From Candidatus Latescibacterota bacterium (lineage in GTDB: Bacteria > Latescibacterota > UBA2968): a stretch of 64,000 nucleotides of DNA. Below, one piece after another: positions 1 to 64,000 of this stretch. The notes under the pieces are model-generated. The model was not told the DNA's origin. It saw nothing but the letters and a program-made list of their open reading frames with translations, and did not search any database. A program made the position numbers and the translations under genes. How positions within the stretch are numbered: position 1 is the first letter of the stretch; each line of letters starts with the position of its first letter. The DNA is taken from positions 640,646 through 704,645 of the forward strand of contig OZ244847.1 of NCBI GenBank assembly GCA_965220765.1, read 5' to 3'.

Positions 1-29
1 CTGTCGGTCGGTCGGGGTCCGTCAACCCC

Positions 30-3000
30 TTAGTACGTGTAGTCATTCCTGTTGGTTGGACTCGTTCGGTCTTTCTGATTAAATAGATTGCGTATATCCA
101 GGAAGACCGAGGTCTGAACCCGGGACGTCATGGCAAAGGACCTTTCCAATGCCAGGTCTGTTCGAGAGTCCATAGCCAGTTCGCGGTAGGGCCGCACGCC
201 ACCTTCTGGCGGGCTATAGAGGAATAATCCTCCCGTTTCAACCCGCGTGACCAGATTGATGCGCGTATTGCGCAACACTTTGCTGACGATGGCACCACCC
301 CGTTCGTAATCGGCCGGGAAGGATGCCAGCATTGAGGCGGTTCCAAATTGCCGTCGATCTCCTCCGCGCGGTTTCAGGAATAGCTGGGTATAACCGCCAG
401 TGAGCAGGTAAACGCCCCTATCTTTGGTCGGTCCCTCGAGGGGGCGCAGGCCATCCCATTCGCCCGTACCCAGGGTCTTGCCATAAGCCTGATTCACAGT
501 AGCGGACTCGTATCGGCTATTGGCCCGCCCAGCAATCAGATCGATGTCTTCTTGCGACATCATCTTGGGCACTTCACTACCAGAGGAATGAGGCTCCCAT
601 TCTACCCACAAATCGGGAACCGGCACACCGAATTCGGGATGCGTATAGGCGATGTTGACGGCAGCTCTTCTGACACCTTCCTCATCCATGTAGATGTTGC
701 GTATCACGTTGCCGCGCTTGCCCGTGGTAAATGACGCCCACTGGTAGTTGTAGGACAAATTGAATGAGAAATTGTGGCTGAACCGCTTGCGCAATGCGAG
801 TTCTACTCCCCGCGTATCCCCATAAGCACCGTTGTCCAGGGTGCGGGAATAGCGAATGGAGCTGATGCGCGGTCCCTGCCAGGTTTCGTTGGGATAGTGG
901 GTGAATTGCTCGACCTCGGAGCGATAATAAGCCGTTAGTGCTATGGTATAGTCCGAGACAAAGTTCCAGTCTGCACCCACTTCAAATGCCGTGGTTTTGG
1001 CGGGGCGCAACAGGTGCGTGCCGTTTCGACCGCTATAAGTCGTTTCCAGGTTGTTGTAGCGTTCTGTATCGTCAATGCGGCCGTTGCCGTTGACATCTCT
1101 GTCTTCGGCTTTGCCGGCTACCCAGAAGTCTTCGCCAAAGTAGAACCACAGGTCGGCCCATTGCAGGTAAACACCCGACGAGAACCGGAACTGCGCCCGT
1201 TCGGTTATGGGATGCGAAATCCCGATGCGGGGGCTAAATACCACGTGCCAGGGGGCTTGTGTTGACCAGATCGATCCTTCATTATAGGCGTAATCTCGCG
1301 CCAGAGTGGGTCTGCGGAACATTTCGGAACCGCGGGCACTACCGTGCGTTATTCTGCGGGCATTGGGATTGAAGGCATCCATGCGCAGGCCCAGGTTCAC
1401 GATCATGCCCTCAAATTCCATCTTGTCCTGCACGTAAGCATTGATGGAATACGGCTTGACGCCTTCCTCTCCGAATCGACCTTCATCTGCCACAAACATC
1501 AGGTGTCGATCTGCAGGGGTGGCATTGGCGATGATCATCATCATGATGTCCCGGCGCATAAATTCAATACCGCCCTTGAGCAGGTGGCCCTTTGTCACCT
1601 GAGAGGTCATATCGACCTTCAGGCCCAGGCGGTTGCGGTCTGCCACTTTCCAGCGGGCGGCTGTTCGTCCGGTGTTAAACCAGTTGGCGTCGCCCGTGTT
1701 GTTGACCGTTGTTGCGTGATATACGCCGCTGGTATCTGTTAATGAGCGGCTGCGCGAGATGCGCACTTCGTAAAATGTTTTGGGCGAGAGTGTGTGGGTC
1801 GCGACCAGATATTGCACCTCTTCGCTTTCCATGCGTTTTCCAGCCCCGGACCAATCTGGCGGCAAAAACAGATCCCGACCACCGTTGCCCAGACCCCGAT
1901 GCAAGCCCGGAAGCGAATCTGCCGTGCGGATATAGGGATCGGCCACGCCGTCTGACCAGTATTCGTATCCCTGGTAAAGCCCGCCCAATTTGAGCTTCAA
2001 GTTAGGGCTTGGTCTAAAGGTGAAACTGCCGGAGAGCGTCAGGTTGTCTGGACCCGTGGGGACAAATCTGTTGGTATCGTTGTAAAATCCCGTCTGTTTG
2101 GATCCCGGATAGCGATTGGCTAAACGGCCGTGTTTTGCCGTGGCGACAAAGGAGACATTGGTGCCAATGGGACCCGAGAGATTTGCCTCTGCATCCCAAC
2201 CGCTGACCTCTGTGTAGTCCTCTCGGATATGCAGGGGTTCGCCAGCTAATTCTGTCAGTGTCTGGTTGTCCAAACCGAGATCGGGACGCCGTTCCGTCAG
2301 CCAGTTGGGATTGTCCCACTGCATTTTGTCCTGATGTTGTGGGGCGTCATAGACATTCATGCCCCAGTGCTTTTTCCCGGCAGGCTCATAGCGAAATTCG
2401 CCCCAGCCATTGTACTGATTGCCGCCGTCTTTTGTGACGATTTGGACCACACCGGCCTGTGCATTGCCAAACTCGGCGGGTGTTACGCCGGTGAGTACGG
2501 ACAATTCTTGAATTGCTCCGCGATTCACGGTTTTGAACTGCCCGCCAGCACCGCGGCCATCATTGTAGTTTATCCGTATGCCATCGACCATATAGGCCAC
2601 GTCGCTGCCCCATACAACATCGCTGTAACCGGATCCGGGACCGCCGACCCGGCTGCCGCGCAAGCGGTTGCTACCATCTACGGACACACCGGGCTGCAAT
2701 TGCAAAAGCTCGGATGTGTTTCGCACGATGCTCAAAAGGCGTTCGGTTTCTTCGACGGTTACGGTGTACTTACTCGTGGTCTTGTCCGGTTCCACGAGTG
2801 GACGGTCGGCAACGACGACCAGTTCGCCGAGTTCTACAGCGGCTTCTTTGAGCGAGAAATTCACGGTGACGGTCTGATCGGCGATGATCAGTACGTCTTG
2901 AACCTGGACGGTCTCATAACCGACGAGAGAGCCGGTGAGGGTAACGCGCCCCGGGTCTGCCTGGATAATTGCGTAGTACCCATCGGCATCGGTAACCGAG

Positions 3001-3167
3001 CCGCGCTGAGTGCCTTTGATCACTACATTGGCTCCCGGCAGTGGTTGTCCGGTGTTGTCTCGCACAACCCCGTTGATTTTACCCGTGCTGCCCGCCCACA
3101 GGTCGCCGGTTCCAGCAATCAGGAAACCAACAATCAGGAAACTGAAAAACAACAGTCTGTGCTTCAT
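30..3167 (-). CDS. TonB-dependent outer-membrane receptor with N-terminal carboxypeptidase-regulatory-like (CarbopepD_reg) domain
   Basis: 1045 aa. N-terminal signal peptide (MKHRLLFFSFLIVGFLIAG). A GxVxDxxGxPLPGANV motif typical of the CarbopepD_reg domain. Long beta-rich body ending in an aromatic residue (..NDYTY), as in TonB-dependent receptors. Confidence 0.8.
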   Translation of the reverse strand: MKHRLLFFSFLIVGFLIAGTGDLWAGSTGKINGVVRDNTGQPLPGANVVIKGTQRGSVTDADGYYAIIQADPGRVTLTGSLVGYETVQVQDVLIIADQTVTVNFSLKEAAVELGELVVVADRPLVEPDKTTSKYTVTVEETERLLSIVRNTSELLQLQPGVSVDGSNRLRGSRVGGPGSGYSDVVWGSDVAYMVDGIRINYNDGRGAGGQFKTVNRGAIQELSVLTGVTPAEFGNAQAGVVQIVTKDGGNQYNGWGEFRYEPAGKKHWGMNVYDAPQHQDKMQWDNPNWLTERRPDLGLDNQTLTELAGEPLHIREDYTEVSGWDAEANLSGPIGTNVSFVATAKHGRLANRYPGSKQTGFYNDTNRFVPTGPDNLTLSGSFTFRPSPNLKLKLGGLYQGYEYWSDGVADPYIRTADSLPGLHRGLGNGGRDLFLPPDWSGAGKRMESEEVQYLVATHTLSPKTFYEVRISRSRSLTDTSGVYHATTVNNTGDANWFNTGRTAARWKVADRNRLGLKVDMTSQVTKGHLLKGGIEFMRRDIMMMIIANATPADRHLMFVADEGRFGEEGVKPYSINAYVQDKMEFEGMIVNLGLRMDAFNPNARRITHGSARGSEMFRRPTLARDYAYNEGSIWSTQAPWHVVFSPRIGISHPITERAQFRFSSGVYLQWADLWFYFGEDFWVAGKAEDRDVNGNGRIDDTERYNNLETTYSGRNGTHLLRPAKTTAFEVGADWNFVSDYTIALTAYYRSEVEQFTHYPNETWQGPRISSIRYSRTLDNGAYGDTRGVELALRKRFSHNFSFNLSYNYQWASFTTGKRGNVIRNIYMDEEGVRRAAVNIAYTHPEFGVPVPDLWVEWEPHSSGSEVPKMMSQEDIDLIAGRANSRYESATVNQAYGKTLGTGEWDGLRPLEGPTKDRGVYLLTGGYTQLFLKPRGGDRRQFGTASMLASFPADYERGGAIVSKVLRNTRINLVTRVETGGLFLYSPPEGGVRPYRELAMDSRTDLALERSFAMTSRVQTSVFLDIRNLFNQKDRTSPTNRNDYTY

Positions 3168-3195
3168 AGCACGACCTCCTTAAAGGGTGAATGGG

Positions 3196-3909
3196 TTAAC
3201 GCCAGAAATAAAACTTAACTCCGGCTCCTATATCGAAGAACATTAACGGGCGAGTGCGTTCCAGGTCGTAAAAGAGCATGGGTCTCAATTCTCCCACGAC
3301 AAAGTTTAGGCGCCCGCGTACATCCAGACTGATATTATCGGTGATAAATGCCTCCATACCCGCACCAGTGGTCAGCGCAATGGTGGTGCGTTTGTCGATT
3401 TGCGGATCCATTACGGTGTTTAAGTCGATAGGATCGCTGGTTTGAGCTGGCCATACGAGGTTGCTGTTTTCGGCGTTATAACGAAAAAAACCACCACCGA
3501 GAGCTATGTAATGGCGATAGTCTTTTGCCCGAAATCCATGCTGCCGGTTCTCTTCGCCCACAAAGACGAGCGCGTTCACAGCTACGCTGTTGAAGGTCAT
3601 TGTCGATGAGGCGTTGGGGCTGGTGTATTCCTGACCGTCAATTGGATATACAAACGATTTGGTCGCGAGTTTTCCGTTGTCGAATTTGGAATAGTGATAT
3701 TCCACTTCAACAGTTACCAGTTCGCTCGCAACATAGTTCACGTTCAAGCCGTATTTTCCCGCTTGATCATAACGGTCTCGCAAATTGGACAAGGGTACGT
3801 GGTAATTGGCAAATCCACCGAGGCCCCATCCGTTCTGCTGGGCAAATAAATCACCCGATACAAGCACCAGTAATACGCTTGCAAGAAAAGAAGTCAACGT
3901 GCGTGTCAT
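3196..3909 (-). CDS. outer-membrane beta-barrel protein (OmpA/OmpW-like fold)
   Basis: 237 aa. Signal peptide ending AQQ, alternating amphipathic beta strands, C-terminal ..KFYFWR aromatic terminus. Confidence 0.55.
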   Translation of the reverse strand: MTRTLTSFLASVLLVLVSGDLFAQQNGWGLGGFANYHVPLSNLRDRYDQAGKYGLNVNYVASELVTVEVEYHYSKFDNGKLATKSFVYPIDGQEYTSPNASSTMTFNSVAVNALVFVGEENRQHGFRAKDYRHYIALGGGFFRYNAENSNLVWPAQTSDPIDLNTVMDPQIDKRTTIALTTGAGMEAFITDNISLDVRGRLNFVVGELRPMLFYDLERTRPLMFFDIGAGVKFYFWR

Positions 3910-4220
3910 AAACTCTCCTTTCTACAGCTTAAAACTGCAGTGATGCACTTCTCTGTTACATGTTGACGAGATACTGAGTGTGCTAACCCGGTTGTTTCAG
4001 TGCATTGGCCTCACCCCATTCCTGTTTTTTAGAAGTACTAATAATAAGTAAAAATAAATTTTAAAAATTCTAAAAAACAATAAGTTATATATGATAGCTC
4101 TATTGATATAGACATGTCAAGCCCTTTTTGATTCGGTTGTAAACTTTTGTAAAAAAAATCTCAAATCCCGTTGCGCGCTATCAGGACGTCAATTTGTCGA
4201 ACAAATTTTTCACTTCTTTG

Positions 4221-4994
4221 TTACTCCGGCAATCCCACGATCAATTCCTTTGATGTCAGAGAGTAGTGTCCGAACATTTCCAGGAAGAGTACGGCGCCCC
4301 GCGTTTGTCCGAGGTTTTCGTGCGTTTCAAATGATTCCATTCCCGTGGTGCAGTCCCGCAGGAGGATGATTTCATATCCTCGGCGACCCATTGCGAGGGT
4401 TCCGTAGTCTCTCATCAATATGCAGGCGTTGGTGTTGAAGCCGAGGTAGAAGAGGAAGAGGATGCCCTGTTGTTTGCACCAGCGGTGGAGTTCTTCGCCC
4501 GTGGAGATGACGGCTTCTTTGCCTTCGACCTGTACGAGGGGATGCATTGCGAGTCTGGCGCGGGTTTCGGTGAGTTCTGCTTCGCGCGGTTCTACGGGGC
4601 GCGCATAGCGTTCATATATTCCCGTTTTGCTGCGGAATTCTGAGGGGGGCCAGTTGTTTTTGGCGTTGGTGGATACGTCTCCTTTTTCGATCAGGTTCAC
4701 CCAGGATGGATGCGCTTCGGCCAGTCGCGGTGCCGGGGCGTGAACGATGGGCATTTCCGCTTTTCTGCAGGCGCTCAGGAGGGGGACTATTTTGTTTCTT
4801 ACGATTTCCTCAGATCGAGCTTGCGTGTCTTTCAGGTAGTGATGCGACCAGATATCGACGAGTACGAGCGCTGTTTGCGCTATCGGGATTTTCCAGTTGA
4901 GGTGGGCATAGCTCGTGTTCTTTTCGATCCAGACGACGCCTTTGTCAACGTGCCAGCGGTAGTAGCGAGGGGCGATGGTTATTTTGTTTTTCAT
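4221..4994 (-). CDS. isochorismatase-family (cysteine) hydrolase
   Basis: 257 aa. LVLVDIWSHHY motif resembles the isochorismatase ALLVIDMQNDF region. GFNTNACI contains the conserved catalytic Cys context. Confidence 0.6.
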   Translation of the reverse strand: MKNKITIAPRYYRWHVDKGVVWIEKNTSYAHLNWKIPIAQTALVLVDIWSHHYLKDTQARSEEIVRNKIVPLLSACRKAEMPIVHAPAPRLAEAHPSWVNLIEKGDVSTNAKNNWPPSEFRSKTGIYERYARPVEPREAELTETRARLAMHPLVQVEGKEAVISTGEELHRWCKQQGILFLFYLGFNTNACILMRDYGTLAMGRRGYEIILLRDCTTGMESFETHENLGQTRGAVLFLEMFGHYSLTSKELIVGLPE

Positions 4995-5004
4995 GTGTTC
5001 TCCT

Positions 5005-7416
5005 TCACGCTATGCGCCTGCTTTCTCCATGGCCAATGGTGTGCGTGCCGTCTTCTCCTGCGACTTTTACTTCTGTATGTTCGGAACTGGAGACGTAAAG
5101 TGCTCCGTCGGGGATGGCGTCTATCCGGGCGTTGCCTTCTATGGTCAGTATTCGGGCCGCGCGGAGCAGGCAGGCTGATTCGCCGCCGATGGAGATGCGG
5201 TAGTGTGCGCGGTTTCCATGTGTTTCGAGGATGGCGCCGGGGAAGATTGGCAATGGGTCGGTTCTGTTTGTGGTGAAAGTGCATATTTGTTGTGTGGGAC
5301 CGAAGTTTGCGGCGGCGAGATATCCTTCGGCTATGAGGCCAACGCTGTTTTCCGATGCGGTCAGTATTTCGAGGGCGGTGTCGGGTGTGTCGGTGGCGTT
5401 TTGTTCGGGGATGAGCAGGGCGGTGAGACGGCCCGCTTCTTCGCCCGCACGAAGGGGTTTTTCACCCGATAGTCGGGAGAGTGTGAGGTCGTCGGCTATG
5501 GCGCGGTAGGGGTTGAAGTAGTGCCGGTTGTGATAGACTGTGTCGCCGGTTCCGGTATAGTGTATGCCCAGACGGTTGTCTATGTTGAGATGGGGGGGAT
5601 GGCCCAGGTTGTCGATTATGTCGTCGGATTCCAATTCGCCGTGCCAGCCTGCGTACCGGGTCTCGCCGTCGGGGCGATATAGTACGCGCTCGCCGCGACA
5701 GTTGGGCGTCATGTGTAAGAAGTGTTCGTTGGTGATGCGCAAGAATCCCTGGTTGAGTTCTTCTAATACGAGGTCTTCCTGGGCAGTGAATTTTTCAAAT
5801 GATAGGGCGCGTCCGTCTGGCAGGCTGGCAAAGAGTACGTGCTGTCGCAGGGATTCCTGGCAGCGGTCTATGACGAGGGCGGCGGCAAAGCTGTCGTCGT
5901 ATTCGGCAACGCGCACGGTTTTGAGGCGGTGGCTGTCAGGGCGATTTTGCACGATGGGGGTGCCGAGCCATGTGTCTGAACACGGGGCGATGGTGTAGAT
6001 GCCTTCTCGCGTGAGGGGCAGGGCCATGATTGAGTTGCGCCAGGCAAATGAGGTTTGTCCGTGCGGATGTCTGTGGTGTACAAATCCCGCGTGGGGAAAG
6101 TGGCGTATGCCCGAGAGACGCGATTCCATTTCTTCTGTGGGTGAAGGCGATGGGGCTGGTCCAAAGAGGCGATGGAGGAGGTACAGGTCGGCGACGCCCG
6201 AGATCGAGACTTCGCGCATGATCATGGGGTCTTGTTGGTCGTGAGCTTTCTGGGCGAGTTCCTGGTCGTACATCCGTCCTCCATTTCCGCGCTGGCGGTG
6301 TTCGGCATGTTCCAGTCCCAGATGTTCCAGGGCTGCGGCGTCCGCGTCGTCAAAAAATAAGGCGGCAATCGCGTGTGCCGAAATGGTTGAGAGTATGTGT
6401 AGATAATGCCAGTCCATGCCCTGAACGGCCTGGGCATATCCGCCGCCGTCGGTGAGTGCTTTGAGGTTTTCGTACACGCGCTGTTTGTTCCAGAAGAGTT
6501 CTGGCGGTAGTTCACGTCCCCAGAGCTGGTATAGACAGCCGACGCTTATGAGGGGAGAGAGGCCAGATGCCGTGTAACTGGGGTGTACCATGCCGTGGTT
6601 TTCCGCGAGATAATCGGGTAGTGCTGTGAAGATTTTTGCGGTCAGGGTTCGCGCGGTTTCGTCTCCTACGAGGCCGAGGTCTTTGGTGTCTTGCGGCGCG
6701 GCGCAGGTAGAGAACATCCATCTGCGGGCGGTTGCTTCCCAGGCTGCGGCGTCCGCGTGTTCGGATAGGAAGAGGAAACAGGAGGTGAGTCCGTGAGAGG
6801 TCCAGGCGTTTTCTTCCATTTGGGTGTCTGTATAGACGCCGCTTTTGGGGGCCATGGCTCCGAATCGCGCGGCGTAGTCTTCGTGTACGCGGGCGACCAT
6901 CATCCAGGTTTCTCGGTCGATCCATTCCCGCAGTAGCAGACAGATACGCGCCAGGCCAGCAACGGTGCTGCCACACTGGCTTTCTCGGAAGAAGCCTTTG
7001 CCCCGTTCTCCCCATTTGGTGCCGCAGTTTTCCGGACGGCCCAGTCCTTCTGATGGTCGCACGCAGTCTTCGGGACCAGAGTCGTGTGTGTAACAGAGGT
7101 AGCGCACGCCTTTGATCGCCATTTCCCGCAGGGTGTCGCGGGATACGCCCGTGGATGTTTCGTCGTATTCTGGAGATGTGCTGACATAGGCAAAGGTTTC
7201 GGCACAGCTAATGGTTTCGATTCCGTACCAGTGACATCCGCCGAAGAAATGCCCGCAGTTGGGGCGGTCGGGCCAGTCGGCAAAGTACGCGATGCCGGTT
7301 GGTATCCACTGTTCGATCATCCGAAGATAACGGCGACTCATTTCGTTTTCAGTGTCGGGAAGGTGCGGATGCTGCAGGTCTGTGGTGTCGGTTATGCGTA
7401 CCATTTTGTTCTCCAT
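5005..7416 (-). CDS. large cytoplasmic alpha/alpha-toroid-like protein, possibly heparinase II/III-like polysaccharide lyase family
   Basis: 803 aa, no signal peptide. Directly downstream of and co-directional with the clearer heparinase II/III-like gene. Weak motif evidence only. Confidence 0.35.
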   Translation of the reverse strand: MENKMVRITDTTDLQHPHLPDTENEMSRRYLRMIEQWIPTGIAYFADWPDRPNCGHFFGGCHWYGIETISCAETFAYVSTSPEYDETSTGVSRDTLREMAIKGVRYLCYTHDSGPEDCVRPSEGLGRPENCGTKWGERGKGFFRESQCGSTVAGLARICLLLREWIDRETWMMVARVHEDYAARFGAMAPKSGVYTDTQMEENAWTSHGLTSCFLFLSEHADAAAWEATARRWMFSTCAAPQDTKDLGLVGDETARTLTAKIFTALPDYLAENHGMVHPSYTASGLSPLISVGCLYQLWGRELPPELFWNKQRVYENLKALTDGGGYAQAVQGMDWHYLHILSTISAHAIAALFFDDADAAALEHLGLEHAEHRQRGNGGRMYDQELAQKAHDQQDPMIMREVSISGVADLYLLHRLFGPAPSPSPTEEMESRLSGIRHFPHAGFVHHRHPHGQTSFAWRNSIMALPLTREGIYTIAPCSDTWLGTPIVQNRPDSHRLKTVRVAEYDDSFAAALVIDRCQESLRQHVLFASLPDGRALSFEKFTAQEDLVLEELNQGFLRITNEHFLHMTPNCRGERVLYRPDGETRYAGWHGELESDDIIDNLGHPPHLNIDNRLGIHYTGTGDTVYHNRHYFNPYRAIADDLTLSRLSGEKPLRAGEEAGRLTALLIPEQNATDTPDTALEILTASENSVGLIAEGYLAAANFGPTQQICTFTTNRTDPLPIFPGAILETHGNRAHYRISIGGESACLLRAARILTIEGNARIDAIPDGALYVSSSEHTEVKVAGEDGTHTIGHGESRRIA

Positions 7417-7525
7417 GGATAATAAGCGGTCAGTGGTTAGTAGCCAGCGATCTCAGCGATCAATCCCATCCATCGTCATTGCGGCACGCTTAAAGCCGCA
7501 ATCCAGAAGGTTTTGTTTTTAGCCG

Positions 7526-10500
7526 TCAGCGATCAGTTTTCCATTCATAATCAATGGTCGCACATAAGGTCTCGATTTCGCCGTTGGCAATGTGAAGGTG
7601 AATTGCGTTTTGTATTTCGCACGGGTCGCCTGTAGAAAGATCATAAATAAAGCCTTTTGTGTAATCCTCGCGGGATACGAGTCCTCGGATAAAGGAGGTG
7701 TCGCCTACTTCTACGCGGACTTTGTTTTTTTTTATGGGCGATATGTCGGTGATGGTGTAACAGGCGTCCCGGATGCCGTCGTTTAAGATGCGTAGATGTG
7801 CGCCGATGAGGCGTTTGTCTGCGGGGAGATGGCCTTCTATTTCGACCCAGGCTGGGCCGGTTTCTTCGCGGTGAAAGTTCGTTATGGTGCCGAGGTGCGT
7901 TGGGGTGCTGATCCGCAGGGTTCCAGAGGGGGTGTTTACGTGGGTTCCGCCGACTATAAAGATGGATGTTTGTCCGTTGTCCCGGGATATGATTGCAAAT
8001 CGCCCTGCGGCTGCGATGTTTTCGTTCAGGTCGAATACGCGGTTCGGGTCGTCGGATGATAGTATCCAATCTGTTCGGCCTGTTCTGGTTGTTACCCTTA
8101 TAGCTGCTGCTGTCAGATCGTCTGGTTCTGTACCGAGGTCAATGCGGGTGGCGTCTGTTATATGAGCTTGGTTCTCTCGGTAAGGTTCTATGATGGAGGC
8201 AAAGAGGCTTTGCTCTGAGCCGGAGTTGTGTAATAGTACGTAGCGGATGCGCCGGGGGTTGCCGGGTTTATTTTGCGGGGGATCGCCCCATGATAGGGCC
8301 GCGTCTTCTACGTTGGATAGTACGCGGTAGTGCAGGTGCAGGGGTGTTTCACCGTGCTGAGTTTTCCAGGTGTCTGCGAGTTCCCAGTCTGCCCACCATC
8401 CGGCTGCGGGGTTCTCGGCGCGGTGAACGCCGTAGAGGTAGGCGAAACCACTGCCGCGGTAGCGTCCGTCATTGGGTCCGTCGTAGTGCTTGCCGAAGGG
8501 GATGGTTTCGCCCGCATACGTTCCTTTTTCTTGTGGGGTGAGGTCGATTCCGCGGGTGGTGACGTGGCCTTCTCCGGCGTGGAAACTCATGACGTGGTCG
8601 TTGCCGCCAGCTATGCGGAAGACGTCGATGAGGTAAGATTCGGTGGGCGATGTGTCGATCATTGCGAGGGTGCGCCGATAGTCCTGTACGTCGGGATAGA
8701 CTTCGGGGGATGCGATTTCGACGACGCCTATGCCCTGTGAGGCGGCAAAATATTGGCAGTGTCCTATCCAGTTCACTTCCTGTTGCTGCTGGTTTACCAT
8801 TACTGTGTTATGCGAGATGGTATTTGTTGTCCAGCCCGCTCGTTTGGGCCATTTGCTGTCGGCGTATTCGGGGTATCCCAGATCGGGCAATACGTCCATT
8901 CCGCGGTAGTACATGCCAAAGTTCAACCGGTCTTTGTGGCCGTGTCCTCCGTTGCGTCCGTAATATAACCAGGCCGCCCGCTGGTCTTCTCCTTTGCCAT
9001 GCCGGAATACGGTTAGTCCGTATCCGTTCAGGTTTTCGCTTTTTAGTTCTATTTCGCCGTGTTGTTTTACGATGTCGAGGACGGTTTTCTGGATTGCTTC
9101 GGGTTCGGTGTCGAAGATGGAGGTGTGTAGTCCGTCGGTGCTGTTTCCGTTGAGTTTGTACGCGAGGCGCGCGAGGTCGGTGTCGCCGAGCCGGGCGAAG
9201 GCGCTGATGACGGTTTCGAGATCTACGTTGACCATGCCTTCGCCTCCGGTGTTGCCGGTGTCGCCGATGTGAGGGGTGTAGCGGTCCAGTGCGGTGAGGC
9301 GATAGGGCGCGCCGTACATGCGTTTGAGGCGGGGATAGTCGCGGTATAGATCGAAATCTCGATATTTGTGACACCGATCCAGTATCCAGGCACAGCGGGC
9401 AAATGCGTTCATCCAGCCGAAGCAATAGCCGGGTGCTGCTTCGTTGCCAACGCCGTCTCGATCCACTTCTCCGATCAGGGTTGCCGGGATGTGTCCCCCA
9501 CCGGTGCCACGGGATCCTCCGGGTTCAAAGAGCCAGTCGAGTGCTTCGGGCGTTTCCTGTGGGTCGTCCAGTACTGCCGCCGCAGTGGCCATTGCGGTTT
9601 GGGTCATGCCTTCGTTGCCGCGGATGCGCCGGTCTCGACAGGAGCGTATGAATTCTCGCAGGAGTCCGCGTTCGATGTTTTCGCGGATGTGGGCAATGCT
9701 CGTTTTGGGGTGTCTGATCTGCCATTTTTCCGCTTGTGCGGATAGGAATTTGACGAGTTCACCGTCGTGTTCTATTCCTTTGGAGATCATGTCGCAGGAT
9801 AGGGATAGGGTTTCTGCCATACCATTTTCCCATATACAGCCTTTGATGCGGCCCATGCCCGTGCCGCCGTGGGAGTTGTAGAGGCCCAGGTCTGAATAGG
9901 GGGTTAAGTCCATGTCGGGATAGACGTCTGCTATGCGGTTGAGGATGATGGCGCCTTTGTGGGCATAAGCGGTGTCGCCCGTGTAGAGATACGCTTTGCC
10001 CAGGGCGAGTGCCGCTGCTGGCAATTCGGTCCAGGTGCAATAATGGCTGTAGTAGGCGATGAACCACCAGCGGTTTCCCATATCGTCGATCCAGCCCATG
10101 CCGTCATCTACTGCGAATTGGAGATCATTGGGGTGTTCGGCGTTGTATAGCAGGGATTCATCGGCGAGTTTGCGATCGAAGATACCACCGGGTCCCAGGC
10201 CGCTTTTGTAAAATGCCTCGAAGTCATTTTTGGGCCAGATTTGTCCGCACGACGGACATTCGAGTTTATAGGGGCGGTGCAGCGATACTTTCCAGGGGTA
10301 GTTGCCGAATGCATAGACGTCTCGGCCGCATTCGGGACAGCCGAGGTCGGGGTTGACGTGGATGCCGCGGGGGATGGTTTGTCCCGTGATCAGGTCCCAG
10401 ATTTCCTCGTCGCTTCGCGCCATATAGGGCGCACAGGTTTCGATTGCGGCGTCTCGCTCGGCTCTCGCCCAGGCGTAGCGTTGGATATTTCGCCGGGCAT

Positions 10501-10531
10501 TGCTTATTTCTTCGGGGGTGTACAATCCCAT
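7526..10531 (-). CDS. heparinase II/III-family protein with N-terminal CxxC...CxxC zinc-ribbon-like motif
   Basis: 1001 aa. C-terminal region GHGHKDRLNFGMYYRG...ISHNTVMV matches the Hepar_II_III signature (HxH.D ... HNT). N-terminal CPECG...CPSCG zinc-ribbon-like motif. No signal peptide. Confidence 0.6.
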   Translation of the reverse strand: MGLYTPEEISNARRNIQRYAWARAERDAAIETCAPYMARSDEEIWDLITGQTIPRGIHVNPDLGCPECGRDVYAFGNYPWKVSLHRPYKLECPSCGQIWPKNDFEAFYKSGLGPGGIFDRKLADESLLYNAEHPNDLQFAVDDGMGWIDDMGNRWWFIAYYSHYCTWTELPAAALALGKAYLYTGDTAYAHKGAIILNRIADVYPDMDLTPYSDLGLYNSHGGTGMGRIKGCIWENGMAETLSLSCDMISKGIEHDGELVKFLSAQAEKWQIRHPKTSIAHIRENIERGLLREFIRSCRDRRIRGNEGMTQTAMATAAAVLDDPQETPEALDWLFEPGGSRGTGGGHIPATLIGEVDRDGVGNEAAPGYCFGWMNAFARCAWILDRCHKYRDFDLYRDYPRLKRMYGAPYRLTALDRYTPHIGDTGNTGGEGMVNVDLETVISAFARLGDTDLARLAYKLNGNSTDGLHTSIFDTEPEAIQKTVLDIVKQHGEIELKSENLNGYGLTVFRHGKGEDQRAAWLYYGRNGGHGHKDRLNFGMYYRGMDVLPDLGYPEYADSKWPKRAGWTTNTISHNTVMVNQQQQEVNWIGHCQYFAASQGIGVVEIASPEVYPDVQDYRRTLAMIDTSPTESYLIDVFRIAGGNDHVMSFHAGEGHVTTRGIDLTPQEKGTYAGETIPFGKHYDGPNDGRYRGSGFAYLYGVHRAENPAAGWWADWELADTWKTQHGETPLHLHYRVLSNVEDAALSWGDPPQNKPGNPRRIRYVLLHNSGSEQSLFASIIEPYRENQAHITDATRIDLGTEPDDLTAAAIRVTTRTGRTDWILSSDDPNRVFDLNENIAAAGRFAIISRDNGQTSIFIVGGTHVNTPSGTLRISTPTHLGTITNFHREETGPAWVEIEGHLPADKRLIGAHLRILNDGIRDACYTITDISPIKKNKVRVEVGDTSFIRGLVSREDYTKGFIYDLSTGDPCEIQNAIHLHIANGEIETLCATIDYEWKTDR

Positions 10532-10672
10532 TGGGGTTCTCCTTATGACGACCAGCGATAAATTTTTGTGGCTTATCGCCGCTATGTGTGACTATATTAG
10601 CGTCGTTCAAACAGAAAGTTACATGACGTATTTTTAAATACAAGAAAAATTGAAATAGCTTCCGAAAACACT

Positions 10673-12661
10673 ATGGCCCTACCCGAATCCCTGTCTCCCA
10701 CATCTGAAGATGCCCAAAGAAGAGCGACGCGCATTACGCCTCGCAGTGTCGCGTTGGGGCTTCTGATTTCTTGTCTGGCGAGTGCATGGGTGACGTATTC
10801 CCGCACGGCTGCAAATACTTCTGCGGTTAATATTACCCATCTTCCGGTTTCTATTTTTGCGATTTTTTTGTGCGTTTTTGTTCTCAATACGCTTCTGAAG
10901 ATTCGGTTTGACAGACAGGGGCTGGCTTCTCGAGAATTGGCTGTTATTTTCGCTATGGGGCTGATTGGGGCGATTATTCCCGCGCGTGGGTTGACCGGTG
11001 TCTGGCTGGGGCTGATGGCCGCGCCTCATTATCTGGCTACGCCGGAGAATGGGTGGATTGACAATGTTCAGCCCTTTCTTCCGCCCTATCTTTTTCCGTC
11101 CAATGATCACCAGCAGACGACGTTTTTGTACGAGGGCTTGCCGTCTGGCGTGTCTATTCCGTGGGAGGTGTGGATTGGTCCGATTTTCTGGTGGGTTACG
11201 CTGATTTTGGCGGGGTTTGTGGTGTGTTTTTGTCTGGTGGTTATTCTTCGCAAGCAGTGGGTTGAAAGCGAGCGTCTGGATTATCCTTTGCTCGCGCCTG
11301 TTCTGGAGATGGTTGCCGAGGCTCGCGATTCTTCGGGGCGAAGTGGCTGGCCGGTCCTGTTTCGGGGGTATCTCTTCTGGATTGGTTTTGGGCTGGCGTT
11401 TGGGATTATTGGGTGGAATATTATTACTTATTTTTATACGACGGTTCCCCGCATTAGCATGAGTCCCAATGGCGGGCTTTTTTATTTTGCGCGCCTTTTT
11501 CCGCCGCTGTTGACGCATATCAATACTTATACTATTGGTTTTGGATATTTTGTGAATCTGGAAATTCTTTTTTCGATCTGGTTTTTCCACTTTTTGCTGA
11601 TGGGCGAGATTGCGCTTATTCGGAAGACGGGTTTTCAGTTTGGGCGGATGCACCAGAAGGGCGGCGGTTGGGGTGATCCCCTGGTGCAGTGGCAGTGCAT
11701 GGGCGCGCTTTTTGTGTTTGTGGGCTGGGGGCTGTGGACTGCGCGGCGGCATTTGAAGGTGGTTTTCAGGAAGGCGTGGCATGACGATCCCGATGTGGAT
11801 GATGCGAATGAGCTTCTTTCCTACCGCACGGCTGTGATTGGCCTGATTGTGGGTGTGGCTTATATCATAGCCTATCTTTTGAAGGCGGGGGTTGCGCCGG
11901 GTCTTTTGATGATTACGATACCGGCTGCGATTGTTATTTATATCGCGCTTGCCCGTTTTGTGTGTGAGTCGGGCACGCTGTATCTGGGTATTCCCACGAC
12001 GCCTCTGGATATGGGTTTTCAACTGATCGGTACGGTTACGATTGATCCGAGGACGATTGCCGTGGGTTCTACGGCTCATGCGCTGCGCTGGATGCTGTTT
12101 ATGCCGGCTTTGTCGCAGAATGTCAAAGTTTTTGATCGCGTGCCGGGCAATAAGCGCGTGCTTTTTTGGGTGTTGCTTTTGGGGTTGGTCGGTGCGCTGG
12201 TGGTCAATATTTCTATGGTGCTCTATCTGGGCTATACACATGGGGCGTATAATTTTACGGAGTATCCGTTTACCCGGTACGCGCCCCGTCTTTACGATGC
12301 GATTGTTACGAAGATCAAGTCTCCCGAACCGGCTTCGTGGGAGCGGATGGTGCTGTTCGGCTTTGGGGGTTTCATTTTTGCGATTCTCACGGCGCTTCGG
12401 TACCGCCTGCCCTGGTGGCCCATCCATCCCGTGGGTTTTATTATTACGACGACGAGTATTCTCCACGAGATTACGTCTCTTATTATCGTCTGGCTGTTCA
12501 AAGCCATTGTGATTCGGGTAGGTGGTGTGTCCCTGTACGAAAAATACCGTCCGCTCTTTTTCGGGATTATTGCAGGCAGGGCGACGGGGGTGCTGGTTTC
12601 GTTTGTTGTCGATTTGATCTGGTTTCCTGGCGGAGGTCATGGGGTACACGGTTGGGCGTGA
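10673..12661 (+). CDS. large polytopic integral membrane protein of unknown function
   Basis: 662 aa with at least 12 hydrophobic helices. Only long plus-strand gene in the first 30 kb. Divergent from the heparinase-like pair. Confidence 0.6.
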   Translation: MALPESLSPTSEDAQRRATRITPRSVALGLLISCLASAWVTYSRTAANTSAVNITHLPVSIFAIFLCVFVLNTLLKIRFDRQGLASRELAVIFAMGLIGAIIPARGLTGVWLGLMAAPHYLATPENGWIDNVQPFLPPYLFPSNDHQQTTFLYEGLPSGVSIPWEVWIGPIFWWVTLILAGFVVCFCLVVILRKQWVESERLDYPLLAPVLEMVAEARDSSGRSGWPVLFRGYLFWIGFGLAFGIIGWNIITYFYTTVPRISMSPNGGLFYFARLFPPLLTHINTYTIGFGYFVNLEILFSIWFFHFLLMGEIALIRKTGFQFGRMHQKGGGWGDPLVQWQCMGALFVFVGWGLWTARRHLKVVFRKAWHDDPDVDDANELLSYRTAVIGLIVGVAYIIAYLLKAGVAPGLLMITIPAAIVIYIALARFVCESGTLYLGIPTTPLDMGFQLIGTVTIDPRTIAVGSTAHALRWMLFMPALSQNVKVFDRVPGNKRVLFWVLLLGLVGALVVNISMVLYLGYTHGAYNFTEYPFTRYAPRLYDAIVTKIKSPEPASWERMVLFGFGGFIFAILTALRYRLPWWPIHPVGFIITTTSILHEITSLIIVWLFKAIVIRVGGVSLYEKYRPLFFGIIAGRATGVLVSFVVDLIWFPGGGHGVHGWA

Positions 12662-12825
12662 TGGGACCACGTAAGAACACAATCCGCAGAAGAAACGCGA
12701 ATAATTTGAGCGTTTCACACAGATAAATGGTAGAGGCAAAAAACCTTTCGCCCATTGTTATGTGTGTTGTAGGGGCGGGTCCCCGTGCCTGCCCGTCATC
12801 GCGTTTAAGCCGCTCTATTGCATTA

Positions 12826-14037
12826 TTAGAAATTGAATGTGAGTGCGGCGCGAAGCCCTTTACTGGATGTGCCTGTCTGCCGCGGCCAAGCAGGTAGGGG
12901 TGCAAGGCTCAGGTTAAGGCGTTGGGGTGATACCTTGACCCATTTGTCGGATTTTGTTATTGCACCAAGCAGCGTGGAAATACCAATAATTGAGGGTACG
13001 TATATCAAAGTCATAACAGATTCTGTAAATGCTTCCCATCCATCTCCTTCAAATCCTTCACCTTTGACCTGGGTCTTTATCAGGATAGCTACACCGGCTC
13101 CCGCAGCAAGCCCAATTATCAAGCCTTTGCTTGTATTTCTATATTGTCCCATGCTTACTTCAATATGAGAGATTGCAGTAATAGGTACTTGATAAAATGT
13201 TGTATGTCCTTGTTGGATACTATCTGGGGCACGAAGTCGGCGGGGCGAAGTTGCACGTTCTGCTTGGATAACGAGCGTGTCATGGGTCATTTTAATGAGC
13301 TTGCCAACCATCTGACCCTTCTGAATTGATGGGGCATACACACGCACTCGAGCATTGTATTTGGCTCCGGTTTCTCGATATTGCTCAATCTCTGTCAAGT
13401 GTTTGGCGACAATGAGGGTGTCAATATCATTGTATGCTATGTTATAGGTATCAGCCCCATATTTGAGCGCGATATGGCTTGAGTCCTTGTCTGCGATCTG
13501 GCTAGTGGCTTTTCCCATAGCACCTTGAGATGTATAGACGATATGGGCATACCATCCCTTTACGATCTCTGATGGGGCAATCTGTCCGCGTGGCATCACT
13601 GTGACGGTCTTTTGATTAAGCCGTTGTATAGCAGCCTGCTCTGTCTCCTTTGCTCCTGCCTCTCGTTTTTCCATCTCTCGAATAAACCGATTTACCTCAT
13701 TGATTTGCTTTCCTCGTGAGGTTGCTTTCTTGCTCATGATCACTGATAGCACTTTGTCGTAAGCAATGGTCTTCTTTCCAAAAAGTGCTCCGCTTCGAAT
13801 CAGAAATGTGGTCTCGTCAATCGCATCAATCCAGCCCTTTTCCAATTTCTGTTTATTCTTGCTATCGTAATAGGTGACTACAACGTAGGCATCTTGAATG
13901 AGCGTGTCGGCATTGATCTGTGCGCCTTGCAGGTATGTGGCTGCATACGCCAGCGTTGGAGCCATTATATTGAGCAAGATGGTTGCAATTACAAAGACAG
14001 CAGCTAATTTTTTCATGTGTCTCTCTTTTTGAGACAA
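12826..14037 (-). CDS. hypothetical secreted protein (signal peptide, C-terminal hydrophobic segment)
   Basis: 403 aa. N-terminal KKLAAVFVIATILLNIMAPTLAYA signal peptide. Low-GC composition relative to flanking genes. Confidence 0.5.
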   Translation of the reverse strand: MSQKERHMKKLAAVFVIATILLNIMAPTLAYAATYLQGAQINADTLIQDAYVVVTYYDSKNKQKLEKGWIDAIDETTFLIRSGALFGKKTIAYDKVLSVIMSKKATSRGKQINEVNRFIREMEKREAGAKETEQAAIQRLNQKTVTVMPRGQIAPSEIVKGWYAHIVYTSQGAMGKATSQIADKDSSHIALKYGADTYNIAYNDIDTLIVAKHLTEIEQYRETGAKYNARVRVYAPSIQKGQMVGKLIKMTHDTLVIQAERATSPRRLRAPDSIQQGHTTFYQVPITAISHIEVSMGQYRNTSKGLIIGLAAGAGVAILIKTQVKGEGFEGDGWEAFTESVMTLIYVPSIIGISTLLGAITKSDKWVKVSPQRLNLSLAPLPAWPRQTGTSSKGLRAALTFNF

Positions 14038-14064
14038 ATATATTTCATTGATTCTACTTAAAAG

Positions 14065-14517
14065 TCAATCGAACTGTAGTCTATTATACCAGATTAAAAA
14101 AAGAATAACTGGAAAAAAAACAATGATAGCTATAGCTTGTTCTCTTGAGGCCTTTTTTTTTGTAAGCAATTCTATCTTCTTGATGTGCTTAAAAGAGATA
14201 TGGGCCTCCTTATCTTTAAATCCATGGGTAGAGGTGACGATAACAATGGCATCTGCCGTGACAGATTTCACTCGTCCTATCTGGCGTTTTGGTTTTGTAG
14301 ATGAGCCATCCAGATAGGTAATGCGAATGAGTTGTTCCACTTTCAGGTTCAGTGGTTTGTGCTGCTCTGCCTTCAGGTCTTCCTGTTCAATAGATTTCAG
14401 AACTTTTGTCGTCTGGCATCCCGTCTGAATCAGGAGCACGCACGCCAGTAGCAGGCATAGGACTTTGCGAGAGATCTCAAAACCATTGGTTAGAACTTTA
14501 CGTATTTTCTGGTTCAT
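14065..14517 (-). CDS. hypothetical lipoprotein
   Basis: Start chosen at MNQKIRKV, internal to the 14065..14568 ORF. Lipobox LLIQTGC. Low-GC. Confidence 0.45.
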   Translation of the reverse strand: MNQKIRKVLTNGFEISRKVLCLLLACVLLIQTGCQTTKVLKSIEQEDLKAEQHKPLNLKVEQLIRITYLDGSSTKPKRQIGRVKSVTADAIVIVTSTHGFKDKEAHISFKHIKKIELLTKKKASREQAIAIIVFFPVILFLIWYNRLQFD

Positions 14518-14718
14518 CAATAATACCTCCTTCAAAACACAAAGGTACGGGTAGCTGTCTCCCATCATTAAAGTCGCCGATTAGACTGACAGACATAGAG
14601 AAACTGCCTGTTCCTGTCCTGCCGTGAACATCGGTCACTATCACGGTAAGTTTGAAGTGCGAAGTGGGATGAGACAATGGAGAGGTGTTGGGAGGTTCTT
14701 ACTTTTTACTTTTTACTT

Positions 14719-15183
14719 CTAACTTCTTTCCACCTCCACCCACAATTCATTTAGTCCGCGCAAAGTGATCTGATGCCTACGCACGGGTTCGGCGCTTAGT
14801 CGAATTGAGGGGTATCGCTTCAACAGGGCGGCAAAGGCCACTTTGGCTTCCATTACGGCAAGTGACGCGCCCAGGCAGTAATGGATGCCGCGTCCGAAAG
14901 AGAGGTGACTCGTTTGCTTTCGGCCTATGTCCAGGGTATTGGGATCGGAAAACACGGCGGGGTCGCGGTTTGCTGCGCCGATGAGGGAGATGACGGGTTG
15001 GCCTGCGCGGATTCGCTTGTTTTTGACCACGCTTTGAACCGGTCCAGGTCCTCGGTGTGGACCCCCAGCATTTGGGCGATGACAATAACCGGCAGGGGAA
15101 ATGCGAAGGCGTTCATAGGTGAGCAGTGCCCGTGCGGCAAGCGGCTTGAGACTTTTCTCGATTGCCCGAGTTATTGAAATCAT
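14719..15183 (-). pseudogene. cytochrome P450 remnant (frameshifted and truncated)
   Basis: C-terminal heme-ligand loop FGRGIHYCLGASLA and ANRDPAVFSDP are in one frame. A meander/middle P450 segment LPVIVIAQMLGVHTEDLDRFKAW is in another frame (14925..15140). Only about 465 bp are present, versus about 1.2 kb expected. Confidence 0.6.
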
Positions 15184-15255
15184 CGTTGCGTTCTTTCACA
15201 CAAAAGCCCCGTTTGACTTTTGCCAGACGGGGCTTTCGATATTGGCGGGTATATC

Positions 15256-16407
15256 TCATGCATTCTTCAGGGCATTTACCGCTTCAATCAGTCGCCGATC
15301 GGCTTTGTAGCGCAATTCTAAGATCGCGTCTATATCCGATAGTGCGTTCGACTGAGCCTGTAGTCGGCACACGTCAATGCGGTCTGACAGGGCATTCATC
15401 ACCACGTCGAGCAACATCAAATCTGTGACATCGTCGGCAACCATACACTCATCGGCCAGAACTTTGCGGATCATTTCCAGGGGCTTTTTGAGCCTTTCAG
15501 CGTCCGGGATGGATTCACTATTTCCATTGTTGACCAGTTCGGGCGACAAGCTGCCGAGAAAACCTTCACTGATGAATTGCCGCGTTTTGTCTTCGGTCCA
15601 CGATTGCGCCAAAATTTGTGTCAATTTGTTCGATGGTTGTTCGGGTTTCTTTTCTCGACTGCGACTGCTGCGATCGCTGCTGCGCTTTGAAGGCCGCTGT
15701 TTGTTCTGGTCGCTCTGATTGCGTCCTTTGGGCGGGCGAGATACTTTGCGCGTGTCTTTTTGCACATTGCGAGTATCTTCTTTTTTTGGTTCATCCCGCT
15801 GGGCCTGAGCAGGTGTTTCGGTTCGCGCTGGTTCTGCTGATGCTTGAACGGTTTTTTCCTCTGTGTCCGCGTTTTGCTGTCGCGTGGGTTGAACAGGTGT
15901 GCTTACACCGGCGCGATCTTCCCAGCCAATTGGAGCTGATCGCCTTGTCCGACGCCCCCATTGCATTTCTTCTGTTTGCACATCCTGGGGCGTTTGTGTT
16001 TGCGCGGTTTCTGCTTCTTTTCGATTCTGTTCGGCGGAAGCCTTTGCCTGGACCTTTTCCCTGCGCCGTCTGGATGGCGGCGATGAGATCACTGTGCGCT
16101 CTTCCTGTGCAGCAGGCATTTCAGCCTTTTTCGCAGGTTTTTTGGCCTGTTTTACAGGTTTTTTGGCTGTTTTTTTAGTTGCCTGCTTTTTGGCTGTTTT
16201 TTTAGATGGCTGCTTTTTCGCAGGCTTTTTGGATGACCGCTTTTTTGATACACGCGGTGTAGAAGATCTGGTGCTCGTTTTCTTAGCTGGCTTTTTGGCT
16301 GTTTTTTTAGTTGCCTGCTTTTTGGACGGGCGTTTTGCTTTTTTTGCTGTGGATGTTGCGCCTTCAGTTTCCCGAGGTTCATCGGTCTGTGATTTCGTTT
16401 TTGCCAT
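15256..16407 (-). CDS. Lys/Ala-rich histone-H1-like (KKxAKK-repeat) protein with conserved C-terminal helical domain
   Basis: 383 aa. N-terminal 100 aa is a tandem AKKTAKKPAKK repeat, then a low-complexity acidic/polar linker, then an ordered C-terminal domain of about 100 aa (LKKPLEMIRKVLADECMV...). Confidence 0.55.
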   Translation of the reverse strand: MAKTKSQTDEPRETEGATSTAKKAKRPSKKQATKKTAKKPAKKTSTRSSTPRVSKKRSSKKPAKKQPSKKTAKKQATKKTAKKPVKQAKKPAKKAEMPAAQEERTVISSPPSRRRREKVQAKASAEQNRKEAETAQTQTPQDVQTEEMQWGRRTRRSAPIGWEDRAGVSTPVQPTRQQNADTEEKTVQASAEPARTETPAQAQRDEPKKEDTRNVQKDTRKVSRPPKGRNQSDQNKQRPSKRSSDRSSRSREKKPEQPSNKLTQILAQSWTEDKTRQFISEGFLGSLSPELVNNGNSESIPDAERLKKPLEMIRKVLADECMVADDVTDLMLLDVVMNALSDRIDVCRLQAQSNALSDIDAILELRYKADRRLIEAVNALKNA

Positions 16408-16482
16408 AATATCCTTTCGTCAAATTTGGTTTAAGTCTTTGCATAATATAGATAAAACTGCCCATAAATTCAACCAAACACA

Positions 16483-16512
16483 AAAAAAAGGCTGACCATT
16501 GGTCAGCCTTTT
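16483..16512. terminator. bidirectional Rho-independent terminator
   Basis: aaaaaaaa-GGCTGACC-att-GGTCAGCC-tttt is a perfect 8-bp stem flanked by an A-run and a T-run, immediately downstream of groEL on the minus strand. Confidence 0.6.
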
Positions 16513-16543
16513 GTGGAGGTTGAGCATATTTTGACAGTCCGAT

Positions 16544-18169
16544 TTAGTGCATGTGCCCGTGATGGGGGTCGTGGGCGGGCGCAGCACCTGCGTTTTCTTC
16601 TGGCATATCTGTCACCAGAGCTTCGGTTGTCAATAACAGTCCCGCGATGGACGCTGCATTTTCCATTGCAGTGCGCACGACTTTTGTGGGGTCAATCACA
16701 CCGGAATCTACCAGATCTTCATATTGCTCGGTGCGTGCATTAAACCCATAAGCGCCTTCGCCTTCGTTCACTTTTTGCACGACAAGGCTGCCTTCTATGC
16801 CGGCATTATCGGCGATCTGACGCAGCGGGGCTTGCAATGCGCGACGCACGATATCTACGCCTGTGCTCTGGTCGCCCTGCACATCTGTTTCGTCTAATGC
16901 GCCAAGACTGCGCAGGAGAGCGACTCCGCCGCCGGGCACAATGCCTTCTTCAACAGCAGCACGCACGGAATGGAGTGCATCTTCGACGCGGGCTTTCTTT
17001 TCTTTCATCTCTGTTTCGGTTGCCGCACCAACGTTGATGACGGCTACACCACCAGCCAATTTCGCCAATCGCTCTTCGAGTTTTTCGCGGTCGTAGTCAG
17101 AGGTGGTCTCTTCAATTTGCCGACGAATTTGACTCGTTCGCCCTTGAATATCGGCGAGAGATCCCGCACCTTCTACGATTGTGCTGTTGTCTTTGTCGAT
17201 TACCACGCGCTTGGCCTGCCCGAGATCGCTAATCTCGACGTTTTCGAGCTTGATGCCGAGATCTTCCGTTATCACGCGCCCACCCGTCAGTACGGCGATA
17301 TCACCCAGCATTTCTTTGCGGCGGTCGCCATATCCCGGTGCTTTTACGGCACAGGCAGCGAGGGTGCCGCGCACTTTGTTGACGACAAAAGTGGCGAGGG
17401 CTTCACCTTCAACATCTTCGGCAATGACCAGAAGCGGCTTGCCAGCACCGGCAACTTTTTCGAGCAGAGGCAATAAGTCGTTCATGTTTGACAACTTCGC
17501 CTCGTTAATAAGAATCAGCGCGTCTTCCAGTATGGCTTCCATGTTTTCCTGATCGGTCACAAAATAAGGCGATAGATAACCGCGGTCAAACTGCATTCCT
17601 TCGACCACATCCAGTGTTGTCTCAATACTCTTGGCTTCTTCGACTGTGATTGTGCCGTCTTTGCCAACTTTGTCCATTGCATCGGCTATAATCTCTCCGA
17701 TGCTGCTGTCACTGTTGGCGGAAATTGTCCCTACTTGTGCAATTGAATTGCGGTCTTTTACCGGCTGGCTCTGGTCTCCCAGTGCTTTGACCACGGATTC
17801 AACAGCCGCGTCAATACCGCGCTTGAGGTCCATCGGGTTGGCTCCGGCGGTTACATTGCGCAAGCCTTCACGGAAAATCGCTTCGGCCAATACTGTCGCT
17901 GTGGTTGTGCCGTCGCCTGCAATGTCAGAAGTCTTGGAAGCGACTTCTTTGACCATCTGCACGCCCATGTTTTCGTAAGCGTCTTCGAGTTCGATTTCTT
18001 TGGCTACAGTCACGCCGTCTTTTGTCACGGTGGGAGACCCCCAGGATTTCGCGATAACCACATTTCGTCCAGCAGGTCCCAATGTGGCCTTCACGGCTTT
18101 GCTCAAGAGCGTTACACCATCGAGAATGCGCTCTCGAGCATCTATTCCATAGGCAATCTGCTTTGCCAT
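16544..18169 (-). CDS. groL: chaperonin GroEL (Cpn60)
   Basis: 541 aa. [29 protein letters not shown] canonical GroEL motifs. C-terminus is His-rich (HDPHHGHMH) instead of a GGM repeat. Confidence 0.97.
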
Positions 18170-18184
18170 AATATCAATCTCCTT

Positions 18185-18472
18185 CTACTGAATAATGCCC
18201 AATACGTCATCTTCGTTTACGATTACGTAATCATCGCCATCAACTTCAATTTCCGTGCCGGAGTATTTGCCAATTAAAATCTTTTCTCCGGATTTTACCG
18301 CTGGCGCGATCACGTCGCCATTCTTATTGCGTTTGCCCGGTCCAACGGCAACGACCTCAGCTTCCTGTGGTGTTTCTTTAGCAGTATCGGGGATGATAAT
18401 GCCCCCCTTCACTTGCTCATCAGCATCCACCCGTCGCACCAGGATGCGATCGGAAAGCGGACGGACATTCAT
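18185..18472 (-). CDS. groS: co-chaperonin GroES (Cpn10)
   Basis: 95 aa. MNVRPLSDRILVRR..GGIIIPDTAKE... Confidence 0.95.
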   Translation of the reverse strand: MNVRPLSDRILVRRVDADEQVKGGIIIPDTAKETPQEAEVVAVGPGKRNKNGDVIAPAVKSGEKILIGKYSGTEIEVDGDDYVIVNEDDVLGIIQ

Positions 18473-18527
18473 GAGAACCCTCCTTGAAAAGCAGTTAAAT
18501 GTAATAAATTTAATTGTTTATATGTTG

Positions 18528-18554
18528 TTAGCACTCTGTTATTTTGAGTGCTAA
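18528..18554. promoter_or_regulatory. CIRCE operator (HrcA binding site) upstream of groES-groEL
   Basis: TTAGCACTC-N9-GAGTGCTAA is a perfect match, located between the predicted promoter and the groES start. Confidence 0.85.
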
Positions 18555-18561
18555 GGCGGGA

Positions 18562-18591
18562 AAATATACAGAAGCACCAATATTTGCGCAA
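18562..18591 (-). promoter_or_regulatory. candidate sigma-70-type promoter for groESL
   Basis: Minus-strand TTGCGC-N17-TATATT lies immediately upstream of CIRCE. Confidence 0.45.
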
Positions 18592-18602
18592 GTGTAAAAG
18601 GG

Positions 18603-19073
18603 CTATATATCAGCCAGTTTTGTTTTTTTCTGAGCCAGTACTTTTTCCAGATGATCAATTTGCTCTTTGAGCAGTTCGGGAGTTTCTGGCGCACCCGTTT
18701 CTTCAGGTGGAGGTGGAATTTCAGCCGGCAAATGCGCATCTTCCCAATCCCCGTATCCGCCGTCCATCGAGATCACTTTTTCGTATCCCAGGGCTTTCAG
18801 GGTTTCGCCAGCGAGGAGGGATCGCACGCCGCCTGCACAAATCACAATCACTTCACGCGATTTATCGGGCATTGCCAATTCAGCTTTATATTCCAATTCA
18901 CCGCGCGGTATGTGTACTGATCTTTTTAAGTGCCCGCGCTCCCATTCATCCAGTCCTCGCACGTCGAGTAATACGGGATTATTGCCCTCGTTCAAATACT
19001 CATTTACTTCCTGTACAGTCATTTCTGGAATATTTTGACGCGCATCATCCAGCAAATTTTCACGCGACTTCAT
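18603..19073 (-). CDS. rhodanese-domain sulfurtransferase
   Basis: 156 aa. DVRGLDEWERGH..VIVICAGGVRS active-site Cys loop. C-terminal Pro/Glu-rich tail. Confidence 0.8.
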   Translation of the reverse strand: MKSRENLLDDARQNIPEMTVQEVNEYLNEGNNPVLLDVRGLDEWERGHLKRSVHIPRGELEYKAELAMPDKSREVIVICAGGVRSLLAGETLKALGYEKVISMDGGYGDWEDAHLPAEIPPPPEETGAPETPELLKEQIDHLEKVLAQKKTKLADI

Positions 19074-19094
19074 AGATTCATCTCCTCATTGATT

Positions 19095-22000
19095 TCAAAC
19101 TCTTCCATGACAATGCTTGAACTTCTTGCCGCTGCCGCACGGACATGGCGCGTTTCGCCCCACCTTTTTTTCAACGCGCACCGGCTGTTTTTTTGCCGCA
19201 TCGCCTTCTGTAGAATTGGCGGTCAATTCATCGGCGCCCGGTTCGGGCATGCCAGCAAAGCCCATTCCCGTGGCATCGCGGTGTTCCAATGACAGGCGTG
19301 CAGGCTGCTGGGTGCGCGGTTGTGCGGGGGTTTCTTCAATAGAGATGCGGAATAACAATCGCAATGTTTCTCGGTTGATGTCTTCGAGCAATGCTACAAA
19401 CATCTCGTAACCTTCGCGCTTGTACTCGATCAATGGATTTTTTTGTCCATAACCGCGAAGACCAATGCCCTCTTTCAGCTCGTCCATTTCGCGGAGGTGT
19501 TCTTTCCACTTTTCATCAAAGACGCTCAGGTAAATCATGCGTTCTATCTGGCGCATACGGTCTTCCCCAATGACCCTTTCGCGTCGATCATAAGCCTCGC
19601 GAACCCCGCGCAATACACGATCTCGCAAACCCGCTTCGCGCAATTGGGGCAGATCTTCATCGGGTATGACAGGTGCTTGCAAAAACACATTGCGCAAATC
19701 GTTCATTAATCCATCGAAATTCCAGTCTTCGGGATGTGCGTCGGGCGGTATATGAATATCGAGTAGCGCATCGATGGTTTCGTCGATCATTTCGCTGATC
19801 ATCGCCGAGATATCTTCTTCTTCCAGCGCGTGTCTGCGTCTGTCGTAAATCACTTCGCGCTGTTGATTCATCACGTCGTCGTAATCCAGTACCTGTTTTC
19901 GAAATTCAAAATTGCGCGCTTCAACCCGTTTTTGCGCGGTTTCAATGGATTTTGTCACCCAGCTGTGTTCGATCACTTCGCCTTCTTCAGCGCCCAGGCG
20001 GTCCATGACACGAGCAATGCGTTCGGATCCAAATAGACGCATTAAATCGTCTTCCAGTGAGATGAAAAACCGCGAGCTTCCCGGGTCCCCTTGCCGCCCA
20101 GAGCGACCGCGCAATTGCCGGTCGATGCGCCGGGATTCGTGTCGTTCGGTGCCGATGATATTCAAGCCACACGGGACTTCATCCCTACATCCGTATTCGT
20201 CTATGTAGGGACACAGGGGCCGGGTGTTATCGGGATCTGCAATCAATGCACACTGGTGTCCTTCGGGTGCTTTTACGATGCCTGGTCCCAGTTTGATATC
20301 TGTACCGCGCCCGGCCATATTGGTCGCTATTGTCACGGCACCGGGTTGCCCGGCCTGCGCGATGATCTGCGCTTCTTGTACATTTTGTCGGGCATTGAGC
20401 ACCTGGTGTTTGATTTTTTTGCGCGCGAGCATCCGCGAAATCAACTCGGAGGTTTCAACGGAAATTGTGCCGACCAGGACTGGCAATTTTTGTTCGTGCA
20501 AATGCACGATTTCATCGAGAAGAGCATTGTATTTTTCGCGTTTTGTGCGGTAGATCCAGTCGTTAGAATCGATGCGGCGCACCGGCTCATGCGTTGGAAT
20601 CGATACCACATCGAGTTTGTAGATTTGATGAAATTCTTCGGCTTCTGTTTCAGCTGTGCCCGTCATTCCCGCCAGTCGGTCATAGAGTCTGAAATAATTT
20701 TGCAACGTAATGGTTGCCACTGTTTGCGTGTCGCGTTCGACTTTTACCTTTTCTTTTGCTTCCAATGCCTGGTGCAATCCATCGGCAAAACGGCGTCCGG
20801 GTTGTGGCCGTCCCGTAAATTCATCGACGATGACAACCTTGCCGTCGTCGATCATATATTGCACGTCTTTTTCGTATAGAGAATAGGCTTGCAACAATTT
20901 TCGCACGCTGTGGATGGATTCATTTTTTTCTCCATAGTCCTGATAGGCGGCTTCCTTTGCGTGGTCTTTGTCTGAATCGGATAGCGATTTATTCTGTTCG
21001 ATATCCCGAAGCACTTCATCGAGGTCTGGCAATACAAAATCGTCTGGATTGAGGCTGATTTCGTCGCGTCCTTTTTCTGTCAGGTCGATGATGTGGCTTT
21101 TTTCGTCGATGCTGAAATAGAGATCTTCGTCGAGTTCCCCGGTGCGTTTGTCGCGGATATAATCGGATTCAACCCGCTGCACGAGACGCTTGATGCCCTC
21201 TTCCTGAAGTCGTTTCATGAAGCGACTGTTTTTGGGCATTCCGCGCTGAACCTGCAATAACAAGATGCCGGCCTCGTATTCATCGCCGGATTCGAGTTCT
21301 TTTTCTGCTTCTTTTAAAATATTGTTTACGACTCGGGTTTGCGCTCGCACCAATTTTTCGACCAGCGGACGCATTTCTTCATACCGATGCGATGTGGATT
21401 CTGCCACTGGTCCCGAAATGATCAGCGGTGTGCGCGCCTCGTCGATCAGGATGCTATCTACCTCGTCAATAATTGCAAAATAGTGCTCGCGCTGTATCAG
21501 GTCTTCGGGACGAATCGCCATGTTATCGTAGAGGTAATCAAAACCAAACTGGTCTTTTGTACCGTACACGATATCCATAAGACAGGCGTCTTTGTGATCG
21601 CATGGGCGCATGCGATACCCATCTTTTCCCTCTTCTTCCATAATAAAACCTTCCACGCCCAACGCGCGATCCTGAATGACGCCTACGGTGAGGCCCAGGA
21701 ACAGAAACACGGGTCCCAGCCACATGGCGTCGCGCTTGGCGAGGTAGGAGTTTACGGTGACGAGATGCACGCCGCGCCCGAGCAAGCCATTCAGGTACAA
21801 AGCCAGACCCGCAGCCAGTGTTTTGCCTTCGCCCGTGGCCATTTCGGCGATTTTGCCCTGATGCAATACGGTCGCGCCGATCAATTGCACGTCGTAGGGT
21901 ATTTCATGCCACACGATTTGATCGCCAGCCCGGTCCCAGGACTTCTCCCGCTCTTTGAAGCGCCTGCACGTTTCCTTAAAGACGGCAAATGCCTCTGGGT

Positions 22001-22313
22001 GAATTTCATCGAGCACATCGCGCTCAATATCCTTGATTTCGGCCTCGATTTCTGCAATGGCTTCCAATTGTTCGGTGCGGTCTTCGTCTCGTTGCAACGC
22101 GGCCAATTCTTCTTTGAGCTGAATGAGATGTTTTTGAGCATCATCAGTCGCTTCGGCAACGCGCGTGCGAAATTCTATTGTTTTGCCTTTTAATTCCTCG
22201 TCGGACAAAGAGGCATACGCTTCGTAGAGTTGATTAATTTCATCCACAATCGGTTGCATTTTCTTTACGTCCCGATCGTGTTTGCTGCCGAAAATTTTTG
22301 TCAGGAAGTTCAT
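19095..22313 (-). CDS. secA: preprotein translocase ATPase SecA
   Basis: 1072 aa. DEAD-like motor motifs. C-terminal zinc-binding tail [14 protein letters not shown]. Confidence 0.97.
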
Positions 22314-22340
22314 TGTGATTATCCTGTGGATAATGAGGTG

Positions 22341-23090
22341 TCACATTCCAAGTTCGATGCGTTCGGCCAAAAAAGGCGGAAGTCCCGCCGATAGAATTTT
22401 GGCCTGCGCTGTTGCCACATCGTAAGACACGCGGCGCAATTGGAGGTTCCCTTTTTCTCGATCCCACACGACAAAAGCCGCTCGCGCATCGCCGTCTCGG
22501 GGTTGTCCTACACTGCCGACATTTACGAGATAGCGGTCATTGTCGGACAACTGCACTTCTCCTTCGCGTGTAAGTACCGTTTTTTCAGATGCCGAGCACA
22601 CAAATGCGCGGTGAGAATGTCCGACAAAACACATCTCGAAATTGGTTTGAGCGAGTATTGACCAGCCATCTTCGGGGTCGAATAAATAGTGCCACAACTC
22701 GGGTTCAATTGGCGAAGCATGGGCATAACAATAAGCAGATTCGTTTTGAAAGGGTTGGTAAGATCGCAATAGCGAGGCGTTTTCATCACTCAGCATTTGA
22801 ACAGTCCATTGTATTGCCGCCAGTGCCACAGGGTTAAAAAACCCCGGATCTTCCAGGCCCACTGCCGCCCAATCGTGATTGCCCGCCAGCACGAGGTCCG
22901 ATACTTCGCGCACGCGTTCTATACACATATTGGGGTCTGCGCCGTATCCAACCATATCGCCCAAACAAATAATTCGATCTACCTGTGCTTCTGCAATTTT
23001 TTCCAGCACTGTTTCCAAGGCTTCGAGATTTCCGTGTACATCTGAGAAAATCGCGATGCGTCCAATATTATCCATTGGGGTGTCCCGCAT
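22341..23090 (-). CDS. metallophosphoesterase (calcineurin-like phosphoesterase)
   Basis: 249 aa. IAIFSDVHGN..CLGDMVGYG..GNHD metal-ligand motifs. Confidence 0.8.
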   Translation of the reverse strand: MRDTPMDNIGRIAIFSDVHGNLEALETVLEKIAEAQVDRIICLGDMVGYGADPNMCIERVREVSDLVLAGNHDWAAVGLEDPGFFNPVALAAIQWTVQMLSDENASLLRSYQPFQNESAYCYAHASPIEPELWHYLFDPEDGWSILAQTNFEMCFVGHSHRAFVCSASEKTVLTREGEVQLSDNDRYLVNVGSVGQPRDGDARAAFVVWDREKGNLQLRRVSYDVATAQAKILSAGLPPFLAERIELGM

Positions 23091-23490
23091 TCATCTTGGA
23101 CAGGGTATCGAGAATACCGTTGATAAAGTTAGAAGCATTGGCTTCGCTAAATTGCTTGGCCAATTCTATTGCTTCGTCAATAGAGACTTTGTAGGGAATA
23201 TCTTCGAAATAGCGCATTTCGGCAAGTGCCATCCAGAGGACGATGCGATCTATACGCGACACCCGATCCAATGACCAATTTTCCAGTACGGGTTCAATAG
23301 ATGCGTCCAGTTCTTCGCGGTGCTCCCAGGCTGTTTGGGCCAGAGTTATCGCAAAATCCGAGGTTGATGCCGAAAGGCGCGCACGGATGCACATGGTCTG
23401 CGCTGTCTGTTGTACTGGGTCGCCAACGCTCGCGGTCCAATAAAGTGCTTGCAGCGCAGCCTGACGCGCTTTGCGTCTCGATTTTATCAT
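23068..23490 (-). CDS. nusB: transcription antitermination factor NusB
   Basis: 140 aa. [13 protein letters not shown] ... typical NusB fold motifs. Confidence 0.9.
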
Positions 23491-23963
23491 TTTTTTGACT
23501 CCCAGGCAGCGATAACGCCAATCATTTCAATCGCGCCCAGTGCCGCTTCCCAACCCTTATTGCCGGCTTTGGTCCCTGCCCTCTCAATCGCTTGTTCAAT
23601 GGTATCGGTTGTTAAAATACCAAATATGGTGGGTACACCTGTTTCGCGACCAATAGATGCCACGCCTTTTGCGGCTTCGTTGCATACGTAGTCAAAATGC
23701 GGTGTGCTACCTCTGATTATTGCGCCCAGACAGATAAGCGCGTCATATCGACCGCTTTGCGCCATTTTTTGTGCCATCGTGGGAATTTCAAAACTTCCCG
23801 GCACCCATACCGCGTCTATGGCATCTGTATCGCCACCGTGGCGCGCAATACAATCGAGCGCGCCACCGAGCAATTCTTTGCTGATAAACGCATTGAATCG
23901 CGCCACCACAATGCCAAACTGTTTGCCTTTTGCCGATAGCTGACCTTCATAAACTTTGGGCAT
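23487..23963 (-). CDS. ribH: 6,7-dimethyl-8-ribityllumazine synthase
   Basis: 158 aa. [18 protein letters not shown]..motifs. Confidence 0.95.
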
Positions 23964-25203
23964 CGCGATCTCCTTCTTCGCCTAATTGCAATTCGTCCTC
24001 TTTAAATAAATGTCCCATCTTTTCTTGCTTAGTCCGCATATATGTCAAGTTCCATTTGTTGACCTGAATGGCGACCGGGATGCGGTCTATAATTTCTATT
24101 CCATAAGCTTCCAGGCCCACGCGCTTTGATGGATTATTGGTGATGAGCGCGACTTTTTCGATTCCCAAATCCGACAAAATTTGCGCGCCAATGCCATAGT
24201 CTCGTTCGTCCATTTTAAATCCGAGTTTCAGGTTGGCTTCTACGGTATCATATCCCTCTTCCTGCAGTTTGTACGCGTGTAATTTTGCCCGCAGGCCAAT
24301 ACCTCGCCCTTCCTGCCGCATATACACCAGTGCCCCGCGTCCTTCTTTTTCGATCATCTCGAGTGCGGAGTGTAAGTTTTTTTCGCAATCACATCGCAAT
24401 GAGCCGAGCGTGTCTCCCGTCAGGCATTCGGAGTGCATCCGCACCATTACGGGTGCATCGCCGGAAAGATCGCCTTTTACCAGTGCGACGTGTTCGCGTT
24501 GATCTACGTCGCTTTCATACAGGTGTAATTGAAATACGCCAAATCGCGTGGGCATATCTATTTGCTCGACACAGCGCACCAGTTTTTCGGAACGGCGGCG
24601 ATAGGCAATTAGATCGTGAATTGTCGTCACTTTCAAGCCAAATTGGTCGGCAAGTTCCACAAGCTGTGGCAAACGTGCCATGGTGCCGTCTTCATTCAGT
24701 ATTTCACACAGTACACCGGCGGGATACAGGCCGGCCAAACGCGCCAGATCTACCGCTGCTTCTGTGTGTCCTGCTCGCCGCAAGACCCCGCCGGGCATTG
24801 CGCGGAGGGGGAAAATATGACCTGGGCGGCCAAAATTTTCAGGCTGCGATTTGGGATCTACAAATTGTCGAATGGTTTCCGCTCGGTCCTGTGCAGAGAT
24901 ACCGGTTGCCACGCCGTAGAGCGCGTCGATGCTCACCGTGAATGGCGTGCCGTGAAGCGCTGTGTTGGTATTGACCATCATGTCCAGGTCGAGTTCTTTG
25001 AGGCGGTCGGGGGTTGCGGGTAAACAGACCAGTCCGCGGCCATGGCGCGCCATAAAATTAATGGCTTCAGATGTTACTTTTTCCGCGGCCATGATGAAGT
25101 CGCCTTCATTTTCTCGGTCTTCGTCATCGACCACAATGACGATTTTTCCCGCTCGAATATCTTCGAGGGCTTCTTCTATTGTTGCGATTTTGCCCATATA
25201 CAC
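23947..25203 (-). CDS. ribBA: bifunctional 3,4-dihydroxy-2-butanone-4-phosphate synthase / GTP cyclohydrolase II
   Basis: 418 aa. [10 protein letters not shown] (RibB) and CxC...C GTP cyclohydrolase II zinc motif ([14 protein letters not shown]). Confidence 0.95.
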
Positions 25204-25214
25204 CTTCCTGTAAA

Positions 25215-25859
25215 CTATTGGTCGCTCATCATCTCCCGAATGCGATCTTCTGTGAGCTTATTTTTATCATTCCCAAGTTGCACCAACCGCTCCAGATAGC
25301 GCGCGATCATATCCACTTCGATATTTACCCGGTCACCCGGATATTTTTCCGACAATGTCGTCACTTTTAGCGTGTGCGGAATTGCCGCGACCGAAAAGGT
25401 GTGATCGGTTACTGAAATCACTGTCAGGCTGATTCCGTTGACGGCGACAGAGCCTTTTTCAGCAATATAGGGAGCCAGTTCAGACGGAACTTCAAACTCA
25501 AATACAATTTGATCGGGAGATTCCGTGCGGTCTGTCACGCGCCCCACGCCATCTACGTGTGCGGCAACGAGATGACCGTCGAGGCGGTCGCCGAGTTTTA
25601 ATGACCGCTCCAGGTTGACGCGGTTGCCCACGCGGCAATCACCCAATGTCGTTCTTTGCAGTGTTTCTGCTACGGATTCGATCGCAAATGTGTCGGCATC
25701 AAAATGTACGACGGTATGACACGCCCCTTCGATGGCAATGCTGTCGCCTATTTTTACGCCGTTGAGTACCTGCTTCGCTGCTATGGTCGTGCGCTGATAA
25801 CCCGCGCGCGATTCAATGTGCCGAATTGTTCCCACTTCTTCTACAATGCCGGTAAACAT
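25215..25859 (-). CDS. ribE: riboflavin synthase alpha subunit
   Basis: 214 aa. [10 protein letters not shown] start and internal lumazine-binding repeat. Confidence 0.93.
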
Positions 25860-26557
25860 GGTTGCTCAGATGTTTTTGGACGATTTTTTACGCGAGCAGT
25901 GAACAAGAAATCATTGCCGATGGATTCGACTTTCACGTTTTCAAGTGCTATTGCATCGGCTATCGAAGTAATGTTTAAGGATCCGATTGCGGGTATTCCC
26001 GCGCCCAGTATTTTGGGTGCGACAAATGCGGCTATTCGATCTACCAGGCCCAGGCACAATGCCGATGCAGCCACGCGACTGCCGCCTTCGATCAGGATGT
26101 GTTGCAATCCCATTTGAGCGGCTTTTTGCAAGACTGCCTTCAAATTAATTTGACCATTCAGTATTGGCAACTGCCAGATCTGCGCCTGTTTTTTTTTACG
26201 TTCTTCTATTCGTTTTTTGCACACCTCTTCAGCGGTTGCTATAATCAGAGGTGCCCCGCTAAAAATTTTGGCGTTTAATCCGATTTTTAGCTGAGAATCC
26301 AGTACGATTTTTGTCGGGCTGCATCCATCGACATACCGCACGGATAATTCCGGGTCATCAGTCATCACAGTGCCGCGTCCGACCAGAATCGCGTCGGCCT
26401 CTGCGCGAAGTTGATGCCCGCGCACCCGCGATGCTTTTGATGTGATCCATTTCGAGTCGCCCGTGCAGGTGGCGATGTTGCCGTCCAGTGTTTGCGCCAG
26501 CTTTAAGGTGACAAAAGGCAATCCGGTTGACCGATATTTGGTTTCGAATTTGTTCAT
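25841..26557 (-). CDS. ribD: 5-amino-6-(5-phosphoribosylamino)uracil reductase (RibD C-terminal reductase domain only)
   Basis: 238 aa. LKLAQTLDGNIA..ADAILVGRGT..dihydrofolate-reductase-like RibD_C motifs. No deaminase (HxE/PCxxC) domain. The gene abuts the upstream ORF, so a missing N-terminal domain is not hidden. Confidence 0.8.
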   Translation of the reverse strand: MNKFETKYRSTGLPFVTLKLAQTLDGNIATCTGDSKWITSKASRVRGHQLRAEADAILVGRGTVMTDDPELSVRYVDGCSPTKIVLDSQLKIGLNAKIFSGAPLIIATAEEVCKKRIEERKKKQAQIWQLPILNGQINLKAVLQKAAQMGLQHILIEGGSRVAASALCLGLVDRIAAFVAPKILGAGIPAIGSLNITSIADAIALENVKVESIGNDFLFTARVKNRPKTSEQPCLPAL

Positions 26558-28608
26558 TATTTTACTTCGAAAACAGTTTTTCCAACCCCCACGTTGCCCA
26601 GTGCATCTTCCGCTTTCACTACGAGTGTATAAGAGCCGGTTTTCAGATTTTGAATAGAAAAATTCAGTGTCTCTGTCGGCGAATCAAATATCTGGTCAGT
26701 GGGGAAGACGACCTTCCAATCGTCGGAGTTGAGTGAGTACGCTGCCTTATGAATTGCAGTGGCAGCGTCCTGGATTGAACCGGTTACGCTTATCTTTTTG
26801 TCGATCTGCCTTATGTCGTGCAACTGCACCGTTGGTGCCGAATTATCAATTTCAAAGGGCGGACTGACCGCCTCGGCTGTTAATTCGATGGGGTTGTCCA
26901 ATCGGTCTGATGCAACGACCTTAACTTCGACTGTGCCATCGGGAACAGCTTCGGTGTGCCAAAAATAATGTGAGGTCTTCAAATCGTCTTTTAACAGCCG
27001 CCAGTGCGATTCGCCAATACTTCTAAAATACAGGGTATAAATCAAGGCATCGTCGTTGGCATCACCGGCAGTCCAATCAATTTTCCACACGCCTTTTTCC
27101 ATAAATTCTGAATTTTCACCTTCGTTGCCAGACAGGTCGGTCTCGGCTTTAACCCTTAATATTCTGGGATGAACATTTTCCTGCAAGCCCGCGAGTTTGA
27201 TAAAACGCACCAGAGGTGTCGCATTTTCTGATTGTGTCTTCAAAACCAACCGATATTGCAAAAAGCGCCCAGGGCGACTGGTAATGGGTTTTCCCGATGT
27301 GGTGATTGGCTCTGACCACGCACTCCACGTATCATCGGGTTCTTCGCTGTTGCCGGACCGCGTTTGAACAGCGACTGATGTTTTTGCTGGTGTTTCGCTT
27401 TGCCATGATACGCGCCCCCAATGCGATACCCGATCAAAGTCGTAGGGTTCAGAAGTGAGTTGCCCTTCTCTGGCAAATTCTTTTTCTATTCGATAAATTT
27501 CACCGGATCCACTGCATCCAATCCACAGTGCATTTTTGTGCGCGGCAGCCATAACATAGGGATTTACATCTTTTAATACTGTGAGCAAAGTGGCGTTGCC
27601 ATCGGGCCAAATGCGATGTATGCGGCCGTGTTCTCCCGTGACTACTGTTACTGTTCCATTGGCATTAATTACAGAATCTAACAACATCGGATCATTCGTA
27701 TTCCACAGTCGCATTGCCAATCCCGAAGGTTGGATCGCATACAGTGTTGCGCCGGATTGATCTGATCCTTTTTGCTCTCTCCCATTTCCTTCTGTTCGAC
27801 CGCTTTGCGCCATCGCTGTTGCGTAAATTGTGCCATTGGGCATTACACTCAGCGAGTGAATCTCTTTTTCACGGGCGTCGTAAAGCACATCTGCCCCCCC
27901 CTTATCGCGCACCTGATAAATCAGACCGCTGTTGTCTGTGCCCGCATAAATTTCGCCCTGAGCACCCAACGCGAGCGATACGACATTGGGGTCCTTGCTC
28001 GCGTACAGCGCGACGACTTTGCCCTGTTTGTCAATTTTCAAAATGCGCCCGCGGTCACCACCTGTACCCGCATATAATCCACCGCTCGGACGTGCGACTA
28101 TTGCAAATACATGGCTGTCACCTGTCTGACAAAATTCCGTGGGTTCTCGTCCTGGTGCGATGCGATAAATCAGCCCGTCGGGCGATGTGCCCGCATAGAG
28201 CGCGCCATCTATACCAATGGCGAGGCTAAATATGTGAACTTCAGGGGAATCAAATAACAATTCTGCCCGATCGCTGTCGGGCTTGAGCATGTAGATTCGA
28301 CCTTCTTTGCCGGTTCCGATGTACAGGGTTTTGTTTTTATCTACAGATAGTGCCCATACAAAGTCTTCACCTGTGTCTGCTACCCGTTTATAGGATGGTG
28401 CCAATGTCACTGTGCCTTCCCGCGTGAGCGACACGCCATCGGATTCTCCTTTTAGGAAAGCCGTCTGTGAATCTTCTCGCCAAATTTTGGGCGACACTGC
28501 GTTTGCGATTGTTCCAAGGAGGACAAAAAGCAGCACATGTGTCATCCCCGATCTCAATATTCTATCTTTTTTCTTCACCCGAACCTCTCCTGCCTGAAAA
28601 AGTTGCAC
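26557..28608 (-). CDS. secreted beta-propeller repeat protein (two-component-regulator-propeller-like repeats) with C-terminal Ig-like domain
   Basis: 683 aa. Signal peptide. Repeated G.(L/I)Y.GT...G.IY blades. C-terminal beta-sandwich-like region. Confidence 0.45.
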   Translation of the reverse strand: MQLFQAGEVRVKKKDRILRSGMTHVLLFVLLGTIANAVSPKIWREDSQTAFLKGESDGVSLTREGTVTLAPSYKRVADTGEDFVWALSVDKNKTLYIGTGKEGRIYMLKPDSDRAELLFDSPEVHIFSLAIGIDGALYAGTSPDGLIYRIAPGREPTEFCQTGDSHVFAIVARPSGGLYAGTGGDRGRILKIDKQGKVVALYASKDPNVVSLALGAQGEIYAGTDNSGLIYQVRDKGGADVLYDAREKEIHSLSVMPNGTIYATAMAQSGRTEGNGREQKGSDQSGATLYAIQPSGLAMRLWNTNDPMLLDSVINANGTVTVVTGEHGRIHRIWPDGNATLLTVLKDVNPYVMAAAHKNALWIGCSGSGEIYRIEKEFAREGQLTSEPYDFDRVSHWGRVSWQSETPAKTSVAVQTRSGNSEEPDDTWSAWSEPITTSGKPITSRPGRFLQYRLVLKTQSENATPLVRFIKLAGLQENVHPRILRVKAETDLSGNEGENSEFMEKGVWKIDWTAGDANDDALIYTLYFRSIGESHWRLLKDDLKTSHYFWHTEAVPDGTVEVKVVASDRLDNPIELTAEAVSPPFEIDNSAPTVQLHDIRQIDKKISVTGSIQDAATAIHKAAYSLNSDDWKVVFPTDQIFDSPTETLNFSIQNLKTGSYTLVVKAEDALGNVGVGKTVFEVK

Positions 28609-30334
28609 TACCGTCTTTACCCACGACCAGAAGCACCGTTTGACTGCCGGTCAATACATAGTTAGTCCGTACGTGTTTTTGGCTATATACCGACTGCTGT
28701 GATTTTTGCACGACATCTGATCCACGCGCCAGCGATAGTGCTGACAGAACCGACGTGGGCAATCCAGAAATTTCGCGGCCGCCCATTGTCACGCCGGGAC
28801 GGGAAGCTACAAATCGCGCAACGAGTACATCATTGCGTCCCGATTTCTGGATCAGACCAATCAGTTCTTCCAGTGTTTTGGGTTGATAAGCGGTGCGTTT
28901 TATATCTTGTAATCGCTGTTGTTGCTCATTCACAACCTGCAATATCAAACGCCCTGGTGTTATAAACTCGGGGATTGGCAGGGCGACATCTACGATTTCT
29001 CGCTTGCCCAGCAATGGAGCCAGAGCAACAGAGACATGTACTGTATCGCCCGGTTCGTATTTCAAACGGTCCAATCTCAGCCCCTCAACACGGGCACTTT
29101 GGGCGCGTTCCTCAACGGATAATTGAAATACAGCCGAGTCAATATTGGCTTCGACAAAAGGATTCTGAATCACTTGTGCAAGGGGTTGTGTCAAGCCCAG
29201 CACCGCCAATCCAAGCCCCTGAGTACCTGCGTATTTATTTTTTAGAATCACGGGTTCGCGTTTGGGCATGTGCAATGTCAATTGCCCTGCGACAGTGGTT
29301 TCACCCGTCAATTTTTCAGCGGAGATAACGGAGGTTGCTACAGCCATCCGCACCAGCAACGGGCCCAATTCTCTGTGGCGAAATACCTCCATATTAAACG
29401 AAGCGTCGTGATTGGGAGATACGACAGAGATACGCACGGGCATCATTTCTGCTTCAGATCCTATCAAGCCAGCAATACCCGGTGCGCGGTCTTGCAAGAT
29501 CACACCGATATGTTGCGATGCAGTGCCCACCTTAAACGAAAGCATCTGGCTGGAGATTACTTCGTGAATAAATGCTGCGGTCATAGACATCGCCGTGCGA
29601 CCACCAAATAACAGGGGATGACCAAACCCCACGACTTTATTACCCACGCGATGTGTCAGTGTGCCAATACCCGTGACACTGAGATCGCCCCGAACCAATT
29701 GCACGCCCAGAGGTGCGCCCGGTTCAAATGGACCGACAGACAGGGATGGGTCTGTTCCGCCGCCGCCCTGCATGGGCAACAGGCCGTATTTTGACAGTTC
29801 TTCGCGAAATTCCGCGACTACTTGCGGGGCAAATCCCGAAAGCATCAAAGGTACAGCCACGGGTTTTAGCACACCGCCGTGTACATCAGCTATTTGTCCA
29901 TCCCAGGGCGCGGATCCATAAGTCGCGTTCGATGTGGTATCCCGCGATGCGCGTTGGAGTACCGTCATCATCTCGCCAATTGGCGTGATCCCCGCGATTG
30001 GCTCTTCTGCGAATGCACCAATACTATAGCCGACTGCGCCGACGAGTTTGCCTTCTATATATACCGGGCTGCCACTCATGCCGGCGATGACGCCAGTTTG
30101 CGCCATGGGACCGCCGGATAGACGAGCGAGAATCATATCGCTTTTTGGACCAAAGACATTGCGCAAGACACCTAATACTTCAACGCCAAATGTATCGATG
30201 CGGGTGCCTTGAAATACCGTGCGCCCCACGCCTTTCATGCCGCGCTGGATATCATCTACAGGCATGTACAATTCAGCACTGGTCGATCCGTATAGCATGC
30301 AGATCGTAAAAAATGTCAAAAATCGAGAAAGCAT
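28562..30334 (-). CDS. S55 (SpoIVB-like) family serine peptidase
   Basis: 590 aa. Signal peptide. GMSGSPVY serine-protease motif as in SpoIVB/S55 peptidases. Confidence 0.55.
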   Translation of the reverse strand: MLSRFLTFFTICMLYGSTSAELYMPVDDIQRGMKGVGRTVFQGTRIDTFGVEVLGVLRNVFGPKSDMILARLSGGPMAQTGVIAGMSGSPVYIEGKLVGAVGYSIGAFAEEPIAGITPIGEMMTVLQRASRDTTSNATYGSAPWDGQIADVHGGVLKPVAVPLMLSGFAPQVVAEFREELSKYGLLPMQGGGGTDPSLSVGPFEPGAPLGVQLVRGDLSVTGIGTLTHRVGNKVVGFGHPLLFGGRTAMSMTAAFIHEVISSQMLSFKVGTASQHIGVILQDRAPGIAGLIGSEAEMMPVRISVVSPNHDASFNMEVFRHRELGPLLVRMAVATSVISAEKLTGETTVAGQLTLHMPKREPVILKNKYAGTQGLGLAVLGLTQPLAQVIQNPFVEANIDSAVFQLSVEERAQSARVEGLRLDRLKYEPGDTVHVSVALAPLLGKREIVDVALPIPEFITPGRLILQVVNEQQQRLQDIKRTAYQPKTLEELIGLIQKSGRNDVLVARFVASRPGVTMGGREISGLPTSVLSALSLARGSDVVQKSQQSVYSQKHVRTNYVLTGSQTVLLVVGKDGSATFSGRRGSGEEKR

Positions 30335-30445
30335 GCGTTCACTTCCGTATAGAAGGGAGTGAGAGAAAATTTTTGCATCTTGATATTATACCGTTTTTTG
30401 GGGCGGTGAACAAGTTTCTTGTAAAACATATCTAATCTGTGTATA

Positions 30446-30925
30446 ATGGCAAATATGCAGATCACTTTGCTCACTGTGGGTAAGTTCAAAGACGCGTGTT
30501 ATCGAGATGCCGCACAAAATTATATCAAGCGGCTGCAACACTACGTCGCTTATGATGAGATTGAAGTGCGCGAAGAGCGCGTGGGTAAAAATGCCCGTGT
30601 GTCTGATATTATCGAGAAAGAAGGCCATCGCCTTTTAAGTGCGTTGCATCCAGATGCCACTGTGGTTGCTCTTGGGCCTTCTGGCAAATTGTGTCGTTCT
30701 GAAGCCTTGGCCAAACGTTTGAACCTTATGCGCGTACAAAGAAAAAACCGCCTCGTTTTTCTCATTGGCGGCCCTTTTGGGCTTGCATCTCGAGTTTTGT
30801 CGCGTGCAGATTGGCATCTGTCACTTTCACCTATGACTTTCCCACACGAATTGGCGCGTGTGATTTTGCTGGAGCAACTCTATCGCGCTTTCACGATTAT
30901 CAGAGGTGAAAATTACCACAAATGA
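30446..30925 (+). CDS. rlmH: 23S rRNA (pseudouridine1915-N3)-methyltransferase RlmH
   Basis: 159 aa SPOUT fold. ..VVALGPSGK..LVFLIGGPFGL.. typical RlmH motifs. Confidence 0.9.
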   Translation: MANMQITLLTVGKFKDACYRDAAQNYIKRLQHYVAYDEIEVREERVGKNARVSDIIEKEGHRLLSALHPDATVVALGPSGKLCRSEALAKRLNLMRVQRKNRLVFLIGGPFGLASRVLSRADWHLSLSPMTFPHELARVILLEQLYRAFTIIRGENYHK

Positions 30926-30950
30926 AAAAGCGATCCCATTTGGCAAACAG

Positions 30951-31037
30951 CCCGGGGGCAAACGGCTCACACAGCCTGGGAGAGATGATTCCGCGAGAAT
31001 CCGGCTACGTTGAGTCAACTCGCCCCCGGGTTTTTTT
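30951..31037 (+). terminator. rlmH terminator-like element with a long-range GC stem
   Basis: CCCGGGGG (30951-30958) pairs with CCCCCGGG (31023-31030), followed by T7. The loop is about 64 nt and has internal hairpins. Confidence 0.4.
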
Positions 31038-31305
31038 AACATGTCAAAACCAAACAAGAGATAAGTCAGTAATGGCGAGTTCGCTAATTCAAATGTATAG
31101 TAGAGAGAATAGGAACGGGGGAGTTCGACAATTCAACACTTAGATGACCGAGAAATCCGATGGGGAATCGGTGTCACCACTTCGACTCGAGGGGGATTGA
31201 CGAGTTTTTACCACAAGAACGCGCTTAAGATAAGCCATTGTTTTTATTAAGTCAAGATTACTTTTTTTTATATTTGATATGCGCCAGATATTGTGTATCA
31301 CATCA

Positions 31306-32607
31306 TTATTTACCACAGCCCAATGTGGTTCTATTTTTAAATAATCGCGTGTACGCGGTCGGTTCTTCAAAAACTCCTCCGCTTTGATCGTAGTAGTTTT
31401 CCTCCAATACATAAGCACCTCCTCGGGGTCGCAACCACGATGCATTGGGTATGGGATATTCTGAGAGCATGCGATTCCAGGTGCCGTAATTTTCCGGACC
31501 GTTGGATTCCATTAATCCCCCTTTTACTCCTGGAAATGCGGGCAATCGCGTAGCTACGTTTTTGTTCCATTCCACCAACACGGGTACACACGCATTATCC
31601 GCTACAAAACACGGCACATTAGACAGTGTTGCCGCTTCGATCATGCGAAAAGCCAATGACAGGGTTTTTCCCGCGGGTTTGATCGCCATAGCACCGTATC
31701 CCTGCTCCAATCGGGTGTGTACATCTGCAACGGTTTCGATGCTTTCATCCCCTGCAAAACGCGCAGGTAAGCCGTGTACATCGATATCTCCCGGATGCAA
31801 AAAAGGTTCTTCAATCAGGACAATGCGATCCAGAATACCTTCATTGTCCGCATGATCTAATAAGCGCGCCATGCTGTCTTTTTTGCCATACCGACCATTG
31901 GCATCGAGATAATAGAGCACATGGCCCGAATCGGTCATTTCCGTTTCGTATTGAGATGCCAGACTGTGAACCTGAGATAGGCAGGTCATGTCTTTTTCTA
32001 CCATTTCAGTTTCATCTCCCGGATGCCCAATTTTGATTTTTAGTATGTACGCTCCATCATCTAAAATCGCCTGCAATTCATCTATGGGCAGAGTATAACT
32101 CACCGCAGGTACGAGCGCGACATGCGATTGACGATGGGATAAAAATGAGCGAAATTTTTCTGGGATTAAGGCGTCGAACGTCGCCAATTCCATCCGTTTT
32201 GCATGCAAGATCCAGGCGGCGTTGTCCAGTGCTACCAGCGCAATCAGTGCAAATGTTCGGCGCAAATCCCCATGGCCTGTAATGGCTTTGGCAAAAGAAA
32301 AGACATCGTTTTCAACAGTGTCAAATAATGCTATCGGGTCGGCAAATTCTTTTCCCTTGATCTGTTGTAGTGCAAATTCCAGAAGAGATGCCTGAAGCAA
32401 ATTGCCGCCTATTTCTGTATGTGCAGCAAATACGGCAGCGTCTGACCACAGTACGGCCAAACCACCTATACCAAAAGCTTCATGTCCGTCGGCATCTTTT
32501 AAACGCACGATGAGATTCCACTTTTCGTGAAAAGCCGATCCCTTAAACGCAAATGGCCGCGCAAATGGTTCGCGCTGAATTTCTAAATCTGTTTCGACAA
32601 TGTTCAT
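31306..32607 (-). CDS. enolase-superfamily enzyme (MR/MLE subgroup, KxK type)
   Basis: 433 aa. KIKIG (KxK), YLDANGRY, LIEEP, AGDESI metal-ligand/catalytic motifs in canonical order. About 100-aa C-terminal extension. Confidence 0.6.
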   Translation of the reverse strand: MNIVETDLEIQREPFARPFAFKGSAFHEKWNLIVRLKDADGHEAFGIGGLAVLWSDAAVFAAHTEIGGNLLQASLLEFALQQIKGKEFADPIALFDTVENDVFSFAKAITGHGDLRRTFALIALVALDNAAWILHAKRMELATFDALIPEKFRSFLSHRQSHVALVPAVSYTLPIDELQAILDDGAYILKIKIGHPGDETEMVEKDMTCLSQVHSLASQYETEMTDSGHVLYYLDANGRYGKKDSMARLLDHADNEGILDRIVLIEEPFLHPGDIDVHGLPARFAGDESIETVADVHTRLEQGYGAMAIKPAGKTLSLAFRMIEAATLSNVPCFVADNACVPVLVEWNKNVATRLPAFPGVKGGLMESNGPENYGTWNRMLSEYPIPNASWLRPRGGAYVLEENYYDQSGGVFEEPTAYTRLFKNRTTLGCGK

Positions 32608-32731
32608 TTGTTTGTATTCCTAAAAATAAAGGGGAGGTCTAACAAGACCTCCCCACCTCGCCTGGTCGCATCTGATTAACCACGCCACGAAGCAAACCAG
32701 AAATGCTGACCCGGATCGAGAATTGAATAAC

Positions 32732-33475
32732 TTACTGCCCAAAGCCGATGCTTACGCCTCCCCAAATCGTGCGGTTGTCGGGATTGACTTTTGTATCGGC
32801 ATAAGAAAATCCAAGGGTGGGCGCGATCGAAATTGCGCAAGCATTACAACTGAGAGAAGCTGTAACTGTTACATCGTTAAAACCCGTTTTATTCTTACCC
32901 GTTTCATCTGCGTAATTGCTCATGGCAACACTTGCACCGATACTCAGTACTTGCCCCTCTTCTGAGCCGAGCGGAATGTCATAGCCACCCGACAAAGACA
33001 CGTACCATGCCTCGACCAGACCAAAGTCGTAATAAAATGTCACTGCCGGTGATATGGCGTTATCCAGAGAAAGCCCGAGATAAGCTTCTTGTGAGAGATT
33101 TGAGTCTTCATCTGCACTGGGAAATACATATTGAATATAACCGATGGACATACCCAGGCCCATGTCGTCGCTCAAGGATCTCGAATAGTCGGCATAAAAG
33201 TCAAGTTCATCGACATTTTGGGTTTGTGTATCGGGATTTCTGTCATCAATGCGGTCCTGCACAAACCACGATCCCCACGCACCTATAGACAAACCCGTTT
33301 CACCGAATCCCACCTCAATACCCGGCTGGGCCACAATTTTGTCATCGGCTCCGAGCACATAACCACGCCAGATATATCCCGTATAACTATCCAGAGTAAT
33401 ACCGACCGACATCTGGGCGTTTGCGGGTGCGATTAGAAAAATTCCCACAAGTAAAATGCCACATAATTTTTTCAT
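32732..33475 (-). CDS. outer-membrane beta-barrel protein
   Basis: 247 aa. Signal peptide ending ANAQ. Alternating beta strands rich in G/Y/W/D. Confidence 0.5.
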   Translation of the reverse strand: MKKLCGILLVGIFLIAPANAQMSVGITLDSYTGYIWRGYVLGADDKIVAQPGIEVGFGETGLSIGAWGSWFVQDRIDDRNPDTQTQNVDELDFYADYSRSLSDDMGLGMSIGYIQYVFPSADEDSNLSQEAYLGLSLDNAISPAVTFYYDFGLVEAWYVSLSGGYDIPLGSEEGQVLSIGASVAMSNYADETGKNKTGFNDVTVTASLSCNACAISIAPTLGFSYADTKVNPDNRTIWGGVSIGFGQ

Positions 33476-33706
33476 AATTCCCTCCTGATGGGTTTATACA
33501 CAGTGATGCTATGACCTGTATGCAAAACTCTGTGGCGTACACACAGACCATATTTTGAATTTTGACACTTTTAGTTTTTCCTTTTCTCCTTTCTAAAAAT
33601 ATAGGTGGAAGATGTTTCATTGGGATTTCTTAAACATAAAAAAAAATGAAATAAAAACCAAAAATACGTCCAATGTTTCAAATGTGTAAACGGCACACTT
33701 GTTTTG

Positions 33707-35392
33707 CTAAAAATAATAAATCAGATAAATTGCGAGAAAAATAATTGCGAGAAGCACATTGCTTTGCGATAACCACGATCGACCAAATAATCCCCTGTTA
33801 TTGTGTTGCGTCCGAATACCGGCAATGAGTTTTCGAATCAGCGCCTTTCCTCCATCGAAAAAGGCATCGACAAGTGGGCCGCCCGTTCGAACAATGGCGC
33901 GAATACCTTTGGGTAAAGCACGTCGATAAATCCAATCGGCATCGAGGTTGACACTGGGCTGTTCGGACGGGTAATTGCCCGTTAGCATAAGGGCCGCAAA
34001 TGCCAGCACGCCGAAGAATACCAGTTGCAGTTGGAGCACGACATGGGTTGTCGTGTAAGATATATAATCTACAGGATATGGCAACAGATTGTAAAGAAGT
34101 GGCGGATAGGATCCGATGGCGACACAGAGTATGGCTGAGATTGTCATGGCGATCCGCATATTGAGCGGTGCTTCAGGGCAGCGAATTTTTGAATCGTGCG
34201 CGAAAAATGTGAAAAATGGAATTTTGACACCTGCGTGGTGAAGCACGCCTGCCGATGCAGCTAACAGCACCAGCCAGATTCCCACAGCGCCCATGTTGGC
34301 GACGCCTTGCATAACCATGGGCTTGCTGATAAATGCATTGAATAGCGGAAGCGCGGAAATAGATGCGGCACCTATCAGACAGCACGCACAGGTCCAGGGC
34401 ATGGATTTGTAAAGGCCGCCCAGATCTGTGGCATTCATTCGCCCGGTGCGATACAAGACAGCACCCATGGACATGAATAGCAGCCCTTTGAAGATCACGT
34501 CATTGAAGGCATGCGATACTGCGCCGTTAATACCCAGGGCACCCCCCACACCAATGCCCACGACCATAAATCCGATCTGGTTGATCATGCTGTAGCTCAA
34601 TACGCGGCGCAGATCATTTTCGATAACTGCAAAGAAAACCGGAAATATGGTCATGATTGCGCCGATGTAGATGAGTAGTTCCTCTCCAGCAAATCCGCGC
34701 GCGAGGGCATATACAGCGGTTTTGGTGGTAAATGCGCTCAGAAATACCGTGCCTACGGGTGTGGATTCTGGATAGGCGTCGATCAGCCAGTTGTGGAGCA
34801 GGGGAAAGGCGCATTTGATTCCAAAGGCCAAAAATATCAGGTAGTGATGTCCCTCATTTAGTCCGATGTGTTCGAATGCAAGGGATTTTGTGTTCAAAAA
34901 GTAGAATACAGCGCCCAGTAGCAGCAGCAAGCCCGACGAGATGTGCACGACCAGATAGCGCATGCCAGAGCGCAGTGCACGCTCACCGCCGCGCGCCCAT
35001 ATCAGGAATACCGATGTGATCGCCAGCAATTCCCAGAAGATGAACAGGGTGATCAGATCGCCGGCAAATACAGCGCCAACCGCCGATCCCGCGTAGATTA
35101 ATCCCGTGCCGATTTGCAGTCGATCCTTGAGATGCAGGGCGTAGATTGCGCCGAGAAAAGCCGCGAGATGGAATAGATATCCAAATAGCATGCTCAAGCG
35201 GTCTGCGCGCAGTACGGTCAGTTCGTATCCGCCCCATGTGATGTGCCACAGGGTTCCATCGGCAATGGTCAGCAGGTTTAAAAATCCGAGCACAGGCAAG
35301 CACACCGACACAATGCGGCGCGGTGTGCCTGGCAGACAAAATAAAAATAGGCCGCCCGCCAGCAGGATCAATGCGGGATGAAGCTCACTCAT
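33707..35392 (-). CDS. Mrp/Mnh antiporter large subunit (MrpD/NuoL-like proton-conducting membrane transporter)
   Basis: 561 aa polytopic protein. Complex-I antiporter-like subunit motifs. Last gene of the mrp-like array. Confidence 0.8.
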   Translation of the reverse strand: MSELHPALILLAGGLFLFCLPGTPRRIVSVCLPVLGFLNLLTIADGTLWHITWGGYELTVLRADRLSMLFGYLFHLAAFLGAIYALHLKDRLQIGTGLIYAGSAVGAVFAGDLITLFIFWELLAITSVFLIWARGGERALRSGMRYLVVHISSGLLLLLGAVFYFLNTKSLAFEHIGLNEGHHYLIFLAFGIKCAFPLLHNWLIDAYPESTPVGTVFLSAFTTKTAVYALARGFAGEELLIYIGAIMTIFPVFFAVIENDLRRVLSYSMINQIGFMVVGIGVGGALGINGAVSHAFNDVIFKGLLFMSMGAVLYRTGRMNATDLGGLYKSMPWTCACCLIGAASISALPLFNAFISKPMVMQGVANMGAVGIWLVLLAASAGVLHHAGVKIPFFTFFAHDSKIRCPEAPLNMRIAMTISAILCVAIGSYPPLLYNLLPYPVDYISYTTTHVVLQLQLVFFGVLAFAALMLTGNYPSEQPSVNLDADWIYRRALPKGIRAIVRTGGPLVDAFFDGGKALIRKLIAGIRTQHNNRGLFGRSWLSQSNVLLAIIFLAIYLIYYF

Positions 35393-35669
35393 CGTAATAG
35401 TCCTCTGATCGCATGATCATTTTTCGCAAAGGTATAGCCCCCAGAACGATCAATGTGCAAGCCACAAATCCGTAAATGGCATAAAATCCAAACCAGCCTT
35501 CAACTGGCAACGCGCCTTCGGCAAACGTCAGGTGCCGATGCACGATCAGGTCGGTGAGGATCAACAACGCACAACAGACAAAAAAGCCCAGAATCAAGCG
35601 GCGCACATTACCGGGATTGTCAAAAATATGTGGGCGTTCATTCTCTTCAGGAGATTCGGGATTGTTCAT
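35385..35669 (-). CDS. small membrane protein within mrp-like cluster
   Basis: 94 aa with two hydrophobic helices. Coupled by 4-8-bp overlaps to both neighbours. Confidence 0.4.
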   Translation of the reverse strand: MNNPESPEENERPHIFDNPGNVRRLILGFFVCCALLILTDLIVHRHLTFAEGALPVEGWFGFYAIYGFVACTLIVLGAIPLRKMIMRSEDYYDE

Positions 35670-37234
35670 GGTCTGGCCTCTCCGATCATAAGCAACAGAT
35701 TTAGAACAGGGTCGGGATAGATATAGAGCAGCAGGCAGCCCGTGGCCGTAAATAATAAGGGGAGCACACAGGCAAGCGGTGCTTCGTGCAGGCCGTCTGC
35801 GTGATGGTCATTTGTTGCGGGTGCAAAGAATGCATAAATGGGAATGGGCAATAAATAGAGGACATTGAGTAGCGAACTGATGAGCAATACGCCTGCAGCC
35901 ACATATTGATGGGCTTCAATTGTAGCCATAATTAGATACCACTTGCTCCACGCGCCCGCAAAAGGCGGAATTCCGATAATGCTCAGAGAGCCAATCAAAA
36001 AGGCGAACATGGTAAATGGCATCTGCCGTCCAATGCCTTTCATGTCGCTGATTTCTGTTTTGTGCAGGGCCACCAGGATGGCTCCGGCACAGAAGAACAG
36101 GGTGATCTTGCCAAAGGCATGGGTTGCGATGTGCATGCTACCGCCCAGCACACCCAAATCATTTGCAAGCGACGCCCCCAGTACGATATAGGCTAACTGG
36201 CTGATTGTGGAATACGCCAGTCGCGCTTTCAAATTGTCTTTTGTCATCGCTACCAGCGACCCCACCAGAATGGTGAAGCCGGCGATGTAGGTCAGCCATT
36301 CGCTAAGACCCGCATCGGAAAGCAATTCTGTGCCAAAGAGGTAGATCACCACTTTCATGACGGTAAATACACCGGCTTTTACCACGGCTACGGCGTGTAG
36401 CAATGCGCTGACGGGCGTGGGCGCGACCATAGCTGCGGGCAACCATCGGTGGAAGGGCATTAACGCGGCTTTCCCGGTTCCAAAAGCATAGAGACCCAGC
36501 AGGACGATTACAATTCCTTCGCTCGCTTTGCCGGTTAAAATACCGCCCGGCGCAAATTCCAGTGTGCCGGTCAATTGCCATGTCCACACCATGCCCAGCA
36601 ATAGAAAACCCACCGATGTGCTCATCAAGATGCCCATGTAAATTCGCCCGGCGCGCATGGCTTCTTCGCTTCGGTGGTGCGTTACAAGCGGATAGGTCGA
36701 TAGGGTCAATAGCTCGTAAAATATGAAGAGGGTGAACATGTTGCGGGCAAAAGCAACGCCCAGCGCAGCCGAGATGGCAAATGCGAAGAAGACAAAAAAC
36801 CGCGTCTGGTTTTCTTCGTGATGCCCGCGCATGTACCCGATGGCATAGACTGTGGTGACAATCCACAAGCCCGACGCGATCAGGGCAAATATCATGCCCA
36901 ATGGCTCTACTTTAAATGCCAGTGATAGGCCCGGCATTACGTCTATGACATGCGCGACGGGTTGTGCGCCATCCATTACCGAAGGCAGGAGTGAAAGCAC
37001 TGTGCCAAAGGTCAATACCGCCGCAATCAATGTGATTGTTTCACGCATATTGGGACTGCGCGAGGTCAGTGCAATAAAGGGCATGCCCAGAAGTGGTAAC
37101 GCGATGGATAGGAGTATGGCGGTTGATCCACTCACGGCATTACCCCTATCAATAATCCGGCGGCGCGTTGTGCCACGTTGACTGTCAAGTCCGTTTGAAT
37201 ACCAAAATACACTGTTGCTCCCGTCAAAACCCAC
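35666..37234 (-). CDS. mrpD: Mrp/Mnh antiporter subunit D-like (NuoN/M-like)
   Basis: 522 aa polytopic protein. The true start is probably internal, because the ORF overlaps the upstream gene by about 100 bp. Confidence 0.8.
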   Translation of the reverse strand: MGFDGSNSVFWYSNGLDSQRGTTRRRIIDRGNAVSGSTAILLSIALPLLGMPFIALTSRSPNMRETITLIAAVLTFGTVLSLLPSVMDGAQPVAHVIDVMPGLSLAFKVEPLGMIFALIASGLWIVTTVYAIGYMRGHHEENQTRFFVFFAFAISAALGVAFARNMFTLFIFYELLTLSTYPLVTHHRSEEAMRAGRIYMGILMSTSVGFLLLGMVWTWQLTGTLEFAPGGILTGKASEGIVIVLLGLYAFGTGKAALMPFHRWLPAAMVAPTPVSALLHAVAVVKAGVFTVMKVVIYLFGTELLSDAGLSEWLTYIAGFTILVGSLVAMTKDNLKARLAYSTISQLAYIVLGASLANDLGVLGGSMHIATHAFGKITLFFCAGAILVALHKTEISDMKGIGRQMPFTMFAFLIGSLSIIGIPPFAGAWSKWYLIMATIEAHQYVAAGVLLISSLLNVLYLLPIPIYAFFAPATNDHHADGLHEAPLACVLPLLFTATGCLLLYIYPDPVLNLLLMIGEARP

Positions 37235-38610
37235 ATAGAGATCTGCATCATTAACGGTGCTTCCTTTACATTGGAATCGTCATCGGCTTTCTGAAAATAG
37301 GCGACTTCAACGACGCGCCACATATAAACTACGGCGAGTAGAGAACTGAGCAAGGCGAGTAGTGCTATGGGCCACCACCCGGCTTCCAGCGCGGCCAAAA
37401 TTAAATACCATTTGCTGATAAAGCCCACGGTTAATGGCACGCCGATTAAGCTCAAACCCGCCAGTACAAAAGCCGCCATAGTCACGGGCATGCGTCGTCC
37501 AAGGCCTTTCCAGTCGGCAAGGTCAGATGATCCGAGGCGCAATACCACGCAGCCCACAGCCAAAAATAGTGCGGCTTTCATCAGTGCGTGGTTAAACAGG
37601 TGCACAATCCCTCCCGTCAATCCAGCGAGTGAAACAAAGCCGATGCCCAGCATCATGTATCCGATTTGCGCCACGCTCGAATAGGCCAATAATCGCTTTA
37701 TATTGGTCTGGTAAATAGCGGATAGGGATGCCACGTAAATCCCGATGAGGGATAGGGGAATTAAAAAGACATCGAGGTTGAGTTTTTCAAATACAAACTC
37801 GGCACCCCATACGGTGAATGTGAATCTCAAAAATACGTAGATGGATACTTTTGTCGCTGTTGCAGCTAAAAATGCCGTGACCACAGAGGGGGCGTAACAA
37901 TAGGCATTGGGCAACCACATGTGCAGCGGGAACATTGCCAGTTTGATTAACATGCCCACGGTTAAGAAGGCGAATGCGACCATTGCTGTGCGGGTTTCGA
38001 ACATGGCGGGCAAGCGTTGGGATAGATCAAACATATTTAGCGTGCCGGTCATCATATACATCAGTCCGATACCGATGACAATAAATGTGGCTCCCAATGT
38101 GCCCATGAGCAAATATTGATAAGATGCCGTCAATGCGCGCCGGTCGCGTCCCATCGCGATGAGGGTATAGGACGATAGCGATGATATTTCCAAAAATACA
38201 AAGACGTTAAACGCATCGCCTGTGATTGTAATGCCCATCAATCCGGTGAGGCAGAGCAAATAAGCTGTATAAAACAAATAATGCTGCTTACCGGAGATTT
38301 CATCAGCCACGCTCGGCAGTGCAAAAAACGTCAGCACGGCGGCGATGATCGAAACCAGTAGCAGCACAAAAGCATTGATTGTATCGACGCGGTATTCAAT
38401 GCCCCAGGGCGCAATCCATCCGCCTATTGCATAAGAGACCACGCCTTCTTCAAGTACGCGGATGAGTAGCATAGACGCCATGCATAGGGCGGCCAAACAC
38501 ACGAGAGATGCAAAAGCCCATACCAGCGTCTTTTGCCGCAACAACACACATAAGGGGGCTGCCACAAGGGGTACAACGATCAACAATATGGGCAGGTGCA
38601 TATCAATCAT
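37132..38610 (-). CDS. mrpD: Mrp/Mnh antiporter subunit D-like (NuoM-like)
   Basis: 492 aa polytopic protein. Conserved antiporter-subunit helices with charged mid-membrane residues. Confidence 0.8.
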   Translation of the reverse strand: MIDMHLPILLIVVPLVAAPLCVLLRQKTLVWAFASLVCLAALCMASMLLIRVLEEGVVSYAIGGWIAPWGIEYRVDTINAFVLLLVSIIAAVLTFFALPSVADEISGKQHYLFYTAYLLCLTGLMGITITGDAFNVFVFLEISSLSSYTLIAMGRDRRALTASYQYLLMGTLGATFIVIGIGLMYMMTGTLNMFDLSQRLPAMFETRTAMVAFAFLTVGMLIKLAMFPLHMWLPNAYCYAPSVVTAFLAATATKVSIYVFLRFTFTVWGAEFVFEKLNLDVFLIPLSLIGIYVASLSAIYQTNIKRLLAYSSVAQIGYMMLGIGFVSLAGLTGGIVHLFNHALMKAALFLAVGCVVLRLGSSDLADWKGLGRRMPVTMAAFVLAGLSLIGVPLTVGFISKWYLILAALEAGWWPIALLALLSSLLAVVYMWRVVEVAYFQKADDDSNVKEAPLMMQISMWVLTGATVYFGIQTDLTVNVAQRAAGLLIGVMP

Positions 38611-38959
38611 TCACGAGGTCCCGTTCTATAATTTCATCTTCTTCAATTGTATCATAAGCTTCTCCGATTCGCACGACGAGTGCCAGGCCCAGGGAGAGGG
38701 TGGCGATGCCCACGACAATTGCGGTCAGGATGAGTACATGGGGCAATGGGTTCGAGTACACTTCAATACCTTCGCTCAAAATTGGCGCAGTACCTCCGCT
38801 GACTTTTCCCATGCTGATATAGAGCAAGAAAACCGAAACCTGAAAGATACTCAGGCCAATCAATTTTTTTACGAGATTGGGACGCGCGATTGCGGTGTAC
38901 AATCCAATCATCATCAAGACCATACAGGCCCAGTAGTTGAATAATCCGACGGAGATCAT
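38603..38959 (-). CDS. mrpC: Mrp/Mnh antiporter subunit C (NuoK-like)
   Basis: 118 aa, three transmembrane helices. Confidence 0.85.
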   Translation of the reverse strand: MISVGLFNYWACMVLMMIGLYTAIARPNLVKKLIGLSIFQVSVFLLYISMGKVSGGTAPILSEGIEVYSNPLPHVLILTAIVVGIATLSLGLALVVRIGEAYDTIEEDEIIERDLVND

Positions 38960-39381
38960 CGCAATCGCCTCCGGCCTGCAAAAGAAAAAAAGATGGCTAT
39001 CATTACTGCAGCTACAGTAATACCCACGCCGAGTTCGACCAGAAAGATGCCGAGATGTTGTCCGTGCGGTGGGTCGGCCGGATCCAGAGCAGTATAATCC
39101 AGAAAATTGTAGCCGAGAAATAGGGAAATTAATCCCGTGCCCGCATAGAGCAAGACGCCGAGTGCAACGAGCGTTTCAATGATGCGGGGTTTTACAATTT
39201 GTTTTGCGGCTTGCAGGCCAAAAATTAGCGTGTAGAGGACCACTGCTGCGGCAAAAATTACACCGGCTTGAAATCCTCCTCCAGGCCCGAAGTCGCCGTG
39301 AAATTGCACGTAGAGCGCGAATAATAGTATCGGAGGAATGAACCACTTGCTCACTACGCGGGGGATACTCTCATGTTTCAT
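38956..39381 (-). CDS. mrpB: Mrp/Mnh antiporter subunit B
   Basis: 141 aa. HGDFGPGGGFQAG motif characteristic of MrpB/MnhB. Confidence 0.8.
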   Translation of the reverse strand: MKHESIPRVVSKWFIPPILLFALYVQFHGDFGPGGGFQAGVIFAAAVVLYTLIFGLQAAKQIVKPRIIETLVALGVLLYAGTGLISLFLGYNFLDYTALDPADPPHGQHLGIFLVELGVGITVAAVMIAIFFSFAGRRRLR

Positions 39382-39950
39382 TGCTCGTCCTCCTTGCGCC
39401 AGATATGTCCCAGGAGCAATATTACGCCGATACCTGCTGTAAATATCACGGTTACTTCACCCAGTGTATCGTATCCACGGTAGCTCGCCAATACCGATGT
39501 TACAATATTGGGGATTCCCATTTCTTCTCCCGATTTTTCAATATAGCGGTCGGCAACGTGCTGGTGAACGGGGGCGTTGGGGTCGCCGAACATCGGCATG
39601 TCCAGTGTGCCGTAGATAAGCGCGCTACCTGTAATGAGTACGACGAGCAGTGCCAATGCGTTATTTTTTTTGACAATTTTTTCTTCGCGTGTTGTCAATG
39701 ATAGTGTGCCCAGCAGGAGCACGGTTGATACGCCAGCACCAACAGCCGCTTCGGTAAATGCGACATCGACGGCGTCGAGCAATGTAAATACGATAGCCGA
39801 TAGGAAGCTGAATATGCCCGTCATCATTGCGGCCATAAATAGATTGTGCATTCGGGAAACCGCAATCGCGAGTACTATCATAAAAGACAGCAAGGCGATG
39901 TCCAGAATTTCAGTCATGCTCATTTTTCCCTTTGTTGTTGGGATCACCAA
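39378..39950 (-). CDS. MrpA C-terminal-like / MnhB-domain membrane protein (DUF4040-like)
   Basis: 190 aa. SYRGYDTLGE motif of the MnhB domain. The MrpA C-terminal region appears here as a separate gene. Confidence 0.65.
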   Translation of the reverse strand: MVIPTTKGKMSMTEILDIALLSFMIVLAIAVSRMHNLFMAAMMTGIFSFLSAIVFTLLDAVDVAFTEAAVGAGVSTVLLLGTLSLTTREEKIVKKNNALALLVVLITGSALIYGTLDMPMFGDPNAPVHQHVADRYIEKSGEEMGIPNIVTSVLASYRGYDTLGEVTVIFTAGIGVILLLGHIWRKEDEQ

Positions 39951-40242
39951 AAAAAGGCTTGAGACCCGACGTCAATGCCGCTTTGCCCACTGCGTGGGTC
40001 GATGTGGGACTGGTGAGGAGCAATATCACCAGTATCATCACTAATTTTACTGTGACCATTGTCAGACCGCCCTGAAACATCAGTCCCAGCAGGACGAGGC
40101 TCGCCCCCAGTGTGTCGGTAATACCACCGCCGTGCATGCGGCTGTAAAAATCGGGTAAGCGCAATAGCCCCAGGCCGCCTATCATGCACAGAATACTTCC
40201 CAGGATAAGACAAATCCAGCTCAATATATCGACAATCATCAT
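39910..40242 (-). CDS. mrpG: Mrp/Mnh antiporter subunit G
   Basis: 110 aa. LGLLRLPDFYSRMHGGG motif of MrpG. Confidence 0.8.
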   Translation of the reverse strand: MMIVDILSWICLILGSILCMIGGLGLLRLPDFYSRMHGGGITDTLGASLVLLGLMFQGGLTMVTVKLVMILVILLLTSPTSTHAVGKAALTSGLKPFFGDPNNKGKNEHD

Positions 40243-40342
40243 GGTGTTTGGGTCCTTTTAAGCAGTCAGCAAATCAGGTGCTGTATCTGAAAGCCGTCAT
40301 CGCGGCATGATGTTGAGCCGCGATCCAGAGGTTTTGCTTTTT

Positions 40343-40612
40343 CTACTCTTCTGGCTCAGCACCTAAGTCATTATAGCTCACAAATTTTAGAACGGCCAAT
40401 GTGCCTATGAAATTGATCAATACATAAATCAGGGCGAGGTCTAAAAAATCGGGTCGGCCAGTCAAAAATCCGAGTACAGCAATAAATAATACGGTTTTGG
40501 TGCCAAACATATTTACCGATAGGATGCGATCGTACACAGTTGGGCCCAATAGTGCGCGGCAAAGTGCCAGTGCCATGGTGACCAATATGCCGATCATTGC
40601 CGCAATAAACAT
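40343..40612 (-). CDS. mrpF: Mrp/Mnh antiporter subunit F
   Basis: 89 aa, three transmembrane helices. LLGPTVYDRIL motif. Confidence 0.8.
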   Translation of the reverse strand: MFIAAMIGILVTMALALCRALLGPTVYDRILSVNMFGTKTVLFIAVLGFLTGRPDFLDLALIYVLINFIGTLAVLKFVSYNDLGAEPEE

Positions 40613-40613
40613 C

Positions 40614-41090
40614 TCATCGCTCCAGTGCCGTCACGCGGCGGTCCATATCGCCGCTCTGCACGTCGTCAGCGGCTTCATTTGTTAATGCATGTACTACAAT
40701 ATCTTCTTCGTCCAGTTCAAGTGATACGGTGCCGGGGGTCAGGGTTATTGAATTGGCAAATATGACGCGACAGAGATCGGTTTTTTGCGTTCCCTTTACG
40801 CGCACTATGCGCGGGGCAATGGGTAACCTGGGGCTCAATATTCGTTTTGCCACGTCGATATTTGCTTTGATAATGGCCCAGATTAACCAGGGAATATACA
40901 AAGCGAGGCTCCAGATCAGATGAATTGAATACCCTTCTTCATCTACAATAGATAGACGACCGGCCAGATAAACGACAAAAGCACATGACAATATACCCAT
41001 GGCGAGGACGAGCGTGTGTTCAAGCGTATAATGTCCAGACCAGAGCAGCCATGTGCCAAATGCCACAATGCTCATGAAGATGTAACGCAT
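40614..41090 (-). CDS. mrpE: Mrp/Mnh antiporter subunit E
   Basis: 158 aa. First gene of the array. Position and hydrophobic N-terminal half are consistent with MrpE. Confidence 0.7.
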   Translation of the reverse strand: MRYIFMSIVAFGTWLLWSGHYTLEHTLVLAMGILSCAFVVYLAGRLSIVDEEGYSIHLIWSLALYIPWLIWAIIKANIDVAKRILSPRLPIAPRIVRVKGTQKTDLCRVIFANSITLTPGTVSLELDEEDIVVHALTNEAADDVQSGDMDRRVTALER

Positions 41091-41235
41091 ATAGACCTCG
41101 GGTGAAAGCGTCGGGGACGGTTCCTGCGCCGTCCTCAGCAGTCATCAGGCACCCATCCTACAGGAAAGGCACAGAAAACCCACTCGTTCGCTCGAATGGG
41201 GTGGATATGCGAACTGTTTTATTTAATATTTTTTA

Positions 41236-41616
41236 ATGCAAAAAATCAAGCGAAATATCGCGTTGTGTTCTATCTTAAGGATGAGAGACGATTTAATTAA
41301 TAGAAAGGTACAGTCGGTGTCAACTATTCTGATCGCATATTTGTTTACAGCACTTATTTTTGGTTTTTTTCTCTATTATTTTGTTTGGCGAAATCGCTAC
41401 ATGACACAGATTCGCCTATCTGTTTACAAAGTTGAAGGGCGGGTTGTGAGTATTGAACGGGTTGTGAGAGATGTTCATGTGACTCCGCATCAGGATCTGC
41501 TGGCGTTAAAACGCATTGAGTGGAAGGTTATTTACAAAGATCGCGATGACAATCTCTGCGAGACCCGCTGCCGTGTTAGAGATGGACAACTCGACTGGCA
41601 TCCTCCGCTGTCGTGA
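41236..41616 (+). CDS. hypothetical small membrane protein (possibly DUF3592-like)
   Basis: 126 aa, one transmembrane helix. Contains the LLALKRIEW segment that is repeated at 43.29 kb. Confidence 0.3.
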   Translation: MQKIKRNIALCSILRMRDDLINRKVQSVSTILIAYLFTALIFGFFLYYFVWRNRYMTQIRLSVYKVEGRVVSIERVVRDVHVTPHQDLLALKRIEWKVIYKDRDDNLCETRCRVRDGQLDWHPPLS

Positions 41617-41621
41617 TTTTG

Positions 41622-43199
41622 TTACATGCCCCAGATATCGATCTCGATTCCACTGCTCAATGTTCGGCGATTGTGGAATACCTTGTCCGTCCAACGCCTG
41701 CCTTCACGACGGTCAAAGATCACCAGATGACCCGCCTCTGCATCACACCGATCCATGTATTCTGCGGTCTGATCCAAACCATCGGCGATGGTCTGTTTTA
41801 GGCTCTTGTGGAGTATTTTACACTCGATCACGATTTTGCGCGTCTGATCACCCTGCGGCCAGACGATCAATAGATCCGTACGCATCCGCCCAAGGCCATA
41901 CTCCCGTTCAATGCGTCCACCGCTGTTCACGATACGCTGCAAAAACGCCTGCAATAACAACTGTGGACCCGCCTCCTGGTATTGAAATCGTCTCACCCAG
42001 TGCTCTGAGTGCTCGCGGAAGAAGGTCTGGAACTCGGTCATCAGTTTGACCACATTCAGGCTACCATCGGCATTGACGTACCAGGCCGTATCCTCATTGA
42101 GTCCCACCTGGGCTGCGTAGGTCAATTCGCGGGGGACGATCTCCGCGTAGATCGGATTGGCAATGCGGAGTGGGTCGTTTGGAGCGATCAAACCCAGATC
42201 GCGCACATACTCTATGTCGCGGGTCGAGAAATCGCTGTCCTCTGATCCACTCAAAAGTGGCTCGACAACGCGACGCACGCGTTCTTCCTGCAATTTGTCG
42301 GCCAGCTGGTCAAGGTGCGTCTCACGACGCAGGATGAGTTGCTCTTGTGCATTGTGGATTGTGTCGGCAGTGATCGGAATGCCGCGGTCTTGTGCGGTTT
42401 CGCCATAGAAACAGGTTTCTTCTGCCAGTGCGTTGACCAACCACGGCTGCCCTTGCGTCTGCGTCCAGATCAGTTCCAGCGCGTCGGGGGCGAACACCTG
42501 TCCCGTCTCCTCAGTGTGTTGTCCGATCAGGGCGAGCACCTCGTCTTGCGAGAAGTCGCCCAGGCGCAGGGATCGCGCTTTGATGTTGAAGGCACTGCCT
42601 CCTGCGATGATCGCATTCTCCGCCGTTGACTGGATGCGGTAATCGCGCACATCTCGTATCCCACACAGCACCACGCTTTGTGGAAAGCCTGCCGGGCGGC
42701 GGACATAGCCTGCCCGCAACTGTCGCAACACCGACAACAGCGCGTCACCGATCAGCGCGTCGATTTCGTCAATGAGCAGTACCAGAGGTTTCGGAGTAGC
42801 CTCAGACCAGCGCGTCAATGCCTCGCGCAGGGCACCGTGGGGGCCGTACTTTACCAGGATGTCGAGCCAAATCTCGTCCAGAAACTCGTCGCTCAGTGTT
42901 GAACGCGCCCAGGAAGCCAGTTCACCCAGGATCGTGCGCATCACTTGTTCCACATCTTCGCGTGCTGCCTGTCCGCCTTCGACGTTGACATACACGCAAC
43001 GGTAGTCGCCTTCGGCGTTGAGGAGTTCGCGCAGGGCCAGTAGTGCAGAGGTCTTGCCCGTTTGCCGGGGCGCGTGCAAGACGAAATAGCGTTTGTCGCG
43101 GATAAACCGGCGAACCTCAGTTAGGTTGAGCCGCTCCAGAGGCGGGATGCAATAGTGATCCGCAGCTACTACGGGTCCGGTGGTATTAAAAAAACGCAT
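41622..43199 (-). CDS. AAA-ATPase with C-terminal PD-(D/E)XK nuclease-like domain
   Basis: 525 aa. N-terminal P-loop LHAPRQTGKTS and the conserved architecture of the predicted-AAA-ATPase/PDDEXK family. Higher GC than the surrounding 43-64 kb. Confidence 0.7.
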   Translation of the reverse strand: MRFFNTTGPVVAADHYCIPPLERLNLTEVRRFIRDKRYFVLHAPRQTGKTSALLALRELLNAEGDYRCVYVNVEGGQAAREDVEQVMRTILGELASWARSTLSDEFLDEIWLDILVKYGPHGALREALTRWSEATPKPLVLLIDEIDALIGDALLSVLRQLRAGYVRRPAGFPQSVVLCGIRDVRDYRIQSTAENAIIAGGSAFNIKARSLRLGDFSQDEVLALIGQHTEETGQVFAPDALELIWTQTQGQPWLVNALAEETCFYGETAQDRGIPITADTIHNAQEQLILRRETHLDQLADKLQEERVRRVVEPLLSGSEDSDFSTRDIEYVRDLGLIAPNDPLRIANPIYAEIVPRELTYAAQVGLNEDTAWYVNADGSLNVVKLMTEFQTFFREHSEHWVRRFQYQEAGPQLLLQAFLQRIVNSGGRIEREYGLGRMRTDLLIVWPQGDQTRKIVIECKILHKSLKQTIADGLDQTAEYMDRCDAEAGHLVIFDRREGRRWTDKVFHNRRTLSSGIEIDIWGM

Positions 43200-43480
43200 C
43201 GCTGGATCTCCCTGTCCCAGGCATCAGTTACTCTGAATATATAATATTGCGACAGAAAGACAAAAAAATCCGGATGACTCAGTATCCGGATATGTTGGCA
43301 TTAAAACGCATCGCGTGGCAGTACTTTAATGACAATCATTTTTTGCGCTTTCGGCCAATCCCCCTCATCGGAAACAATAACCTTTTGTGGTTCATAATTA
43401 CCTTCTTCCTTTATCATTCGCATGGACGAGTCCGAGCGCATCCGCCGCCAGTTTGGGTTCCCATCTCAAATTTAACGCCT

Positions 43481-44221
43481 TCAATTTTCTTGTTTCTTCG
43501 CAATGCATATAAAGTTTTCCGTCCAAATATCCTGACGTTTACCCGAACTGATTCTTCGCATCATATTCAACCCTATCTTTAATACGTGCCAAAGCATGTA
43601 TCTCATTTTGCTTTTCAAACCCCTGCCTGGAAATATAGACTCTTTCACACCCACAATTTCAAATCCTGTAAATCTCAAAAGTTGCCTCAAAGACTGTGGC
43701 GTTAATATGGTCATGTGAGTCAGATCACCATAGATTATTTGACTTGCAAACATTCCTTGTCCGTTAGGGGTTCGCAAAATTAAATGGCCGTTTTTATTCA
43801 GAATTTCTTTGATGCTATAAAGAAGCTGGATTAATTCCTGACGTGTAAAGTGTTCGACAAAATCAATAGCGAGAATCAGATCATACGCCTGATGGTATGC
43901 TTGAAGAAAATCAAATACATCCGAGTGATAGACCTGTAATCCGTATCGCTTTGCAGCGATAACCTGTTCTTCTGAGGTGTCAATACCCTCTGCACTTGAA
44001 AATCCTTGCTTACTCAAAAAATCAAGCACCTCACCTCGACCACAGCCTAATTCTAAAATACGGCTTTGTTTGGATAATTTTTCCAATAAGGGCTGAAGAT
44101 TTTGTTCACACCAGTTATGCAGGATAGCTTGTTTTTTCTCCCAGGTTCCATCGTCCTTAAACGTTGACAGATATCGGTCGTATAAAGCCTGTCTAAACTG
44201 TGTCATCATGTGATCAGCCAT
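43481..44221 (-). CDS. class I SAM-dependent methyltransferase
   Basis: 246 aa. ILELGCGRGE motif I. Confidence 0.8.
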   Translation of the reverse strand: MADHMMTQFRQALYDRYLSTFKDDGTWEKKQAILHNWCEQNLQPLLEKLSKQSRILELGCGRGEVLDFLSKQGFSSAEGIDTSEEQVIAAKRYGLQVYHSDVFDFLQAYHQAYDLILAIDFVEHFTRQELIQLLYSIKEILNKNGHLILRTPNGQGMFASQIIYGDLTHMTILTPQSLRQLLRFTGFEIVGVKESIFPGRGLKSKMRYMLWHVLKIGLNMMRRISSGKRQDIWTENFICIAKKQEN

Positions 44222-45211
44222 TTATTTTGTTAGCTCTTGCATAATCATATCCGTCGTATCGTCCCAACCTGCATTCTGTTGTGAAAAGTCCTTTTCTGCC
44301 CAAAGCATTCTTTCTAAAGTCGATATAATCTCGGGCGCGTCTGGGCAACTCAACCGACCGAGGCTAATCAACTCCCTATTGATTTTCATGTCTCGACCAC
44401 CAATATATATAGCTGGCGTACCAAGCAAAGCAGCCTCTCTTGCAACAGTATCTCCAGACGAGATCACACATTTGGCATAGTATAATAAGGTATGCATTTC
44501 ACTTGTAGATTCCGGTAAGACATATATGTTATCAAATTCCGAAATTTGGGTAGCTCCTTCTTCAACAGAAGCGATTACAGAAAATTTATTCTGATATAAA
44601 TAATTCAATATCCCTTTCATATTTTGACTTGAATCGTCAGACCAGTAATCCAAACTTATATGTGCAATTTGTCTTATAAAAACGTACTTCTTTTTTTGAA
44701 CGCCATACTTTTTTAGAATTTCTTTTGCAGGCTCAAAACGGTTGAGATACGCGAGTTCCTTATACCCATTGAAAGTACCAATATTCTTTCCCTTGATTCC
44801 CAGAAGCTGTGGAATAATAAATTTTGAAGAGAATTTTCGGCACAAAAAAAATAAAAGTTTGTATTCGGCATTGTCATAAAAAACCACTGACCTCTTGCCC
44901 ATAATCCAACAAGCAATTGAAACGTAAAATCCCCCATGGCTTGTTGCGACATCGTAAGGATTCTTCCACCCTTCCCAAATCAGATAGGCTATGCGGTGAA
45001 ATAAGCCGAACAGTTTGCCAATACGCGATCCATAATGCCTACCAATAACCTTAATGGGAACATTGAGCTCTTTCTTAGCAAAATCGACCAAATCCCCTCT
45101 ATGTCTAATCAGGACAGTTACATCATGTTCAGCCTGTAGATTCCGAATGGTTTTCTTGTAGAAATTTAGATGGGCTGGATGTAAAATATCAAATAGAATA
45201 CGCATCTTCAC
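44222..45211 (-). CDS. DUF354-family protein (GT-B / UDP-GlcNAc-2-epimerase-like fold, putative glycosyltransferase)
   Basis: 329 aa. N-terminus MKMRILFDILHPAHLNFYK..HDVTVLIRHRGD matches the DUF354 signature. Confidence 0.6.
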   Translation of the reverse strand: MKMRILFDILHPAHLNFYKKTIRNLQAEHDVTVLIRHRGDLVDFAKKELNVPIKVIGRHYGSRIGKLFGLFHRIAYLIWEGWKNPYDVATSHGGFYVSIACWIMGKRSVVFYDNAEYKLLFFLCRKFSSKFIIPQLLGIKGKNIGTFNGYKELAYLNRFEPAKEILKKYGVQKKKYVFIRQIAHISLDYWSDDSSQNMKGILNYLYQNKFSVIASVEEGATQISEFDNIYVLPESTSEMHTLLYYAKCVISSGDTVAREAALLGTPAIYIGGRDMKINRELISLGRLSCPDAPEIISTLERMLWAEKDFSQQNAGWDDTTDMIMQELTK

Positions 45212-45243
45212 CTGCCGTATAGATTGGTGTATAAAAAGACAAT

Positions 45244-45978
45244 CTATTGATCTCGCAGTCCAAAACCACGCGCAGTTTTTTTAGCTTCTTCAGACTTTTT
45301 GTAATGAACCTCTGGTGCGTGGCTATGCTGTAAATCATCAGCCTGAATGTTAGGAATATTTTCCACATTGACCCGCCTGAGCCATCTTCTAACTGTCCAG
45401 TTGTAAATCTCGCGTAATAGACTGTACATCAAATAGACGACTGTCGATACAATGATTTGAACATCGAGTTTCACAGATTTGTTGTTGATATAGTAACAGT
45501 CACAAGATAGGCCAAGACTGCGGTCTGTATTCTCAGGATCAATAATTTGAGAGATGCCAGTAAGGCCGGGTAAAGTTTGGTATCGGCGTTCAAAGTTTGG
45601 GATATTTTTCATATAAAAATTGTGTAGTGGTTCTCTGATCGGCCTCGGTCCTACAAAATCCATATCCCCCTTGATGATATTCCAAAGCTGAGGTATTTCG
45701 TCAATCTTTGACATCCTGAGCAGGCGTCCGCTTTTTGTCGTATATTTTTCCTTATCTACAAAGAGATCATTTTGATCTGTTTTTTTACAATCAATCATTG
45801 TTTTAAGTTTATAAATGGTAAACGTTCTTAAGTTTTTTCCCACCCGGATTTGTTTGAACAAGCATCTATCCCGAGTCTCTATCCAGATCAATATGATACC
45901 CAGGATCGCGAGCGGTAATAGTAAGAAGAGAAGACTCAGAGCACACAGTACTCTTAATATTTTATTCAAACGGCTCAT
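45244..45978 (-). CDS. initiating sugar-phosphate transferase (bacterial sugar transferase, WbaP/PglC-like)
   Basis: 244 aa. One N-terminal transmembrane helix. FVGPRP...PGLTGISQI motifs. Confidence 0.85.
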   Translation of the reverse strand: MSRLNKILRVLCALSLLFLLLPLAILGIILIWIETRDRCLFKQIRVGKNLRTFTIYKLKTMIDCKKTDQNDLFVDKEKYTTKSGRLLRMSKIDEIPQLWNIIKGDMDFVGPRPIREPLHNFYMKNIPNFERRYQTLPGLTGISQIIDPENTDRSLGLSCDCYYINNKSVKLDVQIIVSTVVYLMYSLLREIYNWTVRRWLRRVNVENIPNIQADDLQHSHAPEVHYKKSEEAKKTARGFGLRDQ

Positions 45979-45981
45979 TTC

Positions 45982-47250
45982 CTAAACCTGATTGACGAGT
46001 ATGTCAAGGGTATGAGCGAGCTGTTTTGCTAACTGTTTTCGCTCAAACGCCCAGAGTCGCCTATTGTTTTGCATCTTACAATCCGAAATCTGGCGATTTT
46101 GCACTAAATTTGAAATATGACACGCTATCTGCCCGGGATCTCGACTTGCAAAACAGAAACCCGGGTTTACTCGTTCTATAATCTGTACAGCGTCTGAATC
46201 CTGGTCTGCTATTGCCAGTATTGGTCGGTTGGCTCTTAAGTACTCAAAAATTTTGCTGGGAATCCACTGTTTATCTGGAACAGAAAAAGTCAATACCTCA
46301 GCTCCCAATATGTACTGCAAACATTCTCTGTGTGGTATTTGTGAGATGATATGCACACAAGGTTCTAACTCGTATTTCTTTATCGTATCTCGGGTAAATG
46401 CGTCTTGCCTTCCCAAGAGGACCAATTGAATTTTTTGTCGCAGTTTTGGACATGTTCGCAGCAGCACACCCAATGCTTCGAACATTGGCAGGGGAGACAA
46501 TTCTTTAAAAAGTGATCCGGCATATAAAAAAGTGAATTTGGAAAATACATGAGGCGTTAGATCTTTGAAGTCTTCTTCATCAAATCCATTCGTCAAAACT
46601 TGCGACTTTCCCTCTATATCAGGCTCAAAACTTCGGAGGATACCAGGCCAAGCAGCAAGAATGCGATCTGAATCGCGGAGCACAATTTTCTGTAAATACT
46701 TCTCGAACTGTTCAAGAGGCTGGATGCGTTTGGGACGGTGTTGTTTCTCGATCCAGGGATCCCTGAAATCAGCTATCCAGGGACGCTTATATTTTAGATG
46801 GAGCGTTCTTCCAATGAGATGTGAGGTCTCACGAGGAGATGTAGAATAGATCGCGTCTATATTCTCCACCTGGAAAATCTCTCTTGCCTTACGAACTCCC
46901 GTAAAATACCAGGCAACATATTGATCAGGCACGAATAAGGATCGGATTAAAGAAGCCAGGGGATTTTTAGATAATGAAAAAGACCCTTGTTTTGCCCGTC
47001 CACCTATGAGTCTGTAAAAGTCATATAGGGAAGGAGCATTTACCCGATAAATGCTTAAATCTTCCGGAATGCCATCTAATAGTTTTTCATCCACAGCGTC
47101 TAAATGATTTTCTGACCGTTTGCAAGTCAGAACAACTGGTCGCCATCCAAAATCCTGAATATACTTCACGAATTTGGTAACCCTCAGAACTCCAACACCA
47201 TTAAAAGGAGGAAATTTTTGTGTGATTATCAAAACTGTCTTCAAAATCAT
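45982..47250 (-). CDS. glycosyltransferase (GT-B, probable GT4)
   Basis: 422 aa. GT-B N-terminal pattern and C-terminal sugar-donor binding region. Weaker motif match than the next GT4. Confidence 0.5.
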   Translation of the reverse strand: MILKTVLIITQKFPPFNGVGVLRVTKFVKYIQDFGWRPVVLTCKRSENHLDAVDEKLLDGIPEDLSIYRVNAPSLYDFYRLIGGRAKQGSFSLSKNPLASLIRSLFVPDQYVAWYFTGVRKAREIFQVENIDAIYSTSPRETSHLIGRTLHLKYKRPWIADFRDPWIEKQHRPKRIQPLEQFEKYLQKIVLRDSDRILAAWPGILRSFEPDIEGKSQVLTNGFDEEDFKDLTPHVFSKFTFLYAGSLFKELSPLPMFEALGVLLRTCPKLRQKIQLVLLGRQDAFTRDTIKKYELEPCVHIISQIPHRECLQYILGAEVLTFSVPDKQWIPSKIFEYLRANRPILAIADQDSDAVQIIERVNPGFCFASRDPGQIACHISNLVQNRQISDCKMQNNRRLWAFERKQLAKQLAHTLDILVNQV

Positions 47251-47255
47251 ACCTC

Positions 47256-48311
47256 CTAAATAAATTGATCGTGACCCGTATTTTCTAATTTCTTAATGTC
47301 ATAGATTTCTGTCACATCGGGGAATGGCAAAAACTCCCAATTATATCCACCATCTGTTAATTTTGGCGGTTGTCTCGCATACCATAGCCCAGCCTCTCTC
47401 CATTTCTTTTTTGCGGTAGAATGATTTTTGGTTGTACTCGCACCTGCAACGATTTTATTATCATCTACATGCAATCCGCGTATATATCCGCCGGGAAGTT
47501 GTGCCACATGCTCAATTTTTCCACTGTTTGATATCCGACATATCCTGTGATCAACAGATTCACAGACATAGAACCAATTGTCAAAAAACTGAATGCTGTG
47601 AGGGTGAATTATGCTTTTATATATGATTTCATAGCGAACAGGCTCTCGCTGTTGAGATAAATTGTGTTGTGCTTGTATATCCTCCCATTGAATTAAAACC
47701 AGAACACCATCAAGCATTTCGCTCCATCGTTTTTTTGAATTTATATCTCGGCCTTTTAGTGAAAACATGGTCATATACAAACCATTGGGCGCAGGATAGA
47801 TCGAGTTTACATGTCGCAGATCGTCATCATGAGTGTCGATATATATAAATCCCAAAGGGTGTAATATTCTTTCTTGCTCGACTTGAAACATAGCGATACA
47901 GTTGTACCGAGACATGACAACATATAGAACGTTTTGGTAAATACTCAAGTCGTGCAAATCCAGTGACATTCTACGCAGGGGAAGCCTGGGCAAAAGACGC
48001 TCAAGACCGCGCGTTATTTTTCTCACGAATGCCGAAGAGGAATCAGGCCCAATGACCAGGTTTCGAAAGAAAATATTGCGCCTGAGTTTCGCGTGTAGTC
48101 CTTCGGCGGCAATTCGGTATTTGTGATTAATTTTAAAATTCCTGTCCAATCGTATTAAATTGCCATTGCAGGCAACCCAGGCACCATTTTCACAAAGCCC
48201 AATTCCCCGCGAATTCCCCGCAAAAATAGGCCATATTTTTTTTTCTTCTAAATCGACCAAAAAGATGCGCCCATTCGATCCACAGGAAGAAATCAGGTAC
48301 AGGGATTTCAT
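47256..48311 (-). CDS. hypothetical protein in glycan cluster
   Basis: 351 aa, no recognisable catalytic motifs. Operonic spacing with the flanking glycosyltransferases. Confidence 0.4.
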   Translation of the reverse strand: MKSLYLISSCGSNGRIFLVDLEEKKIWPIFAGNSRGIGLCENGAWVACNGNLIRLDRNFKINHKYRIAAEGLHAKLRRNIFFRNLVIGPDSSSAFVRKITRGLERLLPRLPLRRMSLDLHDLSIYQNVLYVVMSRYNCIAMFQVEQERILHPLGFIYIDTHDDDLRHVNSIYPAPNGLYMTMFSLKGRDINSKKRWSEMLDGVLVLIQWEDIQAQHNLSQQREPVRYEIIYKSIIHPHSIQFFDNWFYVCESVDHRICRISNSGKIEHVAQLPGGYIRGLHVDDNKIVAGASTTKNHSTAKKKWREAGLWYARQPPKLTDGGYNWEFLPFPDVTEIYDIKKLENTGHDQFI

Positions 48312-49456
48312 ACCCTGATCTCTTCTATAATGGCAATCATACGTTCCGTTGAGGCGGTCCAGTTCAGTTCTCTTTCAACTCTTAATCGACCAGCCCTTCC
48401 TTGTGCCATAGCGAACTCTGGGTTTTCGAGATATTGGATGAGCGTATCAGCACAATCGTCAACAGAAAATGGATCAATAACAGATCCTGTCTGACCATGT
48501 AAAACAGCGTCTTCAACGCCACCTGACTTGCCACCAATAACCGGTGTTGCGCATGCATTTGCTTCGAGGAAGGCGATGCCAAAGCCTTCGACCTGACAAA
48601 AATTTTCCACAGCTTGCGAAAGCATAATGAATATATCTGCAAGGTTGTAATAGTCTCTCAGGTCACTATCTGTCACAAAACCCGTGAAGATAACGTATGG
48701 TTCCAGATTCAAATCTTTGACTAATTCTTTCAGGTAATCCCGATGGTGTCCTGTGCCTGCAATGAGGTACTTGATCTGTGGGATTTGGCGACAAACCTTC
48801 GGCAAGGCGCGAATTACAGTCTCATGGCCCTTATGTGGTACAAGTCGAGATACTGACAGGATCACCTTGTGGTCTTTCAGCCCATATTTTCGAAGCAAAT
48901 CATTTGGTTTCTGAGTAGGATAAAAATCTTTGGGATCTACAGCGGGATTTACGATATGTGTTTTCCCCATCGAAAGCCCCATCTTTTGCAAAAGCGACTT
49001 CGTATAAGCACTGTTTGGGAATATGCCATCAGATGCTTGCAAAACTTTGTATCTGAGAAATCCTAACCGCTGCCATATACGATGTTTCCATGTGAGATTT
49101 GTATCCTGAAGTTCGGTTCCGTGGGCGATTGTGAAATATTGGAATGCCATTAGATGTCGAATTAGATAGGTATGGATGCCAGACCGCCATTCACCATTGA
49201 TCACCACATCAATTCTTTCACTGAGCGCGTAATAGAATAATCTCAGGGTCCAGATGGGAGTCCAAAAGAGGCGTTGAGGAATGCGTTTTGTTATAAAAGG
49301 CTGTTTTCTATCAAAGGCTTTGCATCCTTCGCAGTACGAAGCGACCACACAAATAGAGTGTCCTTGCGAAACCATTTCTAATGCCAGATGATGGAGATAT
49401 GTCTCAATACCACCTTCTTTGGGACGATAATTTCGGGATGTAATTAGAATACGCAT
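48308..49456 (-). CDS. glycosyltransferase family 4
   Basis: 382 aa. EGFGIAFLEA...PVIG..GG motifs of GT4 retaining glycosyltransferases. Confidence 0.85.
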   Translation of the reverse strand: MRILITSRNYRPKEGGIETYLHHLALEMVSQGHSICVVASYCEGCKAFDRKQPFITKRIPQRLFWTPIWTLRLFYYALSERIDVVINGEWRSGIHTYLIRHLMAFQYFTIAHGTELQDTNLTWKHRIWQRLGFLRYKVLQASDGIFPNSAYTKSLLQKMGLSMGKTHIVNPAVDPKDFYPTQKPNDLLRKYGLKDHKVILSVSRLVPHKGHETVIRALPKVCRQIPQIKYLIAGTGHHRDYLKELVKDLNLEPYVIFTGFVTDSDLRDYYNLADIFIMLSQAVENFCQVEGFGIAFLEANACATPVIGGKSGGVEDAVLHGQTGSVIDPFSVDDCADTLIQYLENPEFAMAQGRAGRLRVERELNWTASTERMIAIIEEIRV

Positions 49457-49459
49457 GTG

Positions 49460-50536
49460 CTACTGACCACTTAGCATCCTGTAGATTGATCTTAAAATTT
49501 GTTCTTCATCATCCGCAATGCGGAGAAACTGATCCTGCAAGTCGGTCAATATTTTATCATCCTTTGTCATATAAATTCTGGTGAATGACCGGGCAATGAG
49601 CATCCATTGTTTTGATATGGATTCCCACTGGTGTTCTATGCGATGAAGATCAGAGGTACAACCTTCCACTTTTAAGCCAGAACAGACAGCCATAAATTCC
49701 GATCTTTCCTGGTTCAACATAAGTGCTTCGCTACAGGCTTTTCTCGCTTGTCGCTCAAGCACATCTGGAGATTCTTGAATCCACAAAGGAAGAGCGGCTG
49801 CAAAGTTGCGAATGCCTTGCGGCCCTGCAATAACAGATAATGGCGGCAAATCTCGAGATGACTGGTTTCTTAAATATTTCCAATAGACCTTTTGAATGAG
49901 CCGCTTTAGTTTTTTTGATGAATAGAGATTGTTCTCAACTTTGTTTTTTAACAACCGAATCAGGGTTTTAGTCTCAGGGATACGACAACTCTCTGGCACA
50001 TGAAAATCATGGAATTGTTTATGGGCCAAATGGCTCCCTACAAACTCAATGGGCATCCATTGAAAAGGCCGCGCACCATTACTCACCATCAGAATAGTGT
50101 CTCGGGCATCATCAATACCACATCCAACATAAGTCGCGTGATCAGAACCATCATCGGAATAGCTGTTGCGATTTTTTGCTGCAATCCACAATAGCAATGG
50201 CCGGTTATTCTGTATTAAAATAGTGATGTGTTTGCGAAACTCTGAAGGGGTTGAGCAGATAATTGGTTCTATTCGCACATTGAAAAGCTCACGCAAATTA
50301 TGGAATACACGCCCCCGGGTATAAGCATGACGAAAGGTATTTGAGGTAGGAAAGTGCCAAAAAGACCATCCCAACTTGAGCAACTCAAAAGTTTGTAAAT
50401 TTTCAAAAAGCGGATCATGATAGGCCAAAATATTCATGACATGCCCAATGCAAAACATATACTGATTGCCAGCGGTTCCATCAGGCCCGGGGTATGGTTT
50501 TACTCTGTCTATTATACAGTTCATTTTATTATGCAA
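49460..50536 (-). CDS. hypothetical protein (possibly BtrH_N/DUF4872-like papain-fold acyltransferase)
   Basis: 358 aa. Weak resemblance only. Confidence 0.3.
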   Translation of the reverse strand: MHNKMNCIIDRVKPYPGPDGTAGNQYMFCIGHVMNILAYHDPLFENLQTFELLKLGWSFWHFPTSNTFRHAYTRGRVFHNLRELFNVRIEPIICSTPSEFRKHITILIQNNRPLLLWIAAKNRNSYSDDGSDHATYVGCGIDDARDTILMVSNGARPFQWMPIEFVGSHLAHKQFHDFHVPESCRIPETKTLIRLLKNKVENNLYSSKKLKRLIQKVYWKYLRNQSSRDLPPLSVIAGPQGIRNFAAALPLWIQESPDVLERQARKACSEALMLNQERSEFMAVCSGLKVEGCTSDLHRIEHQWESISKQWMLIARSFTRIYMTKDDKILTDLQDQFLRIADDEEQILRSIYRMLSGQ

Positions 50537-50578
50537 TCATCATGCGTATGAGAAAAAAATCTGGTGATCAATGTGAGA

Positions 50579-51238
50579 CTATTCTCTGTTTTTAGGAAAC
50601 TCAGGAGTGAAAATAAATTTCACATAAATGTAGGCAATGATTTCGCCTATAATCGACCTGAACCCTGCACTTGAATCATACCAGTAATCGGGATCGTAGT
50701 TATAGGGAGGAACAGCTATAACGCCTACTTTTGACACGCCATCAAGAGCGATTTTAAATAAAATAAACGAGCGCCGGGCATGATGACCTCTGGTAACTAT
50801 ATCAACTTTTTTTTCTTTTTGATTCGCATCGCGTAGCCAGTGACGAAGTCCTAATGCGGAATTGAAAGTACGATCTCGTTCAAACTTCCCATTCGGCATG
50901 TCGCGAACGGCCACCTTGACAAGATCAGGATCAATTTGCCATTCTGAGACAAGAACCTTCGCAGTGTTATAGGCAAAATGACCTCCCGTCACCACTATCT
51001 GAGCGTATTTGCCAGTTCTGTAAATTTGTAATGCTGATCTGAGTTCTTCGGCGTGCAACCATCCCTCTACTACCATAATGTCGCCATGTAACGGTTTGCT
51101 TATCGCAAAAAAGGGATATGCATAGATAGCAATGACTCCGCTTCCCAAAAAAATAAAAATCAAAAAAATGGTCGCTTGCTTAAATACTTTGTACAAAATC
51201 GTCCTGAAAATTCTCTTAAACTTATTATTCATAATCAT
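50579..51238 (-). CDS. DUF218 (YdcF/SanA/ElyC-like) membrane-anchored protein
   Basis: 219 aa. N-terminal transmembrane helix. VVTGGHFAYN core resembles the DUF218 VVSGG motif. Confidence 0.65.
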   Translation of the reverse strand: MIMNNKFKRIFRTILYKVFKQATIFLIFIFLGSGVIAIYAYPFFAISKPLHGDIMVVEGWLHAEELRSALQIYRTGKYAQIVVTGGHFAYNTAKVLVSEWQIDPDLVKVAVRDMPNGKFERDRTFNSALGLRHWLRDANQKEKKVDIVTRGHHARRSFILFKIALDGVSKVGVIAVPPYNYDPDYWYDSSAGFRSIIGEIIAYIYVKFIFTPEFPKNRE

Positions 51239-51310
51239 CTCATTTGGGATTTATTGACGTTGGTGAGTGGTCATACGATGTATTTCACCACGAACAGAAT
51301 TGATTAATCC

Positions 51311-51385
51311 CACATTCCCATAAACTTGAGCTTTGAACTGCTGCCTACCGCCGACACGCGACTTGCCAGGGTCTGTCAGTGGATT
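51311..51385 (+). repeat. repeat module copy 1 (5'-truncated)
   Basis: cacattccca-taaacttgagctttgaactgctg-cctaccgccgacacgcgacttgccagggtctgtcagtgg, shared with copies at 54.2, 60.0 and 63.4 kb. Confidence 0.8.
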
Positions 51386-51400
51386 TTGTCTGGGAATACT

Positions 51401-51871
51401 TTACGAAAGTCCCACACTTCTTCGAGAAGAAAAAAGAAAATGGTCGAGAGAAACAGGTGTAGATTTGAAAAAAAACAAAAAATAACAGCAGAGTAAGAAG
51501 ACCAAATCCTGGAGCAACGCGACATACAAACTGGTTTCATTGAACCCAAAACAACCACAGGCGATGTCTGCACCGCGGAGAATATTAATGCCCACTGCTG
51601 CTGCAAATATTAAAAAAAGACCAAAGCTACTGAGCACAGCACTCTTGTGCCACAAACCGAGAAATAAAAATAAACCTGTCACAAGCTCAATCCAGGGCAA
51701 GAAGATCCCCCATAGCACGACCAATCCCTCAGGGAGCAAATTGTAGGCTTTAACAATTTTAATAAATGCTTCGGGATTACGGATTTTTACAATTCCAGCC
51801 CACCCCAGAATAACTCCCAGAAATATCCTGGCCACGGTTCCTGCCCATGCTATTTTGGGAGATAGAATCAT
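51401..51871 (-). CDS. MauE/DoxX-family membrane protein
   Basis: 156 aa, 4 transmembrane helices. Conserved CGCFG pair of cysteines typical of MauE-like proteins. Overlaps the rhodanese gene by 4 bp. Confidence 0.6.
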   Translation of the reverse strand: MILSPKIAWAGTVARIFLGVILGWAGIVKIRNPEAFIKIVKAYNLLPEGLVVLWGIFLPWIELVTGLFLFLGLWHKSAVLSSFGLFLIFAAAVGINILRGADIACGCFGFNETSLYVALLQDLVFLLCCYFLFFFKSTPVSLDHFLFSSRRSVGLS

Positions 51872-52362
51872 CTGTCAAAACCAGTTTGAATCGGATTTAC
51901 TCCCTTTACCCATTCCTCCCATCCGCCTTCAAAAACTTGAACATGTATAAATCCAAATTTCCTTTTTAGAGATCTCGCCAATTCGACACTGGTATTACAA
52001 TTTATGCCAGAACAATAGACAATTATTGGGGTCTCGCGGGCGACATCAGCCAAAAGCTGCTTGGAGAAATAATCGTGCTGAATATACGGTATGTTCACTG
52101 CCCCTAAAATATGGCCTTTTTGATAGGCAGATTCAGAACGTCCATCAATGAGTAATATTTTTGATTTCGATTGAATTATATTTCGAAGCACCTCTAAAGA
52201 GAGATATGTTATATCACCTTTTTGTTGAGAGGTTTCAGCTTCACTCAACAGAAGCTGCTCGCTAAAAATGACAGTATAAATCAATCCTGCGCCTATTCCC
52301 AAAATTTGGATGACCAATGCACGCAAGAGGACTAACTTATAATTGTAGAATCCCACACTCAC
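51868..52362 (-). CDS. membrane-anchored rhodanese-domain protein
   Basis: 164 aa. N-terminal transmembrane helix. ..IIVYCSGINCNTS active-site Cys loop. Confidence 0.8.
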   Translation of the reverse strand: MSVGFYNYKLVLLRALVIQILGIGAGLIYTVIFSEQLLLSEAETSQQKGDITYLSLEVLRNIIQSKSKILLIDGRSESAYQKGHILGAVNIPYIQHDYFSKQLLADVARETPIIVYCSGINCNTSVELARSLKRKFGFIHVQVFEGGWEEWVKGVNPIQTGFDR

Positions 52363-52374
52363 CGGCTGCGTTCC

Positions 52375-54144
52375 TTATGCGATAAGTTGCTTGCGAAAAA
52401 GATGCCAATAGTGTCCTTTCCTCTTCACCAACTCGCCATGGAGTCCTTGCTCAACCACTCTGCCCCCATCCAAACAAATAACCTCATCTACCTGCTGGAT
52501 GGTGCTGAGTCTGTGGCTAATCACAATCAGGGTCTTATCTTCATATAGATCCTGTAAATTTGCTATAATTTTACCTTCGCTTTCAGAATCCAGTGCCGAT
52601 GTTGCTTCGTCAAGGATCAGAATATCCGAGTTTTTCAAAATTGCACGCGCAATCGCAATACGTTGTCTTTGACCAGCCGAAAGCGTGTTACCACGATCAC
52701 CGATAAGCGTAAGCACCCCATCTTCAGACTTCTCAATAAATCCATCCAAACCAGTTAGCCTGATCGCTTGATTGACCTCTTCGGGTGTACTTTTGGGCTT
52801 GCTGTACCGGATATTGTTCCAGATCGTATCATGAAAAACTTGATTTTCCTGGGTTACCAGACCAATATGCTCTCTCAGATCATACAGCTTGATATTGGTA
52901 ATCGGTGTGTGATCAATCGCAATCTCACCTGTATCGGATTCGTAAAAGCGACACAGCAAATTGACTAATGAACTCTTGCCACAACCGCTTGACCCCACCA
53001 GAGCATATTTTTTCCCTTTCTCAAGTCTTAAACTGAAGTCCTGCAAAACGGGTTGTCCGTTATATCCGAAATTGAGGTTGGTAAACGCAATCTCCTTTTG
53101 AAAAGAAAACGGACTGGTGGCAGACCCATCTGCTGTTTTCTGAATATCAATCTCGAGAAACTCGAATACCCGCTTCATTGAAACAGATACACGGACGAGT
53201 TCTACATAAAGCTGATTGAGATTTCTAAATGGTTCAAAAAGACGCGACAGGTACTGCAAAAAAGCAACCAATGCCCCCAGGCTCATGGCCCCCAACATGA
53301 CTTTATGGCCTCCCCATCCCAAAATGAGTGCCGGAGTCAATGACGTTAACAATCTCGAAATCGATCTCATCGCTCCAGAGTAGGTTACATTTTGCATACT
53401 GATATCCATGAGACCATTTAGCTGTGACCGCAGTCTATTATTTTCATAATTATAGGCATTATAGACTTGAATCAATTGGATAGACTCGAATCGCTCAATC
53501 AAATAGCTCATGACTTCAGAGCCTTTCTTTCGCCCGCGTTCCGTAATATCTCTTATTTTGGGCTGGAAGTAGCGAATATTGAGTGCCAGAAAGGGTATGA
53601 CAATAATAGAAACCAAAAATAGCTGCCAGTTTAACCAGCACAGAGCCACAGTAAGCCCTATGAGTGTCAGCAAGCTATGTATAAGACTCAAAGCACTTGA
53701 AGTAATAAACGACTGTATCCGATCCACTTCGTTGCTCATTCGATAGACCACATCTCCAGATTTATTGCGATCATAAAAGCTCAATGGCAACTGGATCAAG
53801 TGATCAAAAAGATGGCTTCTTATATCCAGCATAATGCGATTGTTTATATAGGCAAATAAATAGTTTGAACAAAAACTAATGATGATATTCCCTACCGTAA
53901 CACCCAATAGCAGAAGTAAAATCCATATCAATAGTTCATAGTCTTCGTTTGGAAACACGTCATCAATGATAATTTTCATGATATAAGGGAAGGCCAGCGA
54001 GCTAATAGTCCCTAAAATCATGAGCACGAAAACAACGCTTTGATGTATCCAATAAGGTTTCAGAAATTTTAAAAAATGATAAAAGACATGTCTCTGCTTA
54101 GAGAGACTGAAAATGGCGGATATGACTTGTTGTTTGTCCTTCAT
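52375..54144 (-). CDS. ABC exporter, fused permease/ATP-binding protein (ABCB-type half transporter)
   Basis: 590 aa from MKDKQQ. 6-transmembrane-helix domain, then Walker A GSSGCGKSS, signature LSAGQRQR and Walker B ILILDEATSALD. The longer ORF to 54354 reads through the repeat element and is rejected as the start. Confidence 0.9.
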   Translation of the reverse strand: MKDKQQVISAIFSLSKQRHVFYHFLKFLKPYWIHQSVVFVLMILGTISSLAFPYIMKIIIDDVFPNEDYELLIWILLLLLGVTVGNIIISFCSNYLFAYINNRIMLDIRSHLFDHLIQLPLSFYDRNKSGDVVYRMSNEVDRIQSFITSSALSLIHSLLTLIGLTVALCWLNWQLFLVSIIVIPFLALNIRYFQPKIRDITERGRKKGSEVMSYLIERFESIQLIQVYNAYNYENNRLRSQLNGLMDISMQNVTYSGAMRSISRLLTSLTPALILGWGGHKVMLGAMSLGALVAFLQYLSRLFEPFRNLNQLYVELVRVSVSMKRVFEFLEIDIQKTADGSATSPFSFQKEIAFTNLNFGYNGQPVLQDFSLRLEKGKKYALVGSSGCGKSSLVNLLCRFYESDTGEIAIDHTPITNIKLYDLREHIGLVTQENQVFHDTIWNNIRYSKPKSTPEEVNQAIRLTGLDGFIEKSEDGVLTLIGDRGNTLSAGQRQRIAIARAILKNSDILILDEATSALDSESEGKIIANLQDLYEDKTLIVISHRLSTIQQVDEVICLDGGRVVEQGLHGELVKRKGHYWHLFRKQLIA

Positions 54145-54192
54145 ATTCACCCGTGATGTAAGCAACTTAAAGTGTGCGTGTGGAATAAGACA

Positions 54193-54368
54193 CACCTTAC
54201 TCGATAAGCTCAAGTAAACTATTCTCTCAAGCTCACATTCCCAAATGCTTGAACTTTGAACTGCTGCCTGCCCGCGCCGTCGCCTGTCCGCATGCAGGTG
54301 TTCCGCACAGGCAGGCACGGCAGGCAGGTCTGCCGCCGACATTCGACTTGCCAAGGTCTGTCGGCAAC
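54193..54368 (+). repeat. repeat module copy 2 (with a roughly 60-bp GC-rich insertion)
   Basis: ccttactcgataagctcaagtaaa...ctcaagctcacattcccaaatgcttgaactttgaactgctg-[60-bp insert]-ctgccgccgacattcgacttgccaaggtctgtcggcaac. Confidence 0.8.
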
Positions 54369-54407
54369 TTCGTTATACAGAAACGCTCGAATACGACTTG
54401 ACTTTCT

Positions 54408-55514
54408 TCACTGTCCGGTAGAGGCTCCTTGGGGTTCAGTTAGACGATAGACACGAATCCTGCCATTGGTATCTTCGCCATCCTCAGGAGGCGAATACGC
54501 ATATATAGAATTCCCATGGCAAGTAAAAATATTGTACCCCAATTCATTCTTCACTTCCTGTGCATAAGGCTGCACATCCAAATCCGATAAAAGTATAAGT
54601 GCAGTACTCATTGATAAATCCTCAAAAGTGTACCTGAGCAAAATATCTCCCGAAGACAAGATATGCATGCCGTACAACCTGCTGAACCTATGTTGGGATA
54701 ATTGTCTTATATCTTTGCTATCATCTACTTCATCTAACTTGAGACTGACAAATTTGGGATGATTTGTGACTATGGGTGTAAGAAACTCCTGTGCTGTCAA
54801 ATCAATTCGCATAACTTTATCTTCCCAAGGCAGCGCAAAGTATATGATTTTTCGCACTTCGTCATAAGCAAGCCCTTGGTAACGCTGCAAACCAAAAAAT
54901 AGTTTTCCGTATTGTGTATCGCAGACCTTGAACTTTGCGAGGTCGTCACCAGTGTCAAGGGAAGTGACGCAAAGCATACCGTTTTTGTTTTTATCTACAT
55001 AAGTATGAATGAGATTATGACCATCGGAAACCGCCAAGCGATTAATAAAGCGTCTCTCAGATAGCTCTACTTTCCCTACAAATTCACCTTTGAGTGAAAA
55101 TCGAAGCGTCTGTCCGGTTCCTCCATCGTAGATTAGTATTTGGTCGGTATTGGGGATAGTCGTTGGGTGAGTCGGTATCTTGTACTGGCCTTCTCCTTCC
55201 CCCCGACTGCCAATAGACCGCTTATAGCTTCCCTCTCTGCCAAAAACTTCGACACTTTTTCTCATAGTATCTAAAATAATGATGTAGTCCTCCACAACCA
55301 CAATAGATCCGACACGCCCGAGAAACGGTCCCGCCTCTGGGTGTTCGAGGGTAATAACATCAATCAATGCGATCTGGGGGGGGGGGCCTTGTGTTTGCAC
55401 CTTAGGGACGACCCTATCGAGCTGGTTTTCAACAGTACTTTTTTCGCAACTTCCAAAAATAAGAAAGAGGAGTGTCAGCCACCTCGCGGAAACCAATAAC
55501 TTTTTTTTATTCAT
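54408..55514 (-). CDS. beta-propeller lipoprotein (6-bladed-propeller-like) carrying a 12-nt homopolymeric tract
   Basis: 368 aa. Lipobox LIFGSC. Repeated blade-like segments. A G12 run on the plus strand at 55376-55387 encodes the PPP of ..QGPPPQIA... Confidence 0.5.
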   Translation of the reverse strand: MNKKKLLVSARWLTLLFLIFGSCEKSTVENQLDRVVPKVQTQGPPPQIALIDVITLEHPEAGPFLGRVGSIVVVEDYIIILDTMRKSVEVFGREGSYKRSIGSRGEGEGQYKIPTHPTTIPNTDQILIYDGGTGQTLRFSLKGEFVGKVELSERRFINRLAVSDGHNLIHTYVDKNKNGMLCVTSLDTGDDLAKFKVCDTQYGKLFFGLQRYQGLAYDEVRKIIYFALPWEDKVMRIDLTAQEFLTPIVTNHPKFVSLKLDEVDDSKDIRQLSQHRFSRLYGMHILSSGDILLRYTFEDLSMSTALILLSDLDVQPYAQEVKNELGYNIFTCHGNSIYAYSPPEDGEDTNGRIRVYRLTEPQGASTGQ

Positions 55515-55540
55515 CGGTTTTAATCCTTTTCTATTTGGGC

Positions 55541-56498
55541 TCGATATTCCTGAGAAGTTGTTTTAAAAATGGATCGTTTAATCGAGTCTGTTGAGTAAGA
55601 GGTAAATCATAACAATGTGAATAAAGGCTTCACTATTGTCAGTCAAGTCTTCATAATCCTTTGACAGACGGCGAAAATTTAATAACCAAGCAAAGGTGCG
55701 CTCAACGACCCAACGGCGCTTGGCGACCTGGAAGCCCTCACCTTTAGGCTTAACAACCTCAAGATCAATTTTATACGTGCGCTTCCTATCAGCGACCCAT
55801 TCCTTGAGGTCATCGCCGCGATAGCCGCCATCAACCCACAGCTTGCGTAAGCGTGTTGTTCCTTGCTCAAAATACTGATTCAGCAGATGCTTGAGGCCGT
55901 CACGATCTTGGAGATTGGCAGGCGAGACAAAGGCGTTGATCACCAGGCCGAGGGTATCGACAAACAGGTGGCGTTTGCGTCCATTGACCTTTTTGCCAGC
56001 ATCGTAACCTTTTGAGTCTTTTTGTGTTGCACTCTTGACACTTTGACTGTCAATGCAGCCTGCTGATGCGGTAGCTTTGCGTCCTTGTCGTTTTCTCTCT
56101 TTTCGTGTGAGTGCTTGTTGCATACGCTCAAAGACACTTTGCTCGCGCCACTTATTGAAATAGCCATACACGGTTTGCCAGCAGCCAAAGGTATGAGGCA
56201 ACATGCGCCATTGGCAGCCCGTCTTCGTCAGATACAGGATGCCATCAAACACGTTCCGCAAATTGACAGGGGGACGTCCACGGCTACCTTTTCGCCATTT
56301 GCGCTTGGGCAGGAGTGGGATGAGCAGTTGCCATTGCGCTTCGGTTACATTTGTCGGATATTGCCGGTGCGTATTCATCGCAGGTCCTTTCGTTTCAGGG
56401 TGATATGCACTACCTGAATTTGGACAGATGAATACGCTTTTTCAACGCTTTTTTTCTTCTTTCATAATTTTAAAACAGCTTCTGAGGATTTACCGAGA
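55541..56498. mobile_element. IS5-family insertion sequence (about 0.96 kb) with about 25-30-bp imperfect terminal inverted repeats
   Basis: Left end tcgatattcctgagaagttgttttaaaaatgg. Right end reverse-complement tcggtaaatcctcagaagctgttttaaaattatg. Single transposase ORF inside. Confidence 0.75.
55578..56378 (-). CDS. IS5-family DDE transposase
   Basis: 266 aa. DDE_Tnp_1-like motifs CIDSQSV (D), FVDTLGL (D), VVERTFAWL (E). N-terminal helix-turn-helix. Confidence 0.85.
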   Translation of the reverse strand: MNTHRQYPTNVTEAQWQLLIPLLPKRKWRKGSRGRPPVNLRNVFDGILYLTKTGCQWRMLPHTFGCWQTVYGYFNKWREQSVFERMQQALTRKERKRQGRKATASAGCIDSQSVKSATQKDSKGYDAGKKVNGRKRHLFVDTLGLVINAFVSPANLQDRDGLKHLLNQYFEQGTTRLRKLWVDGGYRGDDLKEWVADRKRTYKIDLEVVKPKGEGFQVAKRRWVVERTFAWLLNFRRLSKDYEDLTDNSEAFIHIVMIYLLLNRLD

Positions 56499-56574
56499 AT
56501 ACCGAGCTAAACTGGAGTACATCAAGTGCGATAGCACATTTTTTACAACTCCTTGCACTTAAGTTGAGTTTACA

Positions 56575-59052
56575 TCAGTCCTCTTGAAGGGCATCTATTG
56601 GACTTTCAGAGGCGACCTTGAACGCATGTATGAAGCCACCTATCAGCGGAAGAAGAATGCCTAAGAAGATTGCTACCAAAATCGTGCCAACACCAAATTG
56701 AAAGCGGTAGGCAAATATTGAGAGCCATTCATCCATAAAGAAATAGGAGAGCGGAAGCATGATGATGGCGGCGATAAATCCAGGTACTGCGTAGTTCAGC
56801 ACAATCCCACTGGCTATTTTGGAGGGCACAGCCCCCATGACCCTTCGGATGACGATTTCCTTTCTTCTGCGTGCCACGGCGAGGGAGATCATGCCCAGGG
56901 CACCCATTGACGCGATCAGGACAGCACACAAAGTCGCGCCAGAGACGATCTTGCTCCAACTGATTTCTCGGGCATAAAAGTGTCGCCTGTCATCTTCTAC
57001 AAAGGAAAATGTCAGGTGATGCTCCGTTTTGAGGTCTTGCCATAGTTCCTTGAGAAACGCACTAAATGCTTTGGCATTGCCATCTTGAAGCCGAATCAAT
57101 ATTTCACGGTCTTGTCGCTTGGTTGTTGCACCATCTGGGACAATCGTGATGATAGTCGGTGGGACCTTGTGGTGTGAACTTTGGAAGCGAAAATCCTTGA
57201 CTATACCTACAATACGGCCACTGACATCGCGACCAAACACGGGTCTTCTGAACTTTGTATCCGCCTGCGTGATCACCTGTCCAAGAGGCTGTGGTGATGT
57301 CAGGTGTTTTTGCAAGGCTTCATTCACGATTACATCGCCCGGGATAGGATTTGGATGTAAGGCTCTTCCTTGTAAGAGTTGCAACCCGACGGTCTTCAGA
57401 AAAGGGCCATCTACCTGATAATAGTTTACATTATCAATGAGTTTGTTACCGCTGTCTTTGATTAGAGTTGAGTTTGACGAATTTAGAGACAGATTCGTCC
57501 GAACAGAGGATGTCACGAGAGGAGACGCTGATAAAGACGCTTGCAGACGATCAATCTCATTTTCTGTCAACCCACTGGTATTGAGTCTGACCAGGTTCGC
57601 GGGTTCAAACCCTGGATCTGCTGTGATGACGAAAAAGGTCTGTTCAAAGATAATGATCGTGCAAAATACAAACACCAATGTCACACCCGACTGTACAGCC
57701 ATCAGTACCTTCAAAAAAGGACCAGACCTGACGGCCTTTGAGGTTTTGCTCAAAACGCTGATGGCAGACACAGACGACATAAATGTCGCCGGGTAAATGG
57801 CTGTGACCAGACCTATTAGACAGGCAAGTGATAGGAAAATGATCGCGGTCTGAATAGGATCTACCGAAGACATAAAAGGGATCCGCAAAATGCCTTCAAT
57901 AGGACTTGAGGCCAACTCTGCGACTGCCAGACTTATGATGCAGGCCAAAATGCTGTATCCAAAGCATTCGGCCAATAGCTGGTATCTGAGTTGCCGTCGG
58001 TTCGCGCCAAAGATTTGCCTGATGCCCAATTCTTTTGTACGCGAGTTGAACCGCGCTACATAAAGAAGCACGTAATTCAAACACGCGATAAACAGAACCA
58101 ATATACTGATACCGGCGAGAATATATCCATATAAGGGATTTGTTTTGCGAAACATACCATCAACAAATAGACCGATATAATGGTGCAGGTCTGTGAGGGA
58201 TTGCAATTTGGCCTGAAAGGTCTCTAAGTCCCATATTGAGTTGATAGAGGACTGCTTCTGCATGAACGTAGTGAGCTTTCTGTCCATTTCTTCCACATTT
58301 GATCTGTCTGCCAAACGGATGTAATGTGTGGATTCAAAGCCCCAGTCCCATTGTCCTTCTTCATTATCGAGAAAGGTCGTGGACATACTCAAGGGCAAAA
58401 GAATCTCGAAATATAAGCTCGAATTACGTGGAGGAGCCACGATGCCCCCGATTTCAACAGGGGCTACTACGGGTTTTATATCTCTCAAAAATCTGCGAGA
58501 AGCAACTCGCATCCATAACACTTTGCCTATCAAGTTGTCAATATCGTTGGTAAGCGTCTGAGCAAATCTACGTGTGATCACGACTTGCCCAGGGCGAGAG
58601 AAGAATGTACCGCGAATAAGGGGGAAGGAAAACATCTCTTCAAAACTTCTATCGACGAACAAGACATGTTGGATAGGTCGCAAAAACTCTTTGTGAGTAC
58701 CTACCTGGCAGGTCGCTGTCCCAATGACACTCTTTACACGGGTTGTATGCTCAATCTCAGGAAATTCAGCAGCCACCATGGAGGATAGTGCAACAGGAAA
58801 ACTGGCGGTCTCTGTCCATGTGCCCGCCAACGGTGTCCCTCTTATTGTTTTTTCATACTTGACCTTTCCGACAACGCAGTATATGCGATGATGGTCTTTG
58901 TGGAATCTATCAAAGCTCCAATCGTACAGGAAGTAAAGCACGCAGAGATAGCAGCAGGCAATTCCTATCCCCAAACCCAGCAGATTAATGGCTGCATACG
59001 TTTTATACTTGAGGATATTGCGAAACCATGTTCGGAAGTAATTGGCAATCAT
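56575..59052 (-). CDS. FtsX-domain ABC-transporter permease (MacB-like, two FtsX repeats)
   Basis: 825 aa. An N-terminal transmembrane helix, a large periplasmic domain and 3 transmembrane helices, repeated twice. No adjacent cognate ATPase gene. Confidence 0.8.
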   Translation of the reverse strand: MIANYFRTWFRNILKYKTYAAINLLGLGIGIACCYLCVLYFLYDWSFDRFHKDHHRIYCVVGKVKYEKTIRGTPLAGTWTETASFPVALSSMVAAEFPEIEHTTRVKSVIGTATCQVGTHKEFLRPIQHVLFVDRSFEEMFSFPLIRGTFFSRPGQVVITRRFAQTLTNDIDNLIGKVLWMRVASRRFLRDIKPVVAPVEIGGIVAPPRNSSLYFEILLPLSMSTTFLDNEEGQWDWGFESTHYIRLADRSNVEEMDRKLTTFMQKQSSINSIWDLETFQAKLQSLTDLHHYIGLFVDGMFRKTNPLYGYILAGISILVLFIACLNYVLLYVARFNSRTKELGIRQIFGANRRQLRYQLLAECFGYSILACIISLAVAELASSPIEGILRIPFMSSVDPIQTAIIFLSLACLIGLVTAIYPATFMSSVSAISVLSKTSKAVRSGPFLKVLMAVQSGVTLVFVFCTIIIFEQTFFVITADPGFEPANLVRLNTSGLTENEIDRLQASLSASPLVTSSVRTNLSLNSSNSTLIKDSGNKLIDNVNYYQVDGPFLKTVGLQLLQGRALHPNPIPGDVIVNEALQKHLTSPQPLGQVITQADTKFRRPVFGRDVSGRIVGIVKDFRFQSSHHKVPPTIITIVPDGATTKRQDREILIRLQDGNAKAFSAFLKELWQDLKTEHHLTFSFVEDDRRHFYAREISWSKIVSGATLCAVLIASMGALGMISLAVARRRKEIVIRRVMGAVPSKIASGIVLNYAVPGFIAAIIMLPLSYFFMDEWLSIFAYRFQFGVGTILVAIFLGILLPLIGGFIHAFKVASESPIDALQED

Positions 59053-59666
59053 CGGTCATCCATATTTTGTTAATAGCGGTGTGGATAAAAAACCGTGCCA
59101 TAGTCGGTAACCTTCGCTACTCAAATAATCACACATTTTCCCTGTCTTGGATGTTATGAGGAAGAGTGTTGAAGTTTTTGACAGCGTAAAATCAGTGTTA
59201 TCGGTAAATAGGCCGATAACACGAGGTTGTGCCTATATTAGTTGAAATAGTAGAGGTCCCAATGTAAATTGGATACAGCAGTTTCAACCGTGAAAACGCT
59301 ATATCCTCAACCAAAGGGGCCCGTAATCTGCCTGTGCGTTGCACGCAGACAGGTGAATAAAATATCGCACAAGCCCCCAAAGTCAAATCCACAAAGACGA
59401 TGCAACGCCACAAACACCCCCTGAAGAAGAACTGGACACACTGAATACACGCATCGCGCCAAGCCTTGATCCCAATAGGATTAGATGCCGTGGCAGAAGA
59501 ATTACAGCAGGAAGTGACCCGCTTAGCCGGGGACAGATATGGACTTGACCCGATAACACCGAACTAAATTTGAGCCTACCAAGAGGGTTGCACACTTTGC
59601 TTTTTTAAAGGGGCATATAGAAATGCTCTATTTTAATGAACTATCTCAAGTGAGACAATCATTGTA

Positions 59667-59900
59667 TCAGCATGGTCCCCAAGTTTTTCTCGTACTATAT
59701 GCCTCCTCTGATCTACATTCGTAATAAGGAAAATACTCCCGGCACTCATAGTAAGTGGTTATGGTCACACACCTAACCGGATCTCCAACAGTCTCTCTTA
59801 TACGACCCGTCTCAATCCAGATACCCCAGTCGTGCCACTCATATCCATAAATACGTGGAGAAGACAGCGGAGACTTCTCAGGCTTGGTCAAGATCTTCAT
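59667..59900 (-). CDS. small Cys/aromatic-rich peptide (candidate precursor peptide)
   Basis: 77 aa. Strong RBS AAAGGAAAGGAGGTG 7 nt before the ATG. Four Cys. Internal YYEC..YYEC repeat. Repeat module copy 3 lies immediately upstream. Confidence 0.45.
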   Translation of the reverse strand: MKILTKPEKSPLSSPRIYGYEWHDWGIWIETGRIRETVGDPVRCVTITTYYECREYFPYYECRSEEAYSTRKTWGPC

Positions 59901-59946
59901 AATATCACCTCCTTTCCTTTTGGGTCAAGTAAAAGTGTGCTTGCCC

Positions 59947-60085
59947 TTACTTGATAGGCTCAAGTTCAAGTAAAACCATTCTCTCCCGCTCACATTTTCC
60001 AAATGTTTGAGCTTTGAACTGCTGTGGTAACCCGCCCTTGGGAGCTACCGCCGACACTTGACTTGCCATGGTATGTCGGCGGCTA
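59947..60085 (+). repeat. repeat module copy 3
   Basis: cttacttgataggctcaagttcaagtaaaaccattctctcccgctcacattttccaaatgtttgagctttgaactgctg-tggtaacccgcccttgggagcta-ccgccgacacttgacttgccatggtatgtcggcgg. Confidence 0.8.
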
Positions 60086-60128
60086 TTATATCAACACTTT
60101 TGCCATGGCTACATCTTGTTCATAAATA

Positions 60129-60851
60129 TCAATAAACAAATGTAGATAAAGGATCTATCTCAAATTTCTTGGCAATAATTCGAGAATAGGGCACCCCTTT
60201 AAGATGACCGTTTAGAAGTGGTTTTTGTAAACGCAAATGTTTTTGAATCACACCAAAAAAGAGGACTGTGTTTTGAGGGCGGTCTTTTGAAGGCAAATGA
60301 CAATGCGTTATGATATTCTTTTCATTGACAACAAAGACCGCTGGCGTGCGATGGGTGAGTACTTTATTCTGGAATAGCATGTTCTCAGTATCCGAAAGCA
60401 ACTCGTAATGCAGATTAAAACTTCTTTTGTATCTTTTCAACACGCCCGCAGGAGCATTGGCAAACGCATAAATTGGAAAGCGTTTTTCGGGGTCCTGGCT
60501 CTGGTACACATGCTCCAGTAACTTTATCTGGGTGATTAGACAGGGCTGACAGTCTTGAGGCTTGAAGACGAGAACCAATCCTTTTCCTGTTTTAGAAAAA
60601 TCCGTTGAAATCCAATCGCCATTTATATTCTTCAATTTCAACTTCGGAAATTCTTGCCCTTGATAATTGGAGGCATAAGTAGAAGTGTTTATATGCTCCT
60701 TGTAATCAGCATTCTCTATTCGGAGACCTCTGATTTCTTCCCAACGACGAGCGTTCGTATTTCTCAACTTCCATACCCCAAATAACGCAACAAAAAGAAA
60801 AACAGATAGCAGGATATTTAAAATCAGCGATATTTTGCGAATTTCTTGCAT
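60129..60851 (-). CDS. membrane-anchored TlpA/ResA-like thiol-disulfide oxidoreductase (thioredoxin fold, CxxC)
   Basis: 240 aa. N-terminal transmembrane helix. VLVFKPQDCQPCLITQ active-site CQPC. Confidence 0.7.
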   Translation of the reverse strand: MQEIRKISLILNILLSVFLFVALFGVWKLRNTNARRWEEIRGLRIENADYKEHINTSTYASNYQGQEFPKLKLKNINGDWISTDFSKTGKGLVLVFKPQDCQPCLITQIKLLEHVYQSQDPEKRFPIYAFANAPAGVLKRYKRSFNLHYELLSDTENMLFQNKVLTHRTPAVFVVNEKNIITHCHLPSKDRPQNTVLFFGVIQKHLRLQKPLLNGHLKGVPYSRIIAKKFEIDPLSTFVY

Positions 60852-60882
60852 TTACTTTCTCCGCATCGTTAAGGTATTGATC

Positions 60883-62799
60883 TCAAAAAAAATCAACAAC
60901 AACATCGGCCATCTTTTTTTGTCCTTCTACGCTGATTATCTCAGTGGCTGGAAGGCCCTGCGTTGATTCTATGCGCGATGTGATTTGGCAAATTTCCGCT
61001 TTAGAGAGCGGCTGGTTGACGACTGTATTAACCGTGTCATTAACAATTTTTTTCTTATCACTAAAAACGAGCAGAATAACTTTTCCTTTTCCCAGGCCCT
61101 CTAACACGCGGATATTTTCCTGTATAAATTCAGGCTCGTCGATAGAATTAACGAGCAGGATATAGGCATCGGGAACGGTTCCAAAGAGCAAGATCAATGA
61201 GGGCAACGTATAACTCTGAGATTTTTCGTAAAAGCTATGAGGTATGATACCGGACTGACCACCAACAATGATGATATCCGGGTCTGAGTGTTCAATGCCG
61301 ACCATAGCGGAATTTAGAAGTGGAATGTGTAAATCTATGGGAATTTGGATGCTCTGATGCCCGTCATATCCATTTGGAAATGTAAAATCGAAATCAAATA
61401 ATGCAGATTGGTGTTCTGTACCCAATTGACCCACTTTATAGCCAATTTTCTGTAATTGTTTTCTCAGTGCCAATTGTGCAGTGAACTTGCCTTGTTGCGG
61501 TCCTGTCCCAAACACGCCCACGACAGGTTTCTGGCTTCTGTTTCTCCAATCATAAGTTTTGGTCAAAGCCTCATAAGTTGCAAAATCAATGGTCGGTGCT
61601 GCACAATGTAGATATTTTTCTTCAAATGCTTTACTTATGCTTTCGTATTGCTTATTTGCAATGGGGCTCAGACTGTAAACATTCTTGTTATGCTTCAATG
61701 CCAGTTTTAGAGATTCTTGTAACACATCGCGTTTCTTAATCCGGCTAATTTCATCCAAATAGCCCAAAACGAGCGTATCGCCGTATTGCAGACAGTCTTC
61801 CAAATTTTGTTGTATGATGAGATCAGATTCGACCCCACCAATAACCTCCCCACAATCTTTGCCTATGGTTCTTTTTCCAACAACGTCAACTACCCTTGCA
61901 ATTCTAAACGGCAATAACTCCTGAAACCGCACCAGCCCATGCATTTCTTTGTTATAGGGGAAAATCACAGCCTTTTCTATCCAGTCTGGCGTATTATTTG
62001 CCTTATTTAGGTCTCGGATAGAAACGTCTGAGCGAGACCTGGGCATTTCGCTCATTGCATAAGCACTGCTATCTACCAACTCGGGACATTGACTTAAGGA
62101 GTGCATCTGCAAAATTTCTGTCAGATCGTTGAAAGTTATGCCATCATATTTCTCTATGATCAGAGCAATCAAGCCAGAAACATGCGGAGCCGCAAAACTC
62201 GATCCGCCCATAAATATCTGTTTGCCTACCAGCCAATCGAGGCGTTGACGATCACCTCGTGCGACAAACTGTATTTTTTCGTGCGGGTCAAAAAAGTAAT
62301 CAAATTTTCCACTCACTTTTCCTCCTGCTACGCCAAAAACATTGGGAAAAGACGCGGGAATACTCGGTTGTCCATCATTTGATGTCGCCGCAACAATGAA
62401 CGTCTGGTGTTTGTGTGCAAAATCACAGGCCTCCTTCAAAATATCGATATTCCTCTCATCCAGAGTGCCTAAACTCAAATTGATAATGTGACAGTGATGT
62501 TCAACACACCAGTAAATCGCCTTGCACAAAATGTCCATTGTCGCTATCAGCTCTGATTCAAAAATTTTGACAGGCAAAAATTCTACATTGGGAGCCTTAG
62601 AGTGGATGACGCCAATACATGCTGTACCGTGGCCTATCATATCCTTGTAATTTGAATCCTGACCGCCATTGCAGAAACTGGTACCATTCAACACATGTAC
62701 ATCTTTGTGGCCGACGTTAAAACCGCTATCAATGACGCCGATCCGAGTCCCAGTACCTGTCAGCCCTGAAAAAAAATGCGCCATCAAAAAACCTTTCAA
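60883..62799 (-). CDS. intracellular S8 subtilisin-like serine peptidase fused to a roughly 400-aa C-terminal domain (possible CoA-binding/Rossmann-like region)
   Basis: 638 aa. Catalytic triad contexts GVIDSGF (D), HGTACIG (H), GGSSFAAPHVSG (S). No signal peptide. C-terminal half contains VVGVFGTGPQQGKFTAQLAL, which is SucD/CoA-binding-like. Confidence 0.8.
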   Translation of the reverse strand: MKGFLMAHFFSGLTGTGTRIGVIDSGFNVGHKDVHVLNGTSFCNGGQDSNYKDMIGHGTACIGVIHSKAPNVEFLPVKIFESELIATMDILCKAIYWCVEHHCHIINLSLGTLDERNIDILKEACDFAHKHQTFIVAATSNDGQPSIPASFPNVFGVAGGKVSGKFDYFFDPHEKIQFVARGDRQRLDWLVGKQIFMGGSSFAAPHVSGLIALIIEKYDGITFNDLTEILQMHSLSQCPELVDSSAYAMSEMPRSRSDVSIRDLNKANNTPDWIEKAVIFPYNKEMHGLVRFQELLPFRIARVVDVVGKRTIGKDCGEVIGGVESDLIIQQNLEDCLQYGDTLVLGYLDEISRIKKRDVLQESLKLALKHNKNVYSLSPIANKQYESISKAFEEKYLHCAAPTIDFATYEALTKTYDWRNRSQKPVVGVFGTGPQQGKFTAQLALRKQLQKIGYKVGQLGTEHQSALFDFDFTFPNGYDGHQSIQIPIDLHIPLLNSAMVGIEHSDPDIIIVGGQSGIIPHSFYEKSQSYTLPSLILLFGTVPDAYILLVNSIDEPEFIQENIRVLEGLGKGKVILLVFSDKKKIVNDTVNTVVNQPLSKAEICQITSRIESTQGLPATEIISVEGQKKMADVVVDFF

Positions 62800-62917
62800 T
62801 ACGCGATGTGTGACTTTAAAATCGCCACAGAATCATGCCGACAAACAGATATAAGAAAGTCAAAACTACTGGATTACTGGCATTGTGCCTTCGCGGCTAA
62901 CATCCTGCCGCAATGAC

Positions 62918-62937
62918 GGGCGAGGCATGCCTCGCCC
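62918..62937. other. perfect GC-rich palindrome downstream of the ACP-like gene
   Basis: gggcgagg-catg-cctcgccc. No adjacent U-tract on the minus strand. Confidence 0.4.
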
Positions 62938-62980
62938 CTACAATGGATAACTGACCACTGATTGCTTGTTTTTTTCACCA

Positions 62981-63280
62981 TTATTCTAAAGTCACACCTG
63001 ACGTCTTTCGATATGTTTCAGTGGTTAATTTCCCATATATATACTGCGCTACCGAACGTGTCGAAGTGAGCATGTCTTCTGTGAGTTCTTCGTCCTCTAC
63101 GACCACGTCAAATGTATCCTCTAAGCCTGTCACCAGGGCCAGGGTGGAAATAGAATCGAGTATAGAATTCAAAGGAAGATTACCCCAATCTACATCATCG
63201 GATGGGACTTCACGGTCTAATGCTCTCAGGACCAGACCTTGAATCTGATTCTCAATCTCAGCTATTGTATTTTCTGTCAT
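62981..63280 (-). CDS. acyl-carrier-protein-like small acidic protein
   Basis: 99 aa, acidic. LPLNSILDSISTLALVTGLE resembles the phosphopantetheine-attachment helix II (DSL..EL) of carrier proteins. Confidence 0.4.
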   Translation of the reverse strand: MTENTIAEIENQIQGLVLRALDREVPSDDVDWGNLPLNSILDSISTLALVTGLEDTFDVVVEDEELTEDMLTSTRSVAQYIYGKLTTETYRKTSGVTLE

Positions 63281-63334
63281 AAAATTTTATATCCGGTTAC
63301 ACGATAGTTGACATCCTATCCCTCAAAAGGTATC

Positions 63335-63426
63335 TTACCATCAAGCTCACATTCCCAAATGCTTGAGCTTTGAACTGCTGTCTGCCGCCGACACTCGACT
63401 TGCCAGGGTCTGTCGGCGGCTTTTTT
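63335..63426 (+). repeat. repeat module copy 4 (most compact; second hairpin followed by T6)
   Basis: cttaccatcaagctcacattcccaaatgcttgagctttgaactgctg-tctgccgccgacactcgacttgccagggtctgtcggcggc-tttttt. Confidence 0.8.
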
Positions 63427-63450
63427 GTGATGTATGTAATATAATTGCCC

Positions 63451-63990
63451 TTATAGTTTCAAGCCCGAAAGTTTGTCCTGACCTGCAAAATTTGTCCCAG
63501 ATTCTACTTTTTTGCGATATGTGGTCGGACTAACGCCATGCTTCTCTTTGAAAAACTTGCTAAAAGTCGATAAAGATGCAAATCCACACAGGTAAGCAAT
63601 TTCTGAAAGGGTATATGATGTGTTCTTCAACGCTTCCTCAGCCTTTGTTAGACGTACATTCCGAAGGCACATCCTGAACGGCATTCCCAGGTGCTTCTTA
63701 AACAATTTATATCCATAGCTTTCCGAGAACCTGAAATGACGTATGACATCTTTAAATTTCAGCTTTGGATTGCTGTAATTCGCCTCCAAAAATGATTCCA
63801 ACCAGATCTTCCACATATCTTGTGGAGGCATATATTTTTTGATCTTCGCCAAAAACACATCTCTCTTGATGGGTTTATCAAATACACTGACAGCACCGGC
63901 CTTGATCAGTTGCTCGCCCAATTCTGCGGATTGCAAATCTGTCATGACCAGCATAGCGGTCTGTATTTTCTCCGCCTTCACACGCTTCAA
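63451..63990 (-). CDS. AraC-family transcriptional regulator, probably with N-terminal receiver domain (5' end outside the window)
   Basis: C-terminal AraC helix-turn-helix (..SEIAYLCGFASLSTFSKFFKEKHGVSPTTYRK). Preceding ..IKAGAVSVFDKPIKRDVFLAKI resembles the end of a REC domain. The ORF runs to the window edge. Confidence 0.8.
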   Translation of the reverse strand: MKRVKAEKIQTAMLVMTDLQSAELGEQLIKAGAVSVFDKPIKRDVFLAKIKKYMPPQDMWKIWLESFLEANYSNPKLKFKDVIRHFRFSESYGYKLFKKHLGMPFRMCLRNVRLTKAEEALKNTSYTLSEIAYLCGFASLSTFSKFFKEKHGVSPTTYRKKVESGTNFAGQDKLSGLKL

Positions 63991-64000
63991 TAGGGTTATT

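Follow-up and report, generated by a model that had tools for sequence, protein, structure and literature searches.

A conserved gene cluster with a subtilase–DUF1611 fusion and a carrier protein appears to mature and export a small Cys-rich peptide in Candidatus Latescibacterota

Gene content and repeat elements of the locus

The window analysed here is a 64-kb stretch of a Candidatus Latescibacterota contig. A sequence-only reading of its end had proposed a peptide/redox maturation and export locus. The genes it named are all present between 50579 and 64000, on the minus strand like every other feature described below, and profile matches upheld their domain assignments, although a BtrH-like gene, glycosyltransferase genes and an IS5 insertion had been overlooked. 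The low-GC block in which the genes were said to lie is real (G+C 0.41–0.47 in the locus region versus 0.49–0.58 upstream), but it begins near 43.3 kb, which is some 8 kb earlier than the 51239 given originally. Downstream of 51239, the locus runs on into the BtrH-like gene and a glycosyltransferase block (43481–50536).

A REC-AraC response regulator (63451..64000) is cut by the window end, its N-terminus lying past it. The AraC helix-turn-helix is strongly matched (HTH_18, 4.9e-22; HTH_AraC, 7.4e-14), and the weak receiver match (Response_reg, 0.0069) covers the C-terminal half of that domain, the sole part visible. Relatives with 82–100% identity were found in loci L003, L004 and L039.

The regulatory-looking repeat proved genuine. 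It consists of a sense-strand hairpin (A) and a conserved box (B), and its four copies (77–96% identity) stand ahead of four transcription units. Copy 1 (51302..51391) lies downstream of the MauE gene and upstream of the DUF218 gene; copy 2 (54224..54376), in which 60 inserted nt separate hairpin A from box B, is upstream of the ABCB gene; copy 3 (59981..60091) precedes the precursor gene; and copy 4 (63338..63428; hairpin A plus box B) lies some 60 nt before the ACP start. Pairing in hairpin A reaches 93.7% and includes many G-U pairs, workable on the sense RNA only. The 22-nt core pattern of the repeat has four matches, against 0.02 expected in 64 kb, and none elsewhere in the window. In orthologous loci, the repeat is kept at syntenic intergenic sites, also on the sense strand.

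The protease fusion and its carrier protein

The signature enzyme (60883..62784) is a cytoplasmic fusion of an S8 subtilase with a DUF1611 domain (DgcN-like, P-loop), which is the extra domain noticed in the sequence-only reading. It has neither a signal peptide nor a propeptide, the alignment of its S8 domain to mature subtilisin begins at residue 9, and the catalytic triad D19/H52/S196 is invariant. The curated family nearest to the S8 domain is the leader peptidase QhpE, and that nearest to the extra domain is TIGR04066 'peptide maturation system protein'. The sole characterised structural relative of the DUF1611 domain is the N-acetyltransferase DgcN (19% identity), the only characterised DUF1611 enzyme, whose substrate is a free amino acid and whose donor is acetyl-CoA. 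Among 1.84 billion representative proteins, 431 clusters matched the S8 domain at E<=1e-30, and the fused architecture was present in 132 of its best 150 relatives.

The neighbouring ACP-like carrier (62981..63280) was retrieved with weak PP-binding and ACP matches. Its phosphopantetheine-site Ser (LDSIS) is invariant in 53/53 aligned homologues adjoining S8-DUF1611 genes. No obvious candidate for a carrier-loading enzyme is encoded in the locus, nor is a phosphopantetheinyl transferase.

The precursor peptide

The 77-aa Cys/aromatic-rich ORF (59667..59900), put forward earlier as the substrate, has GGAGGTGA six bases 5' of its ATG, a strong Shine–Dalgarno sequence. Its leader comprises 21 aa, MKILTKPEKSPLSSPRIYGYE, and its core 56 aa, among them 4 Cys, 9 Asp/Glu and 11 aromatic residues. 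With the leader HMM, we detected one or two such ORFs per locus in L001–L005, L007 and L009 (E 1e-12 to 1e-15), the leader following the pattern MKxLTKP…IYGYE. Across orthologous loci, the leader is 66% identical and the core 20%, versus 85–91% for the flanking enzymes. Since the leader is conserved, the core hypervariable and the adjoining enzymes near-identical, this comparison indicates that the ORF is a genuine precursor, one of a family that shares this leader–core contrast. A terminator-like hairpin with a 10-bp stem and a T-rich tail (59195..59222; pattern match only) lies downstream of the gene.

A more general LxKP…AY leader profile matched the window precursor at 6.8e-08, and the shared motif LxKP…[A/G]Y joins precursors of many paralogous clades. 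The shared profile, M-x-x-L-x-K-P-x-[RK]-x(3-8)-Φ-x-[AG]-Y-x-x-[DE], retrieved precursors in 27 loci from several of these clades, all co-stranded with the protease gene. As a regular expression, the leader gave 50 matches versus 14 on the reversed-sequence control. Up to four precursors occur in tandem per locus, and Cys-free members of the same leader superfamily are numerous.

Redox genes

The redox proteins listed in the sequence-only reading were recovered. A TlpA/ResA-like thioredoxin-fold protein (60129..60851; AhpC-TSA, 3.7e-09; Redoxin, 3.1e-08) is anchored in the membrane by its N-terminus and carries CQPC, both features being read from the translation, and is 85–90% identical to its orthologues. 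A membrane-anchored rhodanese-domain protein (51868..52362; Rhodanese, 1.8e-18), whose gene was found in 18 related loci, is paired with a MauE/DoxX integral membrane protein (51401..51871; MauE, 1.8e-25, 90.2 bits against a cut-off of 27). Redox genes go with Cys-rich cores and are absent from 8/8 loci with long, Cys-poor cores (Fisher p ~0.05, kinship among loci ignored). The DUF218 membrane protein that had been grouped with them (50579..51238) is present, albeit with a marginal match (29.6 bits against a cut-off of 27.6). Its membership is uncertain: an orthologue was matched only in L004 among the loci compared, which places it outside the conserved set.

A protease resembling QhpE, an ABC exporter, an AraC regulator, MauE and a thioredoxin-fold protein resembling MauD all occur here, which recalls quinohemoprotein amine dehydrogenase (Qhp) and methylamine dehydrogenase (Mau); the peptide, instead of being secreted, would then serve a periplasmic enzyme as its small cross-linked subunit or cofactor precursor. 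It is very improbable that the peptide has this role. Dehydrogenase subunit genes were not found in the locus, and the curated Qhp/Mau models, Pfam MauE excepted, scored below their cut-offs. The low core identity between otherwise near-identical loci rules out a conserved enzyme subunit; paralogous loci within one genome and tandem precursors also argue against it.

Exporter, permease and propeller lipoprotein

An ABCB-type half-transporter without a C39 peptidase domain is encoded at 52375..54144 (ABC_membrane, 2.3e-53; ABC_tran, 1.2e-31). The mechanically called ORF starts at 54354 and runs through repeat copy 2; translation most likely begins at M71 (54144), which gives 589 aa against 591–612 aa in orthologues. 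The best curated matches of this exporter are to the MsbA, HlyB, HepA and bacteriocin ABC models, all below cut-offs.

The FtsX permease of the sequence-only reading is a duplicated FtsX/MacB-type, ADOP-like protein (56575..59052; FtsX, 6.4e-23; MacB_PCD, 1.4e-20), with curated matches to ADOP (1.1e-59, below its cut-off) and DarB (2.6e-22). No ATPase partner for it is encoded in the locus. The propeller lipoprotein (54408..55514) is a six-bladed beta-propeller (DUF5128, 1.6e-12) with a lipobox-like FGSC in its translation. Identity among orthologues is 63–76% for the propeller, which diverges more than any other protein of the locus, and only 69–80% for the permease; in L007, the permease–propeller pair is repeated after each precursor. 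With this divergence (63–80%) and pairing, the two proteins look peptide-specific.

The permease and propeller genes are separated by an IS5-family element (55548..56488; transpos_IS5_3, 252 bits against a cut-off of 110) with 21-nt terminal inverted repeats and a transposase at 55578–56378. The element is absent from orthologous loci and is an intruder, outside the system.

Related loci

Among 48 complete related loci with S8-DUF1611, the ACP and ABCB genes are each present in 81%, any exporter in 90%, a BtrH-like or unk346 gene in 60%, redox genes (TlpA/MauE/rhodanese) in 44% and glycosyltransferase families in 19%; loci bearing ABCB mostly lack a glycosyltransferase. These loci occur mainly in Latescibacterota and Gemmatimonadota, with two to three paralogous loci per genome. 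The ACP, ABCB, TlpA, rhodanese, MauE and propeller genes recur beside protease fusions that are only 35–50% identical, and this recurrence spans at least six phyla.

A lack of co-occurrence in other genomes, named at the outset as grounds for abandoning the proposal, is thus contradicted. We also considered that unrelated housekeeping genes might be adjacent by accident, with the small ORF arising by chance. The ABC, FtsX, thioredoxin-fold and rhodanese matches are generic, and that of DUF218 is marginal. However, the recurring neighbourhood and the leader, conserved in seven loci and matched well above the reversed-sequence control, already contradict this explanation, to which we attach almost no credence.

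The downstream BtrH-like gene and glycosyl block

Next to the DUF218 gene, and outside the region originally delimited, lies a gene for a BtrH-like/DUF4872 protein (49460..50536), with weak Pfam matches (DUF4872, 3.6e-4; BtrH_N, 0.01). It aligned at 4.6e-10 with a profile of BtrH-like neighbours of S8-DUF1611 genes and at 3.4e-45 with the profile of its L004/L005 orthologues; the link between unk346 and BtrH has an hhalign probability of only 61%. This protein is a candidate carrier-protein-dependent acyltransferase. Beyond it, a co-directional low-GC block (43481..49456) encodes GT4, DUF4915, a second GT4, Bac_transf, DUF354 and a methyltransferase, and could either tailor the peptide or belong to a glycan locus of its own. 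Next to the orthologous loci L002, L004, L005 and L007, orthologues of GT4b, Bac_transf and DUF354 are found as well.

The window might accordingly hold two unrelated neighbours: a peptide locus from the regulator to the permease, and a surface-glycan/lipid export locus with the ABCB protein as flippase together with DUF218, the glycosyltransferases, Bac_transf and the methyltransferase, the exporter then not serving the peptide. Bac_transf, two GT4 and DUF354 are a typical set for lipid-linked glycan assembly, DUF218 was matched in a single related locus, and the top curated match of ABCB is the lipid flippase MsbA (467.6 bits), PglK matching as well. Given this best match and the adjoining block, export of a glycolipid rather than a peptide is conceivable for this copy. 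Nevertheless, the peptide-exporter models HlyB, bacteriocin ABC and NHLP ABC score comparably, all curated matches being below cut-offs, and ABCB accompanies most complete loci, usually with no glycosyltransferase. The repeat ties the ABCB and DUF218 units to those of the precursor and ACP. Moreover, the glycosyl genes keep adjoining the cluster although their place varies: they are upstream of it in L002 and L007 and downstream in L005 and in the window, and L004 has them on both sides. We consider a two-locus arrangement unlikely.

No radical-SAM similarity in the window, and relation to known systems

Both halves of the fusion are nearest to radical-SAM thioether families (QhpE and TIGR04066), and Cys and Asp/Glu, between which Qhp-type thioethers form, abound in the cores. 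The locus could therefore be an ordinary radical-SAM thioether cluster of the ranthipeptide, sactipeptide or CcpM type, with its maturase encoded just past the end of the window or at another genomic site and the S8-DUF1611 and ACP genes as accessories, as in the TIGR04065–04068 system. The window ends within the regulator gene, leaving the upstream region out of view, and in L002 and L007 a radical-SAM/SPASM gene is located about 4–5 kb upstream of the ACP gene, best matching the SCIFF, QhpD and PapB models, all below cut-offs. In Paenibacillus, the SacP23 cluster pairs CcpM with TIGR04066, an ACP-related protein, an S8 protease and an ABC transporter.

However, we detected no radical-SAM similarity anywhere in the 64-kb window, and a radical-SAM gene within 10 kb in only 8/77 related loci (5/48 complete ones). 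In L001, L003 and L009, the AraC gene is directly upstream of the ACP gene, as in the window, and the 8.5–9.5 kb upstream contain no radical-SAM gene. The Cys-free precursors are a further point against this explanation, which we regard as doubtful.

The cluster is more probably a RiPP-like system of leader-peptide-guided maturation and export, with the cytoplasmic subtilase–DgcN-like DUF1611 fusion and a dedicated carrier protein as its signature. It is related to the TIGR04066/CcpM systems but is no member of them; likewise, it shares a QhpE-like protease and an ABC exporter with the Qhp system without belonging to it. We found no description in the literature of a peptide system with this core enzyme and carrier. 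The type had been called undescribed, a label that holds only with a qualification: the TIGR04066/ACP-related/S8/ABC combination has already been noted in silico in Firmicutes, where it comes with a radical-SAM enzyme.

Proposed maturation pathway

The cluster is real and conserved, and it appears to produce, trim, chemically alter and export a small hypervariable Cys-rich peptide. Comparative evidence backs, element by element, the processing, thiol chemistry and export first proposed; we infer the modification chemistry, co-transcription and product from gene content and conservation. The strong ribosome-binding site would drive translation of the 77-aa precursor. The cytoplasmic S8 domain would then recognise and remove the LxKP…IYGYE leader, as suggested by its homology, its complete catalytic triad and the absence of both signal peptide and propeptide. 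In the Qhp system, the QhpC leader is cut by QhpE in the cytoplasm before export via the ABC transporter QhpF (PMC7876137).

Next, DUF1611, the holo-carrier and the BtrH-like protein may jointly load an acyl or aminoacyl group on the phosphopantetheine arm or take it off, and attach it to the peptide, most economically at the amine freed by leader cleavage. This putative carrier-dependent modification is the weakest step of the chain. For goadvionins, a carrier-protein-bound acyl group is transferred to a RiPP (PMC8784127). The C39-less ABCB half-transporter would, like QhpF, carry the peptide into the periplasm, where the CQPC thioredoxin-fold protein, MauE and the rhodanese might oxidise or isomerise core cysteines in the manner of MauD/MauE. 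The propeller lipoprotein and MacB-type permease, diversifying with the core, could provide peptide-specific self-protection or outer-membrane extrusion. On this reading, the fusion of protease and acetyltransferase-like domains, with its carrier protein, would form the core of a widespread peptide natural-product system. Expression would be coordinated by the REC-AraC regulator and by hairpin A/box B before the four transcription units; in the window, the IS5 element inside the cluster may disturb it.

Gene content and boundaries of the locus

The locus is a RiPP-like maturation and export cluster belonging to a widespread but uncharacterised variety. The analysis shows its gene content, repeat, precursor family, recurrent neighbours and enzyme fold, while leader cleavage, acyl transfer, the route of export, disulfide formation, immunity and co-regulation are inferred. 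All substantial ORFs from position 50579 to the window end lie on the minus strand, and the Pfam and NCBIfam assignments agree with the genes named in the sequence-only reading. They encode a REC-AraC regulator (63451-64000, truncated at the window end), an ACP-like carrier protein (62981-63280), a 633-aa S8 subtilase with a C-terminal DUF1611 domain (60883-62784), a membrane-anchored thioredoxin-fold protein with a CQPC motif (60129-60851), a 77-aa ORF preceded by the Shine-Dalgarno sequence GGAGGTGA (59667-59900), a duplicated FtsX/MacB permease (56575-59052), a DUF5128 propeller lipoprotein (54408-55514), an ABCB half-transporter exporter, a membrane-anchored rhodanese (51868-52362), MauE (51401-51871; 90.2 bits against the Pfam PF07291 gathering cut-off of 27) and a DUF218 protein with a marginal match (50579-51238). 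The initial list of parts had missed a co-directional BtrH-like/DUF4872 gene that continues the block downstream (49460-50536) and, beyond it, a co-directional, low-GC glycan set consisting of two GT4, DUF4915 (TIGR03032-like), Bac_transf, DUF354 and methyltransferase genes (43481-49456). It had also missed an IS5 element (55548-56488; transposase 55578-56378) with 21-nt terminal inverted repeats (90% complementary), which lies between the permease and propeller genes. This element is missing from the orthologous loci of other genomes, and its insertion may be polar on downstream genes.

The start of the ABCB gene had been misplaced as well and is most likely 54144. The mechanical ORF runs through the second copy of a four-copy repeat, and its first 70 codons (54145-54354, MASRMSAADLPAV…) are a translation of that repeat. 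Similar spurious repeat-derived peptides occur in the orthologous loci L007 and L009, and gene callers may take them for N-terminal extensions or small proteins.

G+C content is 0.41-0.47 in the locus versus 0.49-0.58 over the first 43 kb of the window. The low G+C noticed at the outset is thus real, but it begins at ~43.3 kb and not at 51.2 kb. The step from ~0.53 to 0.41 between 43.2 and 43.5 kb is likely the edge of an accessory block. Genes for a 525-aa AAA/STAND-like ATPase (41622-43199) and an MnhE antiporter subunit (40614-41090) lie just outside it. The glycan set within it either serves peptide glycosylation or is a separate surface-glycan locus. Orthologues of three of its genes border orthologous peptide loci, in varying positions.

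Between the 77-aa ORF and the permease gene, 614 nt (59053-59666) contain no convincing gene. A terminator-like hairpin (59195-59222) is found in this gap, as is a propeller-gene relic of 12-33 aa in inverted orientation (~59144-59182). The relic is arm 2 of an inverted-repeat pair (I1), the other arm of which (55237-55274) lies within the propeller gene. These features suggest that the order of propeller and permease, which varies among orthologous loci, was once rearranged.

A precursor family with a conserved leader and a hypervariable core

The orthologous loci (L001-L005, L007 and L009), whose S8-DUF1611 fusions are 89-91% identical to that of the window, each contain one or two small ORFs in the place equivalent to that of the 77-aa ORF. 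These share the leader MK[TIA]L[TS]KP-x8-SxRIYGYE, with E-values of 1e-12 to 1e-15. On average the leaders are 66% identical and the cores 20%, whereas the enzymes at the same loci are 85-91% identical. The cores contain two to five Cys, with Asp/Glu and aromatic residues in excess. A conserved leader followed by a hypervariable core is the usual mark of a ribosomal natural-product precursor or bacteriocin, and precursor genes of this kind adjoin processing genes here, as in a RiPP cluster. This pattern supports the initial proposal that the 77-aa ORF is the substrate of the locus. No leader-ORF match was retrieved from L006, a 4.5-kb contig whose fusion is 87% identical. A homologue search started from the 77-aa ORF returned only itself, and seven precursors, including this ORF, had no NCBIfam model at E<=1.

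With a multi-clade leader profile, M-x-x-L-x-K-P-x-[RK]-x(3-8)-Φ-x-[AG]-Y-x-x-[DE], precursors were retrieved in 27 loci, all on the strand of the protease gene. Three kinds of core were distinguished: acidic cores rich in Cys, short cores ending in CC, and hydrophobic cores rich in Gly/Ala that come in three to four tandem copies. In a fourth group the cores are long (100-120 aa) and poor in Cys.

Duplications were seen at several levels. L007 carries two successive precursor-propeller-permease cassettes (12854-21304), L027 has two S8-DUF1611 genes 3.5 kb apart (4549-11899), and L049, L055 and L072 have three to four tandem hydrophobic precursors. Duplication of cassettes, fusion genes and precursors shows modular expansion of the system.

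The S8-DUF1611 fusion and the carrier protein

The protease domain of the fusion starts at residue 9, with neither a signal peptide nor a propeptide. It scores 84.8 bits against the PF00082 gathering cut-off of 21.8 and aligns to mature subtilisin BPN' (3e-39), and its triad D19, H52 and S196 is invariant in 49 sequences. The best curated S8 match is QhpE (NF049966), covering the full 219-position model with 139.6 bits (E 8.9e-41), below the cut-off of 165. The C-terminal 370 residues belong to DUF1611 (PF07755), exceeding its gathering cut-off, and have the fold of 2G0T, 2OBN and DgcN. Residues 275-550 also align with TIGR04066 (E 5.9e-36), with 124.2 bits against a cut-off of 200. A PDB sequence search with the C-terminal domain retrieved 2G0T only (7e-4), and DgcN was reached only by fold search. 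AlphaFold modelling was confident, with a pLDDT of 89.3 over the full length and, for the C-terminal domain, a pLDDT of 91.5 and a pTM of 0.90. A GTxxQQGKFT motif is invariant in this domain.

In the carrier protein, the [D/N]-S phosphopantetheine serine is kept in all 53 aligned homologues. Only generic ACP models matched the window protein, all below their cut-offs (Pfam PP-binding, 18.9 versus 20.8). The fused DUF1611 domain probably carries out pantetheine-dependent acyl transfer, as predicted from its fold and the neighbouring carrier. It could load the carrier from acyl-CoA or pass a group from the carrier to the peptide. A further transferase dependent on the carrier would be the BtrH-like protein. 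In a more speculative reading, the fusion would act as a 'cleave-and-cap' enzyme, the subtilase cutting off the leader and the DgcN-like domain capping the peptide from the carrier, with or without the BtrH-like partner. To our knowledge, neither this chemistry nor a DgcN-like enzyme fold is known in RiPP biosynthesis.

Two recurrent neighbours of the fusion genes, here named unk346 and unk214 after their lengths, have no Pfam or NCBIfam match. The former is present in 20 of the 77 related loci (e.g. L032 3669-4709), and its comparison with the BtrH-like profile is suggestive (61% probability). The latter occurs in 12 loci (e.g. L042 12177-12821) and always precedes a BtrH-like gene; profile comparisons detected no relation of unk214 either to DUF218 or to BtrH.

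Distribution and gene neighbourhoods

More than 1,300 relatives of the fusion were detected in a 90%-clustered collection. A scan of one genome per species retrieved 219 encoded relatives, from which 77 loci were kept, often two or three per genome. Most are from Candidatus Latescibacterota, and the others from Gemmatimonadota, KSB1, Melioribacteraceae/Rosettibacter, Marinilabiliaceae, Cytophagia and one Bacillota MAG. Latescibacterota, Gemmatimonadota, KSB1 and relatives of Ignavibacteriota are phyla known almost solely from metagenomes. Searching 1.84 billion representative proteins with the C-terminal domain alone yielded 431 clusters at E<=1e-30, and the fused architecture (~585-730 aa) was found in 132 of the best 150 relatives of this domain.

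Neighbour frequencies were calculated from the 48 loci with full 10-kb flanks. ABCB exporters and ACPs are each found in 81% of these loci, any exporter in 90%, BtrH-like proteins or the possibly BtrH-related unk346 in 60%, and HlyD-type adaptors in 58%. Less frequent are TlpA/MauE/rhodanese (44%), the DUF5128 propeller (35%), AraC regulators and CPBP proteases (27% each), glycosyltransferases (19%) and radical SAM (rSAM)/SPASM proteins (10%). With no more than 35-50% identity between these loci and the window, the association is not that of a single island inherited from a recent ancestor. Conservation of the gene neighbourhood, the check that the sequence-only reading had itself proposed, supports its interpretation as a processing and export locus.

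Export, redox and the propeller-permease pair

The ABCB exporter consists of ABC_membrane and ABC_tran domains only, and matches to bacteriocin ABC models start past the peptidase region. The signs of double-glycine export by a C39-ABC transporter were not found, as the protein has no C39 domain and the leader ends in IYGYE instead of GG. An exporter of this composition fits the removal of the leader by a separate protease.

The CQPC protein is TlpA/ResA-like; its sole curated match is ResA (6.6e-4), and it has no match to MauD (TIGR02661). TlpA, MauE and rhodanese genes are absent from all eight loci with long Cys-poor cores and present at most loci with Cys-rich cores, a suggestive indication, from loci counted without phylogenetic correction, that the redox genes track the Cys content of the core. 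On this evidence, what defines the system is the leader together with the protease fusion, and the TlpA, MauE and rhodanese genes form a module taken on for Cys-rich cargo.

Among the proteins of the orthologous loci, conservation is lowest for the propeller and the MacB-type permease (63-80% identity), and in L007 the pair is repeated after each of the two precursors. The pair may be peptide-specific and provide immunity or outer-membrane extrusion. Hypervariable cores and a co-diversifying propeller and permease suggest an arms-race function, in antagonism or host interaction.

Relation to described systems

The closest described assemblage is the TIGR04065-TIGR04068 'Cys-rich peptide' system of Clostridia and Paenibacillus. 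It comprises a CLI_3235-type precursor, TIGR04066, an ACP-related protein and the rSAM maturase CcpM, an example being SacP23 of P. polymyxa, in whose cluster CcpM, TIGR04066, the ACP-related protein, an S8 protease and an ABC transporter are encoded by separate genes (PMC10731318). Both systems have a DUF1611-type maturation protein, a small ACP-related protein, a subtilisin-like protease, an ABC exporter and a Cys-rich precursor. However, the protease and DUF1611 form one polypeptide here, the TIGR04066 score is below its cut-off, and the ACP and precursor of the window match none of the curated models of that system. The hosts here are Gram-negative-type phyla, and their loci add periplasmic redox and RND/MacB-type export genes. 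The defining CcpM is missing from the window and from ~90% of the related loci.

The main alternative is that this is an ordinary rSAM thioether cluster of the ranthipeptide/sactipeptide type, as both halves of the fusion resemble families of thioether systems and an rSAM/SPASM gene lies 4-5 kb upstream in the orthologous loci L002 and L007. Nevertheless, no rSAM similarity was found within the 64-kb window, which breaks off within the regulator gene and so includes 0.55 kb of sequence upstream of the ACP operon. L001, L003 and L009 share the AraC-ACP arrangement of the window and contain no rSAM gene in the 8.5-9.5 kb upstream. Only eight of the 77 related loci have one. As the main rival, a thioether cluster has a low but real probability. 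The rSAM genes of related loci score at most 176.5 bits against the CcpM (TIGR04068) cut-off of 500.

For cleavage and export, the locus is Qhp-like. QhpE is a cytoplasmic protease that takes a 28-residue leader off QhpC before ABC export (PMC7876137). The Qhp system (QhpC/D/E/F/R) likewise has a compact, propeptide-less cytoplasmic subtilisin, a Cys/Asp/Glu-rich peptide with an N-terminal leader, an ABC efflux transporter and an AraC-type regulator. In contrast, the QhpE score here is below its cut-off, the substrates are hypervariable and multi-copy instead of one conserved enzyme subunit, and a QhpD-like rSAM enzyme is usually missing from related loci. No domain assigned in the locus corresponds to QhpA, QhpB, QhpC, QhpD or QhpG. 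For thiol chemistry in the periplasm, the locus is Mau-like. MauD and MauE form the disulfides of the methylamine dehydrogenase small subunit (PMC7876137), and in both cases MauE and a membrane-anchored CxxC thioredoxin-fold protein adjoin a small Cys-rich periplasmic substrate. Here, however, MauD has no match, a rhodanese partner is present, and the mau structural genes are absent. The enzymes served by Qhp and Mau are thus both lacking from this locus.

BtrI and BtrH act in carrier-protein-dependent acyl transfer in butirosin biosynthesis. A further precedent for carrier-dependent acylation comes from goadvionins, where a GNAT couples a RiPP with the acyl chain carried by an ACP (PMC8784127). 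The features in common with these two systems are a free-standing carrier with a phosphopantetheine serine, a BtrH-family neighbour and a peptide substrate. Unlike in them, there is no polyketide/fatty-acid synthase here and no ATP-grasp or adenylating carrier loader. The candidate transferase has a DUF1611/DgcN-like fold and not that of a GNAT. DgcN itself (a D-glutamate N-acetyltransferase, PDB 7XRJ) is 19% identical. It is free-standing and acts on a small molecule in amino-acid catabolism, whereas the domain of the present system forms part of a protease fusion encoded beside carrier and precursor genes.

Literature on DUF1611 and peptides, TIGR04066, BtrH and RiPPs, and Latescibacteria RiPPs did not describe the system, a table on SacP23 being the sole relevant mention. 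Neither the fusion nor the leader motif nor the Latescibacterota loci were found described in the literature searched. The 'undescribed type' of the sequence-only reading thus holds for the fusion and the leader as far as these searches went, but the SacP23 cluster has similar parts. It is possible, and we propose it tentatively, that these loci form a new rSAM-independent RiPP class with an LxKP…[A/G]Y leader and carrier-protein-dependent cleave-and-cap chemistry, widespread and multi-copy in uncultured Latescibacterota and Gemmatimonadota. The findings would name and delimit a large peptide natural-product system for which no description or curated family was found, with at least 431 enzyme clusters at 50% identity and two to three loci per genome, and the leader motif and fusion protein are usable handles for mining. 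As the loci mostly lack rSAM, lanthipeptide and YcaO enzymes, detection rules based on these would be expected to find nothing. We know of no function established for the DUF1611 and ACP pair of the TIGR04066 system in over a decade, and this pair gains a first testable role.

A repeat marking four transcription units

The regulatory-looking repeat noted initially is present in four copies (51302-51391, 54224-54376, 59981-60091 and 63338-63428; 77-96% identical), with counterparts in the orthologous loci. A 22-nt core pattern has four matches in 64 kb, versus 0.02 expected, and no further match in the window. On the gene strand, hairpin A, GCCGCCGACA-(17 nt)-TGTCGGCGGC, comes after an A-rich run. 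Between it and box B, CAGCAGTTCAAAGCTCAAGCATTTGGGAATGTGAGC, which can fold into a second hairpin, lie 0-80 nt of insert. The entire 160-nt repeat region has a folding z of -2.9. The copies end 60-100 nt upstream of the start codons of the ACP, precursor, ABCB and DUF218 genes. Profile searches recovered hairpin A and box B in the orthologous loci, invariably on the gene strand and at the same intergenic sites, and the modules precede every precursor gene. The repeat is thus a locus-specific cis element marking four transcription units. Weak fifth copies (43645-43690, 61%; 63747-63776, 67%) were not recovered by profile search and were treated as chance.

Over the 27 hairpin A copies compared, pairing is kept in 93.7% of cells, three pairs are changed on both sides, and many departures are G-U, i.e. 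A-C mismatches on the opposite strand. The pairing and the G-U departures argue for a structure in the sense RNA, with modest covariation. The repeat could combine a terminator or processing hairpin with an operator/promoter box, or be a 5' leader RNA. Rfam gave no match in the window at gathering scores and none at E<=1 over 59880-60140. Sigma-70 promoter-like sites showed no excess over shuffles (33, versus 27.2 +/- 5.8), and no promoter was assigned. On inspection, a sigma-54 reading of the conserved hairpin-loop sequence TGGCAAGTC-N3-TGTC was rejected, as no GC lies at -12 with the spacing that such a promoter needs.

Immediately before the ACP start (63281-63330, gene strand), ATGTCA-N17-TATAAA is found with the ATG ~7 nt past the second hexamer. 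This stretch is kept in all orthologous loci and was not flagged by the consensus promoter scan; it might be the promoter of a leaderless or very short-leader ACP transcript. Finally, hairpin-A-like elements without box B lie beside AraC-type genes in L018 (1504-1545), L028 (1183-1230), L051 (2900-2946), L076 (14298-14340) and L009 (8292-8339), paralogous loci that come from the same genomes or from related ones. Their position is a hint that hairpin A goes with the regulator family rather than with a single locus.

Follow-up and report, generated by a model that had tools for sequence, protein, structure and literature searches.

The locus raises the question of what a two-hairpin repeat that recurs between the genes of a RiPP-like cluster in Candidatus Latescibacterota may be, and on which strand it is read. 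In the window, by which we mean the whole 64-kb stretch of DNA that was analysed, four copies lie in the same (+) orientation (51303-51391, 54193-54368, 59946-60085 and 63335-63427), as an earlier note on this DNA had described, and an HMM derived from the element matches the window at these four places only. The note's remark that every copy is intergenic also holds, and all of the flanking genes are on the minus strand. The 39-nt core is matched exactly in copy 4 and with one mismatch in copy 2, with 0 matches in shuffled sequence. The second hairpin, GCCGCCGACA-N17-TGTCGGCGGC, is whole in copy 4 and almost whole in copy 3, while its 3' arm reads TGTCGGCaac in copy 2 and TGTCaGtGG in copy 1.

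A search of 185,579 species genomes revealed true matches only in Ca. Latescibacterota and there only in the syntenic RiPP-like cluster; the query was a 21-nt pattern fitting all four window copies, which very diverged copies could escape. This pattern gave 1-2 matches per Latescibacterota genome, all of them internal to the cluster, and the genomes with cluster-only matches include four complete chromosomes of 5.6-6.3 Mb. Throughout the related Latescibacterota MAGs the element occupies orthologous intergenic sites (in ~15 species) and is always antisense to the genes, with 3-5 copies per genome in one cluster and one orientation. There is no genome-wide scatter of further copies in the collection and every true match sits inside the orthologous cluster, so the earlier claim that this is not a random REP/MITE stands. 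No family in Rfam 15 reached its gathering threshold in the window, and when the region, copy 4 by itself and a fifth paralogue (c5) were scanned permissively, no match had an E below 0.6 and all fell at least 34 bits under the thresholds. We lean towards the view that the module is one sRNA gene present as a small family of copies specific to the cluster, with copy 4 intact and copies 1-3 derived.

The reading that best fits copy 4 is a plus-strand sRNA gene of ~85 nt, without an Rfam match. Its predicted parts and its immediate surroundings are as follows.

63308-63336, plus strand: predicted promoter of copy 4, with -35 TTGACA at 63308-63313, a 17-nt spacer and -10 TATCTT at 63331-63336 (consensus scan).
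63340-63427, plus strand: predicted ~85-nt sRNA (fold, conservation, G.U stem variants).
63341-63373, plus strand: hairpin 1 (predicted fold).
63374-63383, plus strand: single-stranded linker (predicted fold).
63384-63420, plus strand: terminator hairpin (predicted fold).
63421-63426, plus strand: T6 run (sequence).
63286-63314, minus strand: putative promoter of the ACP-like gene, with -35 ATGTCA, a 17-nt spacer and -10 TATAAA (read from the sequence and the orthologue block CATAAAATTTTATATCCGGTTACACGATGGTTGACAACC).
63451-64000, minus strand: REC-AraC response-regulator gene (3' part), running towards copy 4.

The window has 33 promoter-like sites vs 27 expected, and the match at copy 4 is not significant alone. 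The -35 TTGACA is invariant in 14 of the 15 orthologous copies, the -10 reads TATCTT, TACCTT or TATTTT, and the promoter is kept in L008 and L030 despite unrelated sequence upstream of the -35. Part of this conservation could serve the divergent gene. The putative -35 of the ACP-like gene, TTGTCA in most species, overlaps the plus-strand -35 of copy 4 back to back, and its -10 lies 5 nt from the ATG at 63280, from which we would infer only that the ACP-like mRNA is leaderless or near-leaderless. The stretch from the ACP start codon to the sRNA is conserved throughout.

Conservation of the unit itself is far above the neutral level. Mean pairwise identity across 15 copies is 0.974, whereas the neighbouring S8 gene has 0.776 at its four-fold degenerate sites, and the promoter, both hairpins and the T-run are all included and shift as one unit. 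The fold is significant (-34.3 kcal/mol, z = -4.2) and points to the plus strand: stem variants read with plus-strand pairing give four kinds of G.U vs one of A.C, and two pairs in the inner stem of the terminator are G.U here where the other strand would have A.C. In copy 4 and the c5 copies the terminator is a 10+5-bp hairpin followed by T5-T8, which a simple terminator scanner missed in copy 4 because the apical part is beyond the scanner's loop limit. The longest ORF in the unit has 4 codons (ATG-CTT-GAG-CTT-TGA). Its boundaries are unchanged where the neighbours differ, as in L008, where it lies beside a radical-SAM gene, and L030, which has no AraC, and they hold with four types of 3' flanking sequence. 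The neighbour may be a 38%-identical AraC paralogue, AraC fragments or no AraC at all, and copy 4 is equally conserved in each case. Copy 4 thus combines an upstream promoter motif (a sequence match), a Rho-independent terminator and above-neutral non-coding conservation, the marks of an sRNA gene. The earlier note had offered a ~90-nt hairpin-terminated plus-strand sRNA as its alternative reading, and it is this one that proves best supported.

We infer the transcription of copy 4, its start and end points and all functions from sequence and fold. The sigma-70-type promoter TTGACA-17-TATCTT would direct a plus-strand RNA starting near 63340-63343, which would form a hairpin at its 5' end, leave ~10 nt open as a linker, fold into a long GC-rich hairpin and stop at the T6 run, giving a non-coding RNA of ~85 nt. 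It would diverge from the ACP-like/S8-protease operon and converge with the REC-AraC gene, whose stop codon lies at a distance of 24 nt from the T-run end.

Three genomes harbor the fifth paralogue, c5, in the same layout, with TTGACA-17-TACCTT, a 5' hairpin unlike that of copy 4, and the copy 4 terminator carrying a compensatory C-G to U-A change and then a T6 run. In some genomes it is a second intact-looking paralogue, across the regulator gene from copy 4. Covariation is minimal, as copy 4 is nearly invariant, and a single compensatory pair sets copy 4 apart from c5.

The remaining three copies are more diverged.

51303-51391, plus strand: copy 1, with the 5' arm of hairpin 1 lost, the linker intact, hairpin 2 at 51348-51382 and the tail ATTTTG.
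54227-54368, plus strand: copy 2 core, with one C.A mismatch in hairpin 1, the linker, an insertion and hairpin 2 at 54332-54368.
59984-60085, plus strand: copy 3 core, with a weakened hairpin 1, the linker, an insertion, hairpin 2 at 60048-60082 and the tail CTATTATATC.

None of copies 1-3 has a promoter match at 4/6+4/6, their T-runs are degraded, 17-24 of 28 Watson-Crick pairs are kept, and identity is 0.80-0.88. They would have derived from a copy-4-like unit by losing the canonical promoter and most of the T-run and gaining linker insertions, in other intergenic gaps of the cluster but in the same orientation, and would be dispensable in some species. The differing GC-rich insertions noted before in copies 2 and 3 are confirmed as a 62-nt GC-rich hairpin (54267-54328) and a 21-nt insertion (60026-60046); in copy 2 the 3' arm of hairpin 2 is also shortened, and in copy 3 the tail CTATTATATC replaces the T-run. 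Copy 2 keeps to the 5' side of the ABC exporter gene across species, with a beta-propeller or FtsX gene preceding, and its core is missing in L027 and L031. Copy 1 has no significant fold (z = 0.2), and its hairpin 2 has two non-Watson-Crick positions, one C.A mismatch and one G.U wobble. It had been called 5'-truncated: the 5' arm is indeed degenerate, but there is no clean truncation and the orthologues in other genomes are full length. Placement just upstream of start codons, likewise, holds in the window but not for copy 1 across species, where this copy, ~10 nt beyond the MauE/DoxX stop codon, follows the MauE 3' end while the next gene is DUF218, pectate-lyase-like or a sulfotransferase.

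Constraint differs among these copies. Stem pairing in copies 1-3 is close to the neutral-decay expectation. Copy 3 has a class identity of 0.80 vs 0.78 neutral and hence evolves at about the neutral rate; its core is missing in L016, L028, L029 and L030, and it resembles a neutral relic. Among the sites of copies 1 and 2, 6 of 48 unpaired vs 46 of 112 stem positions vary (p = 0.0004), the unpaired positions being conserved at 0.94-0.96 while the stems change at near the neutral rate (0.94 vs 0.82 in copy 1). Simple decay does not account for this, and because the loop and linker bases are constrained, copies 1 and 2 probably still do something that depends on them. Linker insertions are common to copies of different classes, and copy 4 of L030 has a loop variant in common with copy 1; gene conversion between copies is likely and blurs such rate comparisons.

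One proposal for what the constrained bases do, possible but in our judgement rather unlikely, is that copy 4 (with c5) is a regulator whose targets are the gene-strand copies 1-3 in the cluster mRNAs, namely in the 3' UTR of the MauE operon and ahead of the exporter gene and the peptide gene. The sRNA regulon would have been built by duplicating the sRNA gene, and diverged antisense copies in the transcripts would kiss the sRNA via complementary, conserved loops and linker, leading to a duplex and then to processing or decay, which would couple the operons of the cluster. The loops and linker of copies 1-3 are exactly complementary to those of the sRNA, every copy has the orientation that such a model requires, copy 1 is fixed to the MauE 3' end, and it is the unpaired positions that copies 1 and 2 conserve. 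The reverse complements of the copies are also the only outlying sRNA duplex partners in the window (-75 to -118 kcal/mol vs a background of -25.6 +/- 7.2). Stem mismatches counted per class favor gene-strand over plus-strand G.U by 34 to 16, with no such mutational asymmetry at four-fold sites, but the ratio falls to 18:13 when identical changes are merged across classes and is then not significant. Against the proposal, stem pairing in copies 1-3 is at about the level expected from neutral decay, copy 3 evolves neutrally and has often been deleted, and the ribosome-binding sites are 65 nt or more from the core. The peptide and exporter genes also probably have their promoter between core and gene, which means that the core would be transcribed only by read-through.

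That promoter concerns the 5' extension common to copies 2 and 3, which, with its GCACACTTT box, is present as the earlier note had it.

59926-59979, no strand assigned: copy 3 5' extension, with a palindrome at 59947-59973, the conserved AAAACCAT and the minus-strand box GCACACTTTTACTTG at 59926-59940.
54163-54226, no strand assigned: copy 2 5' extension, with the minus-strand box GCACACTTTAAGTTG at 54163-54177, a small hairpin GTGTG..CACAC and a palindrome at 54197-54217.
59667-59900, minus strand: 77-aa Cys-rich peptide gene, downstream of copy 3 (translation).

The palindrome is TTACTTGA-N5-TCAAGT(TCAAGT)AA in copy 3, upstream of the SD and ATG of the peptide gene, and TTACTCGA-N5-TCAAGTAA in copy 2, upstream of the ABC exporter ATG at 54144. 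The extension is seen only upstream of peptide and ABC genes and travels with them, and both palindrome arms are altered together in L027, to TTACTCGA/TCGAGTAA. Four species retain it without the two-hairpin core, and for this reason it is most likely a separate element, the promoter/operator of the precursor-peptide and exporter genes. The 77-aa peptide is a probable RiPP precursor; its gene has S8 protease/TIGR04066 fusion, redoxin, FtsX and ABC exporter genes as neighbours, and a related small ORF (MKTLTKK...YGYDF...) occurs in the distant cluster L023.

These observations bear on the main proposal of the earlier note, that the module in its entirety is read on the gene strand as a shared promoter/operator/5'-UTR cassette or cis-acting RNA leader, possibly under the REC-AraC regulator. 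The part that fits is the extension as probable promoter/operator, with its imperfect palindrome, conserved boxes and jointly changed arms in L027, and the copies do lie upstream of start codons in the window. For the module as a whole we consider this reading improbable. In four species the extension stands as a unit of its own with no core present, copy 1 is bound to the 3' end of the upstream gene with unrelated genes following by species, and copy 4 has a conserved promoter and terminator on the opposite strand. Read on the gene strand, hairpin 2 is followed by AGACAGCAG and lacks a U-tract, nothing pairs with the SD, and the core is 65-85 nt from the SD with the promoter-like extension in between. 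There is no Rfam family, and covariation analysis of the hairpins, run on the copies, gave none that clearly favors a gene-strand leader structure, the 34:16 excess of A.C-type over G.U-type mismatches shrinking to 18:13 once shared changes are merged. The core does not lie between promoter and start codon with an expression platform, which speaks against a riboswitch or similar 5' leader.

It is highly improbable that the core is a functionless REP/MITE-like repeat spread by mobility or recombination, with a fortuitous likeness to promoter and terminator in copy 4. Its presence/absence polymorphism has clean boundaries (L016, L028-30, L027, L031), half copies and AraC fragments adjoin some copies, suggesting rearrangement at the element, and other small GC-rich hairpins have been inserted in the linker. 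Against this are the 3-5 copies per genome in one cluster and one orientation, the orthologous positions in ~15 species and the conservation of copy 4 (97% vs 78% neutral). Terminal inverted repeats and target duplications are lacking: the element ends (TCAAGCTCAC... and ...GTCGGCGGCTTTTTT) are not inverted repeats and the empty site in L016 has no flanking duplication. Correia/CREE of Neisseria, ERIC, BOX and REP/BIME, which are co-transcribed with flanking genes, are spread over the genome at tens to hundreds of copies, in either orientation, and have terminal inverted repeats. They too are ~100-nt intergenic repeats with hairpin potential that vary in presence between relatives, and some have promoter or terminator activity, but the Latescibacterota element differs in copy number, orientation, confinement to one cluster and the lack of terminal repeats.

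We give equally little credence to the conserved blocks CACATTCCCA, TTGAACTGCTGTCT and ACTCGACTTGCCAGGGTCTGTC being operators for a cluster regulator such as REC-AraC with incidental hairpin potential: conservation in copies 1 and 2 is block-wise and independent of stem integrity and a regulator gene adjoins in many genomes, but it is on the unpaired positions of the RNA fold that conservation falls, in copy 4 the stems, T-run and promoter are conserved too, and conservation is independent of which regulator gene adjoins, if any. An integron attC array is ruled out, as there are no R''/R' (GTTRRRY) core sites at the element ends, the sole recombinase-type gene found is an IS4/5 transposase, and the genes form a conserved, functionally coherent cluster.

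For the favored family of sRNA gene copies, the nearest likeness in layout is to Qrr1-5 of Vibrio, a multicopy family of trans-encoded sRNAs next to a response-regulator gene, with sigma-54 promoters. Common to both, as predicted for the element, are short RNAs (~85-110 nt), each with a promoter to itself, a hairpin at the 5' end, a conserved open stretch and a Rho-independent terminator, in several paralogues per genome with a response-regulator gene nearby. Unlike Qrr1-5, the Latescibacterota element has a sigma-70-like promoter and only one or two intact-looking copies in one biosynthetic cluster, and it has no sequence or Rfam relationship to them. CopA/CopT of R1 and RNAI/RNAII of ColE1 exert antisense control by loop-loop kissing and are cis-encoded at a single plasmid locus. 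Gene-strand transcripts of copies 1-3, if made, would present the same mirror-image stem-loops with complementary loops, and in copies 1 and 2 conservation falls on the loop bases; unlike in the plasmids, the putative targets would be dispersed, diverged chromosomal duplicates of the regulator gene. Should this unlikely antisense network prove true, a single sRNA would link the operons for the regulator, maturase, precursor peptide and exporter of a RiPP-like pathway, and this in an uncultured phylum.

All four copies of the two-hairpin repeat described in the earlier note were recovered where it had placed them, each on the plus strand and in a gap between minus-strand genes. An HMM of the element matched the 64-kb window at these four copies only. 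The 39-nt core sequence is exact in copy 4 and carries one mismatch in copy 2, and no match to it was found in shuffled sequence. Both hairpins are intact in copy 4 and nearly intact in copy 3. In copy 2, hairpin 1 contains a C.A mismatch and the 3' arm of hairpin 2 is shortened. Copy 1 no longer has the 5' arm of hairpin 1, its hairpin 2 departs from Watson-Crick pairing at two positions (a C.A mismatch and a G.U wobble), and it folds no better than shuffled sequence. Read along the minus strand, the copies and their flanking genes are arranged as follows:

Minus strand, cut at the window end: REC-AraC response regulator
63335-63427, plus strand: copy 4
Minus strand: ACP-like protein
Minus strand: S8 protease fused to a TIGR04066/DUF1611 'peptide maturation' domain
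Minus strand: redoxin
59946-60085, plus strand: copy 3
59667-59900, minus strand: 77-aa Cys-rich peptide with a YGYE motif
Minus strand: FtsX/MacB-type permease
55578-56378, minus strand: IS4/5-family transposase (DDE_Tnp_1, DUF4096)
Minus strand: six-bladed beta-propeller protein
54193-54368, plus strand: copy 2
Minus strand: ABC exporter
Minus strand: rhodanese
Minus strand: MauE/DoxX protein
51303-51391, plus strand: copy 1
Minus strand: DUF218 protein

A similar small peptide gene (MKTLTKK..YGYDF..) occurs in L023, a locus from another genome that carries a distant version of the cluster (17910-18382), and the cluster is therefore taken to be biosynthetic and RiPP-like, the 77-aa peptide being the likely precursor. 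Its components (56575-62799, together with the peptide gene) include a QhpE-like S8 protease and two exporters. The cluster appears to represent a RiPP pathway not yet described, and literature searches returned no description of either the cluster or the RNA discussed below. In none of the examined related loci was an IS4/5 transposase seen separating FtsX from the beta-propeller gene, and the order of these two genes is inverted between species groups. Elsewhere in the window, a repeat search found ~27-nt T-rich units (CTTTTTGGCTGTTTTTTTAG...) in tandem at 16126-16350, with stops in the one minus-strand frame translated.

To establish the distribution of the element, we scanned a collection of one genome per species (185,579 species) with a 21-nt pattern fitting all four window copies. 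The scan returned 17 loci, nine of which bear the element (ten matches); the remaining eight are chance matches within coding DNA. Eight of the nine are Ca. Latescibacterota MAGs, including four complete chromosomes of 5.6-6.3 Mb, and the ninth is a sponge bin labelled Gammaproteobacteria. This bin (L010, VXYV01000024.1) carries copy 4 and a Latescibacterota-type cluster, the latter at 87% protein identity, and the contig is probably mis-binned. Nearly all element-bearing matches lie inside the syntenic cluster, the exception being L008, where copy 4 is flanked by the AraC gene on one side and a radical-SAM gene on the other. With further loci fetched through S8 protease homologs (88-93% identical), the set came to ~45 copies at 17 loci, which occupy orthologous intergenic places and are antisense to the genes in every case. 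An HMM search found no related element in the distant clusters L023-L025, whose S8 protease is ~55% identical, and a search of metagenome sequence using a relaxed hairpin-2 pattern produced five matches, all by chance in coding DNA. It follows that the element is confined to one clade and one gene cluster. The view that it is not a generic REP/MITE thus holds, since a REP/MITE fails on copy number, distribution and orientation; an integron attC array was rejected because core sites and an integrase are both lacking.

Several lines of evidence lead to the prediction that copy 4 is an independently transcribed sRNA gene. On the plus strand it is preceded by TTGACA, a 17-nt spacer and TATCTT (63308-63336), and its second hairpin is followed by T6. 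In the fold of the predicted RNA (~63340-63427; -34.3 kcal/mol, z = -4.2), ~10 nt of open linker separate a hairpin at the 5' end from a terminator hairpin of 10+5 bp, and no ORF exceeds four codons. Of 15 orthologous copies, 14 share an invariant -35 box; the -10 box is TATCTT, TACCTT or TATTTT, and every copy has the T-run. The 80 transcribed positions have a mean identity of 97.4% in these copies, compared with 77.6% at four-fold degenerate sites of the neighbouring protease gene in the same genomes, the protein of which is 90% identical. The boundaries of the unit are also unchanged where its neighbours differ: in L008 copy 4 diverges from the radical-SAM gene rather than the ACP gene and the sequence upstream of the -35 box is unrelated, in L030 there is no AraC gene nearby, and the 3' flanks are of four kinds, each starting directly after the T-run. 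The stem variants fit the plus strand, with four kinds giving G.U there versus one A.C, and two U.G pairs of the inner terminator stem become mismatches on the opposite strand. Rfam scans at gathering and permissive thresholds gave no match. With promoter motif, hairpins, T-run and boundaries all conserved, the earlier note's alternative that copy 4 is a ~90-nt plus-strand sRNA is favoured. We therefore regard copy 4 as a newly recognised candidate for an sRNA gene in a Latescibacterota clade; it neighbours a response-regulator gene within a RiPP-like cluster. The family is of a known class, the multicopy sRNA family with degenerate paralogs.

In most species the -35 box of copy 4 lies inside a palindrome, GGTTGACAACC, which on the minus strand reads TTGTCA, followed by 17 nt, TATAAA, 5 nt and the ATG of the ACP gene, itself lacking a Shine-Dalgarno sequence. 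Given this minus-strand arrangement, the sRNA and the ACP operon may be served by back-to-back promoters with overlapping -35 boxes.

A fifth paralog, c5, was identified in three genomes (L011, L013 and L026), on the far side of the regulator gene and divergent from it. Its promoter motif is TTGACA-17-TAC(C/T)TT. The 5' hairpin differs (CTCAAG/CTTGAG) with a similar GCTTGAG..TTTG motif, and the terminator, again followed by T6, differs from that of copy 4 by a compensatory change from C-G to U-A. In L011 (~5480-5560) and L026 (~8310-8390), a perfect palindrome, GTGAACATATTGTTCAC, and a second, half-site-like sequence, TTGAACATTATGT, directly precede the c5 promoter, separating it from the divergent AraC-type gene. 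They may form an operator, one that resembles GAAC-N-GTTC boxes, though with 5-nt spacing.

Copies 1-3 are weakened paralogous copies of copy 4. None of them has a match to the copy-4-type promoter: copies 2 and 3 have CTTACT-16-AACCAT at the homologous place (3/6 in each hexamer), and some copy-1 orthologs keep TATTTT without a -35 box. The T-run is replaced by ATTTTG in copy 1, TTCGTTAT in copy 2 and TATTTATAT in copy 3. The copy-3 core is cleanly absent from L016, L028, L029 and L030 and copy 2 from L027 and L031, and L032 has an additional copy before a second small peptide gene. Within-class mean pairwise identity is 0.85, 0.88 and 0.80 for copies 1, 2 and 3, against a neutral proxy of 0.78, and their stems keep 17-24 of 28 Watson-Crick pairs, approximately as predicted for unconstrained drift from the copy-4 sequence. 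Given this near-neutral identity and drift-level pairing, copy 3 looks like a relic. For copies 1 and 2, identity is 0.82-0.85 at stem positions versus 0.94-0.96 at unpaired positions (loops, bulges and linker), and variable sites make up 6 of 48 unpaired versus 46 of 112 paired positions (p = 0.0004). The unpaired bases of copies 1 and 2 are probably still read by something.

Small GC-rich hairpins, differing by species and class, have inserted into the linker especially often. In the window, GC-rich palindromic insertions lie at 54267-54328, 60026-60046 and 62919-62936 (for example GGCGAGGCATGCCTCGCC, CCTGCTTACCTCATGCAGAGG and ACCTACCCCTGGGGA), and similar ones occur in linkers of copies in L004, L012, L013, L027, L029, L031 and L032. 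They repeatedly land between the two hairpins, the surrounding intergenic DNA being AT-richer; the motif GGCGAGGCATGCCTCGCC occurs once in the window. Insertions common to copies of different classes suggest gene conversion or a separate mini-repeat family.

Copies 1-3 could act on the gene strand as antisense targets of the copy-4 RNA. The bases conserved in the copies are those exposed in the fold, and, among possible partners for a duplex with the sRNA within the window, only the reverse complements of the copies are outliers. However, the gene promoters probably sit between the core and the gene, the core is distant from ribosome-binding sites and copy 3 evolves neutrally, and we consider such targeting unlikely. 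A duplex search for further trans targets at translation-initiation regions found the next-best partners within the background tail. Stem transitions that leave a gene-strand G.U (plus-strand G>A, T>C) outnumber the opposite kind by 38 to 18, and mismatched stem pairs counted per class are 34 of the A.C kind versus 16 G.U, or 18 versus 13 after merging changes that recur in several classes, which may be inherited or spread by gene conversion. The stem versus non-stem asymmetry (Fisher p = 0.005) comes from a comparison confounded by base composition; four-fold sites of a neighbouring gene showed no strand bias. The stem asymmetry is compatible with gene-strand antisense action of copies 1-3 but falls short of establishing it.

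The earlier note had read the whole repeat as a promoter/operator/5'-UTR cassette, a reading that survives for the 5' extension of copies 2 and 3 and is not supported for the core. Besides an imperfect palindrome, TTACTTGA-N5-TCAAGTAA, and a block, AAAACCATTCTCTC, the extension has two features closer to the gene: a small hairpin that varies and a GCACACTTT..TTG box. In all species examined it is found only upstream of the peptide and exporter genes (the L027 exporter upstream region lacks it), and it is kept where the core is deleted. Because it is independent of the core and lies 45-70 nt before start codons, the extension is most likely a separate promoter- or operator-like element for these genes. 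Both palindrome arms have changed jointly in L027, giving TTACTCGA/TCGAGTAA. Because the palindrome is imperfect in other species, a DNA operator and an RNA hairpin are indistinguishable. The GCACACTTT..TTG box was rejected as a sigma-54 promoter on spacing, by direct reading; a gene-strand terminator was rejected for want of a U-tract.

The copies differ in what they stay attached to. Copy 1 follows the MauE stop codon by ~10 nt in every case, and the gene after it varies by species among unrelated types (DUF218, pectate-lyase-like or sulfotransferase). Copy 2 always lies 5' of the ABC exporter gene, preceded by a beta-propeller or FtsX gene. Terminator-only half copies lie beside the 3' end of an intact AraC gene in L027 (5466-5520), L028 (6734-6791) and L031 (5257-5316), the same loci in which three UDP-sugar genes (sugar metabolism) are inserted between the AraC and ACP genes. 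In L006, L007, L010, L016 and L027 a full copy 4 is followed by an AraC gene fragment (corresponding to window ~63613 onward). From these half copies and gene fragments, we conclude that the element is a recurrent rearrangement breakpoint.

To our knowledge, almost nothing is known about regulatory RNAs in the Latescibacterota, a phylum known here from metagenome-assembled genomes only, and little about the control of their peptide natural-product clusters. Copy 4 provides a sharply defined candidate, a ~85-nt RNA with clear ends and 97% conservation, in a conserved cluster comprising a Cys-rich precursor peptide, an S8-protease/TIGR04066 fusion, redox proteins and exporters. This candidate RNA gives heterologous expression of the cluster, and the mining of metatranscriptomes, a definite starting point. 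If the degenerate copies are indeed its targets, the family would be a clear case of an sRNA-target network arising from duplication of the regulator gene.

Follow-up and report, generated by a model that had tools for sequence, protein, structure and literature searches.

Phase variation has been studied mostly in pathogens. In Campylobacter jejuni, the capA gene is ON when its tract is G11 and OFF when it is G10 or G12, and switching occurs at 1.6e-3 per division; the G11 tract of cj1139 switches at 4.1e-3, and the change from G8 to G11 in this gene raises mutability about tenfold with a bias to deletions (PMC3401435). In one C. jejuni genome, 29 loci carry tracts of 7 or more G/C (PMC4965091). 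In Neisseria gonorrhoeae, phase-variable alleles of pgtA carry 11 G in frame, which is the ON state, and other alleles are constitutive, with the interrupted string GGGAGCGGGG in the corresponding position; the two kinds of allele differ by a few substitutions, and the poly-G allele has been demonstrated by experiment to be phase-variable (PMC2193922). Homopolymers at the 5' end of a gene have also been described as efficient inactivation sites by Orsi et al. 2010, with the 5' poly(A) tract of Listeria monocytogenes inlA as the example (PMC2831843).

Here we describe a C11 homopolymer (G11 on the plus strand) inside a minus-strand lipoprotein gene, found in a 64-kb stretch of DNA (hereafter the window). 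It is similar to the case of capA, whose mechanism is slipped-strand mispairing, in that an intragenic 11-nt G/C run stands at its ON length in the gene of an envelope protein. However, the tracts of C. jejuni are numerous and their switching has been measured, whereas the window has a single tract that is absent from relatives and known from sequence alone. The resemblance to pgtA lies in the pairing of an uninterrupted 11-nt tract with an interrupted string at the same place, few substitutions apart; in pgtA both allele types occur in one species, whereas in the present case the interrupted versions are found in other species or paralogues (75-88% amino acid identity) and are seen only at the sequence level. 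As in inlA, the homopolymer is at the 5' end of an envelope protein gene and the frameshift products would be very short, but the over-representation reported by Orsi et al. 2010 concerns poly(A)/poly(T) runs no longer than 7 bases (PMC2831843), and the run in the window is a much longer G/C run made from Pro codons. On balance, we lean towards regarding C11 as a genuine, recent and probably incidental homopolymer, which forms a latent contingency or pseudogenisation site and not a maintained switch.

The preliminary description had reported a 12-nt homopolymeric tract at 55376-55387. The run is real and does start at 55376, but it is 11 nt long (55376..55386), since the plus strand reads ...gcgatctGGGGGGGGGGGccttgtg... 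and base 55387 is C. In the gene, it occupies nt 129-139, and the sense strand reads GGC CCC CCC CCC CAG, so that the run comprises the last base of Gly43 (GGC), all of Pro44-46 (CCC CCC CCC) and the first base of Gln47 (CAG). A Pro-Pro-Pro string is therefore encoded, as had been noted, although it does not stand just after the lipobox and is located 21 residues beyond the lipobox Cys23. We also considered whether the tract belongs to a promoter or a terminator, and rejected this idea, because scans for promoter and terminator consensus sequences on both strands gave nothing above shuffle expectation and no site at the tract.

The G11 at 55376 is the sole G/C run longer than 8 nt in the window, in which the numbers of G/C runs of 5, 6, 7, 8 and 11 nt were 58, 4, 1, 1 and 1, respectively. 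The expected number of G11/C11 runs was 0.02 per window on average, with such a run present in 2 of 100 dinucleotide-preserving shuffles, and for one single window G11 is unusual. When the composition-only expectation was scaled to the 5.71-Mb genome, about 1.8 G11/C11 runs were expected, and thus the existence of the tract is not a strong sign of selection. Nor was any enrichment found among G/C runs of at least 7 nt in the window, for which 3 were observed against about 4.5 expected (independent-base model, our own arithmetic). The runners-up are C8 at 27894..27901 and G7 at 5592..5598, and both are in frame: the former is a sense-strand G8 at codon 236 (Lys-Gly-Gly-Ala) in the gene for a 683-aa protein that combines Reg_prop, Vgb_lyase-like and Big_3 domains, and the latter is a sense-strand C7 (His-Pro-Pro-His) inside an 803-aa ORF that has no Pfam match.

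Codon usage in the window is also relevant to the origin of such runs. Pro is most often encoded by CCC (299 of 738 codons, 40%), GGC is the commonest Gly codon, and CCC-CCC pairs are not avoided; therefore, a Gly-Pro-Pro-Pro-Gln string turns fairly readily into a long C run. On a related Latescibacterota chromosome (OZ242195.1; our locus L009, 5048..5056), a G9 run was found in a Gly-rich loop (SGSGGGSQG) of an FtsX/MacB-type permease paralogue. Given this permease gene, long G/C runs arise incidentally in the lineage, and do so in genes that are not for surface antigens.

The gene that carries the tract (54408..55514, minus strand) is intact and encodes a 368-aa DUF5128/NHL-like six-bladed beta-propeller lipoprotein. 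The coordinates and strand given for it earlier were correct, as was the placement of the tract in its 5' part, and the propeller is supported by Pfam family PF17170, homologues, an AlphaFold2 model and Foldseek matches. The start codon is ATG, with AAGGA just before it. The protein matched PF17170 (DUF5128, six-bladed beta-propeller) with 47.7 bits (E = 1.6e-12), above the gathering cutoff of 22.9, and all propeller homologues in the protein search also carry PF17170. More than 100 full-length homologues (about 355-374 aa) align collinearly with the ORF, and the family profile matched NHL-repeat domains in the PDB at E-values of about 1e-24 (TRIM2, E = 8e-24). The AlphaFold2 model, built from a 49-sequence alignment, has an all-beta body, a mean pLDDT of 82.6 and a pTM of 0.80, and its best Foldseek matches (E of 1e-13 to 1e-12) were the NHL domain of Brat (1q7f) and the Bacteroides exported protein BF0058 (4raa). 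The window protein shares its fold and PF17170 with these DUF5128/NHL propellers (BF0058, Brat and TRIM NHL), none of which has a known function in bacteria. Unlike them, its family consists of lipoproteins encoded within an operon of an S8 protease/TIGR04066 protein, a redoxin, a permease and an ABC exporter in Latescibacterota/Poribacteria-like MAGs.

The signal peptide and lipobox are encoded by codons 1-23 (MNKKKLLVSARWLTLLFLIFGSC; 55446..55514, minus strand), and Cys23 is invariant across the aligned homologues. Next to it, codons 24-46 (55377..55445, minus strand) form a tether that leads from the lipid anchor to the first beta-strand and is marked by low model confidence, indels and DNA divergence. 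The modelled pLDDT of residues 1-42 is under 50, and the first beta-strand spans residues 47-55, so that Pro-Pro-Pro forms the end of the flexible link from lipid anchor to propeller. The protein alignment of the homologues showed several indels in the tether, including VENQK-type repeats. In sliding-window comparisons of the DNA, the most divergent segment of the gene was again the tether (nt 61-150), with 61-86% identity to all relatives. Of the other segments compared, nt 150-1080 showed about 96% identity to L003, whereas nt 1-90 showed 93-98% identity to L001 and L002 and 78-80% to L003. Judged by these identity profiles, the gene is a mosaic, and the pattern is suggestive of recombination or gene conversion between members of the family, with the breakpoint close to the tether. 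Since divergence peaks in the tether and indels accompany it, the part of the gene that holds the tract is the one under the least constraint and the quickest to change.

We then considered the outcome of slippage. Given that the gene is intact, full length and collinear with its homologues, C11 is an ON length. Tracts of C8 and C14 are predicted to stay in frame and give products of 367 and 369 aa, respectively, in comparison with the 368 aa of C11, whereas C9, C10, C12 and C13 are predicted to give products of 50, 49, 51 and 50 aa. Thus, the earlier claim that a change of 1 nt in either direction would frameshift the gene holds, with a 49-aa product for C10 and a 51-aa product for C12. The premature stops of the C9, C10, C12 and C13 forms are two TGA codons in ATTGATTGA, just 3' of the tract. 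They lie in the sense string TGATTGA (55360..55366, minus strand), whose out-of-frame TGA codons at 55364..55366 and 55360..55362 end both alternative frames no more than 16 nt from the tract. The string falls within conserved codons for Leu-Ile-Asp in the first beta-strand, and most relatives have it as well; to judge from these sequences, the stops are nothing special to the gene of the window. After a frameshift, translation could first restart in frame at codon 50 (TTG) or codon 84 (ATG), and the product of either restart would have no signal peptide.

To see how the tract site appears elsewhere, we compared the DNA of 13 related loci (L001-L013). None of them has an uninterrupted run at the site; six are interrupted over the same 11 nt, and the remaining seven (L003-L009) lack a 6-nt part of the segment. 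The interrupted sequences are GACCCCCGCCCCCAAG in L011 and L012 (C5-G-C5, with the 11-nt span CCCCCGCCCCC, which encodes Pro-Arg-Pro), GGCCCCCGTCCCCAAG in L001 (span CCCCCGTCCCC), GATCCCCGTCCCCAAG in L002 (span TCCCCGTCCCC), GGTCCCCGCTCCCAGG in L013 (span TCCCCGCTCCC) and GGTCCTCGCTCCCAGG in L010 (span TCCTCGCTCCC). Moreover, no G/C run of at least 7 nt was found anywhere in the propeller gene of the 13 loci. In the subclade with the longer tether, every sampled member has Pro-Arg-Pro or Pro-Arg-Ser, with a G at position 6 of the 11-nt span, and the window differs from it by a change from Arg (CGC or CGT) to Pro (CCC), which requires one or two substitutions and leaves the length unchanged. 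Because six loci carry the interrupted version over the same 11 nt, the run was created by one or two substitutions. We also considered an origin by expansion of the C5 run of L003, the closest full-length relative, and rejected it as less parsimonious, because the tract segment is closer to the type of L001, L010 and L011, which has the interrupted 11-nt span. The preliminary description had proposed a phase-variation switch and named orthologues lacking a repeat tract as evidence against it, and such orthologues are what the 13 loci represent. However, this is not decisive against switching, because the 11-G alleles of pgtA coexist with constitutive GGGAGCGGGG alleles (PMC2193922).

The propeller family is large, with several paralogues per genome and several matches on the same multi-megabase contigs, and L003 contains two permease-propeller modules in tandem. 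The genomes that carry the related loci are labelled as Candidatus Latescibacterota, uncultured Latescibacteria or Candidatus Poribacteria MAGs, and one close relative comes from a TARA metagenome. As a separate observation, proteins at least 90% identical to the Mrp/NADH-antiporter subunit of the window (37132..38610, within 33707..38610) are named Gemmatimonadota in NCBI, and the relatives of the propeller are labelled Latescibacterota or Poribacteria, so the taxonomic labels of the lineage are inconsistent across databases. The protein search returned no sequence more than 88% identical to the propeller query, and the genome-collection scan gave relatives at 64-73% identity only. Exact-protein look-ups with the propeller, permease and redoxin for contigs of the same species gave no record, and scans of JGI metagenomes, both with the protein and with a flank pattern allowing a variable gap, gave no match. 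In a collection of 15 billion proteins, the 368-aa ON form was present, on one contig of 5,710,441 bp (5.71 Mb) only, and the exact ORFs predicted from the C10 and C12 variants (319, 285 and 349 aa) were absent.

Based on these results, we propose that the run arose from an ancestral Pro-Arg-Pro string, which the nearest relatives carry as CCCCC-G-CCCCC or CCCCC-GT-CCCC. A change of the Arg codon to CCC would have fused two short C runs into C11, and because the fusion left the length unaltered, the gene would have stayed in frame. Judging from the known slippage of polymerases, an 11-nt G/C run would undergo single-base gains and losses far more frequently than ordinary sequence does. This slippage would reversibly produce null alleles of 49-51 aa, at a rate that would depend on the mismatch repair status of the host, and the ABC exporter genes downstream may suffer polar effects. 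We saw no sign that selection favoured or preserved C11 as an ON/OFF switch. An incidental tract, which we consider more probable, would mark a site where the gene will often look frameshifted in other assemblies or strains, and annotators should not over-read pseudogene calls there. However, several points speak against an incidental origin. The 11 nt are far beyond the decay of run lengths in the window (58, 4, 1 and 1 at 5-8 nt), and purifying selection would be expected to purge so mutable a site from a needed gene. In addition, a tract at the 5' end of a lipoprotein gene with both alternative frames closed within 16 nt is exactly the layout of a designed switch, and, by analogy with pgtA, a strain-specific tract would be compatible with phase variation.

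The main alternative is therefore a contingency locus, in which slipped-strand mispairing at C11 would reversibly toggle the propeller lipoprotein between ON (C11, C8 or C14) and OFF (C10 or C12). This would give subpopulations that differ in an envelope component of the machinery for peptide maturation and export, for instance to escape phages or host factors or to save cost. We regard it as possible but rather unlikely. Tracts of such length were called slippage sites at the outset, and rightly so, as equally long G/C runs are experimentally hypermutable in other bacteria, for example in C. jejuni capA (PMC3401435); the run is within the range found to be phase-variable by experiment in capA and cj1139 (PMC3401435) and in pgtA (PMC2193922). 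Its position at codons 43-47 of 368, where a change of one base leads to products of 49-51 aa, the lipoprotein signal with an invariant Cys23, and the multi-copy, recombining (mosaic) family with several paralogues per genome would all suit a switch, as would the coexistence of tract-bearing and interrupted alleles in pgtA (PMC2193922). Against this, none of the 13 related loci has the tract, and the interrupted state is only one or two substitutions away. The tract is also a single instance in a window without enrichment of long G/C runs, and the protein collection contained no ORFs of OFF-length variants and no product more than 90% identical. Furthermore, the neighbouring genes suggest that the product serves MacB-type and ABC exporters as a periplasmic partner and is not a surface antigen, and the phrase "phase variation" was absent from the literature retrieved on sponges, Poribacteria and Latescibacteria. 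A fuller version of the same idea is that an uncultivated, marine, probably invertebrate-associated Latescibacterota/Poribacteria-like bacterium uses a poly-C slippage switch, just born from an interrupted Pro-Arg-Pro string, to toggle the lipoprotein of an operon for the maturation and export of a RiPP-like peptide. For the candidate lineage, no earlier contingency locus would then have been described, and this one would operate in a symbiont instead of a pathogen. We consider this version unlikely. If the length of the tract does vary in nature, then homopolymer-driven phase variation would reach an uncultured lineage rich in symbionts as well as an operon for peptide export, and the nearest relatives would document the birth of a switch, in which one or two substitutions fuse two short runs.

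Two further explanations concern the letters of the tract and the residues that it encodes. Homopolymers are the main residual error class of long-read assembly data, and the window apparently comes from a single 5.71-Mb MAG contig, which implies a long-read assembly. The true sequence could accordingly be interrupted (e.g., CCCCCGCCCCC) or of another length, with a consensus or polishing error in a low-complexity context, and the G that relatives have at position 6 of the same 11-nt span fits this idea. However, the length of the tract keeps the frame exactly and equals that of the orthologous interrupted span, whereas a random error in length would break the ORF two-thirds of the time; in addition, a change from G (or GT) to C is a substitution and not the indel that is typical of homopolymer errors. 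Because the frame and the 11-nt span are exactly preserved, we judge an artefact of this kind to be very unlikely. The poly-G artefact of two-colour sequencing affects the ends of reads, and we rejected it because the run is embedded in frame in a conserved coding sequence. Alternatively, Pro-Pro-Pro itself may have been selected, either as a rigid polyproline spacer or for an EF-P-dependent pause near the start of the mature lipoprotein, and the homopolymer would then be only a shadow of codon usage. The subclade is already rich in Pro at the site (P-R-P or P-R-S), CCC is the preferred Pro codon, and the motif directly precedes the first beta-strand. Nevertheless, most members of the family lack either a proline cluster or these residues altogether, so that Pro-Pro-Pro is not a conserved requirement, and the only other PPP stretch in the window is written with mixed codons (CCA CCT CCA CCT). 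Selection on these residues thus seems improbable to us, and we retain the recent, incidental run as the preferred explanation.

Next, we examined the genes around the propeller, all of which are on the minus strand. In the order of that strand, they encode an AraC-type regulator (63451..63990), an S8 protease fused to a TIGR04066-type peptide-maturation domain (60883..62799), a redoxin (60129..60851), a 77-aa Cys-rich small ORF (59667..59900; MKILTKPEKS...YGYE...TWGPC) and a duplicated FtsX/MacB-type (ADOP-like) permease (56575..59052), which is the upstream operon partner of the propeller. The downstream partner is an ABC exporter with fused permease and ATPase (52375..54144), whose start was set at the Met that matches 589-aa orthologues, and it is followed by a rhodanese and then a MauE/DoxX protein. 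The synteny of both partners is conserved, and the same gene order, without the insertion sequence described below, recurs in relatives. The operon looks like a peptide maturation and export cassette, judging from its gene content, and this context suggests that the lipoprotein acts alongside the exporters in the envelope and is not a surface antigen in its own right. The toggling of a surface protein, as first imagined for this tract, is not supported by the context, which points to a product that assists peptide maturation and export in the envelope and not to a classic variable surface antigen. The 77-aa ORF is homologous to small ORFs of L003: it matched an 82-aa small ORF beside the orthologous operon of L003 by tblastn (E = 4.6e-10), and an 81-aa ORF of L003 is similar to its first 21 residues only (E = 9e-5). 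The 77-aa product is a candidate precursor peptide of the cassette formed by the S8 protease/TIGR04066 protein, redoxin, permease, propeller, ABC exporter, rhodanese and MauE protein.

An intact IS5-family insertion sequence (55548..56488, minus strand) sits between the FtsX-type permease and the propeller, about 34 bp upstream of the start codon of the latter. Its transposase (55578..56378) matched the NCBIfam model IS5_3 with 252 bits (cutoff, 110) and also matched Pfam DDE_Tnp_1 and DUF4096. The element has imperfect terminal inverted repeats of 19-21 nt (CTCAGAAGCTGTTTTAAAA and CTGAGAAGTTGTTTTAAAA), and its target-site duplication can be read as TCAG or CTCAG. Orthologous loci, such as L001 and L002, have an uninterrupted spacer of about 130 bp where the element sits. 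The insertion may uncouple the propeller from the operon promoter, or may supply an outward promoter. On the other side of the gene, the 263-bp spacer between the stop of the propeller and the start of the ABC exporter contains a long GC-rich hairpin (54255..54330), and the region around it (181 nt) folds at -71.3 kcal/mol, with z = -2.6 relative to shuffles. Because it has no T-tail, the hairpin is not a classical intrinsic terminator, and it may be a REP-like or mRNA-stability element.
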